Assembly: GCF_036365525.1 (NCBI RefSeq)
Contig: NC_090380.1
Span: 91,746,194-91,810,193 of the forward strand
DNA from: Heterodontus francisci
Taxonomy: Eukaryota
Length of the DNA: 64,000 nucleotides
Direction: 5' to 3'
Shown here: one piece after another, positions 1 through 64,000 of the stretch
Numbering within the stretch: position 1 is the first letter of the stretch
Layout: each line of letters opens with the position of its first letter
Program-made: the position numbers and the translations under genes
The notes under the pieces: generated by a model
Databases searched by the model: none
What the model was told of the DNA's origin: nothing
What the model saw: the letters and a program-made list of their open reading frames with translations, nothing else

Positions 1-425
1 TAGCCAATTTCAAGTCTTTCCTTAACAGTGATACCTAATGGAAGTGCATCTGTAAACACCAGCTAAAAGCAAATTTGAACTTGGCAGTGAATAGTCCACT
101 AATACACTGTCAGGAACACACATGAAGAATTGACACTTGAGTGAGGTGCTGGTCAGCATCAGTGCCTGATGAACCGTACCCTACTGGAAGTTACAGGGTA
201 GCAGGAGTGTTTTCAAGGAAAGTTGGAGGAAACCTTTACAAATATCAGTATTAGTTTTAATCCTTCAGTGGGATGTTGCACAGAATTGATAAGGGAACGT
301 TTGCTCATAGTTTTATAGATACTTCAAAATAAGCTGACCTAAAAAGTAGATCCTATGCCTTATTTTGTTTACTCATGGTATATTCTCAGCCAGGGATAAA
401 TGTATATATTTTTCCTTTCTTTTAG

Positions 426-1043
426 ACAAATAATTCTTCAGAAAGCTCATCAGGAAATGATGTCCCACAGAAAGATATAGCAGCAGATTTCAAGAATGAT
501 TACCACTCTATGGGACTGGAATTCTGCAAATGGTTTTATCGGCTTCTGAACTCCCAGAATCCTTTGCTAGAAGAACAGTCGAAAGAGTGGGGCCCCCAGC
601 ACTTTTGGGAAGATGTTATACTTAAGTTTTCCTACAGAACATCTGAGCAGCACATGGAGGTGTACACTGGTGCAATTATGGTCAGCCTTCGTTTATTAGC
701 ACTGACAAAAGATGAGCATCTATTCCTGAATCCTAACCTGACTGGTGGTGGACTGAAGTGTATCCATTCACCTCATGGATTAGTTATTATTGCAGTGGCT
801 GGCACCATTCACAGAGAGTCAGTTTGCCTGGGAATTTTCGAACAAATCTTTGGTCTTATCCGTTGTCCAAGCAGTGAGAACAATTGGAAGATGAAATTTG
901 TTCACCTAAAGATCACTGGTCATGGCACAGCAGTGCCAGCGACTGTCCAGTCCAATGAGGCTTCACAGCCACCCATCATCAAATATGAATCCAATGAACT
1001 ACTGCAAGTTTTTGAAGAACACACTGTAGGAGTTTGTGATTGA
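426..1043 (+). CDS. C3orf38: Terminal coding exon of C3orf38 (DUF4518)-like gene, copy 1
   Basis: Polypyrimidine tract + AG at 424-425, in frame with ORF 510-1043. Motifs FCKWFYRLLNSQNP, EWGPQHFW, PHGLVIIAVAGTIH and CLGIFEQIFGLIRCP match the C3orf38 C-terminal domain. Upstream exons are outside the window. Confidence 0.88.
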   Translation, partial: TNNSSESSSGNDVPQKDIAADFKNDYHSMGLEFCKWFYRLLNSQNPLLEEQSKEWGPQHFWEDVILKFSYRTSEQHMEVYTGAIMVSLRLLALTKDEHLFLNPNLTGGGLKCIHSPHGLVIIAVAGTIHRESVCLGIFEQIFGLIRCPSSENNWKMKFVHLKITGHGTAVPATVQSNEASQPPIIKYESNELLQVFEEHTVGVCD

Positions 1044-1469
1044 GGTTGTGTGGCCTGTTGGAACTTTTTGAAAAATTGTTTCATCTGTCAACTGTTCATT
1101 ATTGCTTTATAAAATCAAAAGTGCAGCTTTACATTTGTGCTAGAAGACAATGCACTATATTACAACACAACCAGTACTACAATTCATACTGATATGTAAA
1201 TACTGGTTTAAAAAAAACTATAAAAACGGACTACATTGCTTGCCCATGCAACATCCTAACAGTATATGCAATATTGTCAAAAATTCAGTGTGAGGAAATG
1301 TTATAAAACTGGTCCTTACCAAAGGATGAATGTTATTTCAACAAATGCTCTCTTCTCTCCTCCCACACCTTTTGCTGGCTATGGACATATTTGCTCCCTT
1401 TTTTGATTGTAACCACTAAATGTATTTGATAAAGCTGTATTGCCTCAGTTTATTGTGTCTGTTTGACTC

Positions 1470-2000
1470 TGTTGGTGGCACTTTCAGCTCTTGAGTAAGA
1501 GGATTGCATTCAAGTCCCATTCCAATCCCATGAGCAGATAAACTAGGTTGACACTGCATTGCAAGGCTGAGGGAGTGTTGCGTTGTTGGAGCTGCTGTTC
1601 TTCAGATGAGATCTCAAGGGTAGAAAATGCTGGAAATAGTAGGTCTGACAGCATATGTAGAGAGAGAAACATAATTTACATGAACTGATGAAAGGTCATT
1701 GACCTGAAACGTTAACTCTGTTTCTCTCGCCACAGATGCTGCCAGACCTGCTGGGTATTTCCAGCATTTTCTGTTTTTATTTCAGATTTCCAGCATCTGC
1801 AGTATTTTGCTTTAGTCCCAAATTAAGGTCCTGTCCACCTCAAACAATACTGCCAAAAACAGATTAACCAGTCAATCATCACTGGATCTTGATCTGTACA
1901 AAAACACCTCATCAGTTTATGTAACAACATTCACTCCAAAACAGAAAGTCATTATGTGAAGTCCTTTAAGGCTTTTTGTGTTTGCCATGCATGTCGTGCT
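1470..2000 (+). mobile_element. Degenerate SacSINE1/Deu-SINE-like element interrupted by a mini Penelope-derived inverted repeat
   Basis: Similar to the better-preserved copy at 58262-60160 (tRNA-like head, gagggagtg...cagatgaga core). Confidence 0.5.
1621..1813. mobile_element. Mini inverted Penelope-terminus element containing a minimal hammerhead-like motif
   Basis: Arms are reverse complements of the Penelope terminus. CTGATGA-aaggtca-t-tgacct-GAAACGTT lies at ~1685-1713. Confidence 0.7.
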
Positions 2001-3172
2001 ATTATAGACTCCTGTGATTAGTTCAAAGTAGGCTTATATCTAAGCTTTCTGATTGCTGGCAAAAGGGTAATTTTGGCTTCCTTCTAGTTGCTGTGAGTTT
2101 GCTGCTTCAATCTGCACAGCCAACCCAGCAAGTAGAGGAAAAGAAAGGTAAGTCATGACCTACCTCCATCGCACTCAGCAGATGTTTCCTGATACCAGTG
2201 CCAACTCTGCCTGCACCTTCTACTGCTCACTTCCTGGGCTGATGGTCTTTAGCCCCTGGCTGCAGCTTGCTTTCCTGTCCCAGTCAAAGTAGCCCACTCA
2301 CTCCTGGATCTCTGCTCCTTGATTTGGGAACTCCATGGGAGATGCATTAATGAACAATGATTAGAAAATGTAGTTGTATTTTCTTTGTGAAAGTCTCGGA
2401 CATCACCTTAAATCCTGCCCACTGTAAATGTTAGTAGCTGAAAATTTTCTTCTTAAACTGATTGAAGCAGAGTGCTGTTTTCCTCTACCATAACCAATGA
2501 TAAGGCAAAGTGAAAATATTGGGGCTTTGATAAGTGGTTAAGAAATGCTACACTGCCTGTCAAATAAGATGAAAAATTGTCTATCACACATGAGAGCCAC
2601 TTTGCTTCTTCCAGGAGTTTTCAAAATAGGAACTGGAGTAGGCCATTCAGCCCCTTCAGGCTGAATTGGCATTTAATAAGATCTTAGCTGATCTGTAAAG
2701 TGCCTGCTGTTTAAATATGATGGTCCTGTCCAATCTTATCATTAGAATTTTTCTGTTTGATGTGTTAAGAGTGCACTAATTGTACCTCGTGAATGATGTG
2801 GACAGATGCCTGTAAACTGCTCACAACTGGAAACTAATTGTTGCAGTCAAATTCTTTTGTGTTAACACTCCAAGTAGGAGCAGCAATGGAAGTCAAATGA
2901 TACATTTGCAACCAGTTGTACAGACCGATTTGGGTTCTTATTAAATGCATATTTCAATATTTTTGTTGTAGAAAGCTGTGTTTGTTATATTATTTTCTGT
3001 TAATTGTCAATCCAGTCCTTGATACTTGGTATTGATGAGTGTTAATATTCCGAAAAGATATTGTAGACTTAATGAATCTGCTGAAATGTGAATGTGTTAT
3101 AAATAGAACTGAGTTTTGTGAAATGCCTTTGTGTGGGTGTGTTTGATTTGCAGGTACTGTATCATTTCAACA

Positions 3173-3178
3173 AATAAA
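3173..3178 (+). promoter_or_regulatory. Candidate polyadenylation signal of copy 1
   Basis: AATAAA followed by GT/T-rich sequence; a second AATAAA lies near 3304. Confidence 0.35.
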
Positions 3179-3658
3179 ACTAAACTGATCTCTGAGTCAG
3201 GTTTTGAACATAGTTTGTTTTGCTGGAAACTAATTCCCTGGAGCTTTTCTTTACATTGTTACTTGGAGCTGTTGCGGTATAAATTGCTCAAGGCTTGAGT
3301 CAGAATAAAGTCAAGGTGTTAAACAGCAGTTGTTTATACTCAAGAAAACAATCTATCGGAAGACTATAAATTGTATAAAGTGCATAGATGCAAATCTTGA
3401 AAGCTCTTCAGAAGGACATGCCAGTACAAAACTGTCTCTAGCTGCTCCTGAACATAAGAATGCTCTCTTACTTGCAGCTCCCCATCCTCCTCTATCCCCC
3501 AAAGTCAGACCACCCTCTCAAACAGTGCAATATCAACCAAATATCCAGTCAGATATAACGGGCCAAAAAAACACCAGAGGTTTTTCCTGTATTATGCTAT
3601 GCACTTTTAAAAATAAAACTAATGGGGGAGGAGTGAACACTGCCCCCAATTTTCTAAA

Positions 3659-6123
3659 ATAAAAGCAAAATACTGCGGATGCTGGAAATCTGAAACAGAA
3701 ACAAGAAATGCTGGAATCACTCAGCAGGTCTGGCAGCATCTGTGGAAAGAGAAGCAGAGTTAACGTTTCGGGTCTGTGACCCTTCGGAACTGACAAATGT
3801 TAGAAAAATCACAGATTATAAACAAGTGAGGTGGGGGTGGGGCAAGAGATAACAAAGGAGAAGGTGCAGATTGGACCAGGCCACATAGCTGACCAAAAGG
3901 TCACGGAGCAAAGGCAAACAATATGTTAATGGTGTGTTGAAAGACAAAGCATTAGTACAGATTAGGTGTGAATACACTGAATATTGAACAGCAAGTGCAA
4001 ACCTGAAGAAAAACAACCTGAAAAAAACAGTGGGTAAGCAAACTGAACAAACTAAGATGAAATGAAATAAATGCAAAAAAAGATTGTAAAAAATGTAAAA
4101 AGGAATGTAAAAAAAAAAGGAAGAAAAAAGAACTAAAAATGAAAGTAAAATGGGGGGCTGTCATGCTCTGAAATTATTGAACTCAATGTTCAGTCCGGCA
4201 GGCTGTAGTGTGCCTAATCGGTAGATGAGATGCTGTTCCTCGAGCTTGCGTTGATGTTCACTGGAACACTGCAGCAATCCCAGGACAGAGATGTGAGCAT
4301 GAGAGCAGGGGGGAGTGTTGAAATGGCAAGCAACCGGAAGCTCAGGGTCCTGCTTGCGGACTGAGCGGAGATGTTCCGCAAAGCGGTCACCCAGTCTGCG
4401 CTTGGTCTCTCCAATGTAGAGGAGACCACATTGTGAGCAGCGAATACAGTATACTACATTGAAAGAAGTACAAGTAAATCACTGCTTCACCTGAAAGGAG
4501 TGTTTGGGGCCTGGGATAGTGAGGAGAGAGGAGGTAAATGGGCAGGTATTACACCTTCTGCGATTGCAGGGGAAGGTGCCCTGGGACGGGGACGAGGTGG
4601 TGGGGGTAATGGAGGAGTGGACCAGGGTGTCACGGAGGGAACGATCCCTTCGGAATGCTGACAGGGGAAGGGAGGGGAAGATGCGACTGGAAGTGGCATC
4701 ACGCTGGAGGTGGCGAAAATGGCGGAGGATGATCCTTTGGATATGGAGGCTGGTGGGATGAAAAGTGAGGACAAGGGGAACCCTGTCACGGTTCTGGGAG
4801 GGAGGGGAAGGGGTGAGGGTAGAGGTGCGGGGAATGGGTCGGACACGGTTGAGGGCCCTGTCAACCACAGTGGGGGGAAATCCTCGGTTGAGGAAAAAGG
4901 AGGTCATATCAGAAGCACCGTCATGGAAGGTAGCATCATCAGAGCAGATGCGTCGGAGACGGAGAAACTGGGAGAATGGAATGGAGTCCTTACAGGAGGT
5001 AGGGTGTGAAGAAGTGTAGTCGAGGTAGCTGTGGGAGTCAGTGGGCTTATAATGGATATTGGTAGACAACCTATCCCCAGAGATGGAGACAGAGAAGTCG
5101 AGGAAGGGAAGGGAAGTGTCAGAGATGGACCATGTAAAGGTGAGAGAAGGGTGGAAATTGGAAGCAAAGTTGATAAAGTTTTCTAGTTCGGGGCGGGAAC
5201 AGGAAACGGCACCGATACAGTCATCAATGTACCGGAAAAAGAGTTGGGGGAGGGGGCCTGAGTAGGACTGGAACAAAGAATGCTCGACATATCCCACAAA
5301 AAGACAGGCATAACTAGGACCCATGCGGGTACCCATAGCGACACCTTTTACTTGAAGGAAGTGCATGGAGTTGAAGGAGAAGTTGTTCAATGTGAGAACA
5401 AGTTCAGCCAGGCGGAGGAGGGTGGTGGTGGATGGGGACTGGTTGGGCCTCTGTTCCAGGAAGAAGTGGAGAGCCCTCAAACCATCCTGGTGGGGGATGG
5501 ATGTGTAGAGCGATTGGACGTCCATAGTGAAGAGGAGGCGGCTGGGACCAGGAAACTGGAAATTGTCAAAATGACGTAGGGCGTCAGAAGAGTCACGGAT
5601 GTAGGTGGGAAGAGACTGGACCAGCGGAGAAAAGATAGAGTCCAGATAGGAAGAAATAAGTTCAGTGGGGCAGGAGCAGGCTGACACAATGGGTCTGCCG
5701 GGACAGTCCCGTTTGTGGATTTTGGGAAGGAGGTAGAAGCGGGCTGTCCGGGGTTGTGGGACTATGAGGTTGGAAGCCGTAGAGGGAAGATCTCCAGAGG
5801 AGATGAGGTCAGTGACAGTCCTTTGGACGGTGGCTTGATGTTCGGTGGTGGGGTCATGGTCCAGAGGGAGGTAGGAAGAGGTGTCTGTGAGTTGGCGTTG
5901 AGCTTCTGCAAGGTAGAGGTCGGTACGCCATACAACAACAGCACCACCCTTGTCTGCAGGTTTGATGACCATGTCGGGGTTAGACCTGAGAGAACGGAGT
6001 GCCTCAAGTTCAGAGGGGGACAGGTTAGAGTGAGTGAGGGGGGCAGAGAAATTGAGACGACCAATGTCTCGCCGACAGTTTTCAATGAAGAGATCAAGAG
6101 TGGGTAAGAGGCCAGGGGGAGGG
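3659..6123 (-). mobile_element. Penelope-like retroelement (RT + GIY-YIG), left arm
   Basis: ORF 4479-5972 has IKPADKG, GVAMGT and RYIDD RT motifs. The GIY-YIG region follows a CGA>TGA stop at 4479. Confidence 0.93.
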
Positions 6124-8140
6124 TCCCAAAATCCACAAACGGGACTGTCCCGGCAGACCCATTGTGTCAGCTTGCTCCTGCCCCACTGAACTTATTTCTT
6201 CCTATCTAGACTCTATCTTTTCTCCGCTGGTCCAGTCTCTTCCCACCTACATCCGTGACTCTTCTGACGCCCTACGCCATTTTGACAATTTCCAGTTTCC
6301 TGGTCCCAACCGCCTCCTCTTCACTATGGACGTCCAATCGCTCTACACCTCCATCCCCCACCAGGATGGTTTGAGGGCTCTCCGCTTCTTCCTGGAACAG
6401 AGGCCCAACCAGTCCCCATCCACCACCACCCTCCTCCGCCTGGCTGAACTTGTTCTCACATTGAACAACTTCTCCATCAACTCCATGCACTTCCTTCAAG
6501 TAAAAGGTGTCGCTATGGGTACCCGCATGGGTCCTAGTTATGCCTGTCTTTTTGTGGGATATGTCGAGCATTCTTTGTTCCAGTCCTACTCAGGCCCCCT
6601 CCCCCAACTCTTTTTCCGGTACATTGATGACTGTATCGGTGCCGTTTCCTGTTCCCGCCCCGAACTAGAAAACTTTATCAACTTTGCTTCCAATTTCCAC
6701 CCTTCTCTCACCTTTACATGGTCCATCTCTGACACTTCCCTTCCCTTCCTCGACTTCTCTGTCTCCATCTCTGGGGATAGGTTGTCTACCAATATCCATT
6801 ATAAGCCCACTGACTCCCACAGCTACCTCGACTACACTTCTTCACACCCTACCTCCTGTAAGGACTCCATTCCATTCTCCCAGTTTCTCCGTCTCCGACG
6901 TATCTGCTCTGATGATGCTACCTTCCATGACGGTGCTTCTGATATGACCTCCTTTTTCCTCAACCGAGGATTTCCCCCCACTGTGGTTGACAGGGCCCTC
7001 AACCGTGTCCGACCCATTCCCCGCACCTCTACCCTCCCTCCCAGAACCGTGACAGGGTTCCCCTTGTCCTCACTTTTCATCCCACCAGCCTCCATATCCA
7101 AAGGATCATCCTCCGCCATTTTCGCCACCTCCAGCGTGATGCCACTACCAGTCGCATCTTCCCCTCCCTTCCCCTGTCAGCATTCCGAAGGGATCGTTCC
7201 CTCCGTGACACCCTGGTCCACTCCTCCATTACCCCCACCACCTCGTCCCCGTCCCAGGGCACCTTCCCCTGCAATCGCAGAAGGTGTAATACCTGCCCAT
7301 TTACCTCCTCTCTCCTCACTATCCCAGGCCCCAAACACTCCTTTCAGGTGAAGCAGCGATTTACTTGTACTTCTTTCAATGTAGTATACTGTATTCGCTG
7401 CTCACAGTGTGGTCTCCTCTACATTGGGGAGACCAAGCGCAGACTGGGTGACCGCTTTGCGGAACATCTCCGCTCAGTCCGCAAGCAGGACCCTGAGCTT
7501 CCGGTTGCTTGCCATTTCAACATTCCCCCCTGCTCTCATGCTCACATCTCTGTCCTGGGATTGCTGCAGTGTTCCAGTGAACATCAACGCAAGCTCGAGG
7601 AACAGCATCTCATCTACCGATTAGGCACACTACAGCCTGCTGGACTGAACATTGAGTTCAATAATTTCAGAGCATGACAGCCCCCCATTTTACTTTCATT
7701 TTTAGTTCTTTTTTCTTCCTTTTTTTTTACATTCCTTTTTACATTTTTTACAATCTTTTTTTGCATTTATTTCATTTCATCTTAGTTTGTTCAGTTTGCT
7801 TACCCACTGTTTTTTTCAGGTTGTTTTTCTTCAGGTTTGCACTTGCTGCTGTTCAATATTCAGTATATTCACACCTTACCTGTACTAATGCTTTGTCTTT
7901 CAACACACCAATTGTTTGCCTTTGCTCCGTGACCTTTTGGTCAGCTATGTGGCCTGGTCCAATCTGCACCTTCTCCTTTGTTATCTCTTGCCCCACCCCC
8001 ACCTCACTTGTTTATAATCTGTGACTTTTCTAATATTTGTCAGTTCCGAAGAAGGGTCACTGACCCGAAACGTTAACTCTGCTTCTCTTTCCACAGATGC
8101 TGCCAGACCTGCTGAGTGATTCCAGCATTTCTTGTTTCTG
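6124..8140 (+). mobile_element. Penelope-like retroelement, right (inverted) arm
   Basis: Near-identical reverse complement of the left arm. RT at 6164-7030, GIY-YIG VVYCIRC...LYIGET at 7348-7677, ~13-nt frameshifting deletion near 7035. The whole structure is flanked by ccccaattttctaaa (3644-3658, 8141-8155). Confidence 0.93.
8042..8080 (+). ncRNA. Minimal type I hammerhead-like motif (U4C variant) in the Penelope terminus
   Basis: agtt-CCGAAGA-a-gggtca-c-tgaccc-GAAACGTT-aact: stem I agtt/aact, stem II hairpin and palindromic AACGTT stem III. Confidence 0.6.
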
Positions 8141-8478
8141 CCCCAATTTTCTAAAGCGTTTTTAACTGTTGCAAAAGCTGGCAGTTTGCGGACAGGGAAA
8201 ATTGTTTCATTTAATTCTGTGCTCTTGTCTCTGATGATTGATCCTGTTCGTGTCAGCTGGTCTCCAGTTTCGATTTCCCATTTCGTAATTCATTTGCTCA
8301 GTTTCAGTTGACCTGACCTCACTTTGCGAGTCCGCTGAATCGGTATTTTGACGCTTTCCTCATTAATTGGAAGGCATTGCGATATATTTGAGGCACTTTT
8401 ATTGTTTAAAGGGAATTTGAGCTTTTTCCTCCGGTATAGTTAATTTTCAACTTTTTACTAACCCCGGGAAAGAAAAAA

Positions 8479-8602
8479 ATGTTCAATTTTTCTGTGACGC
8501 AAAGAAAAGGATGCACTGAAATCCTACAATCTTTAACCTACAGTGATTTGTTTGCACTGAAGGACACTGTAGCCAACAAGCAGGACGTATGGAATAAGGA
8601 AG
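8479..8602 (+). CDS. C3orf38: C3orf38-like copy 2, coding exon 1
   Basis: MFNFSVTQRKGCTEILQSLTYSDLFALKDTVANK resembles the C3orf38 N-terminus (GCRNLL...ALCDTVTN). Donor AG|GTAAGT at 8602/8603, phase 1. Confidence 0.8.
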
Positions 8603-9973
8603 GTAAGTGCGATCAGGCAGTTACAAATGTATCAAGATGCCAGAATGTGTGTCGACAAACCACATAGCTGTACCTAATTTCTGTTTGTAACTAAGTGGAT
8701 GATTAACACGCCAGATTTGAAACTTTATTCCAAAATTCTGAATGCAACTTTTTCCCTTCAGACTATTCAACGGAACAATTTTTCATAAATGCAAAATGTA
8801 AACTTTTGAAAACATATTTTGTGTGCAAAGATATCAAATTGCACTTCATTACATTGTAGATTTGCAAAACCAATCTTAATGAACTTTGGCAGCATTTCAA
8901 TAGCGTTAACAAAAAGTAATGAGGTTTGTTTTGAACCAGTGGTTCCCAAAAAATGATGCATTAAAATTTGTATTTTTCTAACATATACCGACGTTAATGT
9001 ACCAAAGCAAAGATTTTTAAAGAGCAGGGTATAACGGGCCTATTTTCAATAGACATTTAAAGAAAAAATTATTCTTTCTTGAAGGCAGTGACTCGAACTG
9101 AAGATGGTTCCATTAGTTAGTATTGATAGAGCCATACTATGTTGTCCAAGTATCCATTATATTTTCAAATGTGTGGAGGTTGTTTGGATGTGTTTTCAGG
9201 ATTCCCAACCTTGGGTGTGATCAAAACCACACTTCATCATGTCTCATCTAAAGGTCATAATTGTGAATATTCAACAGGTAGCATGAAATAGGGAACTAGG
9301 GCAAGGATTAGCTTATTTTAGGATGTATTTTAGCCCATTCCCCTTGTCGGGCAAACATCGGGGTAATATAAGAGCCTTAAACTTTGCAGCTTTTCTCCTT
9401 TTTTACATATTCTAGAACACAACAGAATTACATTGTGGCTGTGATCAAGTCAAGCAAAAGTATGCAAACCAGTCAAGGTCAAAACCTTTCAATGTGTCAG
9501 CATCGCTCTAATATTTTTAGAGTACCAGCAGAGATACTATAGATCCAGAGTTTGACCCAATGGGCCTTGTTTTAATGTTCAATATAGGGGAATGAAAGAG
9601 TCCATTAGATTGGATTTCTGCAGTCTGGTACAAATGTAATGGGCCAAAGACCTCCCTCTGTTCTGTAAATGTCTGTTTTATCCCGATGTGATTATAACTG
9701 GATTATCAGACGTTTCTCAGCCCCTCTCCTTCATCTGCTGGTAACTGATTGGGCCAATGTAGTTAATACAGATCTTGCACTGGTTGCACCGATCAAAACA
9801 GTCTGCTTGTTGTGCAGCTGTGGTACGATTGTTGTTCTCCCACTTTCCACTCAGCCCAGACTTATTCAAAAATGAGTGACATTAGTTCATAGGGCAGTGC
9901 ATTATCTGACATATCTGGTCCCACGTGCTCCCATTCATTGCAGATTAATATAGGGTTCTGATGAACGGTCATC

Positions 9974-12900
9974 TGTTTGTTTTGGTTTCACAAAAAAAGA
10001 CAGCACACGATTCAGCATTCTAACATGTGCTTCTCACAGTAACCTTCCATCTTTATTCTGATGTCTGTGTGGGCGTGTGGCCCTAGCCATTAAAGGAAGC
10101 CCATATACATACATCAAGTCATGCTCGGGGTCCTAAAGGTACAGTAGAGCAGACAGGTCATGGTCTCCTCACATACCATAACATCTGCCTTTTTCTGAAT
10201 TACTTGTCCAAAGGAATCAAAGTAAAATCGTACAGTGATCCCAATCACAGAACAATAACAAATAGGTCAATAGAACGCAACAGTTCAAGAAGGCAGCTCA
10301 CCACAACCTTCTTTAAGGGCAATTAGGGATGGGACACAAATTCTGGCCTTTACAGCGATGCTCATCCCATAAAACAATAAAAAAAATGTATAAGTGTATG
10401 ATACACATTTTATCCACCTGAGTCCTTGAGTGTTCATAGTGTTCTTTTCAGTTCAATGAGTCAGTAAAATTAAGTCTTTGTGCATCACTAAGTATATATT
10501 CAGTGTTCTCATTAGTGATTTACTGATGTTCTCAAACTTGAATAGACCATTTCAAAAAAATTTGAGCTTTATAAAAGAATTCCCTACGTGCTAGTAGGCA
10601 TGCTCAGCTTGCTTGCTGACAAACTGCTCATGCACTTTTATCATACTGCTTCTTTGCTTGTTTTCTGTTCTGAATGTTCTCAGCTACCCCTTCTACTACA
10701 GTAGTCTTTCAGTAGTCCTTCAGGTGTAGGTAGCAGCGTGCTGGTGTGACGAGACATCAATCTCCGCGCCGGGCTGCTTCCATTCTCATAGAGCGTGTTG
10801 AGCCAATCTAAAACTGCTAGGTAGACATCCTACCCTTCTCCTGAAGTCGTGAAAATATTCTTTGCTATCTTCACTGCTGATTCAGCCATCCCATTGCTCT
10901 GGCTGTGTAGCGGTGATGTTATGATATGCTCAAACTCCCAGTTTAGTGCAAATTTTTCATACTCTCTTGCCACAAATTGGGGCCCATTGTCAGTTATCAC
11001 CTTACCTGGCCTGCTATATCTTGCAAACAGGACCGTTGTTTATTTAACTACTGCTGCAGCTGTGGTGTCACCTGTTAGCCTATCCACCTCCCAGGAATCG
11101 CTCTAGTGATTACAGTAATAAGGTTACCACTCCGGCAGCTAAACAGATCTTGTGACACAACACTTCATGGACGTGACGTTATATCATAAGATATCGGCTG
11201 TTTCTGCTGCTTTGCCTGAAATGCATTGCACGTGCTATATTGTGTCACTTTGTCTTTCAGTTGTGTGACCATTCCCAGCCAGAAAAAAAATCTCTGGCTC
11301 GCCTGACCAAATTGTCTACTCCAAGCTGACTGTTGTAGATTCTGTCTAACATCAGTGGCTGCATTGCTTTAGGCCCTTGTAGAGAATTCCATTCCGCATT
11401 GTTATCTCCTCTCTGAAATTGAAGTACTCTCAAACTGAGACTGGTACTTCTCTTCTGTCATCTGGCCATCTGTTCTTCACCATGGGCGTCAGTATCTTTT
11501 TCTGGAGCTGAATGGATGTTGCATTGCTCACTCTCAAGTATTCTGCTTGATTAATCCATTCGATTTCATCGTAAATTGGATCAGCCTTTCTGTTGTGGGG
11601 TTCATGTATGTAGTCTCAACTCAACCCATCAGCTATGTACATCTCCTTCACAGGACAGTACTTGACATCTAGCTAGTAGTTTTGTAATCTCCATCATTCT
11701 TTGAAGATTCTTTGGTGCATTGTGAATGGCTTTGCTGAAGATTGGAACAAGTGGCTTGTGATCAGTGTGCACTGTGACCTATCTCCTTTGTACCTATTGG
11801 TCAAACCTCTCGCAGCTGAAGACTATGGCCAAAAATTCCTCCTCTATTTGAGCAAAGTCGCATTCTGCTTTGCTGAAGGCTTATTAGGCAAAGGTAACTA
11901 GCTGGCCATTCTGAAGAAGGGTAGTTCCAAGTCCTTTCTTTGATACATCACATTGGATTGTGACCTCTTCATGCAAGCTGTAGTACTTCAACACTGGAGC
12001 TTGCATGCGAAGTTGAAGCTGATTCTGTGTTTGAGTGTGGTGTTCTAGCCACTCAAAGTGAGCATCTTTGTCAATCTTCTTAAGGGCTCTGACAGCATGA
12101 GGCAATCTGGGTAGGAACTTTGCCAGGTATGTAACCCACTCAAGAAGACGTGGCACTGTCTTTTTGTCTTTCGGGATTGGCATCTCCATGATGGCCTTTA
12201 TTTTGCCCGGATCTGGGTGTAGGCCATCCTCTGTTAGTTGGTGTCCCATATAAGCCACTGATGAGAGATGAAGTTGAAGATTCTTTCTGTTCAACTTCAA
12301 ATTAACTTCTCTTGCTCTCTGCAGAAACTTGGCTAAGCTCTTGTCACGGTCTGCTACCACTTCCTGGTGGGTGTCATCACTGCCGAGTACCAGACAGTCA
12401 TCAGCTATGACATCAAGACCATCTAAGCTTTCAAGAATTTCATGCTGGCCTCATTAAAACTCTTCGGGGCTGTTGATGTCCCAACAGCATACATGTCCAC
12501 CTGTAGCAGCTGTAGGATGTAGCAAATGTTGTGATAAGACTGCTCTTCTCATCTAATTTCACATGTCAAAACCTGTCTTTAGCATCAAGAACTGAGAAGA
12601 TGTGAGCTTTAGATAGCCTCAGTACGATGTCACTAACAGTGGGAATAGGGTAGTGCGGATGCTCACAGCCTCATTCAAGTCCCTAGGGTCAATGCAGATT
12701 GCAAGTTTGTTAGGCTTCTTCACAATGACTGCACTGCTAATCCATTCTGTTGGTTGCATAACTTTGACAAGGATTCCCCGTTCTTCAAGTTCACGAGCTT
12801 CCGTTTCAGTTCCTGCTTCAAGGGAATAGCTACTTTATGAGTTGCGTACTTCATTGGAGGTACTTTGACATCTACGTCGAGGTGATATTCTCCTGGAAGG

Positions 12901-13156
12901 CAACCTAAGTCTTCGACAACATCAGCATACTCGTCGATTACATCATGTATAGTCTTCTCTACTCTCACCTGGTTAACTTTGTTCCAGGTCTGTGGGGTGT
13001 TTATCATAATCAATCCCATCTGGAATGATGTTTTTCTTGACAGAAGAGTCATCTGTTGCACATCCACTACATTGAATACATAGACTCACATCAAGTCACA
13101 CTCAAGGTCCCAAAGGACCCAGCAAATAAGTCATGTTCTACTCACATACCACAACA
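9974..13156 (-). mobile_element. Degenerate Gypsy-type LTR retrotransposon A
   Basis: TG...CA ends and gtcatc TSD (9968-9973, 13157-13162). LTR 9974-10183 with partial partner ~13080-13156. PPT next to 10184. RT/RNaseH fragments (11884-12360, 12720-13067) and integrase remnants. Confidence 0.85.
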
Positions 13157-14429
13157 GTCATCGATCTGAAATGTTAAATCTGTTTCTCTTGCCGCAGATG
13201 CTACCAGACCTGCTGAGTATTTCCAGCATTTTCTGTTTTTCAGTAAGATAATTTGTGTTTGTTTTATATTATGTCAGAGTTCCAGTACAGCAATGACTTA
13301 GGAAGCAGGTGGGGCCCATACATTCCTGGGTGCAGTACTCCATATAGTCACATGTTCCAATTCCAGAACAGCAGAAATATCATGCCATCATCTGTATAGA
13401 CCTGCATGGGCATGCATTGGAGAATGGACATTAACAAAATTAAATTCACCCAGTATTTCAAAATAGTGCATATAAGACATTGCTGTGGGAAGTGCACAGC
13501 AGACTATAATTAGATGAGGCTTCACATGGTATGCTAGCATCAAATGCAATTCAACCCAAAGAACCAACCAGCAAATGGAGTCGAGGAGGTGTGCAGTTAC
13601 CATAGACTCCTCACCTTGGATGGCAAAGTGATTTCAGCAACTGACAAAAGGAAATGGAATATACCAAGTCACAGTTAGAATGACCTTATCCAGTCTTAAA
13701 CATAATTAGTCTATCATTCCCATGGCTGGGGAGGTGGCAGGTGGGTGGAGGAAAGGGAACTGACTTTCAATTTTTGTCTTTCACCCACAAATTATTTCAA
13801 ACTATAGGCAGAACAAAAGCACACTGGTCCGAAAGTTACACTGGATGGTAATTGGACCAAAATATCTGGTGAATGCTCCCCACTCCAGCAACACTGGAAA
13901 GAAGTAAAGAATGGACAAGAGCCAAATATTTTCCCCTTTCTCGGAACAGAGAAAACTCATCCTCTCACCAAAAGCTTTGGGGGTTCTGTGGGGGGAGGGG
14001 CAGTGTCAGGAGGTGGTCCAGGTCACAATCCAGCCCTGGGCCCCCGGATGGGCCATATTTCTGTCAGGGAAGGAGGTGGTATATCTTTTCTTGCTGAGCA
14101 CACTGGCTCCTGAAGATGCCTCAATCTTCTAAAAGCCAGAAGTTGTGGAGATTCTAAGTGCAGGAAACCCCCCACACCTGGCCCCATCTCTGGCCTCTTC
14201 CACCCTGACTCTAGCTTTGTAAAGGGTGGGAAGAGGTTCTGTATATCTGGGATGTAGTCTATTTTCTGGCAGTTTTTCTAAACTCCTTTGTACTTCTGGT
14301 GATTATGGAAGTTCACTGAAGGTACCAAGGAATTTCCACTCTATAGTCTTTTAACTGAAAGGACAGAAGGGAGTTTTATGTTGGCATTTGCCAAAATAGT
14401 TCAGCCATTTAGTTTCTTAGCAATCCAAA

Positions 14430-17400
14430 TTCTTCACCTTTTTATTTTTCAATATAATTTAATCTCAAACATAAATATCAAGGATTAGGACAAGGAGCAA
14501 TCTAGAGTAAAAACACTTAATTGGAGGAGGGCCAATTTCAGTGGAGTGAGAACAGATCTGACCCAGGTAAATTGGAATCAAAGATTGGCAGGCAAAACTG
14601 TAACAGAACAATGGGCTGCCTTTGAAGAGGAGATGGTTTGGGTACAGTCAAGGTATACTCATGAGAGGGAAAGGTAGGGCAAGCAAACTCAGAGCTCCAT
14701 GGATGATGAAAGAGATAGAGAGTAAGATGAAGCAGAAAAAAGATGCGCATGACAGATACCAGGTTGATAACACAAGTGAGAACCAGACTGAATATAGAAA
14801 GTTCAGAGGACAAGTGAAAAAAGAAATAAGAGAGGCAAAGAGAGGGTATGAGAAGAGACTGGCAACTAATATAAAAGAGAATCCAAAAGTCTTCTATAAG
14901 CATGTCAATAGTAAAAGGGTAGGGGTGGGACCAATTAGGGATCAAAATGGGGATCTATGCATTGAGGCAGTGGGCATGGCCGAGGTACTAAATGAGTACT
15001 TTGGCAGCATCTTCTTCCTTGGTAAAGACAGATGCAAAGTCATTATGAAAGAGGAGGTAATTGAGGTACAAGATGGGCTAAAAATTGATAAAGAGGTGTT
15101 AAAAAGGCTGCCTGTACTTCAAGGTGATAAGTCACCAGGACCGGATGGATGCATCCGAGGATACTGAGAGAAGTAAGGGAGGAATTGCGGAGGCACTGGC
15201 CATAATCTTCCAGTCCTCCTTATATACAGCCGTGGGGCTAGAGGACTGGAGAATTACAAATGTTACGCCCTTGTTCAAAAAGGGGTGTAAGGATAAACCC
15301 CGCAACTACAGGCCAGTCAGTTTTCGGTGGTGGGAACATTTTTAGAAACGATAATCTGGGACAAAGTTAGCAGTCACTTGGACAAGCGTGGATTAATTAA
15401 GGAAAGCCAGCACAGATTTGCATAAAGGACTGAGAGTGTTGGATAGTATTATAGAAAGAAGTAGTACCATATTAGATAGGAGCAAACTAAGAAGGACTGC
15501 GAGAAATACGAAGGCAGGTTTAAAATGCATATATGTAAACTGACAAAGTGTCGTGAGTAAGATTGGTGAGCTACAAGCAAAAATAGTTGTGTGGAAGTAT
15601 GATGTAATGGTAATAATGGAAACGTGGCTTTAAAATGGTGAGGATTGGGCTCTTAATATTCAAGGATACAAAGTGTTCAGCAAAGATAGGGAAGGATAAA
15701 AAGGAGGTGGGGTAGCAGTACTAATTGGGGAGGACATTGTAGTGTTGGAAAGAGAGGATGTCCTTGAGGGGGCAAAGACAGAATCCATTTGGTTAGAGTT
15801 AAGAAGCAAAACAGGTATGATTACACTACTGGGGGTATTAAATGGACCTCCAAATAGTAAGAGAGAGATAGAGGAGCAAATCTGCAGGGAAACCACAGAG
15901 ATGTGCAAAAAGTATAGAGTGGGTGATATTGGAGGGACTTTGATTACCCAATTATTGATTTAGATAATTTTAGAGAAAAGTGTAAGGAGGGGGAGGAACT
16001 TCTGAAATGTGTTCAGGAGAACTTCCTTGATCAGTATGTTTTCAGTCTAACTAGGATCTGGTACTGGGGAATGAGGCGTGGACCAAGTGTCTGTGGGGGA
16101 ACACTCAGGTAAGAGTGATCATCATATCATAAGGTTTAGACTAGTAATGGAGAAGAGCAAGGAACAAACTAAAGTAGAACTTCTAAATTGGAAGAGGGCT
16201 AAAATGCCAGGGCAAAATGGAACCAAAGATTGACAGAAAAAAAAACTGTAACTGAACAATGGCTGATCTTTAAGGACGAGATGTTTCAGATACAGGCTAG
16301 GTACATTCCAACAAGGGAGAAAGGTAGGGGAACCAAAGCCAGGAAAGGCTAGCATTTGACAAAATACCACATAAAAGGCTGGTTAATAAAATTGATGCTC
16401 ATGAAATTGGATTAAAAAATTGGCTTAAGGACAGAAAACAGCGAGTTGTAGTAAATGGTTGTTTTGCAGACTGGTGGATGGTTGACACTGGTGTTCCCCA
16501 AGGTTCAGTGCTAGGACCACTGCTTTTTTGATATTTATAAAGGACTTGGATATTGAAATACAGAGAAAAATTGCCAAATTTGCAGAATGTACCAAACTTG
16601 GAGGTGTAGCAAACCGTGACGATGATACCAATCAACTGCAACAGGACATAGATAGGCTAGTAGAATAGGCAGACAAGTGGAGATGGAATTTAATAAAGAG
16701 AAGTACGAGGTGATGCATTTTGGCAAAAGGGATAGGAACAGACTTAATGGCACAGTTTTAAATTGTGTGCAGAGACAGACGGACCTGAGGGTGCATGTGC
16801 ATAGATCTTTGAAGGTGGCAGGACATATTGAGAGGGTGGTTAGCAAAGTATATGGGATCTTGGGCTTCTTAATTAGCGATATTAAGTACAAAAGCAGGGA
16901 AGTTATGCTGAATCTTTATAAACTCTAGTTAGGCCACAGTTAGAGTATTGTGTCCAGTTCTGGTCACCACACTTTAGGAAGAACATGAGGGTCCTTGAGA
17001 AAATGCACAGGAGATTTACCAGAATGGTTCCAGTGATAAGGGATTTTAGGTACAAGTTCAGATTGAAGAAGTTGGAGTTGTTCTCCTTGGAGCAAAGGAG
17101 ATTGAAGAGAGATTTGATAGACCTGTACAAGATTATGACAAGTTTAGATGAGGTAGACAAAGAAAATCTGTTGCCATTAGCTGATGGTACATGGAATAGT
17201 GAACACAGATTTAAGGTTTTGAGCAAGAGATGCAGATGGGATTGAGGAAGGACGTTTTTACGCAGTGAGTGGTAATGACCTGGAACTTGCTGCCTAGGAG
17301 GGTGGTGGAAGTGGAGACAGTGAATGATTTCAAAAGGAAATTGGATGGGTACTTGAGGCAAATAAACTTGCAGGGCTATGGGGATAGAGCAGGGTAATGG

Positions 17401-17470
17401 GACTGATTGGATTGCTCTACAGAGAGCCGGCATAGACTTGATGGGTCGAATGGCCTCCTTCTGTGCCATA
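14430..17470 (+). mobile_element. Cluster of degenerate CR1 LINE fragments
   Basis: KENPKVFYKH, KSPGPDG, NYRPVS, GVPQGSVLGP-like and KYEVMHFG motifs, with frameshifts and rearranged order. Confidence 0.85.
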
Positions 17471-17480
17471 ATGTCTTTAT

Positions 17481-17850
17481 GGGCTGACTTTTATGGAGGT
17501 GGTGGGGTTCCTGAAGCGAAGCCAAAAATTCAGGGGGATCCCCAGGTCGTGTTTTACGGCGGTCAGGTAGTTAACTGCCAGCCGCCAGGGTTCCCGTTCC
17601 TTTAAGGACTGGGATTCTGCCTTCAAGAGTTGTTGGCCAATCAGAGGGTTGGCAGCTCAATGGCCTCAACAGAAGCACTGGAAGCAGTGGCCAATGCTGG
17701 AACTGCACCCAGCTAGAAGAGGCAACATGGAGGCCAGCGGCAGCTGTAAGAGACCATGGGCCTCAATTGGCCTCTGGGCAGGAAGGCTGTCCTCGAACTT
17801 CCCTGCCCTTGACAAAATTCAATAGCATCGGGAAGGCGACAGGCACTTGA
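17481..17850. mobile_element. Truncated GC-rich Harbinger-type MITE
   Basis: Begins gggctgacttttat, like the TIRs at 21017 and 34986. Confidence 0.45.
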
Positions 17851-18199
17851 CCACCCTAGGACTTGAAAAAGGACAGTGGTACCATGAATACGAAGTTAAC
17901 TGCGTGACAGGAAACCAAGAATAGGGGTGAACACTTGTTTCTCGGGCTGAAGGAAGGTATATTATGGGGTTCCCCAGAGATCAGTACTAGGACCCCCTGC
18001 TTTTCTCGGTATATATTATTGATCTAGACTTGTGTATACTGGGCACAATTTCAAAATTTGCAGCTGACACAAAACTTGTGAACTATGAAGAGGATACTGA
18101 TAGACTTTAAGAGGACACAGACAAGCTGGTGGAGTGGGCAGACACGTGGCACATGAAATTTAATACAGAGAAGTGTGAAGTAATACTTTTGGTAGGAGG

Positions 18200-20855
18200 T
18201 GTAATATTACTCATTCCTTTGGTATGTGAACTATTGTAAGATTCACAGGACTCCAAGATAACAACTAGAACTTAGCTACTGCAGGAGCCACACCAACACA
18301 CATCTCACACTGTCGGGCTACGCCCACAACTCCCTGGTCATGTGTGATGCAACATCACTTCCTCCGGTGACCTTCACTTACAGCCTCTGAAAGTGGTCCT
18401 CAAGATTGTCCCACAACATCCCCTTTTATTCCAAAGATAAAAATATGTACAATATACAATGATGTTGCAGCTCAGACTAACTATACATATTTAAAGCAAA
18501 CCGTTATTTATAAGTAAGTAAGTTTAGCACTCTCTAAAACGTAGAGGCGATTTGCTTATTCATCCCAAACTTGTTATCGTAAAATCTTCCCAAAGCTGAG
18601 CACGTCTTGACGACTTCTCTGAGACTCTGATGACTCAGATCTCTGGTTTGCATGTTCTTCCTTTGTGCTCACAGACTTAGTATATTCATCAGACTTTCTC
18701 TTTGAATGTGACCGCGATGCCACAGGGTTGTCACATGTAGCGTTGTTGTACAGCTCTCTGAGTTGACTTCAGTTGCATCTGAGAATCGCGCCATTTGGTG
18801 TCTGGACTTGGTAGGATCTGGGCTGGTTGTTCCCAACACATGATTAAGGACTCTGACTTTCAGTCCTGCTTGCAATCCGAGCTAATTCTGGTCCCGCTTA
18901 CTTGTCCTACAATGCCTTCTTCTTCCCTTCTTAGAAAGCTTAGAAAAATGATGACTGGCAACTTCACCAATCACTGGCAGTCCCACTGGCCTCAGGATAC
19001 TTGCTGCAACACATTGAAGCCCAAAGAGAGACTCCGGTCATATCACCTCTTCCTGTCACAACTCCCAGCCTTTGTGTAGTCCTTTACGTGGACTGACCCA
19101 ATACACTCGACCTGGATATTTTCCAGTATCTTCGATGCGTTAGTGACTTCATATATTGTGACAATTTGTAAATCTCAGCATGCTGGATGCCCTGCAACAG
19201 CTGGTCCAGTGGTGTCTACAATGTAAAACATTTGTGGAGGCCGTTCTGAGCTCCCATAGCTGCACTGCAAGGTTATCCTTCCAATGTACTTGATTGAAGA
19301 ACCATTGTAGGCAGTCAGCCTAGCCATGATGGGTCGCACCATAAATTCCCATATCTTTAAGTACACGTCCTTCACTATACAGATGAGCAAAATATTTGCA
19401 GTTGCTCCTGTGTAGATTTTTACTCTGAGCTTGTGCTTGACAGTCCTCTGTGCCTTACAATCCCGATCATGGCGAATGCCTCAGATTGCATAAAAGCATT
19501 GACATGATGATCCAAATTAACTATGTGAAATGCCTACTCGTTCTTTGTACGAGTGCATTCTTCATCCATGTCCTCCTGACAATCTGTCTCTCTGCTGACC
19601 CAGTGTACTGGTTTGGGCTTTTGTTGTGTGTTTGCCATATCTTTTGTTGCGTTTGCCATCCTGTCTTGCAGACGTTCTCTCTGCCACCATTCCTGTGTGC
19701 AGTATCTGAGCTCGACCTGCTGCACTGCCTTGCCTAATGTCCTTGCATGCCACAAACTTTACCCTGGTCCTGCTATGCCAGACAACTGCGAATTGGTTGA
19801 GTCAGGCCACATTTGCCATAAAGCTTAGCAGATTTCTGACTTGTGGTTACCATACCAATTGTGGTAGCCATCCCCAACACTTGTAACTATTGGCACTCAG
19901 CCATGATGGCTTCAAATTTCCTTCCATTATTAACTAGTGCATGTATGGTGTTCCCTTTCTTCATTTCTAGCAGGTCTTTTTGAAAGGCCTCTATTGGAGT
20001 AGACACACTCCAGAACCTGTTCGGACAATTCAATATCTGCGAAGTTGCATTCTTGAGCTTTGTCTTGGCACCTTGCAACAAACTGGTCAATGGACTTATC
20101 TTGCCTTTGCCAGTTGGTCATCAGCTCAAGCCTATATACCCGGAAATTGACCTTCATCTTGAGTTGCTCCTCTGGGATGTCCATAGCTTGCTAGGGTCCT
20201 TCTGATCCTCAGCTGACAATCCTGATGTGTTGATCCAAGCCCTCATTGCCCAGTGTGATTTTGATTTCACAGCTTGTTTCTCTGGTTTTCTCACTTCTTA
20301 ATCCAGGAAACACAGTTCCAACTGTTGTTGAAACAGTTTAAATTCAGGCGCTATGTCCGACACCTTCCAATCCATACTTGGATACCTGAAAGCCTTTTTC
20401 TGGGTAATCCTGCTTTTTATTTTACAAATGTAGGACTTTTCACAGGCTTTCTTTTTCACAGGCACAATTCTTTTACAGGCTCTCTGCTTTACATGTTTTT
20501 TGTCCTACAGGTAGAGCGTTCTATTTCCTATTTTAGACAGATTTGTTTTTGCAGACCTGTCCCTAAGAGTGAGGTAACAGCTGATTTCTTTGTTTACACA
20601 GCTTATTCAATTTTTTTAAAATGGAGAAAGCACCTTTCATTGCTTATACAAGCTGATTCATTTTTTAAACTGACAGATCAGTTTTTATCACTCTGCTGAG
20701 CTGTAGCTAGCAGTATTGGCAACTGCCACAACCAGTCTTTTGCTTTGTGCTGGACCTCCAGTGGCGCTGTTCAGCTGTTCCCGCTCTTTTTGGATTAGGC
20801 TCTGCCCATGAAGCAAAAAAAAGGGAAAACTACCTTTTAAGGTTGTCCCACAACA
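18200..20855 (-). mobile_element. Internally deleted Gypsy LTR element B (gag + protease + integrase tail, no RT)
   Basis: ggagg TSD (18195-18199, 20856-20860). LTR 18200-18418 plus PPT; only ~17 bp of the other LTR remains. Gag NFRVYRLELM and protease region at ~19175-19440. Confidence 0.85.
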
Positions 20856-21016
20856 GGAGGAACGATCAGAGACAATATAAAATAGAGGGATTCTAAAGTG
20901 GGTGCAGAAATAGAGAAACCTGGGGTATATGTGCACAAATTGTTGAAGGTGGCAGGGCAGTTTGAGAAAGCAGTTGAAAGGCATACGAGATCCTGGGTTT
21001 TATAAATAGAGACATA

Positions 21017-21843
21017 GGGCTGGATTTTAAGTGCCAGGCACCAGGAGTGGTGGTAGACAAGAAAAATGGTGGCCTGCATGTGTGTACCACATGCCCTGAG
21101 CTGCCATGATCTACTGCGTGGTGGCTCATTTAAATACCCCAATCGCTCCCACCCCATCACATGGAGTGAGGGGGGGGGTGCTTTCCAAAGCTGGCAATGG
21201 CGTCAGCCGCCTGTGCGCAGGCACTGGTGCCACTTTTAAAGGTCAGCCAGCCCTGCCAGTTAATTTAAATTTTTAAAGGGAAACAGCACCCCCCCCCCCA
21301 CTGTTGAAATCAAATTGCCAATGCCCCTATCCCACCCCCCAATAAAATTAAAACTAAGTATCTGCCCTTTCCCTCCCAAAACACTTACCTTACAAACATG
21401 ACCTTCCCCCCCAAAAATTGTACAAAGTTCACAGTTCACCCCTTCCCACCATCCCCTACACTAATGACGTAATTCGTTCCCATTTCCGCAACCCGGCAAT
21501 AAAAATCTTGTGTTCCCGCCTTCCCCACCAGTGTGGCACCTGCTTTCCCCAGACAGGAAGGCATGGGAATGCCGGCCGCTGCTCTGAAGATTGCAGCGGG
21601 CCCGTAAGATGGCAGGTAAATGGTATTTTAATTTATTTATTTTATTGATTAACATATTTAAATCCAGGTCCTGTCACCCAGCGGTGGGGGGGGCGGGGGG
21701 CAGCCACGGAGCCTCGCCACTACAGGAAAGATGGTGCCCAGCCCTCCCGGCGCCAGGCTCCATGGTGGGCCACTGCCACAACAATCTTCCAGCCGCCCCC
21801 CTGCCACGGAGTCCGCTGTTGGGAGTCTTGTAAAATCCAGCCC
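21017..21843. mobile_element. PIF/Harbinger-type MITE
   Basis: TIR gggctggatttta / taaaatccagccc; 3-bp TSD ata/gta. Confidence 0.8.
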
Positions 21844-22496
21844 GTAGAATGCAAAAGCAAGGAGATTATGATGAACCTTTATAAAACATTGGTTCAGCCT
21901 CAACTGGAGTATTATGTCCAATTCTGGGCACCACAATGTAGGAAGAATGTGAAGGCATTGGAGAGAGTGCAATGTTTCAAGAATGTTTCCAGGGACGAGG
22001 GACTTCAGTTACGTGGATAGATTGGAAAAGCTGTGACTGTTCTCCTTAGAGAAGAGAAGGTTGAGAGGAAATTTGATAGAGGTGTTCAAAATCAAAACGA
22101 AGGGTCTAGGCAGAGCAGATGGAGAGAATATTTTCTCATTGGCAGAAGGGTTGAGAACCAGAAGGCACTGATATAAGGTGAAGGGCAAAAGAACCAGCAG
22201 CAACATTGAGGAAAAACTTTTTACACAGTGAATGGTTAGGATCTGGAATGCACTACCTGTGGTGGAGGCAGATTTAATCGAGGCTTTCAAAAGGGAGTTG
22301 GATAATTATCTGAGAGAAAAAAATTTGCATGGCTACGGGGAATAGGGCTGAAGAGTGGGATTAATGGAGTTTCTCTTGCAGAGAGCAGGCACCGACATGA
22401 CAGGCTGAATGGCCTCCTACTGTGCTGTAACAGTTCTATGATTCTATAAAGTAGTTATATATACCTATGAAACTTTTTCTTTTAATTTCTTTGTAG

Positions 22497-23593
22497 GAGC
22501 CATCAGTGTCATTCTAAGCCATAGCCAAAGTGCAGAAGAATTGCTAAAACGCAGGAAGGTTGTGCGAGAGACAATATTGAAGTACTTAATCAAACATGAT
22601 GTAGTCATATCAGCTTCATCAGACAAACAGCAACTTATTAATAAGGCTTTGGTCTATTGGATATATCAAGAATGGAAGAGAAATGAGTCAACAGATCAAA
22701 CAAAATGCCAGCTTCTGGGGCAAGTTAGAAAACAAGATTTGGAGCAAAAGGTAACACAGGAAATTGAAAATACAAAGGTAGAAGCAATGGTACAAGAAGT
22801 CAAGGCAGCAAGGAGAGAATTGGAGCAAGCAAGACAAACAGAGGAGCAGCTGAGAAGACAAGTGGAAGAGCAGACAAGAAAACGAGTGGAGGAGCAGACG
22901 AAGAGGCGAGCAGAGGAGCAGTTGAGAAAACAAATGGAGGAGCAAACGAAGAGGCGAGCAGAGGAGCAGCTGAAAAAACAAATGGAGGAGCAGATGAAGA
23001 GGCGAGCAGAGGAGCAGCTGAGAAAACAAATGGAGGAGCAGACAAAGAGGCGAGCAGAGGAGCAGCTGAGAAAACAAATGGAGGAGCAGACGAAGAGGCG
23101 AGCAGAGGAGCAGCTGAGAAAACAGGTGGAAGAGCAGACGAAGAGGCGAGCAGAGGAGCAGCTGAGAAAACAAATGGAGGAGCAAACGAAGAGGCGAGCA
23201 GAGGAGCAGCTGAAAAAACAAATGGAGGAGCAGACGAAGAGGCGAGCAGAGGAGCAGCTGAGAAAACAGGTGGAAGAGCAGACGAAGAGGCGAGCAGAAG
23301 AGCAGCTGAGAAAACAAGTGGAAGAGCAGACGAAGAGGCGAGCAGAGGAGCTGCGGAGAAAACAAATGGAGGAGCAAACGAAGAGGCGAGCAGAGAAGCA
23401 GCTGAGAAAACAAATGGAGGAGCAGGCAAGGAAAGAAGAGGAGAAACAGATAAGACGAGCAGAGGAGCAGGCGGGAAGAGAATTGGAAGAGCAAATTAAG
23501 AGACAAGTGCAGGAGCAAATGATGAAACAAGAACAGGATGAGGCAAAGAGGCAGCTGGGAATACAAATGAATATACATTTAAATGTTACACAG
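22497..23593 (+). CDS. C3orf38: C3orf38-like copy 2, coding exon 2 (with charged repeat expansion)
   Basis: Acceptor ttgtag at 22496 is phase-compatible with exon 1. SQSAEELLKRRKVVRETILKYL matches C3orf38. Donor CAG|GTAATT, phase 0. Confidence 0.85.
22910..23437 (+). repeat. Coding minisatellite, 48-bp unit x ~11 (AEEQLRKQMEEQTKRR)
   Basis: Directly visible tandem repeat with an 8-aa sub-period. Confidence 0.95.
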
Positions 23594-23957
23594 GTAATTA
23601 CTGTTACATTGATAAATGCTTATCGCCTTGCAGAGATTTTGTGTCTGAGCCTCTGCATTATCAGAGTTTCCAAGAGGTGAATTTTCAGTGTTCTTATTTG
23701 AAAGAAGTAGTTCTTCCATTGGGCCCTATACTCATCAAAAGTGGGCACAATGTGCTATCCAGAAGAATTAAATTGCACAAACGATTGTGAGTGTAAAATG
23801 TACTCCAAGAAGGAATGAGATTGAGAATCACTTAGTGTTTTAAAAGGAGATAGATACTAAGGGATCTGTAAAGGGGTAGGGAATTGGGCTGAAAAAGATC
23901 GAGCTGCTGTGGCTGACAAAATGGTAGCTAAGGCTGGATAGGTCAAGTGACTTTTTT

Positions 23958-26870
23958 TTAGAATTTAGAATTTAGATCATTACAGCGCAGTACAGGCCCT
24001 TCGGCCCTCGATGTTGCGCCGACCTGTGAAACCATCTGACCTACACTATTCCATTTTCATCCATGTGTCTATCCAATGTCCACTTAAATGCCCTTAAAGT
24101 TGGCGAATCTACTACTGCTGCAGGCAGGGCGTTCCACGCCCTTACTACTCTCTGAGTAAAGAAACTACCTCTCACATCTGTCCGATATCTATCACCCCTC
24201 AACTTGAAGCTATGTCCCCTCGTGTTTGCCATCACCATCCGAGGAAAAAGACGCTCACTATCCACCCTATCTAACCCTCTGATTATCTTATATGTCTCTA
24301 TTAAGTCACCTCTCCTCCTCCTTCTCTCCAACGAAAACAACCTCAAGTCCCTTAGCCTTTCCTCGTAAGACCTTCCCTCCATACCAGGCAACATCCTAGT
24401 AAATCTCCTCTGCACCCTTTCCATAGCTTCCACATCCTTCCTATAATGCGGTGACCAGAACTGCACGCAATACTCCAGGTGCGGTCTCACCAGAGTTTTG
24501 TACAGCTGCAGCATGACCTCGTGGCTCCGAAACTCGACCCCCCTACTAATAAAAGCTAACACACCATATGCCTTCTTAACAGCCCTATTAACCTGGTTAG
24601 CAACCTTCAGGGATTTATGCACCTGGACACCAAGATCTCTCTGTTCATCTACAGTACCAAGAATCCTCCCATTAGCCCAGTACTCTGCATTCCTGTTACT
24701 CCTTCCAAAGTGAATCACCTCACACTTTTCCGCATTAAACTCCATTTGCCATCTCTCAGCCCAGCTCTGCAGCCTATCTATGTCTCTCTGTACTCGACAA
24801 CATCCTTCGGCACTATCCACAACTCCACCGACCTTAGTGTCATCTGCAAATTTACTAACCCACCCTTCTACACCCTCTTCCAGGTCATTTATAAAAATGA
24901 CAAACAGCAGTGGCCCCAAAACAGATCCTTGCGGTACACCACTAGTAACTAAACTCCAGGATGAACATTTGCCATCAACCACCACCCTCTGTCTTCTTTC
25001 AGCTAGCCAATTTCTGATCCAAAGCTCTAAATCACCTTCAACCCCATACTTGCGTATTTTCTGCAATAGCCTACCGTGGGGAACCTTATCAAACGCCTTA
25101 CTGAAATCCATATACACCACATCCACTGCTTTACCCTCATCCACCTGTTTGGTCACCTTCTCGAAAAACTCAATAAGGTTTGTGAGGCACGACCTACCCG
25201 TCACAAAACCGTGCTGACTATCTCTAATGTACTTATTCTTTTCAAGATGATTATAAATCCTGTCTCTTATAACCTTTTCCAACATTTTACCCACAACCGA
25301 AGTAAGGCTCACAGGTCTATAATTACCAGGGCTGTCTCTACTCCCCTTCTTGAACAAGGGGACAACATTTGCAATCCTCCAGTCTTCCGGCACTATTCCT
25401 GTCGACAATGACGACATAAAGATCAAGGACAAAGGCTCTGCAATCTCCTCCCTAGCTTCCCAGAGAATCCTAGGATAAATCCCATCTGGCCCAGGGGACT
25501 TATCTATTTTCACACTTTCCAAAATTGCTAACACCTCCTCCTTGTGAACCTCAATCCCATCTAGCCTCGTAGCCTGAATCTCAGTATTCTCAACAACATT
25601 TTCTTTCTCTACTGTAAATACTGACGCAAAATATTCATTTAACACTTCCCCTATCTCCTCTGATTCCGCACACAACTTCCCACTACTATCCTTGATTGGC
25701 CCTAATCTAACTCTAGTCATTCTTTTATTCCTGATATACCTATAGAAAGCCTTAGGGTTTTCCCTGATCCGATCCACCAATGACTTCTCGTGTCCTCTCC
25801 TTGCTCTTCTTAGCTCTCCCTTTAGATCCTTCCTGGCTAGCTTGTAGCTCTCAAGCGCCCTAACTGAGCCTTCACGTCTCATCCTAACATAAGCCTTCTT
25901 CTTCCTCTTGACAAGCGCTTCAACTTCTTTAGTAAACCACGGCTCCCTCGCACGACAACTTCCTCCCTGCCTCACAGGTACATACTTATCAAGGACACGC
26001 AGTAGCTGCTCCTTGAATAAGCTCCACATTTCGATTGTTCCCATCCCCTGCAGTTTCCTTCCCCATCCTACGCATCCTAAATCTTGCCTAATCGCATCAT
26101 AATTTCCTTTCCCCCAGTTATAATTCTTGCCCTGCGGTATATACCTGTCCCTGCCCATCGCTAAGGTAAACCTAACCGAATTGTGATCACTATCACCAAA
26201 GTGCTCACCTACATCTAAATCTAACACCTGGCCGGGTTCATTTCCCAGTACCAAATCCAATGTGGCGTCGCCCCTGGTTGGCCTGTCTACATACTGTGTC
26301 AGAAAACCCTCCTGCACACACTGGACAAAAACTGACCCATCTAAAGTACTCGAACTATAGTATTTCCAGTCGATATTTGGAAAGTTAAAGTCCCCCATAA
26401 CAACTACCCTGTTACTCTCACCCCTGTCGAGAATCATCTTCGCTATCCTTTCCTCTACATCTCTGGAACTATTCGGAGGTCTATAAAAGACTCCCAACAG
26501 GGTAACCTCACCTCTCCTGTTTCTAACCTCAGCCCATACTACCTCAGTAGCCGAGTCCTCAAACGTCCTTTCTGTCGCTGTAATACTCTCCTTGATTAAC
26601 AATGCCACACCCCCCCCTCTTTTACCATCTTCTCTGTTCTTACTGAAACATCTAAATCCAGGAATCTGCAACATCCATTCCTGCCCCTGCTCTACCCATG
26701 TCTCCGAAATGGCCACTACATCGAGATCCCAGGTACCAACCCATGCTGCAAGCTCACCCACCTTATTCCGGATGCTCCTGGCGTTGAAATAGACACACTT
26801 TAAACCAGGTTCTTGCTTGCCAGTGCCCTCTTGCGTCCTTGTAACCATATCCCTGACCTCACTACTCTCA
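23958..26870 (-). mobile_element. Young CR1 LINE, 5'-truncated, intronic and antisense to the gene
   Basis: (ttctaaa)n tail at ~23958-23977 and uninterrupted ORF2. Confidence 0.95.
24041..26848 (-). CDS. CR1 ORF2: APE endonuclease + reverse transcriptase (935 aa, open)
   Basis: YFNARS, ISETW, GDFNFP, SDHN (EN); GVPQGSVLGP, FADDTK (RT). Confidence 0.95.
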   Translation of the reverse strand: MVTRTQEGTGKQEPGLKCVYFNARSIRNKVGELAAWVGTWDLDVVAISETWVEQGQEWMLQIPGFRCFSKNREDGKRGGGVALLIKESITATERTFEDSATEVVWAEVRNRRGEVTLLGVFYRPPNSSRDVEERIAKMILDRGESNRVVVMGDFNFPNIDWKYYSSSTLDGSVFVQCVQEGFLTQYVDRPTRGDATLDLVLGNEPGQVLDLDVGEHFGDSDHNSVRFTLAMGRDRYIPQGKNYNWGKGNYDAIRQDLGCVGWGRKLQGMGTIEMWSLFKEQLLRVLDKYVPVRQGGSCRAREPWFTKEVEALVKRKKKAYVRMRREGSVRALESYKLARKDLKGELRRARRGHEKSLVDRIRENPKAFYRYIRNKRMTRVRLGPIKDSSGKLCAESEEIGEVLNEYFASVFTVEKENVVENTEIQATRLDGIEVHKEEVLAILESVKIDKSPGPDGIYPRILWEAREEIAEPLSLIFMSSLSTGIVPEDWRIANVVPLFKKGSRDSPGNYRPVSLTSVVGKMLEKVIRDRIYNHLEKNKYIRDSQHGFVTGRSCLTNLIEFFEKVTKQVDEGKAVDVVYMDFSKAFDKVPHGRLLQKIRKYGVEGDLELWIRNWLAERRQRVVVDGKCSSWSLVTSGVPQGSVLGPLLFVIFINDLEEGVEGWVSKFADDTKVGGVVDSAEGCCRVQRDIDRLQSWAERWQMEFNAEKCEVIHFGRSNRNAEYWANGRILGTVDEQRDLGVQVHKSLKVANQVNRAVKKAYGVLAFISRGVEFRSHEVMLQLYKTLVRPHLEYCVQFWSPHYRKDVEAMERVQRRFTRMLPGMEGRSYEERLRDLRLFSLERRRRRGDLIETYKIIRGLDRVDSERLFPRMVMANTRGHSFKLRGDRYRTDVRGSFFTQRVVRAWNALPAAVVDSPTLRAFKWTLDRHMDENGIV

Positions 26871-27135
26871 TTCTTAAGTATTTACATTCCTGATTCAGAA
26901 TTGATAAAATATTTTGATTCAGGATGCTACCTAGTTATCTAAAATTGGTGTTTATTGAAACTTATCTTGTTACTTCATCAGTGCTTTCTTTATTAAAGGA
27001 CAGTTTTCCAAATTATCCTCATAAAATCAGACATACGTGCATGATTAATGCCAGCTTGGAAAAGTAGACGCCCGCTTTTCCAAATACACCAAAATGTATC
27101 GAGTAGTTTCCCGTAGAGAATATCGATTCTGGGCT

Positions 27136-27360
27136 AGCAAAATGCTGCAAAGTTGGAAATCTGAAATAAAAACTGAGAATGCTGAAAACACAGAGCAGGT
27201 CAGTCAGCACCTGTGGAGAAAATGGAAAAGTTATGTAGACCTTTCCATATGACTCCTGTTTTAGAAGAAGATTCACACCCACCAAAAAAAACTTTTCTGT
27301 TCTTTCGACAGACGTTTGACTATCTGCTGTTTGTTTCCAGCATTTTTTTGCTTTTGCTTC
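27136..27360. mobile_element. Degenerate mini inverted Penelope-terminus element
   Basis: caaaatgctgca...ggaaatctgaaa arm and an inverted ccagcattttt arm. Confidence 0.55.
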
Positions 27361-27404
27361 ATTTGGTCCAGGCTATTTTCACCTTTTTCATGCTGTGTCC
27401 AGAA

Positions 27405-27680
27405 TAAAGGGGCATAGCCTTAATATTAGAGCTAGGCCATTCAAGGATGATGTCAGGAAGCACTTCTTTACATACAGTGCAGTGGAAATCTGGAACTCTC
27501 TCCCCCAAAATGCTATTTAGGCTAGTTCAGTTGGAAATTTCAGAACTGAGGTTGAGAGATTTTTTTTTAAGAGAGGGTATTAAGAGTTACAGAGCCAAGA
27601 GGTAGATGGAGTTAAGATACAGATCAGAGATAATCTAATTGAATGAAGGAACAGGCTTGAATGGCCTACCCCTGTTCTCA
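27405..27680 (+). mobile_element. CR1 3' fragment
   Basis: gggcatagcct...gtggaaatctggaactctct...atggcctac 3'-UTR motifs. Confidence 0.7.
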
Positions 27681-28202
27681 TTTATTCCCTGTGCATTCCT
27701 GTGCATAAAACTGCCATCTTTCTTACATACCATAGCAACCTATTTCCTGATAAAGGAGGATTTCTGATTTTGAAACCTGAGCAATGGTCTGCGTATAGCT
27801 GAGTAGTAATGCAGAAGATATCAGCATTCCAAGCTCCAGATAGTCTGGTGGTGTGTTATGTTCTTTGCCTTTCTAATGATTTGAGTTTTATCCTATCATT
27901 TTCAGTTTAGTGTTGAGTAGATGCCCATGTTCCTTGGAGAGCTAGGAGAGAAAGCTTTATTTACATTTTCCAGATTTTCAGTCCTCTCAGGTTGTAGCTA
28001 AATTTCCTCTATATTCACAACACAGTCATTGGTGTGGATTACAACCATTAATTCTGAGCAAGAAGATAGGACAATGGTGCAATGTCCTTCTTTCATTCCC
28101 TACACAGTACATCTTTTTAGCCTTAACTATATTTATCTTTGCTGTTATTTTGTATGTTTTTCTAATGATCTGACTTTATTGTTGTTCCTTAAAACCCTCC
28201 AG

Positions 28203-28760
28203 TACCAGGTACCACCTCAGACAGCAACAGGGGGAGACTTTGACTGCCAAATAATAGGAGAGGCATTCTGCCATTGGTTCTTTGTTCTTCTGAATTCCCA
28301 GAATCCTTCGTTTGGCCGACAGCCAGAAGAGTGGGGTCCACAGCACTTTTGGGATGATGTAGTCTTTCACTTTGCTTATTCTGTTCATGAAGACCGAAGA
28401 GAGCAATATCAGAGTTCAGAATTGGTCAGTCAGCGCTTGCTGTACCTGGTGAAGGATGAACAACTGCTCTTTAATCCCAACATCAGTATGAATGGCATGA
28501 GATGTGCAACTTCTCCACATGGAATAGTTGCTATAGCAGTGGCTGGCACCATTCATAAGAACTCGCAGTGCCTGGGTATTTTTGAGCAGCTCTTTGGACT
28601 GATCCGTACACCAGTTGGTGGAAACAACTGGAAAATCAAATATGTTAACCTTCAGGTGAAAGCTTTGAATGATCAGCAGGAAATTATCCAACCCAGTTTA
28701 TCTATTGAGCTGCCTGCACTACAGGCCCATCTCAATGAATTAAGTGTATTTCTCATGTAA
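28203..28760 (+). CDS. C3orf38: C3orf38-like copy 2, terminal coding exon
   Basis: Acceptor AG at 28201-28202, phase 0 (alternative in-frame AG at 28207-28208). GEAFCHWFF...WGPQHFW...CLGIFEQLFGLIR. The three-exon join gives ~592 aa. Confidence 0.88.
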   Translation, partial: YQVPPQTATGGDFDCQIIGEAFCHWFFVLLNSQNPSFGRQPEEWGPQHFWDDVVFHFAYSVHEDRREQYQSSELVSQRLLYLVKDEQLLFNPNISMNGMRCATSPHGIVAIAVAGTIHKNSQCLGIFEQLFGLIRTPVGGNNWKIKYVNLQVKALNDQQEIIQPSLSIELPALQAHLNELSVFLM

Positions 28761-28908
28761 TTTATTCCAGAAATAGATCATGCCCAACTTCACATCCCTG
28801 GGTGGTAAGCTGGTGGAGGGATGAAAACTGGGCAGGTTCTACTGCTCCACCAGGTTACCACTAGGAAGCAAAGTTGAAAATGATCCGCATAGCTTCTGTA
28901 ATTCAAAT

Positions 28909-29228
28909 GCGGCACAGCGGCGCAGTGGTTAGCACCGCAGCCTCACAACTCCAGGGACCTGGGTTCAATTCTGGGTACTGCCTGTGCGGAGTTTGCAAGT
29001 TCTCCCTGTGACCGCGTGGGTTTTCGCTGGGTGCTCTGGTTTCCTCCCACAGTCAAAGACTTGCAGATGATAGGTAAATTGGCCATTGTAAATTGCCCCT
29101 AGTGTAGGTAGGTGGTAGGGAATATGGGATTACTGTAGGGTTAGTATAAATGGGTGGTTGTTTGTTGGCACAGACTCGGTGGGCTGAAGGGCCTGTTTCA
29201 GTGCTGTATCTCTAAATAAATAAAAAAA
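28909..29228 (+). mobile_element. tRNA-derived V-SINE (HE1-like)
   Basis: A box (ggcgcagtggttagc), B box (gggttcaattc), V-domain gtgcggagtttgca...ttctccctgtg and an (aaat)n tail. Confidence 0.85.
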
Positions 29229-29486
29229 CTTTGACCTATGAAAATGTTGCTAAAAATTCAAATTTAATAAGTACACACAAATAATTGCATTTTGCAATCA
29301 ACTGCGAAGTTCTGTTCATGGGATGAAGTAGAAGTAGACTTCTTTTGTGCATTTATGCTAATATGCTAGTGTACATTGAACTACTTTTGAGCAATTATTT
29401 TTATAGACTGTTTTATATTAGGATGAATCATTTTAGACAAGATGGGCTATCTTTTTATCCTACTGCCTGAACATATAATCTGGCAT

Positions 29487-29647
29487 AATAAAAGGAAAAT
29501 ACTGCAGATGCTGGAAATCTGAAATAAAAACAAGAAATGCTGAAAATGCTCAGCAAGTCTGGCAGCATCTGTGGAGAGAGAAGCATCTCTGCTTCTCTCT
29601 CCACAGATGCTGCCAGACCTGCTGAGTATTTCCGGCATTTCTTGTAT
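29487..29647. mobile_element. Mini inverted Penelope-terminus element with 14-bp TSD
   Basis: Palindromic arms; atataatctggcat duplicated at 29473-29486 and 29648-29661. Confidence 0.85.
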
Positions 29648-31129
29648 ATATAATCTGGCATTGTGGATTGGTTTCCCATTATGGAACCACTCTTCAGCCA
29701 CAATAATATATACCTTAGCAGTCACCTAATAGAGGCTTATGAGATTCTTGACGGAATCGAGAACGGAATCCTGAAATAATACTTACAGAACTACCAGGGC
29801 AGCAGTAGAAGAGGTCACGGTTTTGGGGGTTGTGGGGGTGCATGTTTAAAGCCTTCAAGGAATAAGTTTCATACAGACGGTGATCAAAAGCTGCAATGGA
29901 TTACCAGACGGGTGGTTGAAGCCAGGGTCCATTTAAGAAATATTTAGATGCTATAATAGGAAGCTAATGAAGTTGATATTCGAGATGGATGAGACCATAT
30001 AGGCTAAAGGGCATTTTTCATCTGAATCTATCTTGTGATCTTATGAAAAGATTTTGTGTGAGGAAGTAACATTCTTTATATGTTGATGGCAGTGTTTGTT
30101 GAGTTATGTGCATGATTGAACTCATGACAATTTTGCCTGAGAACTAAAATTAGGTACTTATTTTTCAAATAGATTTTTCTTAATTATATTTTCTGAACTC
30201 CAATTTAATATGATTATGGTACTGTCATTTCAGCAAGTGTCACTGTCCTCTGCATTCCTATAGGGACTGATAGGCCAACAGATTTGATATAGAGTCCTTG
30301 GCATTTCTCCAGTACAATGTCCTGCCTTGGATGTCGGTTCACAAAACAGGGGTCCTTCAATTGTTACAAACAATAAACATGGTCTCGGTGGATTATTTGG
30401 AGGCTTTTTATTCACGTTAATTTGAATAAATAGCTAATATATAGCTGAATTGCACTATTGTTGCTCAGAGAACCTATCCTACCACTAATAGGTTTTTCTT
30501 AAGATAGACAACGCTTTCAAAAAAGATGATTTAGGGTAGAAATTCCTTTATTATTTTTAGAGAACAAGTCCATGTGCTCATGTACAATTGCAGTGAGTGC
30601 TGTTTTGATGAAGTCATTAGTACATTTATAATAAGTTAATTGATTGTTAAAAGTGGTGAACTCATGAACTTAATACAAACTTATTAAGAAATGGACTGAA
30701 TATAACCAACAAATGAACTTTAATCCCTTTGTGTTTCTTTGATAGCATGTCAGCAAGTAGACATATTGTAATGAAGTAATGCAGAGAACAAGTCATAGAA
30801 GAGATCGAAGAGATTTTCTAGTTATTTACATAAGGGATATGGGGTGGAGGGGTTGGAGGAAGATCCACAGAAACCTCAGAGAAATGGCATAAATGATCTT
30901 CTGCTGAGGCCAGCAGAACCTCAGCAGAAATTCAGTCCCGTTGTTCCTAAGAGATTGTAACAAATGAGAGATTGTAACAAGAGATTGTAACAGCACAGTG
31001 GACTGAAACAAATATAAAAACAAGGTACAGGACAACTAAAATATTATTAATTTATAGGTTATAGATGATAGACTTGGGGCAAAAATATTTAACTGAACAA
31101 CTCTTTACCATGATGGAGCTCTTAAAGGA

Positions 31130-31665
31130 TTTTGGTGAGACCACACCTCGAATACTGTGTGCAGTTTTGCTCAGCATATTTAAGGAAGGATATATTTGCA
31201 TTGGAGGCAGTACAGCAAAGGTTCACTAGATTGGTCCCTGGTATGATAGGTTGTCCTATAATGAGAGGCTGAGTAAATTAGGTCTATATTCGCTGGAGGT
31301 TAGAAGAATGAGAGGTGATCTCATTGACACATTCAAGATTGTGAAGGGACTTGACAGGATAGATACTGTTGTTTCCATTGGTTGGGGAATCTAGAACAAG
31401 GGGGCACAATTTCATGATGAGGGGCTGATCATTTAGGACTGAGATGAGAAATTTCTTCACTCAAAGGGTTGTGAATCTTTGGAATTTTCTACCCCAGGGG
31501 GTTATGGGTGCACCATCTTTGAATATATTTAAGGCTGAGATAGACAGATTATTGGTCTTTCAGGGAATCAAGGGAGTGGACGGGAAATGGAGTTGAAGCC
31601 CAAGATAAGCAGGCTTGATGGGCCATGTGATCTACTTCTGCTGCTATTTCTTATGTTCTTATGTG
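31130..31665 (+). mobile_element. CR1 3' fragment
   Basis: [12 protein letters not shown]-like sequence and a ttcttatg tail. Confidence 0.8.
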
Positions 31666-32369
31666 TAGCTTTTAAGTTTTTTTAAGGTGGTTGTAAAGTT
31701 TTCTTTGCACTTTTTGCAGCACTTTTTATCACTGCACATTTTATAATCAGATAGTTTTAATATTTTGTGAAGTTTTCTTTTACATAATACAAGTTTATTT
31801 TGAAAGTGCCTCAGATAGAATATTTCATGCTTGAGGTGATCCAAGGTGAAAGAAGACATGCTAGAGCAATCAGCAGACATCAGACCATGTCTGCAGACTT
31901 CGGGAAACTAATGACTGTTGCAGAATGTTGTCATCTGTAACAAGTGGAACTTTGCATTTAAATTTTACAATGCTTGTTTATTTTTATGTTTTCAGTGATT
32001 GTGGCAGTTGAGCCTCTTTCATTCATATGCACCAGCATGTGTCTGATAGAGAACAGCAGAGCAAAGGGGCCAAATCCTTAAAGGACACATTCATCATTCA
32101 AAATGGTGGGGTGGCTATTGCTTTGTATAAAAAGTCTTGCATTTAGCTATGAGGCATTAACAGGAACTTTTTAATATTGGTGCAGAGAGAAAGCTATCAG
32201 TTCATTTCTTTCTTTATGTTTTCTTGAGTCTTGGGTTACTAATTTTGTCTGAGAGTTTGATTTGTGTACTGTGATCAACTTGCTCAATCACTTCAGTGGC
32301 AATAAAAGTTGTTTTTACCCGCACTGAGCTGACACCTGTGCCTAACTCATGTTAACAGAGAGACGCAAT

Positions 32370-32527
32370 AAAGAAAGAAGCTGCATTCTGCAGTCACAAC
32401 ATCCAAAGTACTTCATTGCCGGTGAAGTATTTTTGAAATGTAGTCACTGTTGTAACATAACAAAATATGGCAGCCAATTTACAAACACAGGGTCCCACAA
32501 GCAGCAATGAGATAAATGACCAGATAA
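32370..32527 (-). mobile_element. SacSINE/Deu-SINE 3' fragment
   Basis: Reverse complement of the 60010-60160 segment. Confidence 0.6.
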
Positions 32528-34985
32528 TGGCCGCAAAATTGGGGCCTTTAGTACCTGTAGTTTCAGCGCTGTGGGTGACATTTTGGTACCAAAATAGTGT
32601 CCACGTCACACGTGCACACTTGCAGCATGGCCTGCACTGAACATCATCTCAGTGAGGGTATTAAGAGCATGCGCCAGAATTATGAAGAGTAGACAAGTCA
32701 CGATGTCGGTAGCGCTGATTTGATGCCAGCCCTTCCATTTTCAACCATGCCATGCCCTCTAACGCCCTTTCTTAAACACACACAGCTGAATGTGCATTCA
32801 GCAGCAGGAAGGACCATCCCCACCAGCACTATTTAAAGGGATCATCAATAACTTGCAGGTTAGTTGCTGATTAATTCCTGCTGGCTCTGCTTGAGTTGTA
32901 GAAGTTGCCGGGTGCTCTTCAGAGTTGGGTAAAGTTGTTGAAGTTGACTGTGAGTGGTGCTGCATGTGGAGAAGGCCTTGGTTGTGACTTCAATGGTTTT
33001 GGTCAGGCCACTTGCTCCCAGTCAGGGGACCACGAGGCTATCCAGACAGATACTACAAAGGCCGTGGGAGCAGATCGTGATGAAATATAGGTATAATAGG
33101 CTTACTTAGATAGAATTTAGATACAATTAATACATTAAACTTTTTAAAATTAAATATTGAATACATGGTCAGTTTTCAAGACTCACTGAAATTCCCTTTA
33201 AGGGCAGAGTTAAAAATCTATGAACCTCCCTGTTGCAATGGAACATGTACCAGAAACGCCTTTTAAGTTAAATGTACATGGCTGTACATGGTCCGTACTG
33301 ATAACTATAATCCTAATTAGTTGATAATGTTAAAGATATAGACAGACTGACGTAAGGAGATTGTACAAGGTACCATCAGAGAAACATCACAGATGATCAA
33401 TCACAAAATGGAATGTTACCTACAAGAACAGATGCCATGTAAACCCAATTTAACCTAAAAAGGAAAAAAAAGTTACTGCACAAATTTAATGAAAAATCTT
33501 TTAAGTATAAAACACATTTATAAAGTTAAGTCTTAGTGTTACTATAAAACACTACAAACATTTTGACCAGATAAAAGCTCACAACTTCGTGAGAAGGGAA
33601 TTCTCAGCAGATAGTTAATTGGGAATAAGTAGCTAATGATATAACCATATATGGACAACGAAAGTGGGGAAAAACATGCACAGAAAGGTAACAACTACAT
33701 TCCAAAAGATGAGTTAATAGATTAGAAACAGTATAAATGTGAGAGTTTTGAATCAAAAAATCAGGGGTATTGAAATTCCTCATCAATGCTTCTCAACCTA
33801 TGGTAAGAACGGCTGACTGCATGACAAGAGAATTCTGTTCTTAACCGAGAGTGTTTTGTTAAGCAGGAGGCTTACTCGGGGAATTTAAGGTAAGAGTTTA
33901 TTTTGAATTTTGATGGATATTCTAAGATATTTTGCTGTAACATTGTCAAGGTAGAACTTTTGGATTCTATTTTAGAGATAAGATTATGCTTTACATCTCT
34001 TTGTAATCTTTGATATTGTAGTATACTTATCCACTTAAAAGTGTATTGCATGATAAATTCTTCATCATTGAGCGACCATCCATCCTTGCAGACCTCTTCA
34101 GTTTTTTGCACTGGAAGAACACTTCAATCAATCCTATTCTGAGAAATAAATGCACCGTGAGTAATGAGTGTTACTAGTAGAACTGGAAGTTTCCTTCCTA
34201 CAGGCACCAATCACAGTCTGAGGCCTGTGGCAGAAGTGGAAGTTACTGACTGTGTCAATGGTTTGGACAGTAATGGCTTTATAATAGCTATTGGATCAGG
34301 GCTGTGTTGGGGCATCTCAGATGGACGTACTGGTGGGAAATGGTGAATCTATGGTGGCAAAAGGAAGTTGTCCTATGGGAACCGGAGTCTGAGCAGGCAC
34401 TTTCAGACAGCCCGTCTGAAGCAAAGGGGTCCAGAATGTAGCCTCCCTGCCTCTTTCTCTGCCTCCTCTTCCTCCTCCGGACTCCTGGTGGTAATGCCAG
34501 CACAATCATGATGGCGATGTTACGGAGGACACAGCAGAACATCACAAACTTGGACACCTGCTCCAGCATGTACTGAGGGTTCCCCCCGAGCGGTCCGGGC
34601 ATTGGAAGCATTACTTGAGCATGCCGATGGTCAGCTCCATTATATTCCTGGTGGCTCCCTGGATCTCATTATATGTCTGCTGTCCTGACATGGCTGGGTG
34701 GTGGAAATGCCTTTGCTCCCAACAGGAATGGCTGGCTGTCTCAGAAGGATGGCATCATGGCTGCTGCCAGGATAATTGCCGTTCACTGATATGTACTCTG
34801 CTTGGTCACACACCAACTGCACATTGAGAGAATGGGAGCCCTTGCAGTCCCTGCACCTCTCCCCATTGTCATGTGGTCCCATAGAGTGATGTGCTTGCAG
34901 TCGCTGTTGTCCTGCACCATCACGATTCCCGCTATGTTGGAAAAGCCCTCTCACCCTGCTTTTCCCTACTGAGGGAGAAAACAAT

Positions 34986-35687
34986 GGGCTGAATTTTATA
35001 AAGCCCTCAATGTCGGGAACGGTGGCAGAGGGGCATGGAGATTGCTTCGGGTGATGTCCACCACCGACCTCGACGCCAGCAGGGCCCTTCCCGATCTCTG
35101 TGGCAGCGGCAAGGCCTCGTGTTGGCTCCCCTGCCGCTCGGCAACGGGACCTGCATTACAATATGCAGATGGGCACTTGCCATTCATTAACATGCAGGCC
35201 GCTGCGATTCAGACAGCAGATTGAGACCTTCATCCTGGCAGTCAGCATCGACGTGCCTTTGGATCCCTGTCTGGGCAAGCGAGGCACGACTCCTGTGGGA
35301 AAGGGGGAGGAGGTACTTTTCTTGGTGTGGGAGGGGGCGGGGTCAAATTCTTTTAGGGATGGTGGGAAGTGGTTGAGGGTGACATTTTATGAATTTTGGG
35401 GGAGGGCAGGTCACGTAGTCAAGGTAAGTATTTTGGGGGGATGAGTGGGCAAGGAATTAAATTAAATGGTGGGGGGCTGGGGGTGGTAGGAGAGGGGATG
35501 GAAAGATTTTTAAAACTATTTTTAATACTTTTAAATGCAATTTGCCTTTAAGATTTGAAGCGGTCGTTTGGGGCTGTAAGCCCTTTAAAAATGGCACCGG
35601 CACCTGCACAGTGGTGCCAGGCAGCTCCACAACGAGTGTATGAGCCCACATTTTTCTCATCGTCGGCAGGCCTATAGAATCCAGCCC
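34986..35687. mobile_element. Harbinger-type MITE inserted in the Harbinger transposase
   Basis: TIR gggctgaattttat / atagaatccagccc; TSD aat (34983-34985, 35688-35690). Confidence 0.8.
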
Positions 35688-36262
35688 AATGTATCCAGCT
35701 CTCCTGGCATAAATGCCCTCCATCACCTCCCAGATGTATTCATGAAAGCTATACTGGGAGATGCTGGATATGTGGCATGCTCCCACCTGGAAAGGTCTGG
35801 ATTCATAAAAGTTTAATGCCACTGTGACCTTCACAGCCACTGGCAGTGCCTTATGTGAGGCTCCAGGTCAGGTCGAAGGAGGTGGCACATTTCTATGTTG
35901 AATCTCAGGAACTGCCCCTGGGTCAGGTGGAGGTAGCACAAGTACTATCGAAAAGCCCATGGTGGGTAGGGCCTTCTGTGGAGAGCCCTCCTCCTACCTC
36001 TTGGCATAGCTTCCCCTCTCTGCAGCCTCTGCTCCATTTCTCGGTCATCTTGCAGACCCAGAGGCACTGCAACCACAGCCCCCATACCTCATGCAGTCAA
36101 ATCACCAAATCCTCTGGTCTCCCCGAATGTATGTAGCAGCTCACCACAAAACATCCAAAACCAAGCCTCAGCACTTCCACATAACTTTGGCACAGCAGAA
36201 GAAAGTAAAAAGTACCTCACCTGTGAGTTGAATGTCTGGCCCTTTAAATAATGCGAAGGGAG

Positions 36263-36548
36263 AGAAACATAGAAACACAGAAAATAGGAACAGGAGTGGG
36301 CCATTCGGCCCTTCGAGGCTGCTCCGCCATTCATTATGATCATGGCTGATCATCCAACTCAGTAACCTGTTTCCGCTTTCTCCCCATACCCTTTGATCCC
36401 TTTAGACCCAAGAGCTATATCTAACTCCTTCTTGAAAACATACAATGTTTTGGCCTCAACTGATTTGTGTGGTAGCGAATTCCACAGGCTCACCACTCTC
36501 TGGGTGAAGAAATTTCTCCTCATCTCAGTCCTGAAAGGTCTACCCCGT
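36263..36548 (-). mobile_element. CR1 3' end
   Basis: (agaaacat)n tail and CR1 3'-UTR. Confidence 0.75.
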
Positions 36549-38050
36549 AGGGGTAGGGGTTCTTCGCGCTGCTGAGTGGTCAGCTGAGAGTGATTAGAGT
36601 ATACTAAGTATTTAAATTAGCTGACCTCATCTTGCAAGGGGAGGTAAACTTTGAGTACAGTATTTCTCTTTCTGCTTGATGCAGACTAAGTTAGTGAAAT
36701 GAGCATCGAATCAGCCGCAACAGCTGATTGATATCACAATGAGACCTCTCCTGATGCTACCGGTACGTGCATGGCACACCAGCACTAGCAACCTGTTCAG
36801 CATGGGGTGCCAGGCGAGACAGTGGTCGGTAGTGCAGCCCACGCCATTTTATGGCTTCGGGGTACCCGCACCAGTGGAGCCCAAAATTGGAGCCATATAA
36901 AGAGAAGGATACAGTGGCACACTACCGGAAATCTTTCTCATTTCTTTTTATGGTCAATAAATCACTGCAGCTTTTTATCATTTATTACTGGGGAATAATC
37001 TATTCACAGCGAAGAAATATTAGCAGACGAGCAGAAACCCACAAAACATTTGTGTTGAAATTAATATCTATCACAACAGTACTTCTTTAAGTACAGGATT
37101 TCTGATTATTCTTTCACTAAAGAATTTAACAGAATCAAAACTTCTCACTCTGGAAAAAGCTACATAAAATTGTCCATGTGTAAAGCAGACCTAGGAATAT
37201 AAATATAAATTTTGGCCTTGTGACTTTTTTATAGTCAGAGAATATGAATGTCTAATTGGGAGTTGGAAAGGTAGGTTTACATCTGATGGACTCAATATTA
37301 TTTGAGGAATAAACACTCTATTTCCTTGAAATATGCTTGTTATAATTTCAGCATCTATCATGGAAGAAAACAGCTTCCTAACTACCAATTTTAGAGTCAT
37401 TTACGGCACAGAAGAAGGCCATTCAGCCCATCGAATCCATAACAGCTTTCCACAGAGCGATGCAGTCAGTTCCACTCTTCCACTCGATTCCCGTAGGCCT
37501 GCAAGTCTATTTCTTTCAGGTAGCCATTCAACTTCCTCTTGAAGTCATTGATTGTTTCCACTTCCACCAGCCTTGTGGACATTACCATTTGCTGCATAAC
37601 ATAGTGCTTCCTCATATTCCCCCCTGCATCTTTTGCCCAAAACTTTCAATCTGTGTCCCCTAGTCCTTGTACCATTAGTTAATAGGAACAGCTTTTCCTT
37701 GTCTAACTTATCTACCTGTCATAATCATGTGCACTTCTATTAACCTCTTTTGTTCTAAGAAGAACAAGCCCAGCTTTTCCAACCTAACCTTTTTTGTGTG
37801 ATTGCCTTTAAAAGTGGTGTCCCTTTAAGATCTTAATATGACAATAAGCTAAGTACCAGGATGTTGTCATGTGACTACATGCCAGTCTCACTCTGCTACT
37901 GTAACATCTAGAAACAAGTCATGTAAATAGTTAGCTCTGCATTGTATATACTTGTTAGCTGTTCATAAACCTGTTTGAGATCTTCAATCAACTGGACTCC
38001 ATGCATCTCATTTATGTTGCATCAGACAACATAAAAAGCTTCTCATTACA

Positions 38051-38066
38051 TGGTGGCATGTGGTGA
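38051..38066 (+). promoter_or_regulatory. Primer-binding site, probably a degenerate tRNA-Leu type
   Basis: tggtggcatgtggtg directly after the 5' LTR resembles TGGTGGCAGCGGTGG. Confidence 0.6.
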
Positions 38067-40112
38067 GAAGACAGAATCCAAGATTGAAGACCACAGGAAA
38101 ACAACTTTAAAAACTACCTGCAGCTAAAGGACAGTATGTTAAAAGAAACACTGGCCCAAACAGTGTAAAGAAGAAAAAAAAAACTCAGTTCCAGCTATAG
38201 AAGACAGAGCTGAATGACAGGCTACAAATCAATCACTGTGAGCAGGTGAGTCAGTCTCCTGTCGGTACATGAACCTCAGATGAAATAAAAGCTTTGAGGT
38301 GCTTGCAAAGTTATTTTTTGTAAAAAGGCTCAATAAAAGAAAAAAACAGGAAAACCCAATCCCTATCTCAGGCTGATTGCAAATTTTCAAAGGTTTCCCC
38401 AGGCTGATCAGGTCTGCACCATTACAGGAAGTGCCCAACAGCAAAAAACACGAGAATCCTCCATTCACACAGCTCACAGCTAGAGCTATAGATAGAAATT
38501 AATTTAATAACTTTAATGCTGAAGAGCTTTCATTCATTCAGTCCCAGTTTTTAAAAAAACTCATAAAGCCCTCAAGCATGAAGATTGTCTCTTGAACGGC
38601 TGTATAAACAAACCCAAGTTTTAAAAAGCACTTGAAATGCCTATTGTACAGCTGTGTAAACAGACAGGCTAGAGTTCTGGAAGCTAGATAAACAGACAGG
38701 CTGCTCCTGTCAATCAAACCAGCCAGTCTAAAGAAGATAATTTTTTTAAAAAGGGAAAGCAGTACAGAGTCACAGAAGCAAGTTCTTAAAGAAAGTTTCA
38801 AAGTAAAAGGACAGCAGGGAAATGGGTAACGAATTTCCTAGCATGAACTGGAAAGCCTTGGATATCCTATCCGAGTTCAAACTGTTCCAACGGAGAATGC
38901 AATTATGTTTTATAGAGCAAGTAATTGCAGAACCAGAAAAATAGGCTGTAAAAATAATGATAGCAATTGGAAATGAGGGATTTCATAGAATCAATACCTC
39001 TGGATTATCTGAACAGGACTAGAAAGATCCCACAAATATATGGAAAGTGCTGGAAGATCAGCTCAGATTGAGAGTGAATTTTTGAATTCACCGCCTGGAA
39101 TTGATGTCCTACAGGCAACAGCCACAGGAATCAATAGACCAGTTCATCAGCAGATGCTGTAGTAAGGACAACAAATGGAACCTTTCAGAAGTTGAGCTGT
39201 CACACTGAATAATGGAGCTGGTGATTGCATCAACACTCATTGAAGTGTTCCAGAAAGACCTCTTGGGGGAAAAAGGAAAAGTCACAGCACTGCTGGAAGA
39301 TGGCAGGAAATATGAAGCTATTGTAGCTGGCCAAAAACTTCTACAAGCTCTAGGTGCAACCAGCAGTATCGGCACATAATCAGGTCAAAAAGAGTAAGCA
39401 AGCTGTGTGGTAAATGTGGTCTGTCCCACTCATGGCAAAATTGTCTTGCATTTTGAGACCTGTGCAAGGCATGCAGGGCAAAAGGACACTGGCCCCGCCT
39501 ATGCAGGAATTCTGGCTCCAAAGATGCAGCCAGAAGTCACAGTAAAACACAAACAAACAGAAAACAGGGCAACCATAGCAAGGAAAGCATCACAGCCCTG
39601 CATAAACACAAACCAATTCAAGAGGTCACTAGCGAAACAGACCTGAGGCAAGACCCAGAGAGAAGATGAACAGGCATTCCACATTGTGAACCTAACACAT
39701 CACATTGATGAAGTCCAACAACTGGAAGCTTTCACCACTATTAACATCATGTGCCCAAAGAAAGCTAGAAAACATACACGCAAGGTCAAGATTGACACCA
39801 GTGCTAGTGCAAATATCCTACCAGTCCAAATCCTCAAAGATATGTACCGGAGTTGTCGGAAATCAATGATACAACTGACAACTGCCAAGTTATCTGCATG
39901 CAACGGGTCACCCATCCCTTGCAATGGCACATTAACAATGTAATGCAGATATGGCAAGTCGGCATGGAAACCACAAATGTTCTACCTGGTAGACACGAGC
40001 GAACCAGCAGTGGCAGGACTACCAGCGTGTAAGGACCTCAACACCATAACTATCCACAAGAGCATTGCCAAAGAGAAAATCTCCTACGACCGGAACCTGA
40101 TCGCAGACTCTG

Positions 40113-40202
40113 ACCAGCATCAGATGGTGAAATCTGGAAACCCAACAACAGCACAAATATGCCGTGCCTTCACTTCTGCTCTCTAGAGAATTGCTAGCAC
40201 CA
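40113..40202 (+). pseudogene. myc-like: Captured Myc-family fragment, part 1 (Myc box IV)
   Basis: Frame starting 40143 reads QQQHKYAVPSLLLSRELLAP, preceded by IRW*NLET; compare Myc/N-Myc/L-Myc KRCH..HQQHNYAAPS. Confidence 0.75.
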
Positions 40203-41053
40203 CCAGTGTGATTTGGACAGGTTGAGTAAGCGGGTAAATACATGGCAGATGCAGTATAATGTGGATAAATGTGAGGTTATCCACTTTGGTGGCAAAAACA
40301 GAAAGGCAGATTATTATCTGAATGGCGATAGGTTGGGAAAGGGGGAGCTGCAGTGAGACCTGGGTGTCCTTGTGCACCAGTCGCTGAAAGTAAGTATGCA
40401 GGTGCAGCAGGAGTTAAGAAGGCAAATGGTATGTTAGCCTTCATAGCGAGAGGATTCGAGTACAGGAGCAAGGATGTCTTGCTGCAATTATACAAGGCCT
40501 TGGTGAGACCGCATCTGGAATATTGTGTGCAGTTTTAGTCCCGTTATCTGAGGAAGGATGTTCTTGCTATGGAAGGAGTGCAGCGAAGTTCACCAGACTG
40601 ATTCTGATGGCAGGACTGACATATGAAGAGAGATTGGGTCGATTAGGCTTGTATTCGCTGGAGTTTAGAAGAAAGAGAGGGGATCTCATAGAAACCTAAA
40701 AATTCTAACAGGACTGGACAGACTAGATGCAGGAAGGATGTTCCCAATAGTGGGGGAGTCTGGGACGAGGGTTCACAATCGAAGGATAAGGGGTAAGCCA
40801 TTTAGGACTGAGATGAGGAGGGATTTCTTCACCCAGAGAGTGGTGAACCTGTGGAATTCTCTACCACAGAAAGCAGTTGAGGCCAAATCATTAAATATAT
40901 TTAAGAAAGAGTTAGATATAGTTCTTAGGGCTAAAGGAATCAAGGGATATGGGGAGAATGCGGGAACAGGGTACTGAGTTTGGACGATCAGCCAAGGTCG
41001 TATTGAATGGCAGTGCAGGCTCAAAGGGCCTGCTCCTATTTTCTATGTTTCTA
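40203..41053 (+). mobile_element. CR1 3' fragment inserted into the captured myc sequence
   Basis: LDRL..WQMQYNVDKCEVIHFG...[12 protein letters not shown] and a ttctatgtttcta tail. Confidence 0.9.
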
Positions 41054-41394
41054 CAATGAGACAGAATGGACAGATATTTCCATGAGGCCAAGTCCTGCTC
41101 CCCCAAAAAGTCCTCGAACTTGAGCCCAAGCCTTCTGACGAAGAGGATGTGGAGAGGCAAAGGAGACACAATGTCCTGAAGAGGCAGAGGAGGAATGAGT
41201 TGAAGCATTGTCTGTTGGTTCCTTGAGATGAGGTGCCAGAACTTTCCAAGAATGACAAGGCCTCAAAGGTGGTCATCTTGAGAAAAGCAACAAAGTATGT
41301 TAGCAGGCTGAAGGCAGAGCAACAGAAACTGAATGCAGAGAGGGAGAAACGGCAGAAAGAACAGCAACAGGTGAGACGCAAAGTCCCCGAGCAA
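41054..41394 (+). pseudogene. myc-like: Captured Myc-family fragment, part 2 (bHLH-leucine zipper)
   Basis: Frame from 41131 reads [83 protein letters not shown]. Compare Myc [42 protein letters not shown]. Stop at 41224 is CGA>TGA-like. Confidence 0.93.
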
Positions 41395-42638
41395 GAGTCG
41401 TCAGACCACTGATATATGGACTTTTGAGCCTCTATATTTGTAAAATTTCACAATCGCAATCCATGTGTAAATAATTTTGATGTTATCTAATTTTATGTAT
41501 TTTTACTTTTAGCATACGAGACTTATCTTTGGAAAGAAGGGGGATGTTGTGCCTTTGAGAGTGATGTCGCTTTAAGATCTTAATATGATAATGAGCTAAG
41601 TACTAGGATGTGGTCATGTGACTACATGCCAGTCTGGCTCTGCTATTCTAACTCTTGGAGGCAAGTCATGTAAATAATTAGCTCTGCACTGTATATACTT
41701 GTTAGCTGTTAATAAACCTGTATGAGATCTTCAATCAACTGAACTCCATGCATCTCATTTATGTTGCATCAGACAACATATAAAGCTTCTCATTACAACC
41801 TTGTAATTAAAATCCCCCATCCCTGGAAGCATTCTGGTAAATCTCCTCTGAAACCTCTCAAGGATCCTGACATCCTTCCTGAAGTGTGGTGACCAGAACT
41901 GGATGCAAAGCTCCAGTTGGGGCCTAGCCAGAGCTTTATAGAGGTTCAGCATAACTTTGCTGCTTTTGTACTCAATGTCTCTATTTATGAAGACCAAGAT
42001 CCCATAGGTTTTACTAACCACTCTCTCAATTTGTCCTTCCACCTTCAAAGATCAATGCACATGCACCCCCACGTCCCTCCGTTCATGCACATTCTTTAGA
42101 ACTGTGCCATTAAGTATATATATTGCCTCTCCCTATTCCTTCTGCCAAAATGCATCACCTCACACTTGTCTGTATGAAATTCCATCTGCCACCTCTCTGC
42201 CCATTCTGCTAGCCTATCTATGTCCTGTTGCAGGCAGTTCATATCATCCTCACTATTTGCCTCATCTCCAATTTTGGTGTCGTCTGCAAATTTTAAGATT
42301 CTACTCTGTATTCCAAGATCCAAGCCATTTATATATAGCAAAAAGCTTGTTCCATGACAAGGTCCTTGTTTAGGATTCAAGTTTCATAGCAACATCATAA
42401 CTGTTCCTTCCTTGAGTCTAAGTTTGTGCAGTGGCATACCCATTGGAGTTAGGCGGTGTAGCGCCTCTGGAGGGTATTTATTGTCATCATATTATTCGTC
42501 TATATAGGAACATAAGAAATAGGAGCAGGAATAGGCCATTCGGCCTCTTGAGCCTGCTCTGCCATTCAACTAGATCATGGCTGACCTTCTATCGCAACAC
42601 CATTTTCCTGCACTATCCTCATATCCCATGATAACTTT

Positions 42639-43368
42639 TGTTGGCCAGGGGCTGTAAGAAACACAGAATCGGTTACAAAGTGCTGGGATTGTTTGACCTG
42701 TAGTAACCTGGAGCTCGGACACAGGCCTGTGCTGGTAAAAACCAGTTTGAACTAATTACTTTATGGGACAAGACAAAGAACAGGACACAGGAAAAGGGCC
42801 TTATTTGGACACGGTGTGATACCGGGGTCTTTGGGCCTGGGCCAATTAAGAGAAGCTGTGAACGAGGTGATCAAGCTTAAGCCAACCGGAAAGACACAGC
42901 TCAGATTTGCAGAGATAAGCAACAGGATAAGAATAGAGCTTTTTGGGCATAGAGCCAGCGAAAACTCCGGAGATCAACCATCGTGGATGCGGAAGACCCT
43001 GCATGAGTGACGCGGCGACGACGTAGAAGAGAGAGAGAGGGAGGGAGAGAGAGAACGGAACGCCTGGCCAGCGTTAACTCTCCCTTTTTCGGGTAATATC
43101 CTTTGTATTCTGTGACTAGGACAGGGAAAGGTCAGAGAAACCTAGTGGGTGTGCTTATGAATTCTAGCTAGTTTTGTTATTAACTGTATAACTCAGGGGA
43201 GTTGTATGTTTTTGTCTAACTAAGTGTATAAGCCTTATTCTTACATGGTACAACAATGTGAATAAAGTAAATTGATAGTTAAAGAAAGGACTGAGTTCCC
43301 CCTCTTTGTACTAAGCCAGTGACTGTAGCTGTGGACAAGGGGGAGTTGACTCCGCTCCACGGTTAACA
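42639..43368 (+). mobile_element. Solo LTR (730 bp)
   Basis: TGTT...AACA ends, cttt 4-bp TSD (42635-42638, 43369-43372) and AATAAA at 43261. Confidence 0.8.
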
Positions 43369-43415
43369 CTTTAATATCTAGAAATCTATCCATCTCTGTC
43401 TTGAGCATACTCAAT

Positions 43416-43599
43416 GGCCAGAATATTACGCCCCCAAACGAACTTCCTGCTTCAAGGAGGTGGATGCCCCGCCCAAGACCAATTAAGGATCCAGGTAGCG
43501 TAAAATCCTGGTCTGGCTCCCCAGGCCTGGCAGAGGTGGGCTCGCTACTGACTTTTCGGCCAGTGGACCGGGCCTCCCGCACAATGAAAAATTCCAACC
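43416..43599. mobile_element. Short Harbinger-type MITE related to 56118-56870
   Basis: Reverse complement of 56120-56280, with aat flanks. Confidence 0.65.
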
Positions 43600-43659
43600 A
43601 ATGACTGAGCATCCACTGCTCTTTGAGGCAGAGATTTCCAAAGATTCAGCACCCTAACA

Positions 43660-44335
43660 GTTGGTTTTTATTCTTTCATGGGATGTGGGCATCGCTGGCT
43701 AAACCAGCATTTATTGCCCATCCCTAATTGTCATTGAGAAAGTGGTGTTCAGCTGCCTTCTTGAATCGCTGCAGTTCATGTGGGGTCAGTACACCCACAG
43801 TGCTGTTAGGAAGAGAGTTCCAGGATTTTGACCCAGCGACAGTGAAGGAACGGTGATATAGTTCCAAGTCAGGGTGGTGTGTGACTCGGAGGGGAACTTG
43901 CAGGTAGTAGTGTTCCATGCATCTACTGCCCTTGTCCTTCTAGGTGGTAGAGGGTTTGGAAGGTGCTACCTGAGGAGCCTTGGTGCATTGCTGCAGTGCA
44001 TCTTGTAGATGGTACACACTGCTGCTACTGTGCGTCGGTGGTGGAGGGAGTGAATGTTGGTGGATGGGGTGCCAATCAAGCGGATTGCTTTGTCCTGGAT
44101 GGTGTTGAGCTTCTTGAGTGTTGTTGGAGCTGCACCCATCCAGGCAAGTGGAGAGTATTCCATCACACTCCTGACTTGTGCCTTGTAGATGGTGGGCAGG
44201 CTTTGGGGAGTCAGGAGGTGAGTTACTTGCCGCAGGATTCCTGGCCTCTGACCTGCTCTTGTAGCCACGGTATTTATATGGCTACTCCAGTTCAGTTTCT
44301 GTTCAATGGTAACCCCCAGGATGTTGATAGTGGGG
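43660..44335 (-). mobile_element. CR1/L2-group LINE family B, 3' fragment
   Basis: YKAQVRSVMEYSPLAWMGAAPTTL; the same family occurs at 48585, 54720 and 58440. Confidence 0.8.
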
Positions 44336-47300
44336 GAAGAAATTCCTCCTTATCTCAGTCCTAAATGGCATATCTCATAATTGATTCATGATTCTGAGAT
44401 TGTGTCCCCTGGTTCTTGATCCCCCCAGCCCTCCTTTCTGCATCAACCCTGTTGAGCCCTGTAAGATTTTGTATGTTTCAATTAGATTACCTGTCATTCA
44501 TAGGATCAACACTGATGAATTCTTTTAATTTACCTGAAAGCTTTTCTAAAACTTCATTTTTAGCACAAAGAATAGCTTTCAAGTAATAAGTTGTATAAAA
44601 TAATTGTCCTCATCATTTTGCCACTTAACCAATTCCATCATCTCATTCACCCCTCCCATGCCATCCCCATCCTGCTCTTGACATCCCCATCCCTCCCATC
44701 AATTCCATCCCATCCCTCATGGAAACAATCTCTCCAGCCAGGGTAATTTTGTTGTTCGGCTCACCTTACCTTCCGCTGTTTTTATTATCCACCAACACCC
44801 CCCATCCTGCTGCCGATGCTGCTGCCACCAACCGTTGGAAGCCAGATGTGTGTCATATGCTCCAGTTCTCCAAGCACCTCATGTACCTCTGTGTGCACCA
44901 GGCATCGTCCACTAAATAAACCCACCAACAGACGTATCCCTTAAACTGAACAATCAAAACAGTCCAGACAGACAATGAAAACAAGTATTATTATTTTGTT
45001 GTTGCAATGCTGATGGTTACCACTAGAGGTCAATGTAATCATGCAGGAGAGGCTACTATATTCTCTACGACAATATATAGTGAAGCTAAATAAAATATAA
45101 TGGGAAGCATCCAACTGGTCCATGCCAGTATTTATGCTCTGCATGAGTCTCCTCCTCCCCTAATGTTCAGCACAAAATTTGAAATAGATGCTTCATGGAG
45201 GTTTTCAGAAATATCAACTATTTATTACTTGGTGCCTCTTTTCTCCACACGCAGCCTTCTTTCATTGCAGTTTTGCTCCAAGCAATCGTTTTTGTTAAAA
45301 GTAAGACAACAACACCTTTAAGGGCAGCTAACAGCTCTTCAATAGTCGTTGCACCCTCACAGCCTTCACATTCTTTTTGGTGTTGTACAGACTGGATTGC
45401 CATTTATATATTTAAATTAACTGGCCTCACATTGAGGGGAGGTAAACTTTAATTACAGTATTTATCTTTCTACTTGAATACAGAAATCCAATTCATAGAA
45501 AAGGCAAATCTGGATAGTATATATTTACATGCAATTTCATTCCCTATCCTTATGAACAAACAAAAGTCATGGAGGCATTTAAAATAATGTTCATTGGCTT
45601 TGAGCATTTTTATTAGTTATATAAATATTCGAGATGGGGGAGGGAAAAGGCTGTTTGACTAGGTGGGGCAGTTAGCGGTGGGAGGTCATGTGATGAAATC
45701 TCCAGTAATATGTCCAACCAAAGTTGTCAACCCAAATATATTCTCCATGTACTCTTGCGATTCTTGAAGTGCTGGTCACCATGGGCCACTTGCATACAGC
45801 TTCTGAAGGGAGTCTGCAGCTTTGAGGTAAGCTTGACAGGAGGGGGCAGCTAGGGAGTGACATCTAATGTGGAGGCTCTCAATTAAAGGGCAAAATAATG
45901 GAGTAAAGTAAAGCTACCGCACTGTAATGAACGAGGGATTGGTATCTGGTCAGGTTTTCTGTGCATAAATGGTTTGGAGAAAGATCAACAATAACTGCAA
46001 TTTGATATATGGAGCTACAACAACTTAGCACACTTCATGGACAAGAATGGTGCTACACGAACGCTCCTGTTGCTAGTATGCTTGCCTTATGTATATTAAT
46101 GACTCAGCCCTGTAATTTTGGACAAGACCTGGATCTCTCCACTGCCATTTTTTCACCAGAAAAGAAGTCCAACAGGAGTTTCAGAGCTTTTGTTTTTATT
46201 ATGTATCTGGAACCTGTGCACAATCGCTTGCAATTTCCATGGGATTCTCCCAATGTCCTGCCAAAACATGGGTGGGTGATCAATGAAACCCTTGGAGAAA
46301 CAGTGTGAATGGCCATTTTAAGCCAGTAACTCCATTTGTCTGGTGGCTCCGTTGATCTTCTGCTGCAGAAATTTCAGTTGGATATGTTTGTGATTGATAA
46401 AAACTAAAATCTCCAGAGATAATGTCAATTTAACTAAGATTGCAGAGAGAGCATTGGTGCCACAGGATGATGGGCTTGCAAGTTTGATCCCCACACACCC
46501 GTCACTTCCACACATCAACAGCATTACTGTGGGAAGGGTCCAAGCAGTGTCCTCCAGTGGGGAGGGAGGAAGGGAGAGTTGTAGAGTGAGGGAATCCCAG
46601 GCTCTGCTCATGATCTCTTAGGATCCAAGACCAAGAGATGTTTTCGGAGACCTGAAGGCAGATTGCTCACTCGCTCTCCCAGTTGTAATCGGCATGATCC
46701 CCAGGGAGAAAGACCCAGGAGCTAGGGAAAATTAGAAAAGATTCCAAAGGGTAAACTATCACACTGGCATAGTTGGGATGGGTCTTCTAATGAGTGAAAA
46801 CACAGCATTGGAGTAGAGCAGATGCAGATACATTACATTTAACCCATGCTATACTGAACCTGAGTGTGCTGGATGCTGACACTGGGCACCAGGAATGGGA
46901 AAGTGTTCCAATTTACATCCTTTACCTTAATGAGCTTAAAATTTGCCAACAGGAAAGCAGAAAGATGTGAACCGATGGAGGGTTCAGAAGTTCCCATTTC
47001 AAACCGATCCACTTCGATTGGATTAGTTTACTATTTCACATTTTACTTAGGGGAATTGCAGTCAGATACTCTGGTGTTAATTCTTTTTTAAAATGACTCT
47101 GATGGATGCCACACGTTTAGTAAATTAAATAATAATGATGGGATGGGCTGATTCACTGCTGTGTTGAAGTGGTCTGCTGCCACTTCACAAATGTGTAGAC
47201 ATAAGGGAAATATTCCACTGGATTGCTGCTGTCAAAGCATGATTTCCTAAAGGGGGTGCTGTTATTCACTTTATTAATATGAAAAGATTGCTCAAGGATA

Positions 47301-48584
47301 AAGCCCTCCAATGAGCATCTCCTCAAATATTCATTTTAAAATGCACCATGTATGTTGGGGTTCTTTTAAAGGTTAAAAGAAACAATAATTATAAGGCTGA
47401 TGAAAGCGCAGCTTCCACTCCCAACTTTCACTGCAGTAGTGATGAGTGCAGGGGAAACGCTATAGCAAAATCTTGTCCAGTTTTTAGGCCTGACTTTGGA
47501 AATGCACCATAAATGAGGACACAATGCCAACCTCTGCTCAGTCAGCTGAGATAGTGTAACTTTATTGAAACATTTTTCCAGCAAGGAATACATCCATGTG
47601 GTTTTTAATACAAAGTTATGGCATTGTCAGGGTTTAATTTTAGGATGAGTAGTTTAGGATAGGCCAGTGCAGAGCTTTGCTCTGATGTATTTCTTTTAAA
47701 CAGAGAATGGTGCTGCAAATGTACATCATAGATATCCCCCTTTGTTGATTTGTGGTTACATGCCCCTAGTTAAGCAGTAGCAATATAGGACTGAATTTTC
47801 CCAGCCCACTGGAGATGAGGTTGGAGGCGGTGGGGGGTGGTGTTGTGGGGGAAATAGGGGAGTGCTGCGTCCGGATGGTTCCCTGACACATTCCCACCTC
47901 TGGGGAACTTGCCAGGATGCGGAAGAAAGTCAGCAGCCTGCTCCAATAAGGCAGGCAGCCAATTACACGGCTTAAGTAACAAATTAGGGACTATTTTCTG
48001 ATGGAGATGGCATCTTACCACCTTCAGAGTGGGACTCTGCCGTGTGGGAAGCGCACCAGCTCTCAAGAGGCGGCCTCCTGGCAACAGGACAGGAGGCCAT
48101 CGATGCCTCCTTTAAATCCACTCCCCCACTTCCTGGAACCTCCACAATGATGGCCTGGCAGCTGTGGCTACACTGAATTTTAACAATTTAAGAAATCTTC
48201 AGAGGGCACCTTGATCTTGAGGTGCCCTGGTGGCCTCCCACCTACATCGGCAGCAGCTACCTTTCCCATTGGGTCTGCTGGCTGCCCACAGCCTCAGGCA
48301 CTCCAGTTGACACTCCTGCCTTGCCCAACCTGTATTGAGAAGCTTTTTGTTGTCTGATGCAACATAAAATGAGATACGTGGAGTTCAGTTGCTTGAAGAT
48401 CTCAAACAGGTTTATTAACAGCTAAAAAGTATATACAGTGCAGAGTTAACTATTTACAGAACTTGCCTCTTAGTGTTACTCAGGCTCTGAGTCACATGAC
48501 TGCATCCTGGTACTCATCTCATTAGCATACTAAGATCTTCAGGGCCAACATGTTCCCGTAAAGATGAAGTGTAGGACCAACAAG

Positions 48585-49655
48585 TTTTTTTTAAAATTCA
48601 TTCATGGGATGTGGGCATCACTGGCTTTGCCAGCATTTATTGCCCATCCCTAATTGCCCTTGTGAAGGTGGTGGTGAGCTGCCTTCTTGAACCGCTGCAG
48701 TCCATGTGAGGTAGGTACACCCACAGTGCTGTTCGGAAGGGAGTTCCAGGATTTTGACCCAGCGACAGTGAAGGAACGGCGATATAGTTCCAAGTCAGGA
48801 TGGTGTGTGACTTGGACGGGAACTTGCAGGTGGTGATGTTCCCATACATCTGCTGCTCTTGTCCTTCAAGGTGGTAGAGGTCGCAGGTTTGGAAGGTGCT
48901 GTCTAAGGAGCCTTGGTGAGTTGCTGCAATGCATCTTGTAGATGGTACACACTGCTGCCACTGTGCGTCGGTAGTGGAGGGAGTGAATGTTTGTGCATAG
49001 TGTGCCAATCAAGTGGACTGCTTTGTTCTGGATGGCGTCGAGCTTCTTAAGTGTTGTTGGAGCTGCACCCATCCAAGCAAGTGGAGAGTATTCCATCAGA
49101 CTCCTGACTTGTGCCTTGTAAATGGTGGACAGGCTTTGGGGAGTCAGGAGGTGAGTTACTCGCCTCAGGATTCCTAGCCTCTGACCTGCTTTTGTAGCCA
49201 TGGTATTTATATGGCTACTCCAGTTCAGTTTCTGGTCAATGGTAACCCCCAGGATGTTGATAGTGGGAGATTCAGCGATGGTAATGCCATTGAATGTCAA
49301 GGGGAGATGGTTAGATTCTCTCTTGTTGGAGATGGTCATTGCCTGGCACTTGTGTGGCGCAAATGTTACTTGCCACTTATCAGCCCAAGCCTGGATATTG
49401 TCCAGGTCTTGCTGCATTTCTACACGGACTGCTTCAGTATTTGAGGAGTCGCGAATGGTGCTGAACATTGTACAATCATCAGCGACCATCCCCACTTCTG
49501 ACCTTATGATAGAAGGAAGGTCATTGATGAAGCAGCTGAAGATGGTTGGGCCTAGGACACTACCCTGAGGAACTCCTGCAGTGATGTCCTGGAGCTCAGA
49601 TGTTTGACCTCCAACAACCACAGCCATCTTCCTTTGCTCTAGGTATGACTCCAAG
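48585..49655 (-). mobile_element. LINE family B RT/3' fragment within the LTR of D
   Basis: ORF 48866-49654 with GVPQGSVLGP and VADDCT. Confidence 0.85.
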
Positions 49656-51770
49656 TCCAGGGAACCCTGGATGTCAAGGGATATAGAGGATTGGATAAGG
49701 AAAAAAAGGAGGCTTATGGCAGATTCAGAGGGCTGAAAACAGCAGAGTCCCTAGAGGAGTATAGAAAGCGTAGGGGGGGTACTTAAAAAAGTAATTAGGA
49801 GAGCAAAGAAGGTGCATGAAAAAACACAGGCAGGCAAGATAAAGGAAAATCCCAAGGTGTTTTATAAGTATATTAAGGGTAAGAGGATAACCAAGGAAAG
49901 AGTAGGGCCCATTAGGGACCAAAGTAGAAATCTGTATGTGGTGCGGGAGGAAGTAGATGAGGTTTTAAATGATTACTTCTCCATAGTGAACAAATTATAT
50001 GACACAAATTTTCAAATCCTCTCTTGCCACAGGAGTGGTGCCAGAGGACTGGAGGACAGCGAATGTGGTACCATTATTCAAGAAGTGTAACAGGAATAAA
50101 TCAAGTAATTACAGGCCAGTGAGTCTAACATCAGTGGTAGGGAAACTACTGGAAAAAATTCTGAGGGACAGGATTAATCTCTACTTGGAGAGGCAGGGAT
50201 TAGTCAAGGATAGTCCGCATTGCTTTGTCCATGGGAGATCATGTCTAACAAACTTGATTGAATGTTTCGAGGAGGTGACTAGATGTGTAGATGAGGGTAA
50301 AGCAGTTAATGTAGTCTACATGGACTTCAGTAAGGTTTTTGATAAGGTTCCACAAGGGAGATTGGTTAAGAAGGTAAGAGCCCATGGGATCCAGGGCAAT
50401 TTGGCAAATTGGATCCAAAATTGGCTTAGTGACAGGAGGTAGAGGGTGATGGTCGAGGGTTGTTTTTGTGAGTGGAAGCCTATGACCAGTGGTGTACGGC
50501 AGGGATCAGTGCTGGGACCCTTGCTGTTTGTAGTGTACATTAATGATTTAGACGTGAATATGGGAGGTATGATCAGTAAGTTCGCAGATGACATGAAAAT
50601 TGGTGGTGTTGTAAATAGTGAGGAGGAAAGCCTTAGATTACAGGATGACAGGCTGCTAAGATGGGCGGAGCAGTGGCAAATGGAATTTAATCCTGAGAAG
50701 TGTGAGGTGATGCATTTTGGGAGGACTAACAAGGCAATGGAATATACAATGGATGGTAGGACCCTAGGAAGTACAAGGGTCAGAGGGACCTTGGTGTACT
50801 TGTCCATAGATCACTGAAGGCAGCAGCACAGGTAAATAAGGTGGTTAGGAAGGCATATGGGATACTTGCCTTTATTAGCCGAGGCATAGAATATAAGAGC
50901 AGGGAGATTATGATGGAGCTGTATAAATGCTAGTTAGGCCACAGCTGGAATAGTGTGTACAGTTCTGGTCGCCACACTATAGGAAGGGTGTGATTGCACT
51001 GGAGAACGTACAGAGGAGATTCACCAGGATGATGCCTGGGCTGGAGCATTTCATCTATGAAGAGACACTGGAAAGGCTAGGGTTGTTTTCCTTAGAGCAG
51101 AGAAGGCTGAGGGGGGACCTGATTGAAGTATACAAAATTATGAGGGGCATAGATAGGGTAGATAGAAAGAAACTTTATCCCTTAGCAGACGTGTCAATAA
51201 CCAGGGGGCATAGATTTAAGGTAAGGGGCAGGAGGTTTAGAGGAGATTTGAGGAAAGATTTTTTCACTCAGAGGGTGGTTGGAATCTGGAACACACTGCC
51301 TGAAGGGGTGGTAGAGGCAGGAACCCTCACAACATTTAAGAAGTTTTTAAATGAGCACTTGGAACGCCATAGCATACAAGGCTACAGGCCAAGTGCTGAA
51401 AAATGGGATTAGAATAGATAGGTGCTTGATGGTCATCACCGGTATGATGGGCTGAAGGGTAAAGGTGTGCAAAGGAAACCCGACCCCAGTCCGAATGTCA
51501 GACCCGGAAGCCCGACATGACCTGGCCCGAACCCGACATGTGTTGTCGGATCCCGTCAGGGTCGGGTCGGGTTGGGTAGTAGGTCTTTACATCAGTATAT
51601 GGGTAAAGGCCCATTACCCGACCCGACATCGACGGGTCCCGACGACCTGTGTCGAGGTCGGGCTGGGTTGGGTCGAACTTCTGGGTCCAGCATTCAGGCT
51701 CGGTTGGGTTTCCTTTGCACACCTTTACCGAAGGTCCTGTTTCTGTGCTGTATAACACTATGACTCTATG
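49656..51770 (+). mobile_element. Degenerate CR1 within the LTR of D
   Basis: NYRPVSLTS, FADDMK, RGDLIEVYK and a ctatgact tail. Confidence 0.88.
51460..51727. mobile_element. hAT-type MITE
   Basis: 21-bp TIR taaaggtgtgcaaaggaaacc, 8-bp near-TSD ctgaaggg/ccgaaggt and internal (acccg)n repeats. Confidence 0.8.
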
Positions 51771-54719
51771 ACATCGCTCTTAAAGGCAATCACACAACAT
51801 TCCCATTCTTTCCAGCGATAAGACTTGCATACTAAAAGCAAAACTTATAACATTAGATAACATCAAAATTATTTACACATGGATAGAAATTGTGAAGCTT
51901 ATCGATATAAAGGCTTATGAGACCATCTATCGTTTCGGTGGTTTGACAACTCTTCCAGATCTGGTTATGGTATTACCTTCTGGGGATGTGGATTTCACCC
52001 TTGGCTGTCCTGGGTTTGCAGGCATGTTGTTGGCGTTGGTTGCCGTCCTGTTGATTTGTCACACCCCGACTGTCAGAGTGTGCTCCCTCAAGTCCGCCGT
52101 GCGCAGTTGGAGTGCTGCAGAGCTCTCTCAGTTGGCTTCGGTTTCTTCTCAACACTGCTCAGCTAGATGTTGTAATCTCATAGGACCTAGGCCCACCGCA
52201 CATGGTGGACACCTCTACAGGCAATCATGTATTCATTGTGGGGTGTATGACCTTGACCTTTTGTCCTCTGAGTAGCTGAGGTAGTTGCACCGCTGCGTGT
52301 CGGTCATACACCATCTTAATTCCCCCCTGCTTTTCGAGCAGTGTCTCAAGAATTTGGACAGATGATGGCTTGGCAGAGTCATCCGCACTTCTCTGCCAAA
52401 CATGATCTCTGCTGGTGATGGTTAGCCCATATCCATTGGTGTAGCTCTGAGGTGGAGCATGGCAATACAAAGACTTTGTTTCATTATCCTACACTTTAGG
52501 ATAAGTGCTTTGACTGTGTGGACCATTTGCTTGGTGAGACCATTAGACCTAGGGTAATGTGGTGAGGACGTCACATGGTTTATGCCCCATTTGGCACACA
52601 CATCCCTGAAAGGTCTGCCCGTATACTGTGGCCCATTGTCAGAAATGATTTCTTCAGGTGCACCAAATAGACTGAATATGGCACTCAATGTGTCTGTGAT
52701 GCCCACGCTTGAAGTGTCTTTTACCTGTCTGACAATTGGAAATTTGGAAAAATAATCAGTGATTAAGATAAAGTCGTCTCCGTTAATGGAAAATAGGTCA
52801 GTGGTGATTTTGGACGAAGGGACTGATAGAATCCCGTGAGGGTGTAGAAGTTCATTGTGTTGTTGTGGCTGGTAGCTCTGGTGTGCCTCACACATCCTCA
52901 CGAACCTTTCAATGTCATTATTGATCCTTGGCCAATAAAAAGTGTTCCGTGCCAGTCATCTTGTTTGCTCTATGCCCATATGGCCTTGGTGAAGTTGTAA
53001 CAAGATGCCCTCTCGGAGAGCTTTGGGCACAATCACTTATTTTCCCTTGAAAGTGACGCCTCTCGAGATACCGAGTTCATCTCTGTAAGGCCAGAAGCAT
53101 CTGAGGGTTTCTGGCATCTCTTTTATCATATCAGGACATCCTTCTATGACGACTTTCCACAGTGCTTTCAGTTGTGGGTGATTTGGTATTTCTGATTGTA
53201 GTTGGTCACATTTGTACTGATCAAAATGCAATAAATTGATTTTGAGCACATCTTCCACCTCGATGTCCATGCTGTCTATTTTTAGATCCAGTGGAACTTC
53301 TTCATTCTTGTTCTGATTTGGCAATCTGCTCAGCATATCTGAGGTGACCATTTTGGTACCTGGTTTGTAGCAGATGTCGAAGTCATACCCCTGTGCTTTC
53401 ACTAAGAGTCGCTGTAGTTGAGGTGGTGCGCTTGTCAATGGTTTGCACCAGATCACCACCAGTGGTTTGTAGTCAGTTTCCACAGTGAACTGCTTACTGA
53501 ACAGATAGGTATGGAACCTTGTGATCTCAAACACGAGACCAAGTGTTTCACGCTCTATATTTGAATAATTGGATTGTGCTGAGGATAAACATTTGGACCT
53601 GAGTACAGTTGGTTTGCCATCCTGGAGGATACATGCTCCTCGCCCTTTCTGTCAGATGTCGACTTCCAGGATGGTCTTTTTCTTTGCATCATTGTACTGC
53701 AGGGTACAGGTTTCTGCTGACGATGCTTGTTTGAGAGACTCAAACATATGCTGATGGTCCTCCTGCCATACATATGCTACGTCTTTTTTTAAGAGCTCTC
53801 TCAGCGATGCTGCTTTGTCTGAAAAATTTGGAATGTATGGTGCCAGGAAGTTGAAAAATCCAAGACATCTCTGGAGATCTTCCTTGTCTTGTGAGTAGGC
53901 ATATGTTTTATATTGTTGACTTTGCCTGGGTCAGGACGGATTCCACAACCAGAATAGATGGAGCCAAAGAAATTGATCTGACTTACATTTACCTGGCACT
54001 TCTTGCTGTTAAAAAGGAACGCTTCGCGACAAGCTACTGCCATCGGTGATAGAAGATTTTGATTATGTTCTTCTTTGGTTTTTGCCTATTACCGCAATGT
54101 CATCGGCAATTCATTGCAGCCAGGCACATTTTCTATAATTCTGTCCATGTGCTGCTGAAACAGATCCTGACTGACAGATAAGCCGAAGGGTAGTCTTTGG
54201 AAGCAGTATCGTCCAAATGGTGTTCTGAAAGTGGTGACGTCCTGAGATTCCTTAGCTAGGTGTACCGACCAATATCCATGTTTAGGATCCAACTTGGAGA
54301 AGTATTTGGCTCCTGTGAATTGGGGTTCAGTTCAAAAACTCAGGCTCCAAGTCACACGACTGTGTCATGGCACTTAGCTCATTAGCATACAAAAATCTTA
54401 AAGGAACATTTCTCTTAAAGGCAATCACACAACACAGACCGCCCGCCATCCCTAATTGGATGGGGCTCCTGTGTGCTGGTAGTAAATAAGAAAGACATAT
54501 GAGAAAATCAGTTGATAGGGATAAAAGATGACTCAATATATTCTTTTTTCTTGATCTACATTGGGGTCGGGACCCGGATATGGTTCCAATGCCTGCCAGA
54601 AAATCCATCTCATAGAGTCCCTTTCAAAACTTAACTGTCTTTCACCTATTCTTTTGATCCTGACACTCCAGTTTTTTTCTATCCCAAACATAAATATTGG
54701 ATGTTTGTGCCATTTATAG

Positions 54720-55450
54720 AAAGTTACATTCGTGCCACATAAGTGCCAGGCAATGATCATCTCCAAAAAGAGAGAATACAACCATCTCCCCTTGACATTC
54801 AATGGCATTACCATCGCTGAAACCCCCACTATCAACATCCTGGGGTAACCGTTGACCAGAAACTTATTGGACCAGCCACTTAAATGCTGTGGCTACAAGA
54901 GCAGGTCAGAGGCTGGGAATTCTGTGGTGAGTAATTCACCTCCTGACTTCCCAAAGCCTGTCCACCATCTACAAGGCACAAGTCAGGAATGTGATGGAAT
55001 ACTCTCCACTTGCCTGGATGGGTGCAGCTCCAACAACACTCGAAGCTTGACACCATCCAGGAAAAAGCAGCCCTCTTGATAGGCATCCCATCCACCACCT
55101 TAAACATTCACTTCCTCCACCACTGGTGCACAGTGGCTGCAGTGTGTACCATCTACATGATGCACTGCAGCAACTCACCAAACCCACTACCTCTACCACC
55201 TAAAAGGACAAGGGCAGCAGATGCATGGGTACACCATCACCTGCAAGTTCCCCTCCACGCCACACACCATCCTGACTTGGAATTATATCACTGTTGCTGG
55301 ATCAAAATCCTAGAACTCCCTGCCAAACACCACATGGACTGCAATGGTTCAAGAAGGCGGCTCACCACCACCTTTTCAAGGACAATTATGGATGGGCAAT
55401 AAATGCTGGCCTAGCCAGTGATGCTCACATCCTGTGAAAGAATAAAAAGA
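54720..55450 (+). mobile_element. LINE family B 3' fragment
   Basis: Homologous to 48585-49400. Confidence 0.8.
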
Positions 55451-56117
55451 AAATCCTGCATGATAACGATTATAGAATAGATCTTCCTAACCACCAACAC
55501 CGGAAGGGCCTATACTGAATGTCAGCAGGCCTGGTCCATTCTGGACCTAGTGAAGGCCTCAAAATAAGACCATGAGTTTTTTTCTTAAATGGCCACTTTG
55601 TTTTCTGCTCAATTTGAAACTTAGCTTCCTCTCTTAGTGTGACCACTCCAACATGTGATGATCCATGGAACATGTGCTTCTGATGGCATTTGTGGAAGGT
55701 TGGCATGCCAAATGGAACATCCATCCCACCACATTTTCACCAGCGCAATGGAAATTCTTGACTTTGAGGTATGGATGGTGATAGCATTTTAAAGCTCTGT
55801 CAAGCTTTATAGTAAATAGGAATGATATCAGAAACTCCGTTGACAGGGATAAAGGACGACTCAATCTATTCCTTTTTCTTGATCTGCTCTGTTATATGCT
55901 ATGAGCTGAACTAAATATTTATATTATTTAAATGTTTATTAATCATAAAATTGAAGAACTTACCACACAGAAGGAAACCATAGAGCCCAATAGGCCCATA
56001 CCATTGCTAGATCTTCAATTGGAACTATCTAATCTCATCCCACTTCCACACCATTTTCCTATATTCCTTTTACATTCTTCCTTTCAAACTGATTCAATTC
56101 CCTCTTAAATTATGTTG

Positions 56118-56870
56118 GAGGCAGAAATTTTTCATTGGGCGGGAGGCCCCATCCACCGGCCGAAAAGTCGGTGGCGAGCCCGCCTCCACGGAGCCTGGGG
56201 AGACAGACCAGGACTTTTCGCTCCCCAGGCCTTTAATTGGTCTTGGGTGGGACTTCAGCCTTCTTGAGGCAGGAAGTTCCACCTAATGGAGCTGCCAATC
56301 AAACAGCGGGCGGCAGCTCTTAGTCTCAGCAGCGCCACCGGGTGTGGTGGCCACTGCTGGGACTACACTCAGCCATCACAAGAAGATGAAGGATAACTCT
56401 GGAAAAAAGGTACGTTTTTAGGGCCTCACCGGGTACAATTGGTCAGGTCGAAGCGAGGCAAGAGGGGTTGGTTAGGGGGGGCGGGGGGAGTGTTGTGCAT
56501 TGTGGGTGGTTGGAGTTTCGGGTGTGGCCCTCCGTGGGGCGCTGGGTCAGGAGGGCCCTCCACCAGCCTGCAAGGAGGCCGCCTGGTCTCATCAGGTGGG
56601 CTTTTTGAGGCCTCAGCTGCCCGCCAGCCAAGGGTAAAATACCCATGGCGGCAGGCGGAGGCCCTTAAGTGCCAGTTAATTGGCAACTTAAGGGCCTTGA
56701 TTGGCCTGGGGCGGGCCATTTCTCACCACCGCTGCCCTGTGTAAAATTGAAACGGGTGTGGGAGGGGAACGGCTCCCCCCACCCCTCCCCCCCACTCAAT
56801 GTGGCAACCACCCCCCCCCACACCCCCCTGCCACCAGCCCGCTTGTTTGGGGGCCATAAAATTGAAGCCA
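56118..56870. mobile_element. GC-rich Harbinger-type MITE
   Basis: Imperfect TIR ggcagaaatttt / aaattgaagcc; shares sequence with 43416-43599. Confidence 0.6.
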
Positions 56871-58439
56871 TAGTCTTTGCCTTAAAGGCCACCTGTGGTG
56901 AAGCATTTTGTGTTCTAAATATCCTCTGCATGGCATAAATTCTATTAGCTGACCAGTTTTGTCTTATTAGTCATAATCCTCAGTCTATGTCCCTTTGTAA
57001 CCAATTTATCAGCCAGTGGAAACAATTTTTCATATTTATCCTTTTAGAATATATCACAATTTTTAAATTCTCTATTAGATCTCATCCTTAACCTTCTTTG
57101 TTCAGTGGTACAGGTGCATGTGTCTGGACTAAAGTTATGACTGAAAATATTCATGAAAAAGCCAAATCTTTGTGCAGTAGCATACAAGAAGATCAGTGCA
57201 TGTTGTGTGGTTGATGTGTGTATGACTGAGTTTTGGTTGTGGGGGAGGTGTGGTTGGTAGTCCAATTTACAGTGTTCATGACTTGAGGCTGACTGAGTAG
57301 AAACTGTACTGGGTACTAGTGGTTCCACTAGAACAATGTTTCCTGTTCCTTGGAATTATTGGATCACAGCTGCGTGCATTTTGGTCTATTTCTGTGTCCC
57401 ATTGTGTTCTTGTCTTCACAGCAGTAGCTCAGATGAAGTTTCTGAAAGTGAGTCAACTGCAAGGGCTGAAGACGAGGGAATGATTTTCATGGACTCCATC
57501 CCCTTTTTAACATGTAAATATCTAAAGACACAAGAGATAGTTTTACAGTATATAGCAAGAATTTTACAACAGTTCTCAATCATTGTGACACCTCTCTTAT
57601 CCTCGACTAGAATCAAACTTGAGTTAATCTGCTTCACACATGCAGACCTGTACACATTTTACAATAGCTTCATGCCTCACTCTGGTGGCCACTTGTGTTT
57701 TGTTTAGGCTAATGGGACATCAGCTATCTGCACAAACTCATCTGTGCTGCAGTGGAACATTGCAGTTGACTACCAGCTTAATTTGTATTAATTGGAAAGG
57801 CTTCCTTCAATGTGCTGCATTGATTGCTCCTCATTTGTTTACATTTCTTGAACTTCTGGTTTCAATGGGCTCAACATGTGGTTTCAGTGAGCTTTGCTGG
57901 CAGTCCCAAGGGGCTCCTCCCAGTTTCTGAAATTCGGAGCAGCTTGCAGCTGTGTCCTGTACAAAAAAAAAAATGACTTGACAGGGTGGATCTCACTGCT
58001 GGGAGCTGTAGTTGAGATAGAGAGGTTGGTGCAGTAACTATTACTCTTTCATCTCTGTGTTCCTTCCACCCCAGATAAATTGAATGAAAATGTGTCCTTG
58101 AACTCCCTTCAGATTGCTGTCCCAGTTGATGAAAGCAAGGCAGTGTGCAAAGGTACTAGCTGTTGTGCTGAAGACTAGAAGTTGCCAGGTTCAATTCCTG
58201 GCCTGTACTGAATGAATTAATATCAGTTGGGGCAGCAGTAGTAAGGCTACAGTGTCATACAAGTGTCAGGTGTGGCTCAGTTAGTAGCACTCTTTCCTCT
58301 GAGTCAGAAGGTTAGTGGGTTAAGACCCACATCAGAGACTTGAGCACAAAAATCTTGGCTGACAACTACATTTATATAGCACTTTTAACTTAGTAAAACA
58401 TCCCAATGTGCTTCACCGGAGTGATGACCAAATTAAGTC

Positions 58440-59410
58440 ATAACTAGTACAAAGGAAGATGGTTGTGGTTGTTGGAGGCCAATCATCTCAACTCCAGGAC
58501 ATCACTGCAGGAGTTCCTCAGGTAGTGTCCTAGGCCCAACCATCTTCAGCTGCTTCAGCAATGACCTTCCTTCAATCATAAGGTCAGAAGTGGGGATGAT
58601 TGCTCAATGTTCAGTACCATTAGCAACTCCTCAGATACCGAAGCAATCTGTACCTGCATGCAGCAAGACCTGGATAGGAGAGAATCTAACCATTTCCCCT
58701 TGACATTCAACAGCATTATATTGCTGAATCCTTCGCTATCAACATCCTGGGGGTTACCATTGACCAGAAACTGAACTGGAGCAGCCATATAAATACTGTG
58801 GCTACAAGAGCAGGTCAGCGGCGAGGAATTCTGCGGTGAGTAACCCACCTCCTGACTTCCCAAAGCCTGTTCACCATCTCCAAGGCACAAGTCAGGAGTG
58901 TGATGGAATACTGTCCACTTGCCTGGATGGGTGCAGTTCCAACAGCACCCAAGATGCTCGACACCATTCAGGACAAAGCAGCCCGCTTGATCACCCCATC
59001 CACCACCTCAAGCATTCACTCTCTCCACCACTGGTGCACAGTGGCAGCAGTGTGTACCAACTACAAGATGAACTGCAGGAACTCACCAAGGCTCCTTCAA
59101 CAGCACCTACCAAACCCGCGACCTCTATCACCTAGAAGGACAAGGGCAGCAGATGCATGGGGGCACCACCACCTGCAAGTTCCCCTCCAAGTCACACATC
59201 ATCCTGACTTGGACCTACATCGCTGTTCCTTTACCATCACTGGGTCAAAAACCTGGAACTCCCTTCCTAACAGCACTGTGGCTGTACCTGCACCAGATGG
59301 ACTGCCACAGTTCAAGAAGGTGGCTCACCACCTTTTCAACGGCAATTAGGGATGGGTAATAAATATTGGCCTTGCAGTGACGCCCACATATCATGAAAGA
59401 ATAAAAAAAA
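58440..59410 (+). mobile_element. LINE family B fragment
   Basis: MEYCPLAWMGAVPTAPKMLDTIQ and a poly-A tail. Confidence 0.8.
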
Positions 59411-59414
59411 AACT

Positions 59415-59830
59415 AGCCACAAAAGGAGGTAATAGGATAAGTGACAAAAAGCTTAGTGAGAGAGGTAGGTTTTAAGGAACATCTTAAAGTAGGGGAGAGG
59501 TTTAGGGAGGGAATTCCAGACCTGAGGGTCAAGGAAACTGAAGGCATGGAAGCCAATGGTGGAGTGACTAAAATCTAGATTGCACCAGAGGTCATAATTG
59601 GAGGAGTGCAGAGAACTCTGTGGATTGTAGGACTGGAGGAGGTTAGAATGATAGGAAGGGTTGAGGATATAAAGGGATTTGAAAATAAGGATGAGAATTT
59701 TAAAATTGATGCCAATGTAGGTCAACAAGCATAGAGGTGATAAGTGAGTGGGACTTGGTGCAAATTAGAATATGGGCAGCAGTTTTAGTTAAGCTCAGGT
59801 TTACAGAGGGTGCAAGGTGGAAGGCCAGCT
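59415..59830 (-). mobile_element. L2 LINE 3' fragment
   Basis: INFKILILIFKSL...PQVWNSLP...FKMFLKTYL. Confidence 0.7.
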
Positions 59831-60959
59831 AGGAGAGTGCAGTACTGACAGTGTTTTTGGATGAGACGTTAAACCGATGTCCTGTCTGCCCTCAGGTGGA
59901 GGTATAAGATCCCATGACATTATTTCGAAGAGAAGGGGAGTTCTTCCTAGTGGCCTGGCCAATATTTATCTCTCAATCAACATCACTAAAACATATTACC
60001 TGCTTATTATCACATAACTGTTTGTGGGAGCTTACTGTGTGTAAATTGGCTGCTGTGTTTTCTACATTACAAAAGTGACTATAGTTCAAAATACTTAATT
60101 GATGTAAAGTGTTTTAGGATGTCCTCAGGTCATGAAAGGCGCTACATAAATGCAAGTCTTTCCTACTGTGGACCTCAGTTACCTCAGCAGTAGGAAAGGC
60201 ACAATCGATCATTTTCCTGTGATCACTGCTGGAAAATATGAATGTTGGGTCAAAGTACAACTTAATTGTAATGCCCTCCATAGCCAAATGTTCTCATGAT
60301 ACTGGGCTTTGAAATGAAAAATAACCACTACGCAAAATATTAGGAGTAATGCAATGCAGTTGGAACTGCTTTGCAGGAGTCAGCAGTTTCAGGAGGGGAT
60401 GTCAGAAAATTAGAGTGTGGGCATATAGTTTCCTTTCTGGGTTGAATCTCACTTCAGCTCATTTGTTGCTGCAGAATATAAATATGGCCATAAGAGTATA
60501 GATTTTTCTGCTTTTGGTTTGGGACACAGTCTGGCAGAAATGGAAGTTTGCAACACTTACAACACAGTCAAACTCCACAAGGTAATAGTCATTTGGTTCT
60601 CACAACCTTAGTCTGAGCAGAAATGTATTTATTTGAAGCAGTTCAATGCCCACACTGATGAACTGCATGTTTCAATATGTTGAAGCACTGAAAATTTGTT
60701 TATTTTGTTTTCCAGAGCACAAAATATCATTTAGTGCAGCTGAATATAACTAACATGGGTATTGTAGTCAGTTTATTGAATTCTTTTGCCATAGTGTGTT
60801 GAAATTGCTTTGGGCTGTTTGATAGAAATGGCTGCACACAGCCCATAAAAATGGCAGGCCATTTCTATCAGAGGCTGAATTGCTACTGTTTGAATCACTA
60901 AGGCCATTTTGGATACTTAAAGTTAAAAACAACACCTAGTGACATAGGAACAAATACAT

Positions 60960-61360
60960 TATCAACAACAACTTGTATTTATGTAGCACCTTTAACACTA
61001 ATAAAAGTCCCAAGGCACTTCACAGGAGTGTATCAGACAACAATTTGAACTCGAACCACATGAGGTATTCAGACAGGTGACTAAAAGCTTGGTCAAAGAG
61101 GTCGGTTTTAAGGAGCATCTTAAAGGAAGAGAAGAAGTTAGAGAGGTTTGGGGAGGGAATCATAGAGCTGGAGCCTGGGCAACTGAAGGCAAGGCTACAG
61201 TGGTAGAGTGATTAAAACTGGAGATGCGCAAGTGGCCAGAATTGGAAGAGCACAGAGATCTTGGAGGGTTGCAGGGCTGGAGGAGGTTAGAGAGGTAGAA
61301 AAGGGTAAGGATATGAAGGGTTTTGAAAACCAGGATGAAAATTTTAAAATTGATATATTG
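60960..61360 (-). mobile_element. L2 LINE 3' fragment
   Basis: Similar to 59415-59830, with a (gtt)n tail. Confidence 0.65.
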
Positions 61361-62309
61361 CAGACCAAATGCATTAATGAATTCCTTTGTCAGATATTTT
61401 TATGAAGGTGTTAATGTGATATACAACAGGCACCTTTATTAAAATAGGATTACATTCTTGTCTTTAGCACTGCTGGTGCAAAGGTTTGAATGTTGGGAGT
61501 GAATGCCAGCAATCTGGGCATATGCTCCCCACAATTTTCTATGAGTCTCTAAGAAGTTTAGTTCGACATGTGCATCCTCACATAACTTTTTCTGAGGCAG
61601 CTTTTTGTTTTCCAGGTCACAGAGTGTAGTTACATAAATCAAGCCTTTGACAAGCTACAACATCCTGGCCTCATTTGAGAAACTGCTCTCTTGTGTTATA
61701 TCCAGGAGCTGTTGAACTGAATGCGCGTCCTCCTCAGAAAACACAAAGATTGGACTGTGATATATAGGCAGTCGGCTACTGGCTGCAATATCTATGCAGC
61801 AGGTCCTCAGGGAAACATACTTCTTGGCCCCACTCTGTTTCTCACTGTCACCGAAGATCTGCTGGATAGCATCAAAAGTGAACTTCTTCCCTTCACCAAT
61901 GTCACCATCCTCTACAAATGGTTTACTGTTATTCTGAAAGGCTAACTGAGTCACTACAGCAGATTTGGATGAACTTGCAACATTGGACAGATAAATGGTG
62001 TGTTACCATCAGCACTGAGACCAAGTCAATAATTGAGAAAGATATACTGTGAAGTTGCCCACCCATCTGTATCCTGTAAGGAATACAAATTCTGGGACAA
62101 ACAAATGTGAAGGATAGTTGTAAAAACTGGTGGAAAGTGGGAATTGTCAAGAATGTTTGGATCTATATATTAACATTAACAGCTTCAGCGCTCTATAAAG
62201 CCCACTAATGGAATATTATATGAAAGAAAATATCTCATTTTGGACTTTTGACACGCCAAAGAGATTGAGAGCAGTTACTTCCAACAACCTTGTTGCTTAT
62301 TTTTAAACT

Positions 62310-63915
62310 CCAACTCCCTAGCAATAAAGGCCAAATACTCCATTTGTCTTCTTAATTACTTGCTGCACCTGCATGCTAACTTTTTGTGTTTCATGCATAA
62401 GAACACCCAGATCCCTCTGTGCCGCACTTTTTTGGAGTCTTTCTCCATTTAAATAATAGTCTGCCTTTTGATTCTTCCTACCAAAGTGCATGACCTCACA
62501 CTTTCCTACATTAAACTCCATCTGCCAAGTTTTTGCCCACTCACTCAACCTATCTATATCCCCTTGCAGATTCCTTATGTCCTCATCACAACATGCCCTC
62601 CCACCTATTTAGGTATCATCAGCAAATTTGGATATATTACACTCTGCCCCCTCCTCCAAGTCATTAATATAGATCGTAAATAATTGAGGCCCTAGGACTG
62701 ATTTTGTGGCACTAAACTAGTTATGTCTTTCCAACCTGAAAAAGACCCATTAATCCCGACTCTCTGTCTTCTGTGAGTTAACCAAGCCTCAATCCATGCT
62801 AATACATTACCCCCAATACTGTGAACTCCTAACTTGTGCAATAATCTTTTATATGGCACCTTATCGAATGCCTTCTAGAAATCCAAATACACTGCATATA
62901 CCAGTTCCCCTTTATCAACTCTGTTTGTTATATCCTCAAAGAACCCTAGCAAATTTGTCAAACATGATTTCCCTTTCACAATACCATGTTGACTCTGTTT
63001 GATTGCGTTAAGCTTTTCCAAATGTCCTGCTATTTCTTCCTTAATAATGGACTCCAGCATTTTCCCAATGACTGATGTTAGGCTGACTGGCCTATAGTTT
63101 CCTGCTTTTTGTCTCCCTCCCTTCTTGAACAGGGGCGTCACATTAACAGTTTTCCAATCCTCTGGGACCCTCCCGGAATCCAGTGAGTTCTGTAATATTT
63201 CGACCAGTGCCTCCACTATCTCTGCAGCCACTTCCTTTAAAACCCTTGGATGTAGGCCATCAGATCCTGGTGACTTGTCTGCCTTTAGTCCCATTAGTTT
63301 GTCAAATACTTGTCCCTCGTGATCGAGACTGTTACAAGATCTTTCCTCCCATTAGCTCCTTGTTTATCTGATATCTGAGATGTTTATAGTATCCTCCACC
63401 ATGAAGACCGAAGCAAAAGATTGGTTTAAATTATCTGCCATTTCCCTGTTCCCCGTTATCAGTTCTCCAGTTGTATCCTCCAAGGATCCCACACTCACTT
63501 TAGCTACTCTCTTTTTAAATACCTGTAGAAGCTCATGCTGTTTCTTTTTATATTTCTTGCCAATTTACTTTCATAATCAATTTTTTCCCTCTTTATTAGC
63601 TTTTTAGTCATCCGCTGCTGGTTCCTAAAAAAAATTCCCAATCCTCTGGCCTACCACTAGTTTTCGCCACTTTGTATGCCTTAGTTTTTGATTGGATACT
63701 CTTCTTGACTGCCTTTGTTAACCATGGGTGGATCATCCTTCTCATCAAGTCCTTCTTTTTGACTGGGATAAATTTTTAGATTTTTAGATTTTTTTAGATT
63801 TTAGAGATACAGCACTGAAACAGGCCCTTCGGCCCACCGAGTCTGCGCCGACCATTAACCACACATTTATGCTAATCCTACACTAATCCCACATTCCTAC
63901 CACAACCTCACCTGT
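62310..63915 (-). mobile_element. Degenerate CR1 ORF2 fragment plus a second CR1 3' tail
   Basis: KSPGSDGLHPRVLKE, NYRPVSLTS, WQMEFNVGKCEVMHFG. Confidence 0.88.
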
Positions 63916-64000
63916 TTGCTGACTGTTATGAAATATCTGCTTAAATGTCTGCCAGTGCTCATACACTGACCTTCCCCTTAGTCTATTTTCCCAGCCCACT

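What the first reader, a model, noticed from the sequence alone, without database searches (positions are those of the whole stretch)
37792..41797. Gypsy LTR retrotransposon carrying a captured Myc bHLH-zipper in place of RT-RNaseH-integrase
Seen in the sequence: a complete LTR-PBS-gag-protease-X-PPT-LTR element with a 5-bp TSD. After removing a later CR1 insertion (40203-41053), X reads ..[132 protein letters not shown]. Established knowledge: this is the order Myc box IV (QHNYAAP), NLS-region linker, SDxED, basic-HLH-LZ found in the last exon of Myc-family genes, and gag-myc capture with loss of pol defines defective avian viruses such as MC29. Inference: a non-retroviral LTR retrotransposon transduced a proto-oncogene fragment, which looks more L-/N-Myc-like than c-Myc-like. 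The ORF track misses it because of stops and a frameshift. I know of no description of this, but cannot check the literature.
Basis: partly seen in the sequence, partly recalled or inferred. Interest (0 to 1): 0.96.

Follow-up and report, generated by a model that had tools for sequence, protein, structure and literature searches.

The report
Shark retrotransposon family carrying a Myc
In the horn shark genome a Gypsy retrotransposon swapped its copying enzymes for the back two-thirds of a host Myc-family mRNA (mych) and spread to roughly two thousand copies, most of which changed a key DNA-contacting residue of Myc, which makes it a germline echo of retroviral oncogene capture, though not a working oncogene.

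Summary
Confirmed, and larger than reported. The window holds one decayed copy of a family of about 2,000: 1,717 genome hits to a bHLH 30-mer, control 0. It is a Gypsy element whose RT-RNaseH-integrase is replaced by a piece of the host mych gene, not L- or N-myc. Longer copies cross the mych exon 2/3 junction without the 1.7-kb intron, so capture was from spliced mRNA. An RT-bearing parent family lives in the same genome. Both switch points lie at 6-7-nt microhomologies and fuse myc in frame to protease/RT start and to the integrase tail. Later deletions shorten the cargo but stay in frame upstream of the bHLH. The cargo lacks Myc boxes I/II, so it is not a v-myc-type activator. The E-box-contacting Glu survives in 8 of 19 long-tail copies but in 1 of 38 derived ones (mostly Lys), and the His was then changed too. 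Otherwise the cargo shows no significant purifying selection. Best reading: a translated passenger whose DNA binding was disarmed. The mechanism, LTR-mediated retroposition, is known; my 10 paper searches found no Myc cargo and no such case in sharks.

The parts
37787..37791 (+). 5-bp target site duplication ACCTT (second copy 41798-41802)
   Evidence: sequence
37792..38050 (+). 5' LTR
   Evidence: K2P 0.105 to the 3' LTR
38051..38068 (+). primer binding site (TGGTGGCA...; tRNA-Leu type is recalled, not tested)
   Evidence: same start in other copies
38843..39660 (+). gag with Cys-His knuckles, broken by stops and frameshifts
   Evidence: (zf-CCHC_2 weak, E 0.002)
39677..40057 (+). aspartic protease (KIDT motif), broken
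40060..40202 (+). captured mych, host CDS 585-726 (start of box IV region); in frame with the protease at the junction
   Evidence: 85% to host
40203..41053 (+). later insertion private to this copy (CR1-like 3' end, recalled)
   Evidence: absent from 28 of 29 other copies at this site
41054..41382 (+). captured mych, host CDS 728-1056: linker, basic region, HLH (41155-41313), zipper; Lys at 41179-41181 where Myc proteins have the E-box Glu
   Evidence: 89% to host
41383..41530 (+). remnant of the parent's pol C-terminal tail (read in another frame in this short form) and 3' untranslated stretch
41531..41544 (+). polypurine tract
41545..41797 (+). 3' LTR (TG...CA)
48325..54432 (-). decayed copy of the RT-bearing parent family 10 kb away: related LTRs (77-82%), RT-RNaseH-integrase in Gypsy order, and the tail with the CAAATT switch motif; gag-protease part missing

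Best explanation
A non-autonomous Ty3/Gypsy family born by LTR-mediated retroposition. (1, junctions shown, process inferred) During reverse transcription in a particle of the parent element, RT jumped from the start of the RT region onto a co-packaged spliced mych mRNA at a shared GGATGCA, copied codons ~116-352, and jumped back to the integrase tail at a shared CAAATT. The result was one gag-protease-mych-tail frame. (2, shown) The chimera kept LTRs, PBS and PPT and spread to about 2,000 sites; further deletions gave shorter subfamilies, of which the window type is the youngest. (3, inferred) RT and integrase came in trans from the parent family. (4, inferred, about 45%) The fused Myc piece was translated as a by-product. 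Lacking the activation domain, it would have blocked E-boxes in germ or early embryo cells, so lineages that lost the base-contacting Glu and then His spread best. The copies seen are now dead and decay neutrally. The confidence given is for steps 1-3.
For: Donor: host gene at G000:C16 ~100.02 Mb, 100% to NCBI 'myelocytomatosis oncogene homolog [Heterodontus francisci]'. Copies are 81-92% to its CDS. Seven annotated element proteins form a clade with it (97/95) apart from other sharks' mych. Splice: 27 of 54 copies cross exon 2|3 without the intron; nearly all the rest start downstream of it. Parent: 10 of 12 RT-bearing copies checked match the long form over the protease end or linker at about 80-88% and run on into RT where myc begins; parent tails and LTRs match at 76-94%. 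Frame: protease and myc anchors are in frame in 23 of 24 short (C), 7 of 9 middle (B), 8 of 16 long (A) and 1 of 1 other copies; 3 of 53 were skipped. The zipper runs in frame into the tail in most of 20 tail-anchored copies. Copy number: 1,717 hits, reversed control 0; the pattern finds 46 of 54 sampled copies. TSDs differ and are exact in 7 and 4/5 in 4 of 20 copies (read by eye). Glu kept in 8 of 19 tail-anchored vs 1 of 38 B+C copies, Fisher p 0.0003. His codon is CGC or its CpG decay products in B and C.
Against: No sign of purifying selection on the cargo. Lineage-level changes are 12 N: 7 S against a neutral N share of 0.71 (p 0.45). A-vs-C diagnostic sites fall 3/2/1 on codon positions in myc against 8/4/26 in gag-protease. 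The Glu and His changes may each be one inherited event, so copy counts are not independent. The chance that 2 of 4-6 lineage changes hit the contact residues is 0.006-0.014 for three residues but 0.06-0.14 for nine, and the test was chosen after the fact. Staying in frame could serve mRNA stability alone. The commonest 3' deletion is out of frame with the tail. Half of the A copies are out of frame across the junction, which I read as private indels. My searches were anchored on myc or on the tail, so derivatives that lost myc altogether were not sampled.
Confidence: 0.92

Rival explanations
1. Pure neutral passenger. The capture happened as above, but the Myc peptide never mattered: the family spread because it was a short, well-packaged RNA, and the Glu and His changes are chance hitch-hikers.
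For: Cargo N:S is near neutral. Non-autonomous chimeras are known to be re-copied (PMC5131818, passages). Few lineage events underlie the pattern.
Against: All five 5' junction types seen are in frame ((1/3)^5 is about 0.4% if independent). Two of about five bHLH-zip lineage changes hit base-contact residues.
Confidence: 0.3
2. Functional co-option. The element used the HLH-zipper as a Max-sequestering dominant negative that altered the host cell state, or as an oligomerisation or nuclear-import module on Gag-protease. Loss of DNA binding sharpened that role.
For: Deletions trim the cargo from the N side (CDS 345, 382, 585) and trim the tail, while sampled copies keep the bHLH-zip; all 20 tail-anchored copies have the zipper. 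Helix and zipper core residues show no lineage shift except a change at Leu349. In E47 the same Glu-to-Lys is the strongest dominant negative of all substitutions (PMC11286708, passages). Myc-bearing hits outnumber RT-start hits 1,717 to 845.
Against: No significant amino-acid constraint. Sampling is biased to myc-bearing copies. No copy stands out as conserved after insertion (lowest p 0.04 among 66).
Confidence: 0.2
3. The myc piece is an ordinary L1-type retrocopy that landed in one integrated Gypsy copy, or came through an infectious retrovirus.
For: The intron is missing, as in any retrocopy.
Against: The piece is cut at both ends inside the CDS, a few codons before the stop, with no poly-A or own TSD. 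Both ends sit at parent-host microhomologies and the parent's RT-RH-IN is replaced, not interrupted. Gag, protease and pol relatives are env-less echinoderm-type Gypsy polyproteins.
Confidence: 0.02

Closest known systems
LTR-mediated retrocopies (Tan et al. 2016, PMC5131818; passages read)
   Same: A partial mRNA replaces internal ORFs between LTR parts. Microsimilarity at both switch points (median 6 bp there, 6-7 nt here), no poly-A or TSD, re-copying as non-autonomous elements, often in frame.
   Different: In the passages read the cases are low-copy (Bs1 one to five copies). Here there are about 2,000 copies with subfamilies, a Myc-family cargo and stepwise change of its DNA-contact residues.
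Maize Bs1 and human HERV-K/FAM8A1 captures (as cited in PMC5131818)
   Same: An LTR element carries host exonic sequence and is copied again.
   Different: Other cargo, other element class, few copies.
Defective acute transforming retroviruses with gag-myc (MC29, MH2, FeLV-myc; recalled)
   Same: Spliced myc sequence fused in frame behind gag, pol lost, helper needed.
   Different: A Gypsy element without env, inherited in the germline. The donor is mych. Myc boxes I/II are absent and the E-box Glu is lost, so it is not an activator.
Dominant-negative bHLH proteins (E47 p.E555K, PMC11286708; Omomyc and aMax, PMC7780693; passages read)
   Same: The dimer surface is kept without an activation domain; the same Glu-to-Lys change as in E47.
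   Different: No function was tested here; the copies are decayed repeats.
Echinoderm Gypsy polyproteins named K02A2.6-like (Mag/SURL lineage is my recalled label)
   Same: Gag is 48-54% identical; single gag-pol frame, PR-RT-RH-IN order.
   Different: They are autonomous and carry no host cargo.

Membership tests
Ty3/Gypsy LTR retrotransposon | LTRs with TG..CA, PBS, PPT, 4-6 bp TSD | tested here: met
   (the window's 5' LTR starts TT)
Ty3/Gypsy LTR retrotransposon | pol order PR-RT-RNaseH-IN (in the parent) | tested here: met
   parent copy in the window; P0251; junction continuity
Ty3/Gypsy LTR retrotransposon | own RT and integrase (autonomy) | tested here: not met
   replaced by mych in all myc-bearing copies seen; hence a non-autonomous derivative
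Mag clade of Gypsy | RT tree placement with named Mag/SURL elements; tRNA-Leu PBS; double Cys-His | not tested
LTR-mediated retrocopy | intron absent | tested here: met
   27 of 54 copies span exon 2|3
LTR-mediated retrocopy | microsimilarity at both switch points; internal ORF replaced | tested here: met
   GGATGCA at 5'; CAAATT at 3'
LTR-mediated retrocopy | co-transcription from the LTR | tested here: inconclusive
   contigs of runs only guessed to be RNA cover all 30 bins; no strand or start information
mych orthologue group | sequence and tree placement with mych, not myc or mycn | tested here: met
   no mycl row was in the tree and no mycl gene appeared among the 118 Myc_N matches listed
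v-myc-type oncogene | Myc boxes I and II (activation domain) present | tested here: not met
   MBI-like at aa 38 and MBII-like at aa 96; capture starts at aa 116 (motif labels recalled, domain layout PMC7780693)
v-myc-type oncogene | intact E-box contacts (H-E-R-R, PMC3206218 passage) | tested here: not met
   Glu kept in 5 of 53 copies, Lys in 40
Retrovirus (Retroviridae) | env gene and retroviral-type gag/pol | tested here: not met
   no room for env between tail and PPT; relatives are Gypsy polyproteins

The most novel reading that the evidence does not exclude
A germline retrotransposon captured a Myc-family gene and was selected to keep and retune its product, from a DNA-binding truncated Myc to a non-DNA-binding HLH-zipper that interferes with the Myc/Max network or aids particle assembly or import. 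That let it outnumber its own helper about two to one. It would be a transposon-borne host-factor weapon in a vertebrate, and a few copies that NCBI annotates with several isoforms may since have been drawn into host transcripts.
Probability: 0.22. Interest if true: 0.95.

Novelty: new variant of a known kind. Interest (0 to 1): 0.8.

Why it matters
Gag-myc capture is the textbook origin of retroviral oncogenes, but it is seen in tumours, not as a heritable family. Here the same architecture arose in a retrotransposon without env and was fixed about 2,000 times in a vertebrate germline, together with its parent, its donor and a graded series of derivatives. That makes two questions testable from sequence. 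Is captured host cargo selected for, selected against or ignored while an element spreads? Does a cell-growth regulator have to be disarmed to ride in the germline? It also explains at least seven spurious 'myc/N-myc-like' gene models and one chimeric SLC2A10 model in the public horn shark annotation.

Tried and rejected
L-myc/N-myc/c-myc as donor: rejected. Host myc (C5) and mycn (C3) match the window only at 68-69% over 135 nt against 85-89% for mych. A search for the parent through the tail found only myc-bearing copies, 20 of 20; the parent was found through its RT instead. Shared indels in the cargo as a frame test were uninformative: the shared ones are mostly recurrent homopolymer slips; private ones are 69 frameshifting to 9 in frame. 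A search for a conserved (exapted) copy found none beyond chance among 66. Whether the C subfamily's gag-protease came from another helper: only 4 sites could be checked, 19 A-like to 1 C-like letters in 12 parent copies, too few. Three loci with a host-like letter in the exon-2 probe were ordinary B copies, not a second capture. Expression: no listed holder is on record as RNA, so there is no evidence either way. A copy tree on 417 columns is star-like and resolves only the C group. Earlier scan findings: none. No fold or complex job was sent, because a Myc/Max pair would pass by likeness to solved structures. Literature: 10 searches showed no description of this family in their listings; subscription papers, Repbase/Dfam entries and supplements were not seen.
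Full report
Observation. The element lies where reported: LTRs 37792-38050 and 41545-41797 (90% alike), TSD ACCTT, PBS, PPT. Gag and protease are decayed but align to a full Gypsy polyprotein, P0251 (53% in gag; 43% and 42% in protease). The segment after the protease hits Pfam HLH (3.5e-8) and solved Myc chains (1.5e-19) far better than Max (2.9e-7). The 851-bp insert at 40203-41053 is a later, private insertion: 28 of 29 other copies run straight across the site.

A family, not a single event. A DNA search of the window's own 6.0-Gb genome gave 2,658 candidates. The 40 scored were the window and 39 others at 87-90%. Of 29 fetched, 28 have gag/protease upstream and 28 have the LTR downstream. 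A host 30-mer from the bHLH has 1,717 matches within 3 mismatches, and the reversed control has 0. It detects 46 of 54 sampled copies, so I estimate about 2,000 copies. An exon-2 probe finds 594, so the long forms are roughly a third. TSDs are exact in 7 and 4/5 in 4 of 20 copies, all different (read by eye). LTR pairs differ by K2P 0.066-0.18, median 0.119 (16 of 20 measurable). The short C form is youngest (pairwise 0.092 vs 0.12-0.13). I measured no rate, so 'tens of millions of years' is inference. Private changes are neutral (omega about 1.06 for singletons), so the copies are dead; 20 of 49 still have a bHLH-zip without stop or frameshift.

Donor. A Myc_N search found three host genes: myc (C5), mycn (C3) and a third on C16. 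The third is 100% identical to the NCBI protein 'myelocytomatosis oncogene homolog [Heterodontus francisci]'. Copies match its CDS at 81-92%. In a 31-row protein tree, seven annotated element products group with it (97/95), apart from the mych of Carcharodon, Stegostoma, Scyliorhinus, Mustelus, Heptranchias and rays (no mycl row). Element-type myc proteins appeared only from this species among the 240 rows listed. Capture therefore postdates the split of the horn shark line from those sharks. Contigs from two further coded organisms cover the whole element: B (one sample, RNA by guess) and C (DNA by guess). Organism B shows the same deletion joints, so the family predates their split. In zebrafish, mych is switched on by Pou5f1 right after the mid-blastula transition and is not maternal (PMC3958507, passages), which would put its mRNA in early embryonic cells; this is untested in sharks.

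Mechanism of capture. 27 of 54 copies cross the exon 2|3 junction with the 1.7-kb intron missing. An RT search with part of P0251 found the parent: 10 of 12 copies checked match the long form over the protease end or linker at about 80-88%, up to the point where myc begins, and go on into RT; the other two have a deletion or an insertion there. Parent and host share GGATGCA at that point (LREDA-IP in the parent, KLDA-VP in the host). At the 3' end, parent and host share CAAATT, and the chimera returns to the integrase tail in the parent's own frame. Parent LTRs match at about 76-88%. An RT-start probe has 845 matches. One decayed parent copy with RT-RNaseH-IN lies in this window at 48325-54432. 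This fits the microsimilarity template-switch model of PMC5131818 (passages).

Derivatives. 5' junctions start at host CDS 345 (A), 382 (B) and 585 (C, window type), with two rarer types. All are in frame with the protease: C 23 of 24, B 7 of 9, A 8 of 16, other 1 of 1; 3 were skipped. Read-through gene models P0125-P0127 confirm the A frame. On the 3' side, two copies keep a full tail, many have a 204-nt in-frame deletion, and the commonest form has an out-of-frame deletion that stops about 20 codons after the zipper.

What the cargo could do. Capture starts at codon 116, after the MBI- and MBII-like motifs, so there is no activation domain (layout from PMC7780693, passages). The basic region has the H-E-R-R pattern described as critical for DNA binding (PMC3206218, passage) at host 281/285/288/289. 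Glu285 is kept in 8 of 19 tail-anchored long copies, 4 of 15 A, 0 of 12 B and 1 of 26 C; it is Lys in 40 of 53. His281 is CAC in most long copies but CGC or its CpG decay products in B and C. The other lineage shifts in the 79 codons are at 326 (possibly host-side), 345 and 349, plus CpG noise. In E47 the equivalent Glu-to-Lys abolishes base contacts and is the strongest dominant negative (PMC11286708, passages); the equivalence rests on the ExxR spacing. Against a protein role: the cargo's lineage changes are 12 N: 7 S (neutral share 0.71, p 0.45), while gag-protease differences between A and C are strongly third-position (26 of 38, p 1e-5; myc 1 of 6). The chance figure for hitting the contacts (0.006-0.14, depending on the set) is post hoc. 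My odds: disarmed passenger 45%, neutral passenger 30%, functional co-option about 20%.

Expression is open. No holder is on record as RNA, and contigs from runs guessed to be RNA cannot separate LTR-driven transcripts from intronic passengers. Two copies are annotated with 3-4 RefSeq accessions each; that this means spliced transcripts is inference.

Novelty. The process is described, in vertebrates too. In 10 paper searches, for which I saw listings, and passages of five papers, I found no Myc cargo in a retrotransposon and no account of this family; repeat libraries, subscription papers and supplements were not seen. Verdict: a real, new high-copy variant of LTR-mediated gene capture with an unusually telling cargo. 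Interest 0.8.

Noticed in passing
window 48325-54432 (-): Decayed RT-RNaseH-integrase copy of the parent family, with related LTRs, 10 kb from the myc copy.
   Followed up: yes
window 18748-20375 (-) and 10728-12831 (-): Two more distant Gypsy remnants (31-41% to P0251 in gag, protease or pol).
   Followed up: no
P0244 (XP_067904673.1), contig of C16 length: The NCBI model of SLC2A10 begins with element gag and a mych-type HLH joined to the transporter exons; either a mis-annotation or a chimeric transcript.
   Followed up: partly
P0123-P0128, P0130 (P0130 = L011): Seven 'myc-like/N-myc-like' horn shark gene models are element copies. P0128 has four and P0130 three RefSeq accessions; L011 is not significantly conserved.
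   Followed up: partly
host codons 250, 254, 257, 318 in C-type copies: The youngest subfamily carries host letters at sites where the older forms differ, three of them within 24 nt. This may mean a second template switch onto mych mRNA, or parallel change.
   Followed up: partly
The closest named gag-pol relatives are from sea urchin, sea cucumber and starfish (RT part of unnamed P0251 up to 73% identical to shark copies). Horizontal transfer from echinoderms is possible but untested; a Mustelus model (P0260) also carries a related gag piece.
   Followed up: no
L018, L028, L057, L060: Four B copies share a 3-nt shorter exon junction, as a NAGNAG acceptor or one shared deletion would give.
   Followed up: no
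No mycl gene appeared among the Myc_N matches listed; only 119 of 1,624 candidates were scored, so this shows nothing about its absence.
   Followed up: no

Follow-up and report, generated by a model that had tools for sequence, protein, structure and literature searches.

An LTR retrotransposon of the horn shark, Heterodontus francisci, carries a spliced piece of the host gene mych in place of pol, and it is present in the genome assembly (G000) in at least 1,771 copies belonging to three nested forms, A, B and C. One of these copies, hereafter element C, lies in the window, that is, the whole 64,000-nt stretch of DNA that we analysed and to which all coordinates refer. We consider that a helper-dependent element with mych as a passenger is the best reading of the data, with a probability of about two in three. 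According to this reading, a Ty3/gypsy-type element would have packaged spliced mych mRNA, and its reverse transcriptase (RT) would have switched to that mRNA close to the RT start, through a 7-nt microhomology, and returned through a 6-nt microhomology within integrase, generating form A. The resulting chimera, which would have kept the LTRs, primer-binding site (PBS), gag, protease and PPT and lost nearly all of pol, would have spread non-autonomously through the RT and integrase of pol-bearing relatives and recombined with these relatives in shared particles. Further deletions would have led to forms B and C, the window copy being a form C, with the integrase remnant shrinking to 8 nt. The myc piece would ride along without amino-acid selection, its open frame being perhaps kept for the RNA or for Gag-Pro translation.

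Element C occupies positions 37792-41797, with two LTRs 90% alike and, as the initial annotation had proposed, a clean TSD, a perfect ACCTT on both sides. Its parts are the following:

37787-37791, + strand: left 5-bp TSD (ACCTT), from sequence
37792-38050, + strand: 5′ LTR, a direct repeat 90% identical to the 3′ LTR (K2P 0.114)
38051-38068, + strand: putative primer-binding site, starting with TGG, the same motif being found in other copies
38819-39676, + strand: decayed gag, from position and codon-position conservation, with a CCHC-like knuckle
39677-40060, + strand: decayed aspartic protease, from a DTSA motif read by eye
40061-40203, + strand: first part of the captured mych (host codons ~196-242), with an MBIV-like QQHxYA
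40204-41052, + strand: CR1-type LINE fragment inside the captured mych, a later insertion in the window copy only
41053-41384, + strand: second part of the captured mych (codons ~243-353), with bHLH and zipper
41379-41384, + strand: true 3′ capture junction, a 6-nt microhomology between host mych and integrase, in frame in both
41385-41392, + strand: 8-nt integrase remnant, from ~400 nt upstream of the integrase end
41393-41544, + strand: secondary deletion join, last integrase codons, 3′ UTR and PPT (41531-41544)
41545-41797, + strand: 3′ LTR, a direct repeat of the 5′ LTR
41798-41802, + strand: right TSD (ACCTT), from sequence

The gag of the window copy is interrupted by stops and frameshifts, and a Pfam search with the gag and the protease of element C gave no match for either. 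The element is colinear with pol-bearing copies as far as 40060; the form-C 5′ junction follows at 40061, where the protease frame is continued in 26 of the 36 form-C copies measured. The CR1-type LINE fragment was absent from the same site in the 29 other copies compared. The bHLH matches Pfam HLH with an E-value of 3e-8, and its basic region, which starts at 41167, carries a Lys at 41179-41181 at the place of the Glu that reads the E-box in the host protein. Past 41393, the last integrase codons are read by the myc ORF in another frame, up to a stop at 41410-41412. Immediately downstream of the element, in a SINE/LINE tail, there is an LTR-like stretch (42640-43370) with TGT...ACA ends and an AG-rich tract that is unrelated to the LTR of element C.

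The window also contains a pol-bearing relative, element D, with these parts:

54350-54434, - strand: truncated 5′ LTR, joined straight to RT, from sequence comparison
51935-54340, - strand: decayed RT (RVT_1), RNase H and integrase (H2C2 and rve), from domain matches
51770-51934, - strand: 3′ UTR, PPT and first 30 nt of the 3′ LTR, from the alignment to element C
48331-48539, - strand: probable rest of the 3′ LTR, its continuity being deduced from LTR colinearity

Around 3.2 kb of later insertions separate the two parts of the D 3′ LTR. The initial annotation had aligned element C, from 41395 on, with the reverse complement of D over the last integrase codons and the 3′ UTR, and had assigned their LTRs to one family. 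A two-sequence comparison agreed with this description: window 41393-41568 matched the reverse complement of 51954-51770 with 76% identity over 187 nt (E 6e-35), in an alignment that starts at 41393 and spans the end of integrase (GRVVKPPKR stop), the 3′ UTR, the PPT and the start of the LTR, and the LTRs of C were 77-82% identical to the LTR pieces of D. The domains of D are arranged in the order RVT_1, RT_RNaseH, Integrase_H2C2 and rve, and in pol-bearing copies a protease motif is found immediately upstream of the RT start. LTRs with TG...CA ends, PBS, PPT and a short TSD are present in the family, and an exact 5-bp TSD was recognised in three of the five other myc-bearing copies in which both ends could be identified. 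In all 12 locatable copies among the 21 pol-bearing copies sampled, the distance from the integrase end to the PPT was 133-172 nt, leaving no room for env between integrase and the 3′ LTR. A 121-aa RT piece matched an 'enzymatic polyprotein', foamy-type Pol and Ty3 chains, with no orthoretroviral RT among the matches. On the basis of the lack of space for env and of these RT matches, we treated the family as Ty3/gypsy-type (Metaviridae-like). Other decayed gypsy-type pol/protease pieces are found at 11884-13085 (- strand), 18412-18440 and 19175-19480 (- strand), and in one of them the protease and PPT are weakly like those of C.

A search of the genome with Myc_N returned 118 matches among the 119 scored of 1,624 candidates. 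Three of them are two-exon cellular genes, namely a c-myc-like gene (L063, on C5), an N-myc-like gene (L064, on C3) and mych (L065, on C16); no L-myc-like gene was seen among the 119 scored candidates. The other 17 matches that were fetched were all element copies, and most of the remaining matches appear to be element copies as well. The part of the L065 protein that was searched is identical to P0001, the horn shark protein named myelocytomatosis oncogene homolog (mych). Host mych was ~85-91% identical to the copies at the DNA level over the whole captured piece, whereas c-myc and N-myc, which reached 68-69% over ~135 nt only, were discarded as donors. At 13 sites host mych differs from at least four of five other sharks; the copies agreed with the host at six of these sites and with the others at four, three being ambiguous, which indicates a capture that is not recent but took place within the lineage leading to the host. 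The join between exons 2 and 3 was crossed without the 1.7-kb intron in 67 of the 78 longer (A and B) copies. The captured piece starts at mych codon 115 or later, past MBI and MBII (boxes placed by eye from their motifs); the roles of the Myc boxes are described in the available part of PMC7780693.

We then classified 144 distinct copies, from 145 loci fetched, one of which was without a myc match. The 5′ junction lies at mych nt 345, within the start of RT, in form A (36 copies), at nt 382 in form B (42 copies) and at nt 585, at the protease end, in form C (64 copies); two of the 144 copies fit no form. In form A, mych codons 115-353 thus stand in for nearly the whole of pol. The initial annotation had suggested looking for microhomology between pol and myc at both breakpoints, and it was found at the capture junctions, with an exact 7-nt pol/mych identity at junction A and 6 nt within integrase on the 3′ side. 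Junction B displays a 9-nt microhomology with one mismatch, and junction C one of ~1 nt. By comparison, random position pairs share at least 7 nt in ~0.06% and at least 6 nt in 0.2% of cases. In all forms the exit from myc occurs at nt 1058, the 6-nt microhomology being followed by further partial likeness, and the same 3′ junction was found after myc in 102 of the 105 readable copies across A, B and C (39 of the 144 were not covered). Taken together with the intronless exon join, the 7- and 6-nt microhomologies argue for an RNA-level capture by template switching.

In 16 pol-bearing copies, 393-411 nt separate the 3′ switch point from the downstream stretch that corresponds to the one starting at 41393 in element C, and some form-A copies keep this integrase spacer wholly or in part, with ~398, 177, 80 or 65 nt. 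In contrast, only the ~8-nt remnant is left in 52 of 64 form-C, 28 of 42 form-B and 6 of 36 form-A copies. The spacer of the form-A copies identifies 41384/41385 as the capture junction, 41385-41392 as what remains of integrase and 41393 as the site of a later deletion. The join at 41393, without clear microhomology, was consequently ruled out as the capture junction, which lies 8 nt upstream. The earlier proposal that myc replaces pol from the protease to the end of integrase with all cis signals in place was correct with regard to the cis signals; the capture itself ended ~400 nt further upstream in integrase. The 5′ junction of form C is also secondary, since the longer forms retain the RT start and 240 nt more of myc. 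We infer a single origin and the order A, then B and C. The order is based on nesting and not on a tree, because bootstraps were unsettled in both the gag-pro and the myc trees and the latter did not contain clades corresponding to A, B and C. One locus, L089, has a 1.5-kb RT-RNaseH-integrase stretch directly upstream of a form-C protease-myc junction and is possibly a recombinant or a nested copy.

Copies were counted in the assembly with junction-specific patterns allowing at most two mismatches. The form-C 5′ junction gave 1,152 matches (control 1), in line with the earlier suspicion that the myc-bearing form is multi-copy, and forms B and A gave 433 and 187, the latter including the host gene and so amounting to 186 (controls 0-2). 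A pol-only integrase pattern gave 1,347 matches. The sensitivity of the four patterns on sampled copies was 21/26, 8/12, 28/36 and 18/21, which suggests totals near 2,300 for myc-bearing and 1,600 for pol-bearing copies; these are probably low, because the copies used for calibration were well preserved. A 24-mer from the bHLH was dropped as a count marker (826 matches only), most copies differing from the host there. Thus, of the two observations that would have spoken against a mobile defective element, a junction present once and a lack of relationship between C and D, neither was made.

The element had been proposed to be mobilised in trans by D-family copies. Element D itself can be discarded both as the helper and as the nearest relative of C, as its 5′ LTR stops after ~85 nt and jumps into RT, so that it is without gag and protease, and it ranked 8th among 21 pol-bearing copies by likeness of its 3′ UTR to that of C. 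Mobilisation by pol-bearing relatives in general is supported by three kinds of data. Copies are dispersed and have LTR pairs and some TSDs. The LTR-LTR distances are alike, with a median K2P of 0.151 in form C (n=10) and 0.145 in pol-bearing copies (n=8) and medians of 0.12-0.15 overall (n=2, 4, 10 and 8), which indicates that helpers were active in the same period. Finally, on a gag-pro tree built from the gag end and protease (59 rows of 96 available), pol-bearing copies are scattered among forms A and B without a cluster of their own (10 changes for 11 rows, with rough support) and form three starred pol-B pairs, as would be expected if co-packaged RNAs had recombined. These sequence comparisons are consistent with complementation by helpers, as we infer. 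Dating with the epaulette-shark pedigree rate of 7e-10 per generation given in the available part of PMC10587355 was rejected, as the resulting ~80-110 million generations are not credible in years. Form-C junctions were also bridged by contigs of two other organisms (X5, records 12 and 16; X8, records 19 and 25, the last right at the 31-letter limit), and the family therefore appears to be common to close relatives. Run X11 contained one myc-like contig only; the absence of coverage beyond the myc part is in itself uninformative. Small word shares in other runs were disregarded, as the query included a LINE.

At all four myc junctions, three on the 5′ side and one at the 3′ capture site, myc is in frame with gag-pro or integrase, a coincidence of ~1 in 81 by naive chance, and the distance from the protease to MBIV was divisible by three in 14 of 22 form-A, 14 of 27 form-B and 26 of 36 form-C copies. 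Single copies carry ~3-4 breaks each. The recurrent stops, seen in as many as 29 of 61 copies, are located at CGA codons (CpG decay); none of the three forms has a fixed stop or frameshift. Of the form-diagnostic sites, 35 of 53 in gag and protease (p 7e-8) were third codon positions, versus 8 of 23 in myc (Fisher p 0.022 between the two). With gag-pro as the positive control, this test indicates that gag-pro has been constrained, partly via exchange with helpers, and that myc has not. A raw hint of purifying selection on the myc piece, with N/S of 1.14 (form B) and 1.23 (form C) for mid-frequency versus ~3.1 for rare variants, was rejected, as the signal was gone when linked variants and transition/transversion strata were used (0-44 linked sites, of low power).

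The available part of PMC6337544 names three basic-region residues, His, Glu and Arg, as those that read the bases of the E-box. Glu285 is kept in 9 of 29 form-A, none of 33 form-B and 1 of 57 form-C copies (10 of 119 overall), and the change was found in no shark mych. His281 was lost after Glu285, form A having His+Glu, His+Lys and Arg+Lys in turn, and Arg288/289 were retained in ~90% of the copies. Two of the three DNA-reading residues would be hit by 10-15 lineage changes spread over 237 codons with a probability of 0.5-1%, calculated post hoc. The changed basic region is also carried by P0008, an NCBI model named 'myc proto-oncogene protein-like' that is a form-B copy with half of the protease and mych codons 128-353 in one frame; it was the one protease-myc fusion among 114 candidates in a fusion search.

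Four in-frame junctions, no fixed breaks and the loss of DNA-reading residues represent more order than a pure passenger needs. Selection to disarm the captured protein could account for it: the element would have translated a Gag-Pro-Myc from which the protease released a bHLH-Zip without transactivation boxes, this dominant negative would have interfered with Myc/Max and harmed germ cells, and copies unable to bind E-boxes, with Glu and then His lost before the largest bursts, would have been favoured. The stepwise loss of Glu285 and His281 with the arginines kept, the in-frame junctions and the greater abundance of the forms without both residues all fit such a scenario, as does the fact that 12 of 13-15 changes on the element lineage hit sites invariant in six sharks, versus 58% expected (p 0.009-0.07). 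However, these tests are post hoc and involve ~15 changes, and the excess is inflated because a change at a variable site was credited to the host lineage as soon as the same state was present in another shark; the RNA nature of runs X5 and X10 is a guess, and the shorter forms may have won by shortness alone. We regard this scenario as unlikely, at around one chance in five. If true, it would be the mirror image of v-myc, a selfish element selected to disarm a captured proto-oncogene, with ~2,000 fossil copies.

Much less probable is that the captured Myc benefited the element, by promoting proliferation of the host cell or by activating the LTR and thereby driving amplification. The layout resembles that of gag-myc viruses, the frame is kept, myc-bearing matches outnumber those of the pol marker and the LTR contains an E-box-like CATGTG, but one such hexamer per 260 nt is the chance expectation, MBI and MBII precede codon 115 and were never captured, and the forms that have spread most have lost DNA-reading residues. 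The contrast between unconstrained myc and constrained gag-pro largely refutes this idea. A similarly low probability applies to independent captures of mych at hot-spot microhomologies, each giving rise to one form. The near-perfect microhomology at junction B and a myc tree on which the forms are not nested as clades could be read in this way. In contrast, all forms have one 3′ junction in common and share the Glu285 change, B and C share changes at codons 233, 243 and 281, and the 8-nt integrase remnant is common to B and C and already occurs in some form-A copies. All in all, a passenger mych in a helper-dependent element remains our preferred reading.

Oncogene capture is known from tumour retroviruses, in which defective viruses are mostly dead ends; LTR-mediated retrocopies are known as rare events of low copy number. 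In the gag-myc retroviruses (the avian MC29 group and FeLV-myc), a spliced proto-oncogene replaces replication genes in frame with gag and a helper is needed. Element C shares with these acutely transforming v-myc viruses the in-frame gag-onc fusion and the dependence on a helper, but it is an env-less Ty3/gypsy-type retrotransposon fixed in the germline and not an infectious retrovirus, its donor was mych and not c-myc, it is without transactivation boxes and without selection for Myc function, and it has lost DNA-reading residues. TR-GAG-like and internally deleted LTR elements keep cis signals and gag, receive pol in trans and can outnumber autonomous copies; in the present family, pol is replaced by in-frame host coding sequence and not merely deleted. 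Helper-dependent oncogene viruses such as SSV are treated in the available part of PMC13297096. The LTR-mediated retrocopies described in the accessible part of PMC5131818 likewise contain a partial spliced mRNA in an internal ORF between two retained LTRs, show ~6 nt of microsimilarity at both switch points and undergo further non-autonomous rounds, but they are young and occupy one or a few sites, whereas here the nested forms add up to ~1,800 copies or more, with an in-frame Myc-family cargo and gag-protease kept. In maize Bs1 and human HERV-K/FAM8A1, host mRNA is also found in an LTR element with switch points common among copies; according to the same portion of that source, Bs1, with three donor genes, is present in one to five copies, FAM8A1 is represented by a single pseudogene, and neither involves a proto-oncogene.

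In the mostly open literature we found no report of an LTR retrotransposon with a myc cargo from sharks or fish, and an annotation in repeat databases is possible. The mechanism is a known one: it agrees with LTR-mediated retroposition and resembles oncogene transduction by retroviruses. A high-copy germline capture of a Myc-family gene in a vertebrate was not encountered in the literature searched. The capture is heritable and as abundant as the helper family, and the nested forms record capture, deletion, recombination with helpers and decay in one genome, so that questions on oncogene transduction (RNA-level capture, microhomology at junctions, what selection acts on once a gene has been captured) become accessible to tests with thousands of natural copies. 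The family is of importance for annotation too, as Myc-domain searches in this genome return more than 100 element copies, at least one of which (P0008) is annotated as a myc gene.

Other features were observed in the window. Two inverted elements with RT and GIY-YIG-like domains, which we take to be Penelope-like, occupy 3658-8150; their arms are 97-99% alike and they have long open frames of 570 and 420 aa. A coding 24-nt tandem repeat with ~21 registers at 22697-23560 belongs to a 412-aa coiled-coil-like ORF, which is flanked by two related exon-like ORFs (426-1043 and 28002-28760). Lastly, a CR1/L2-type LINE at 24041-26881 (- strand) has a 946-aa open endonuclease-RT frame and is apparently young.
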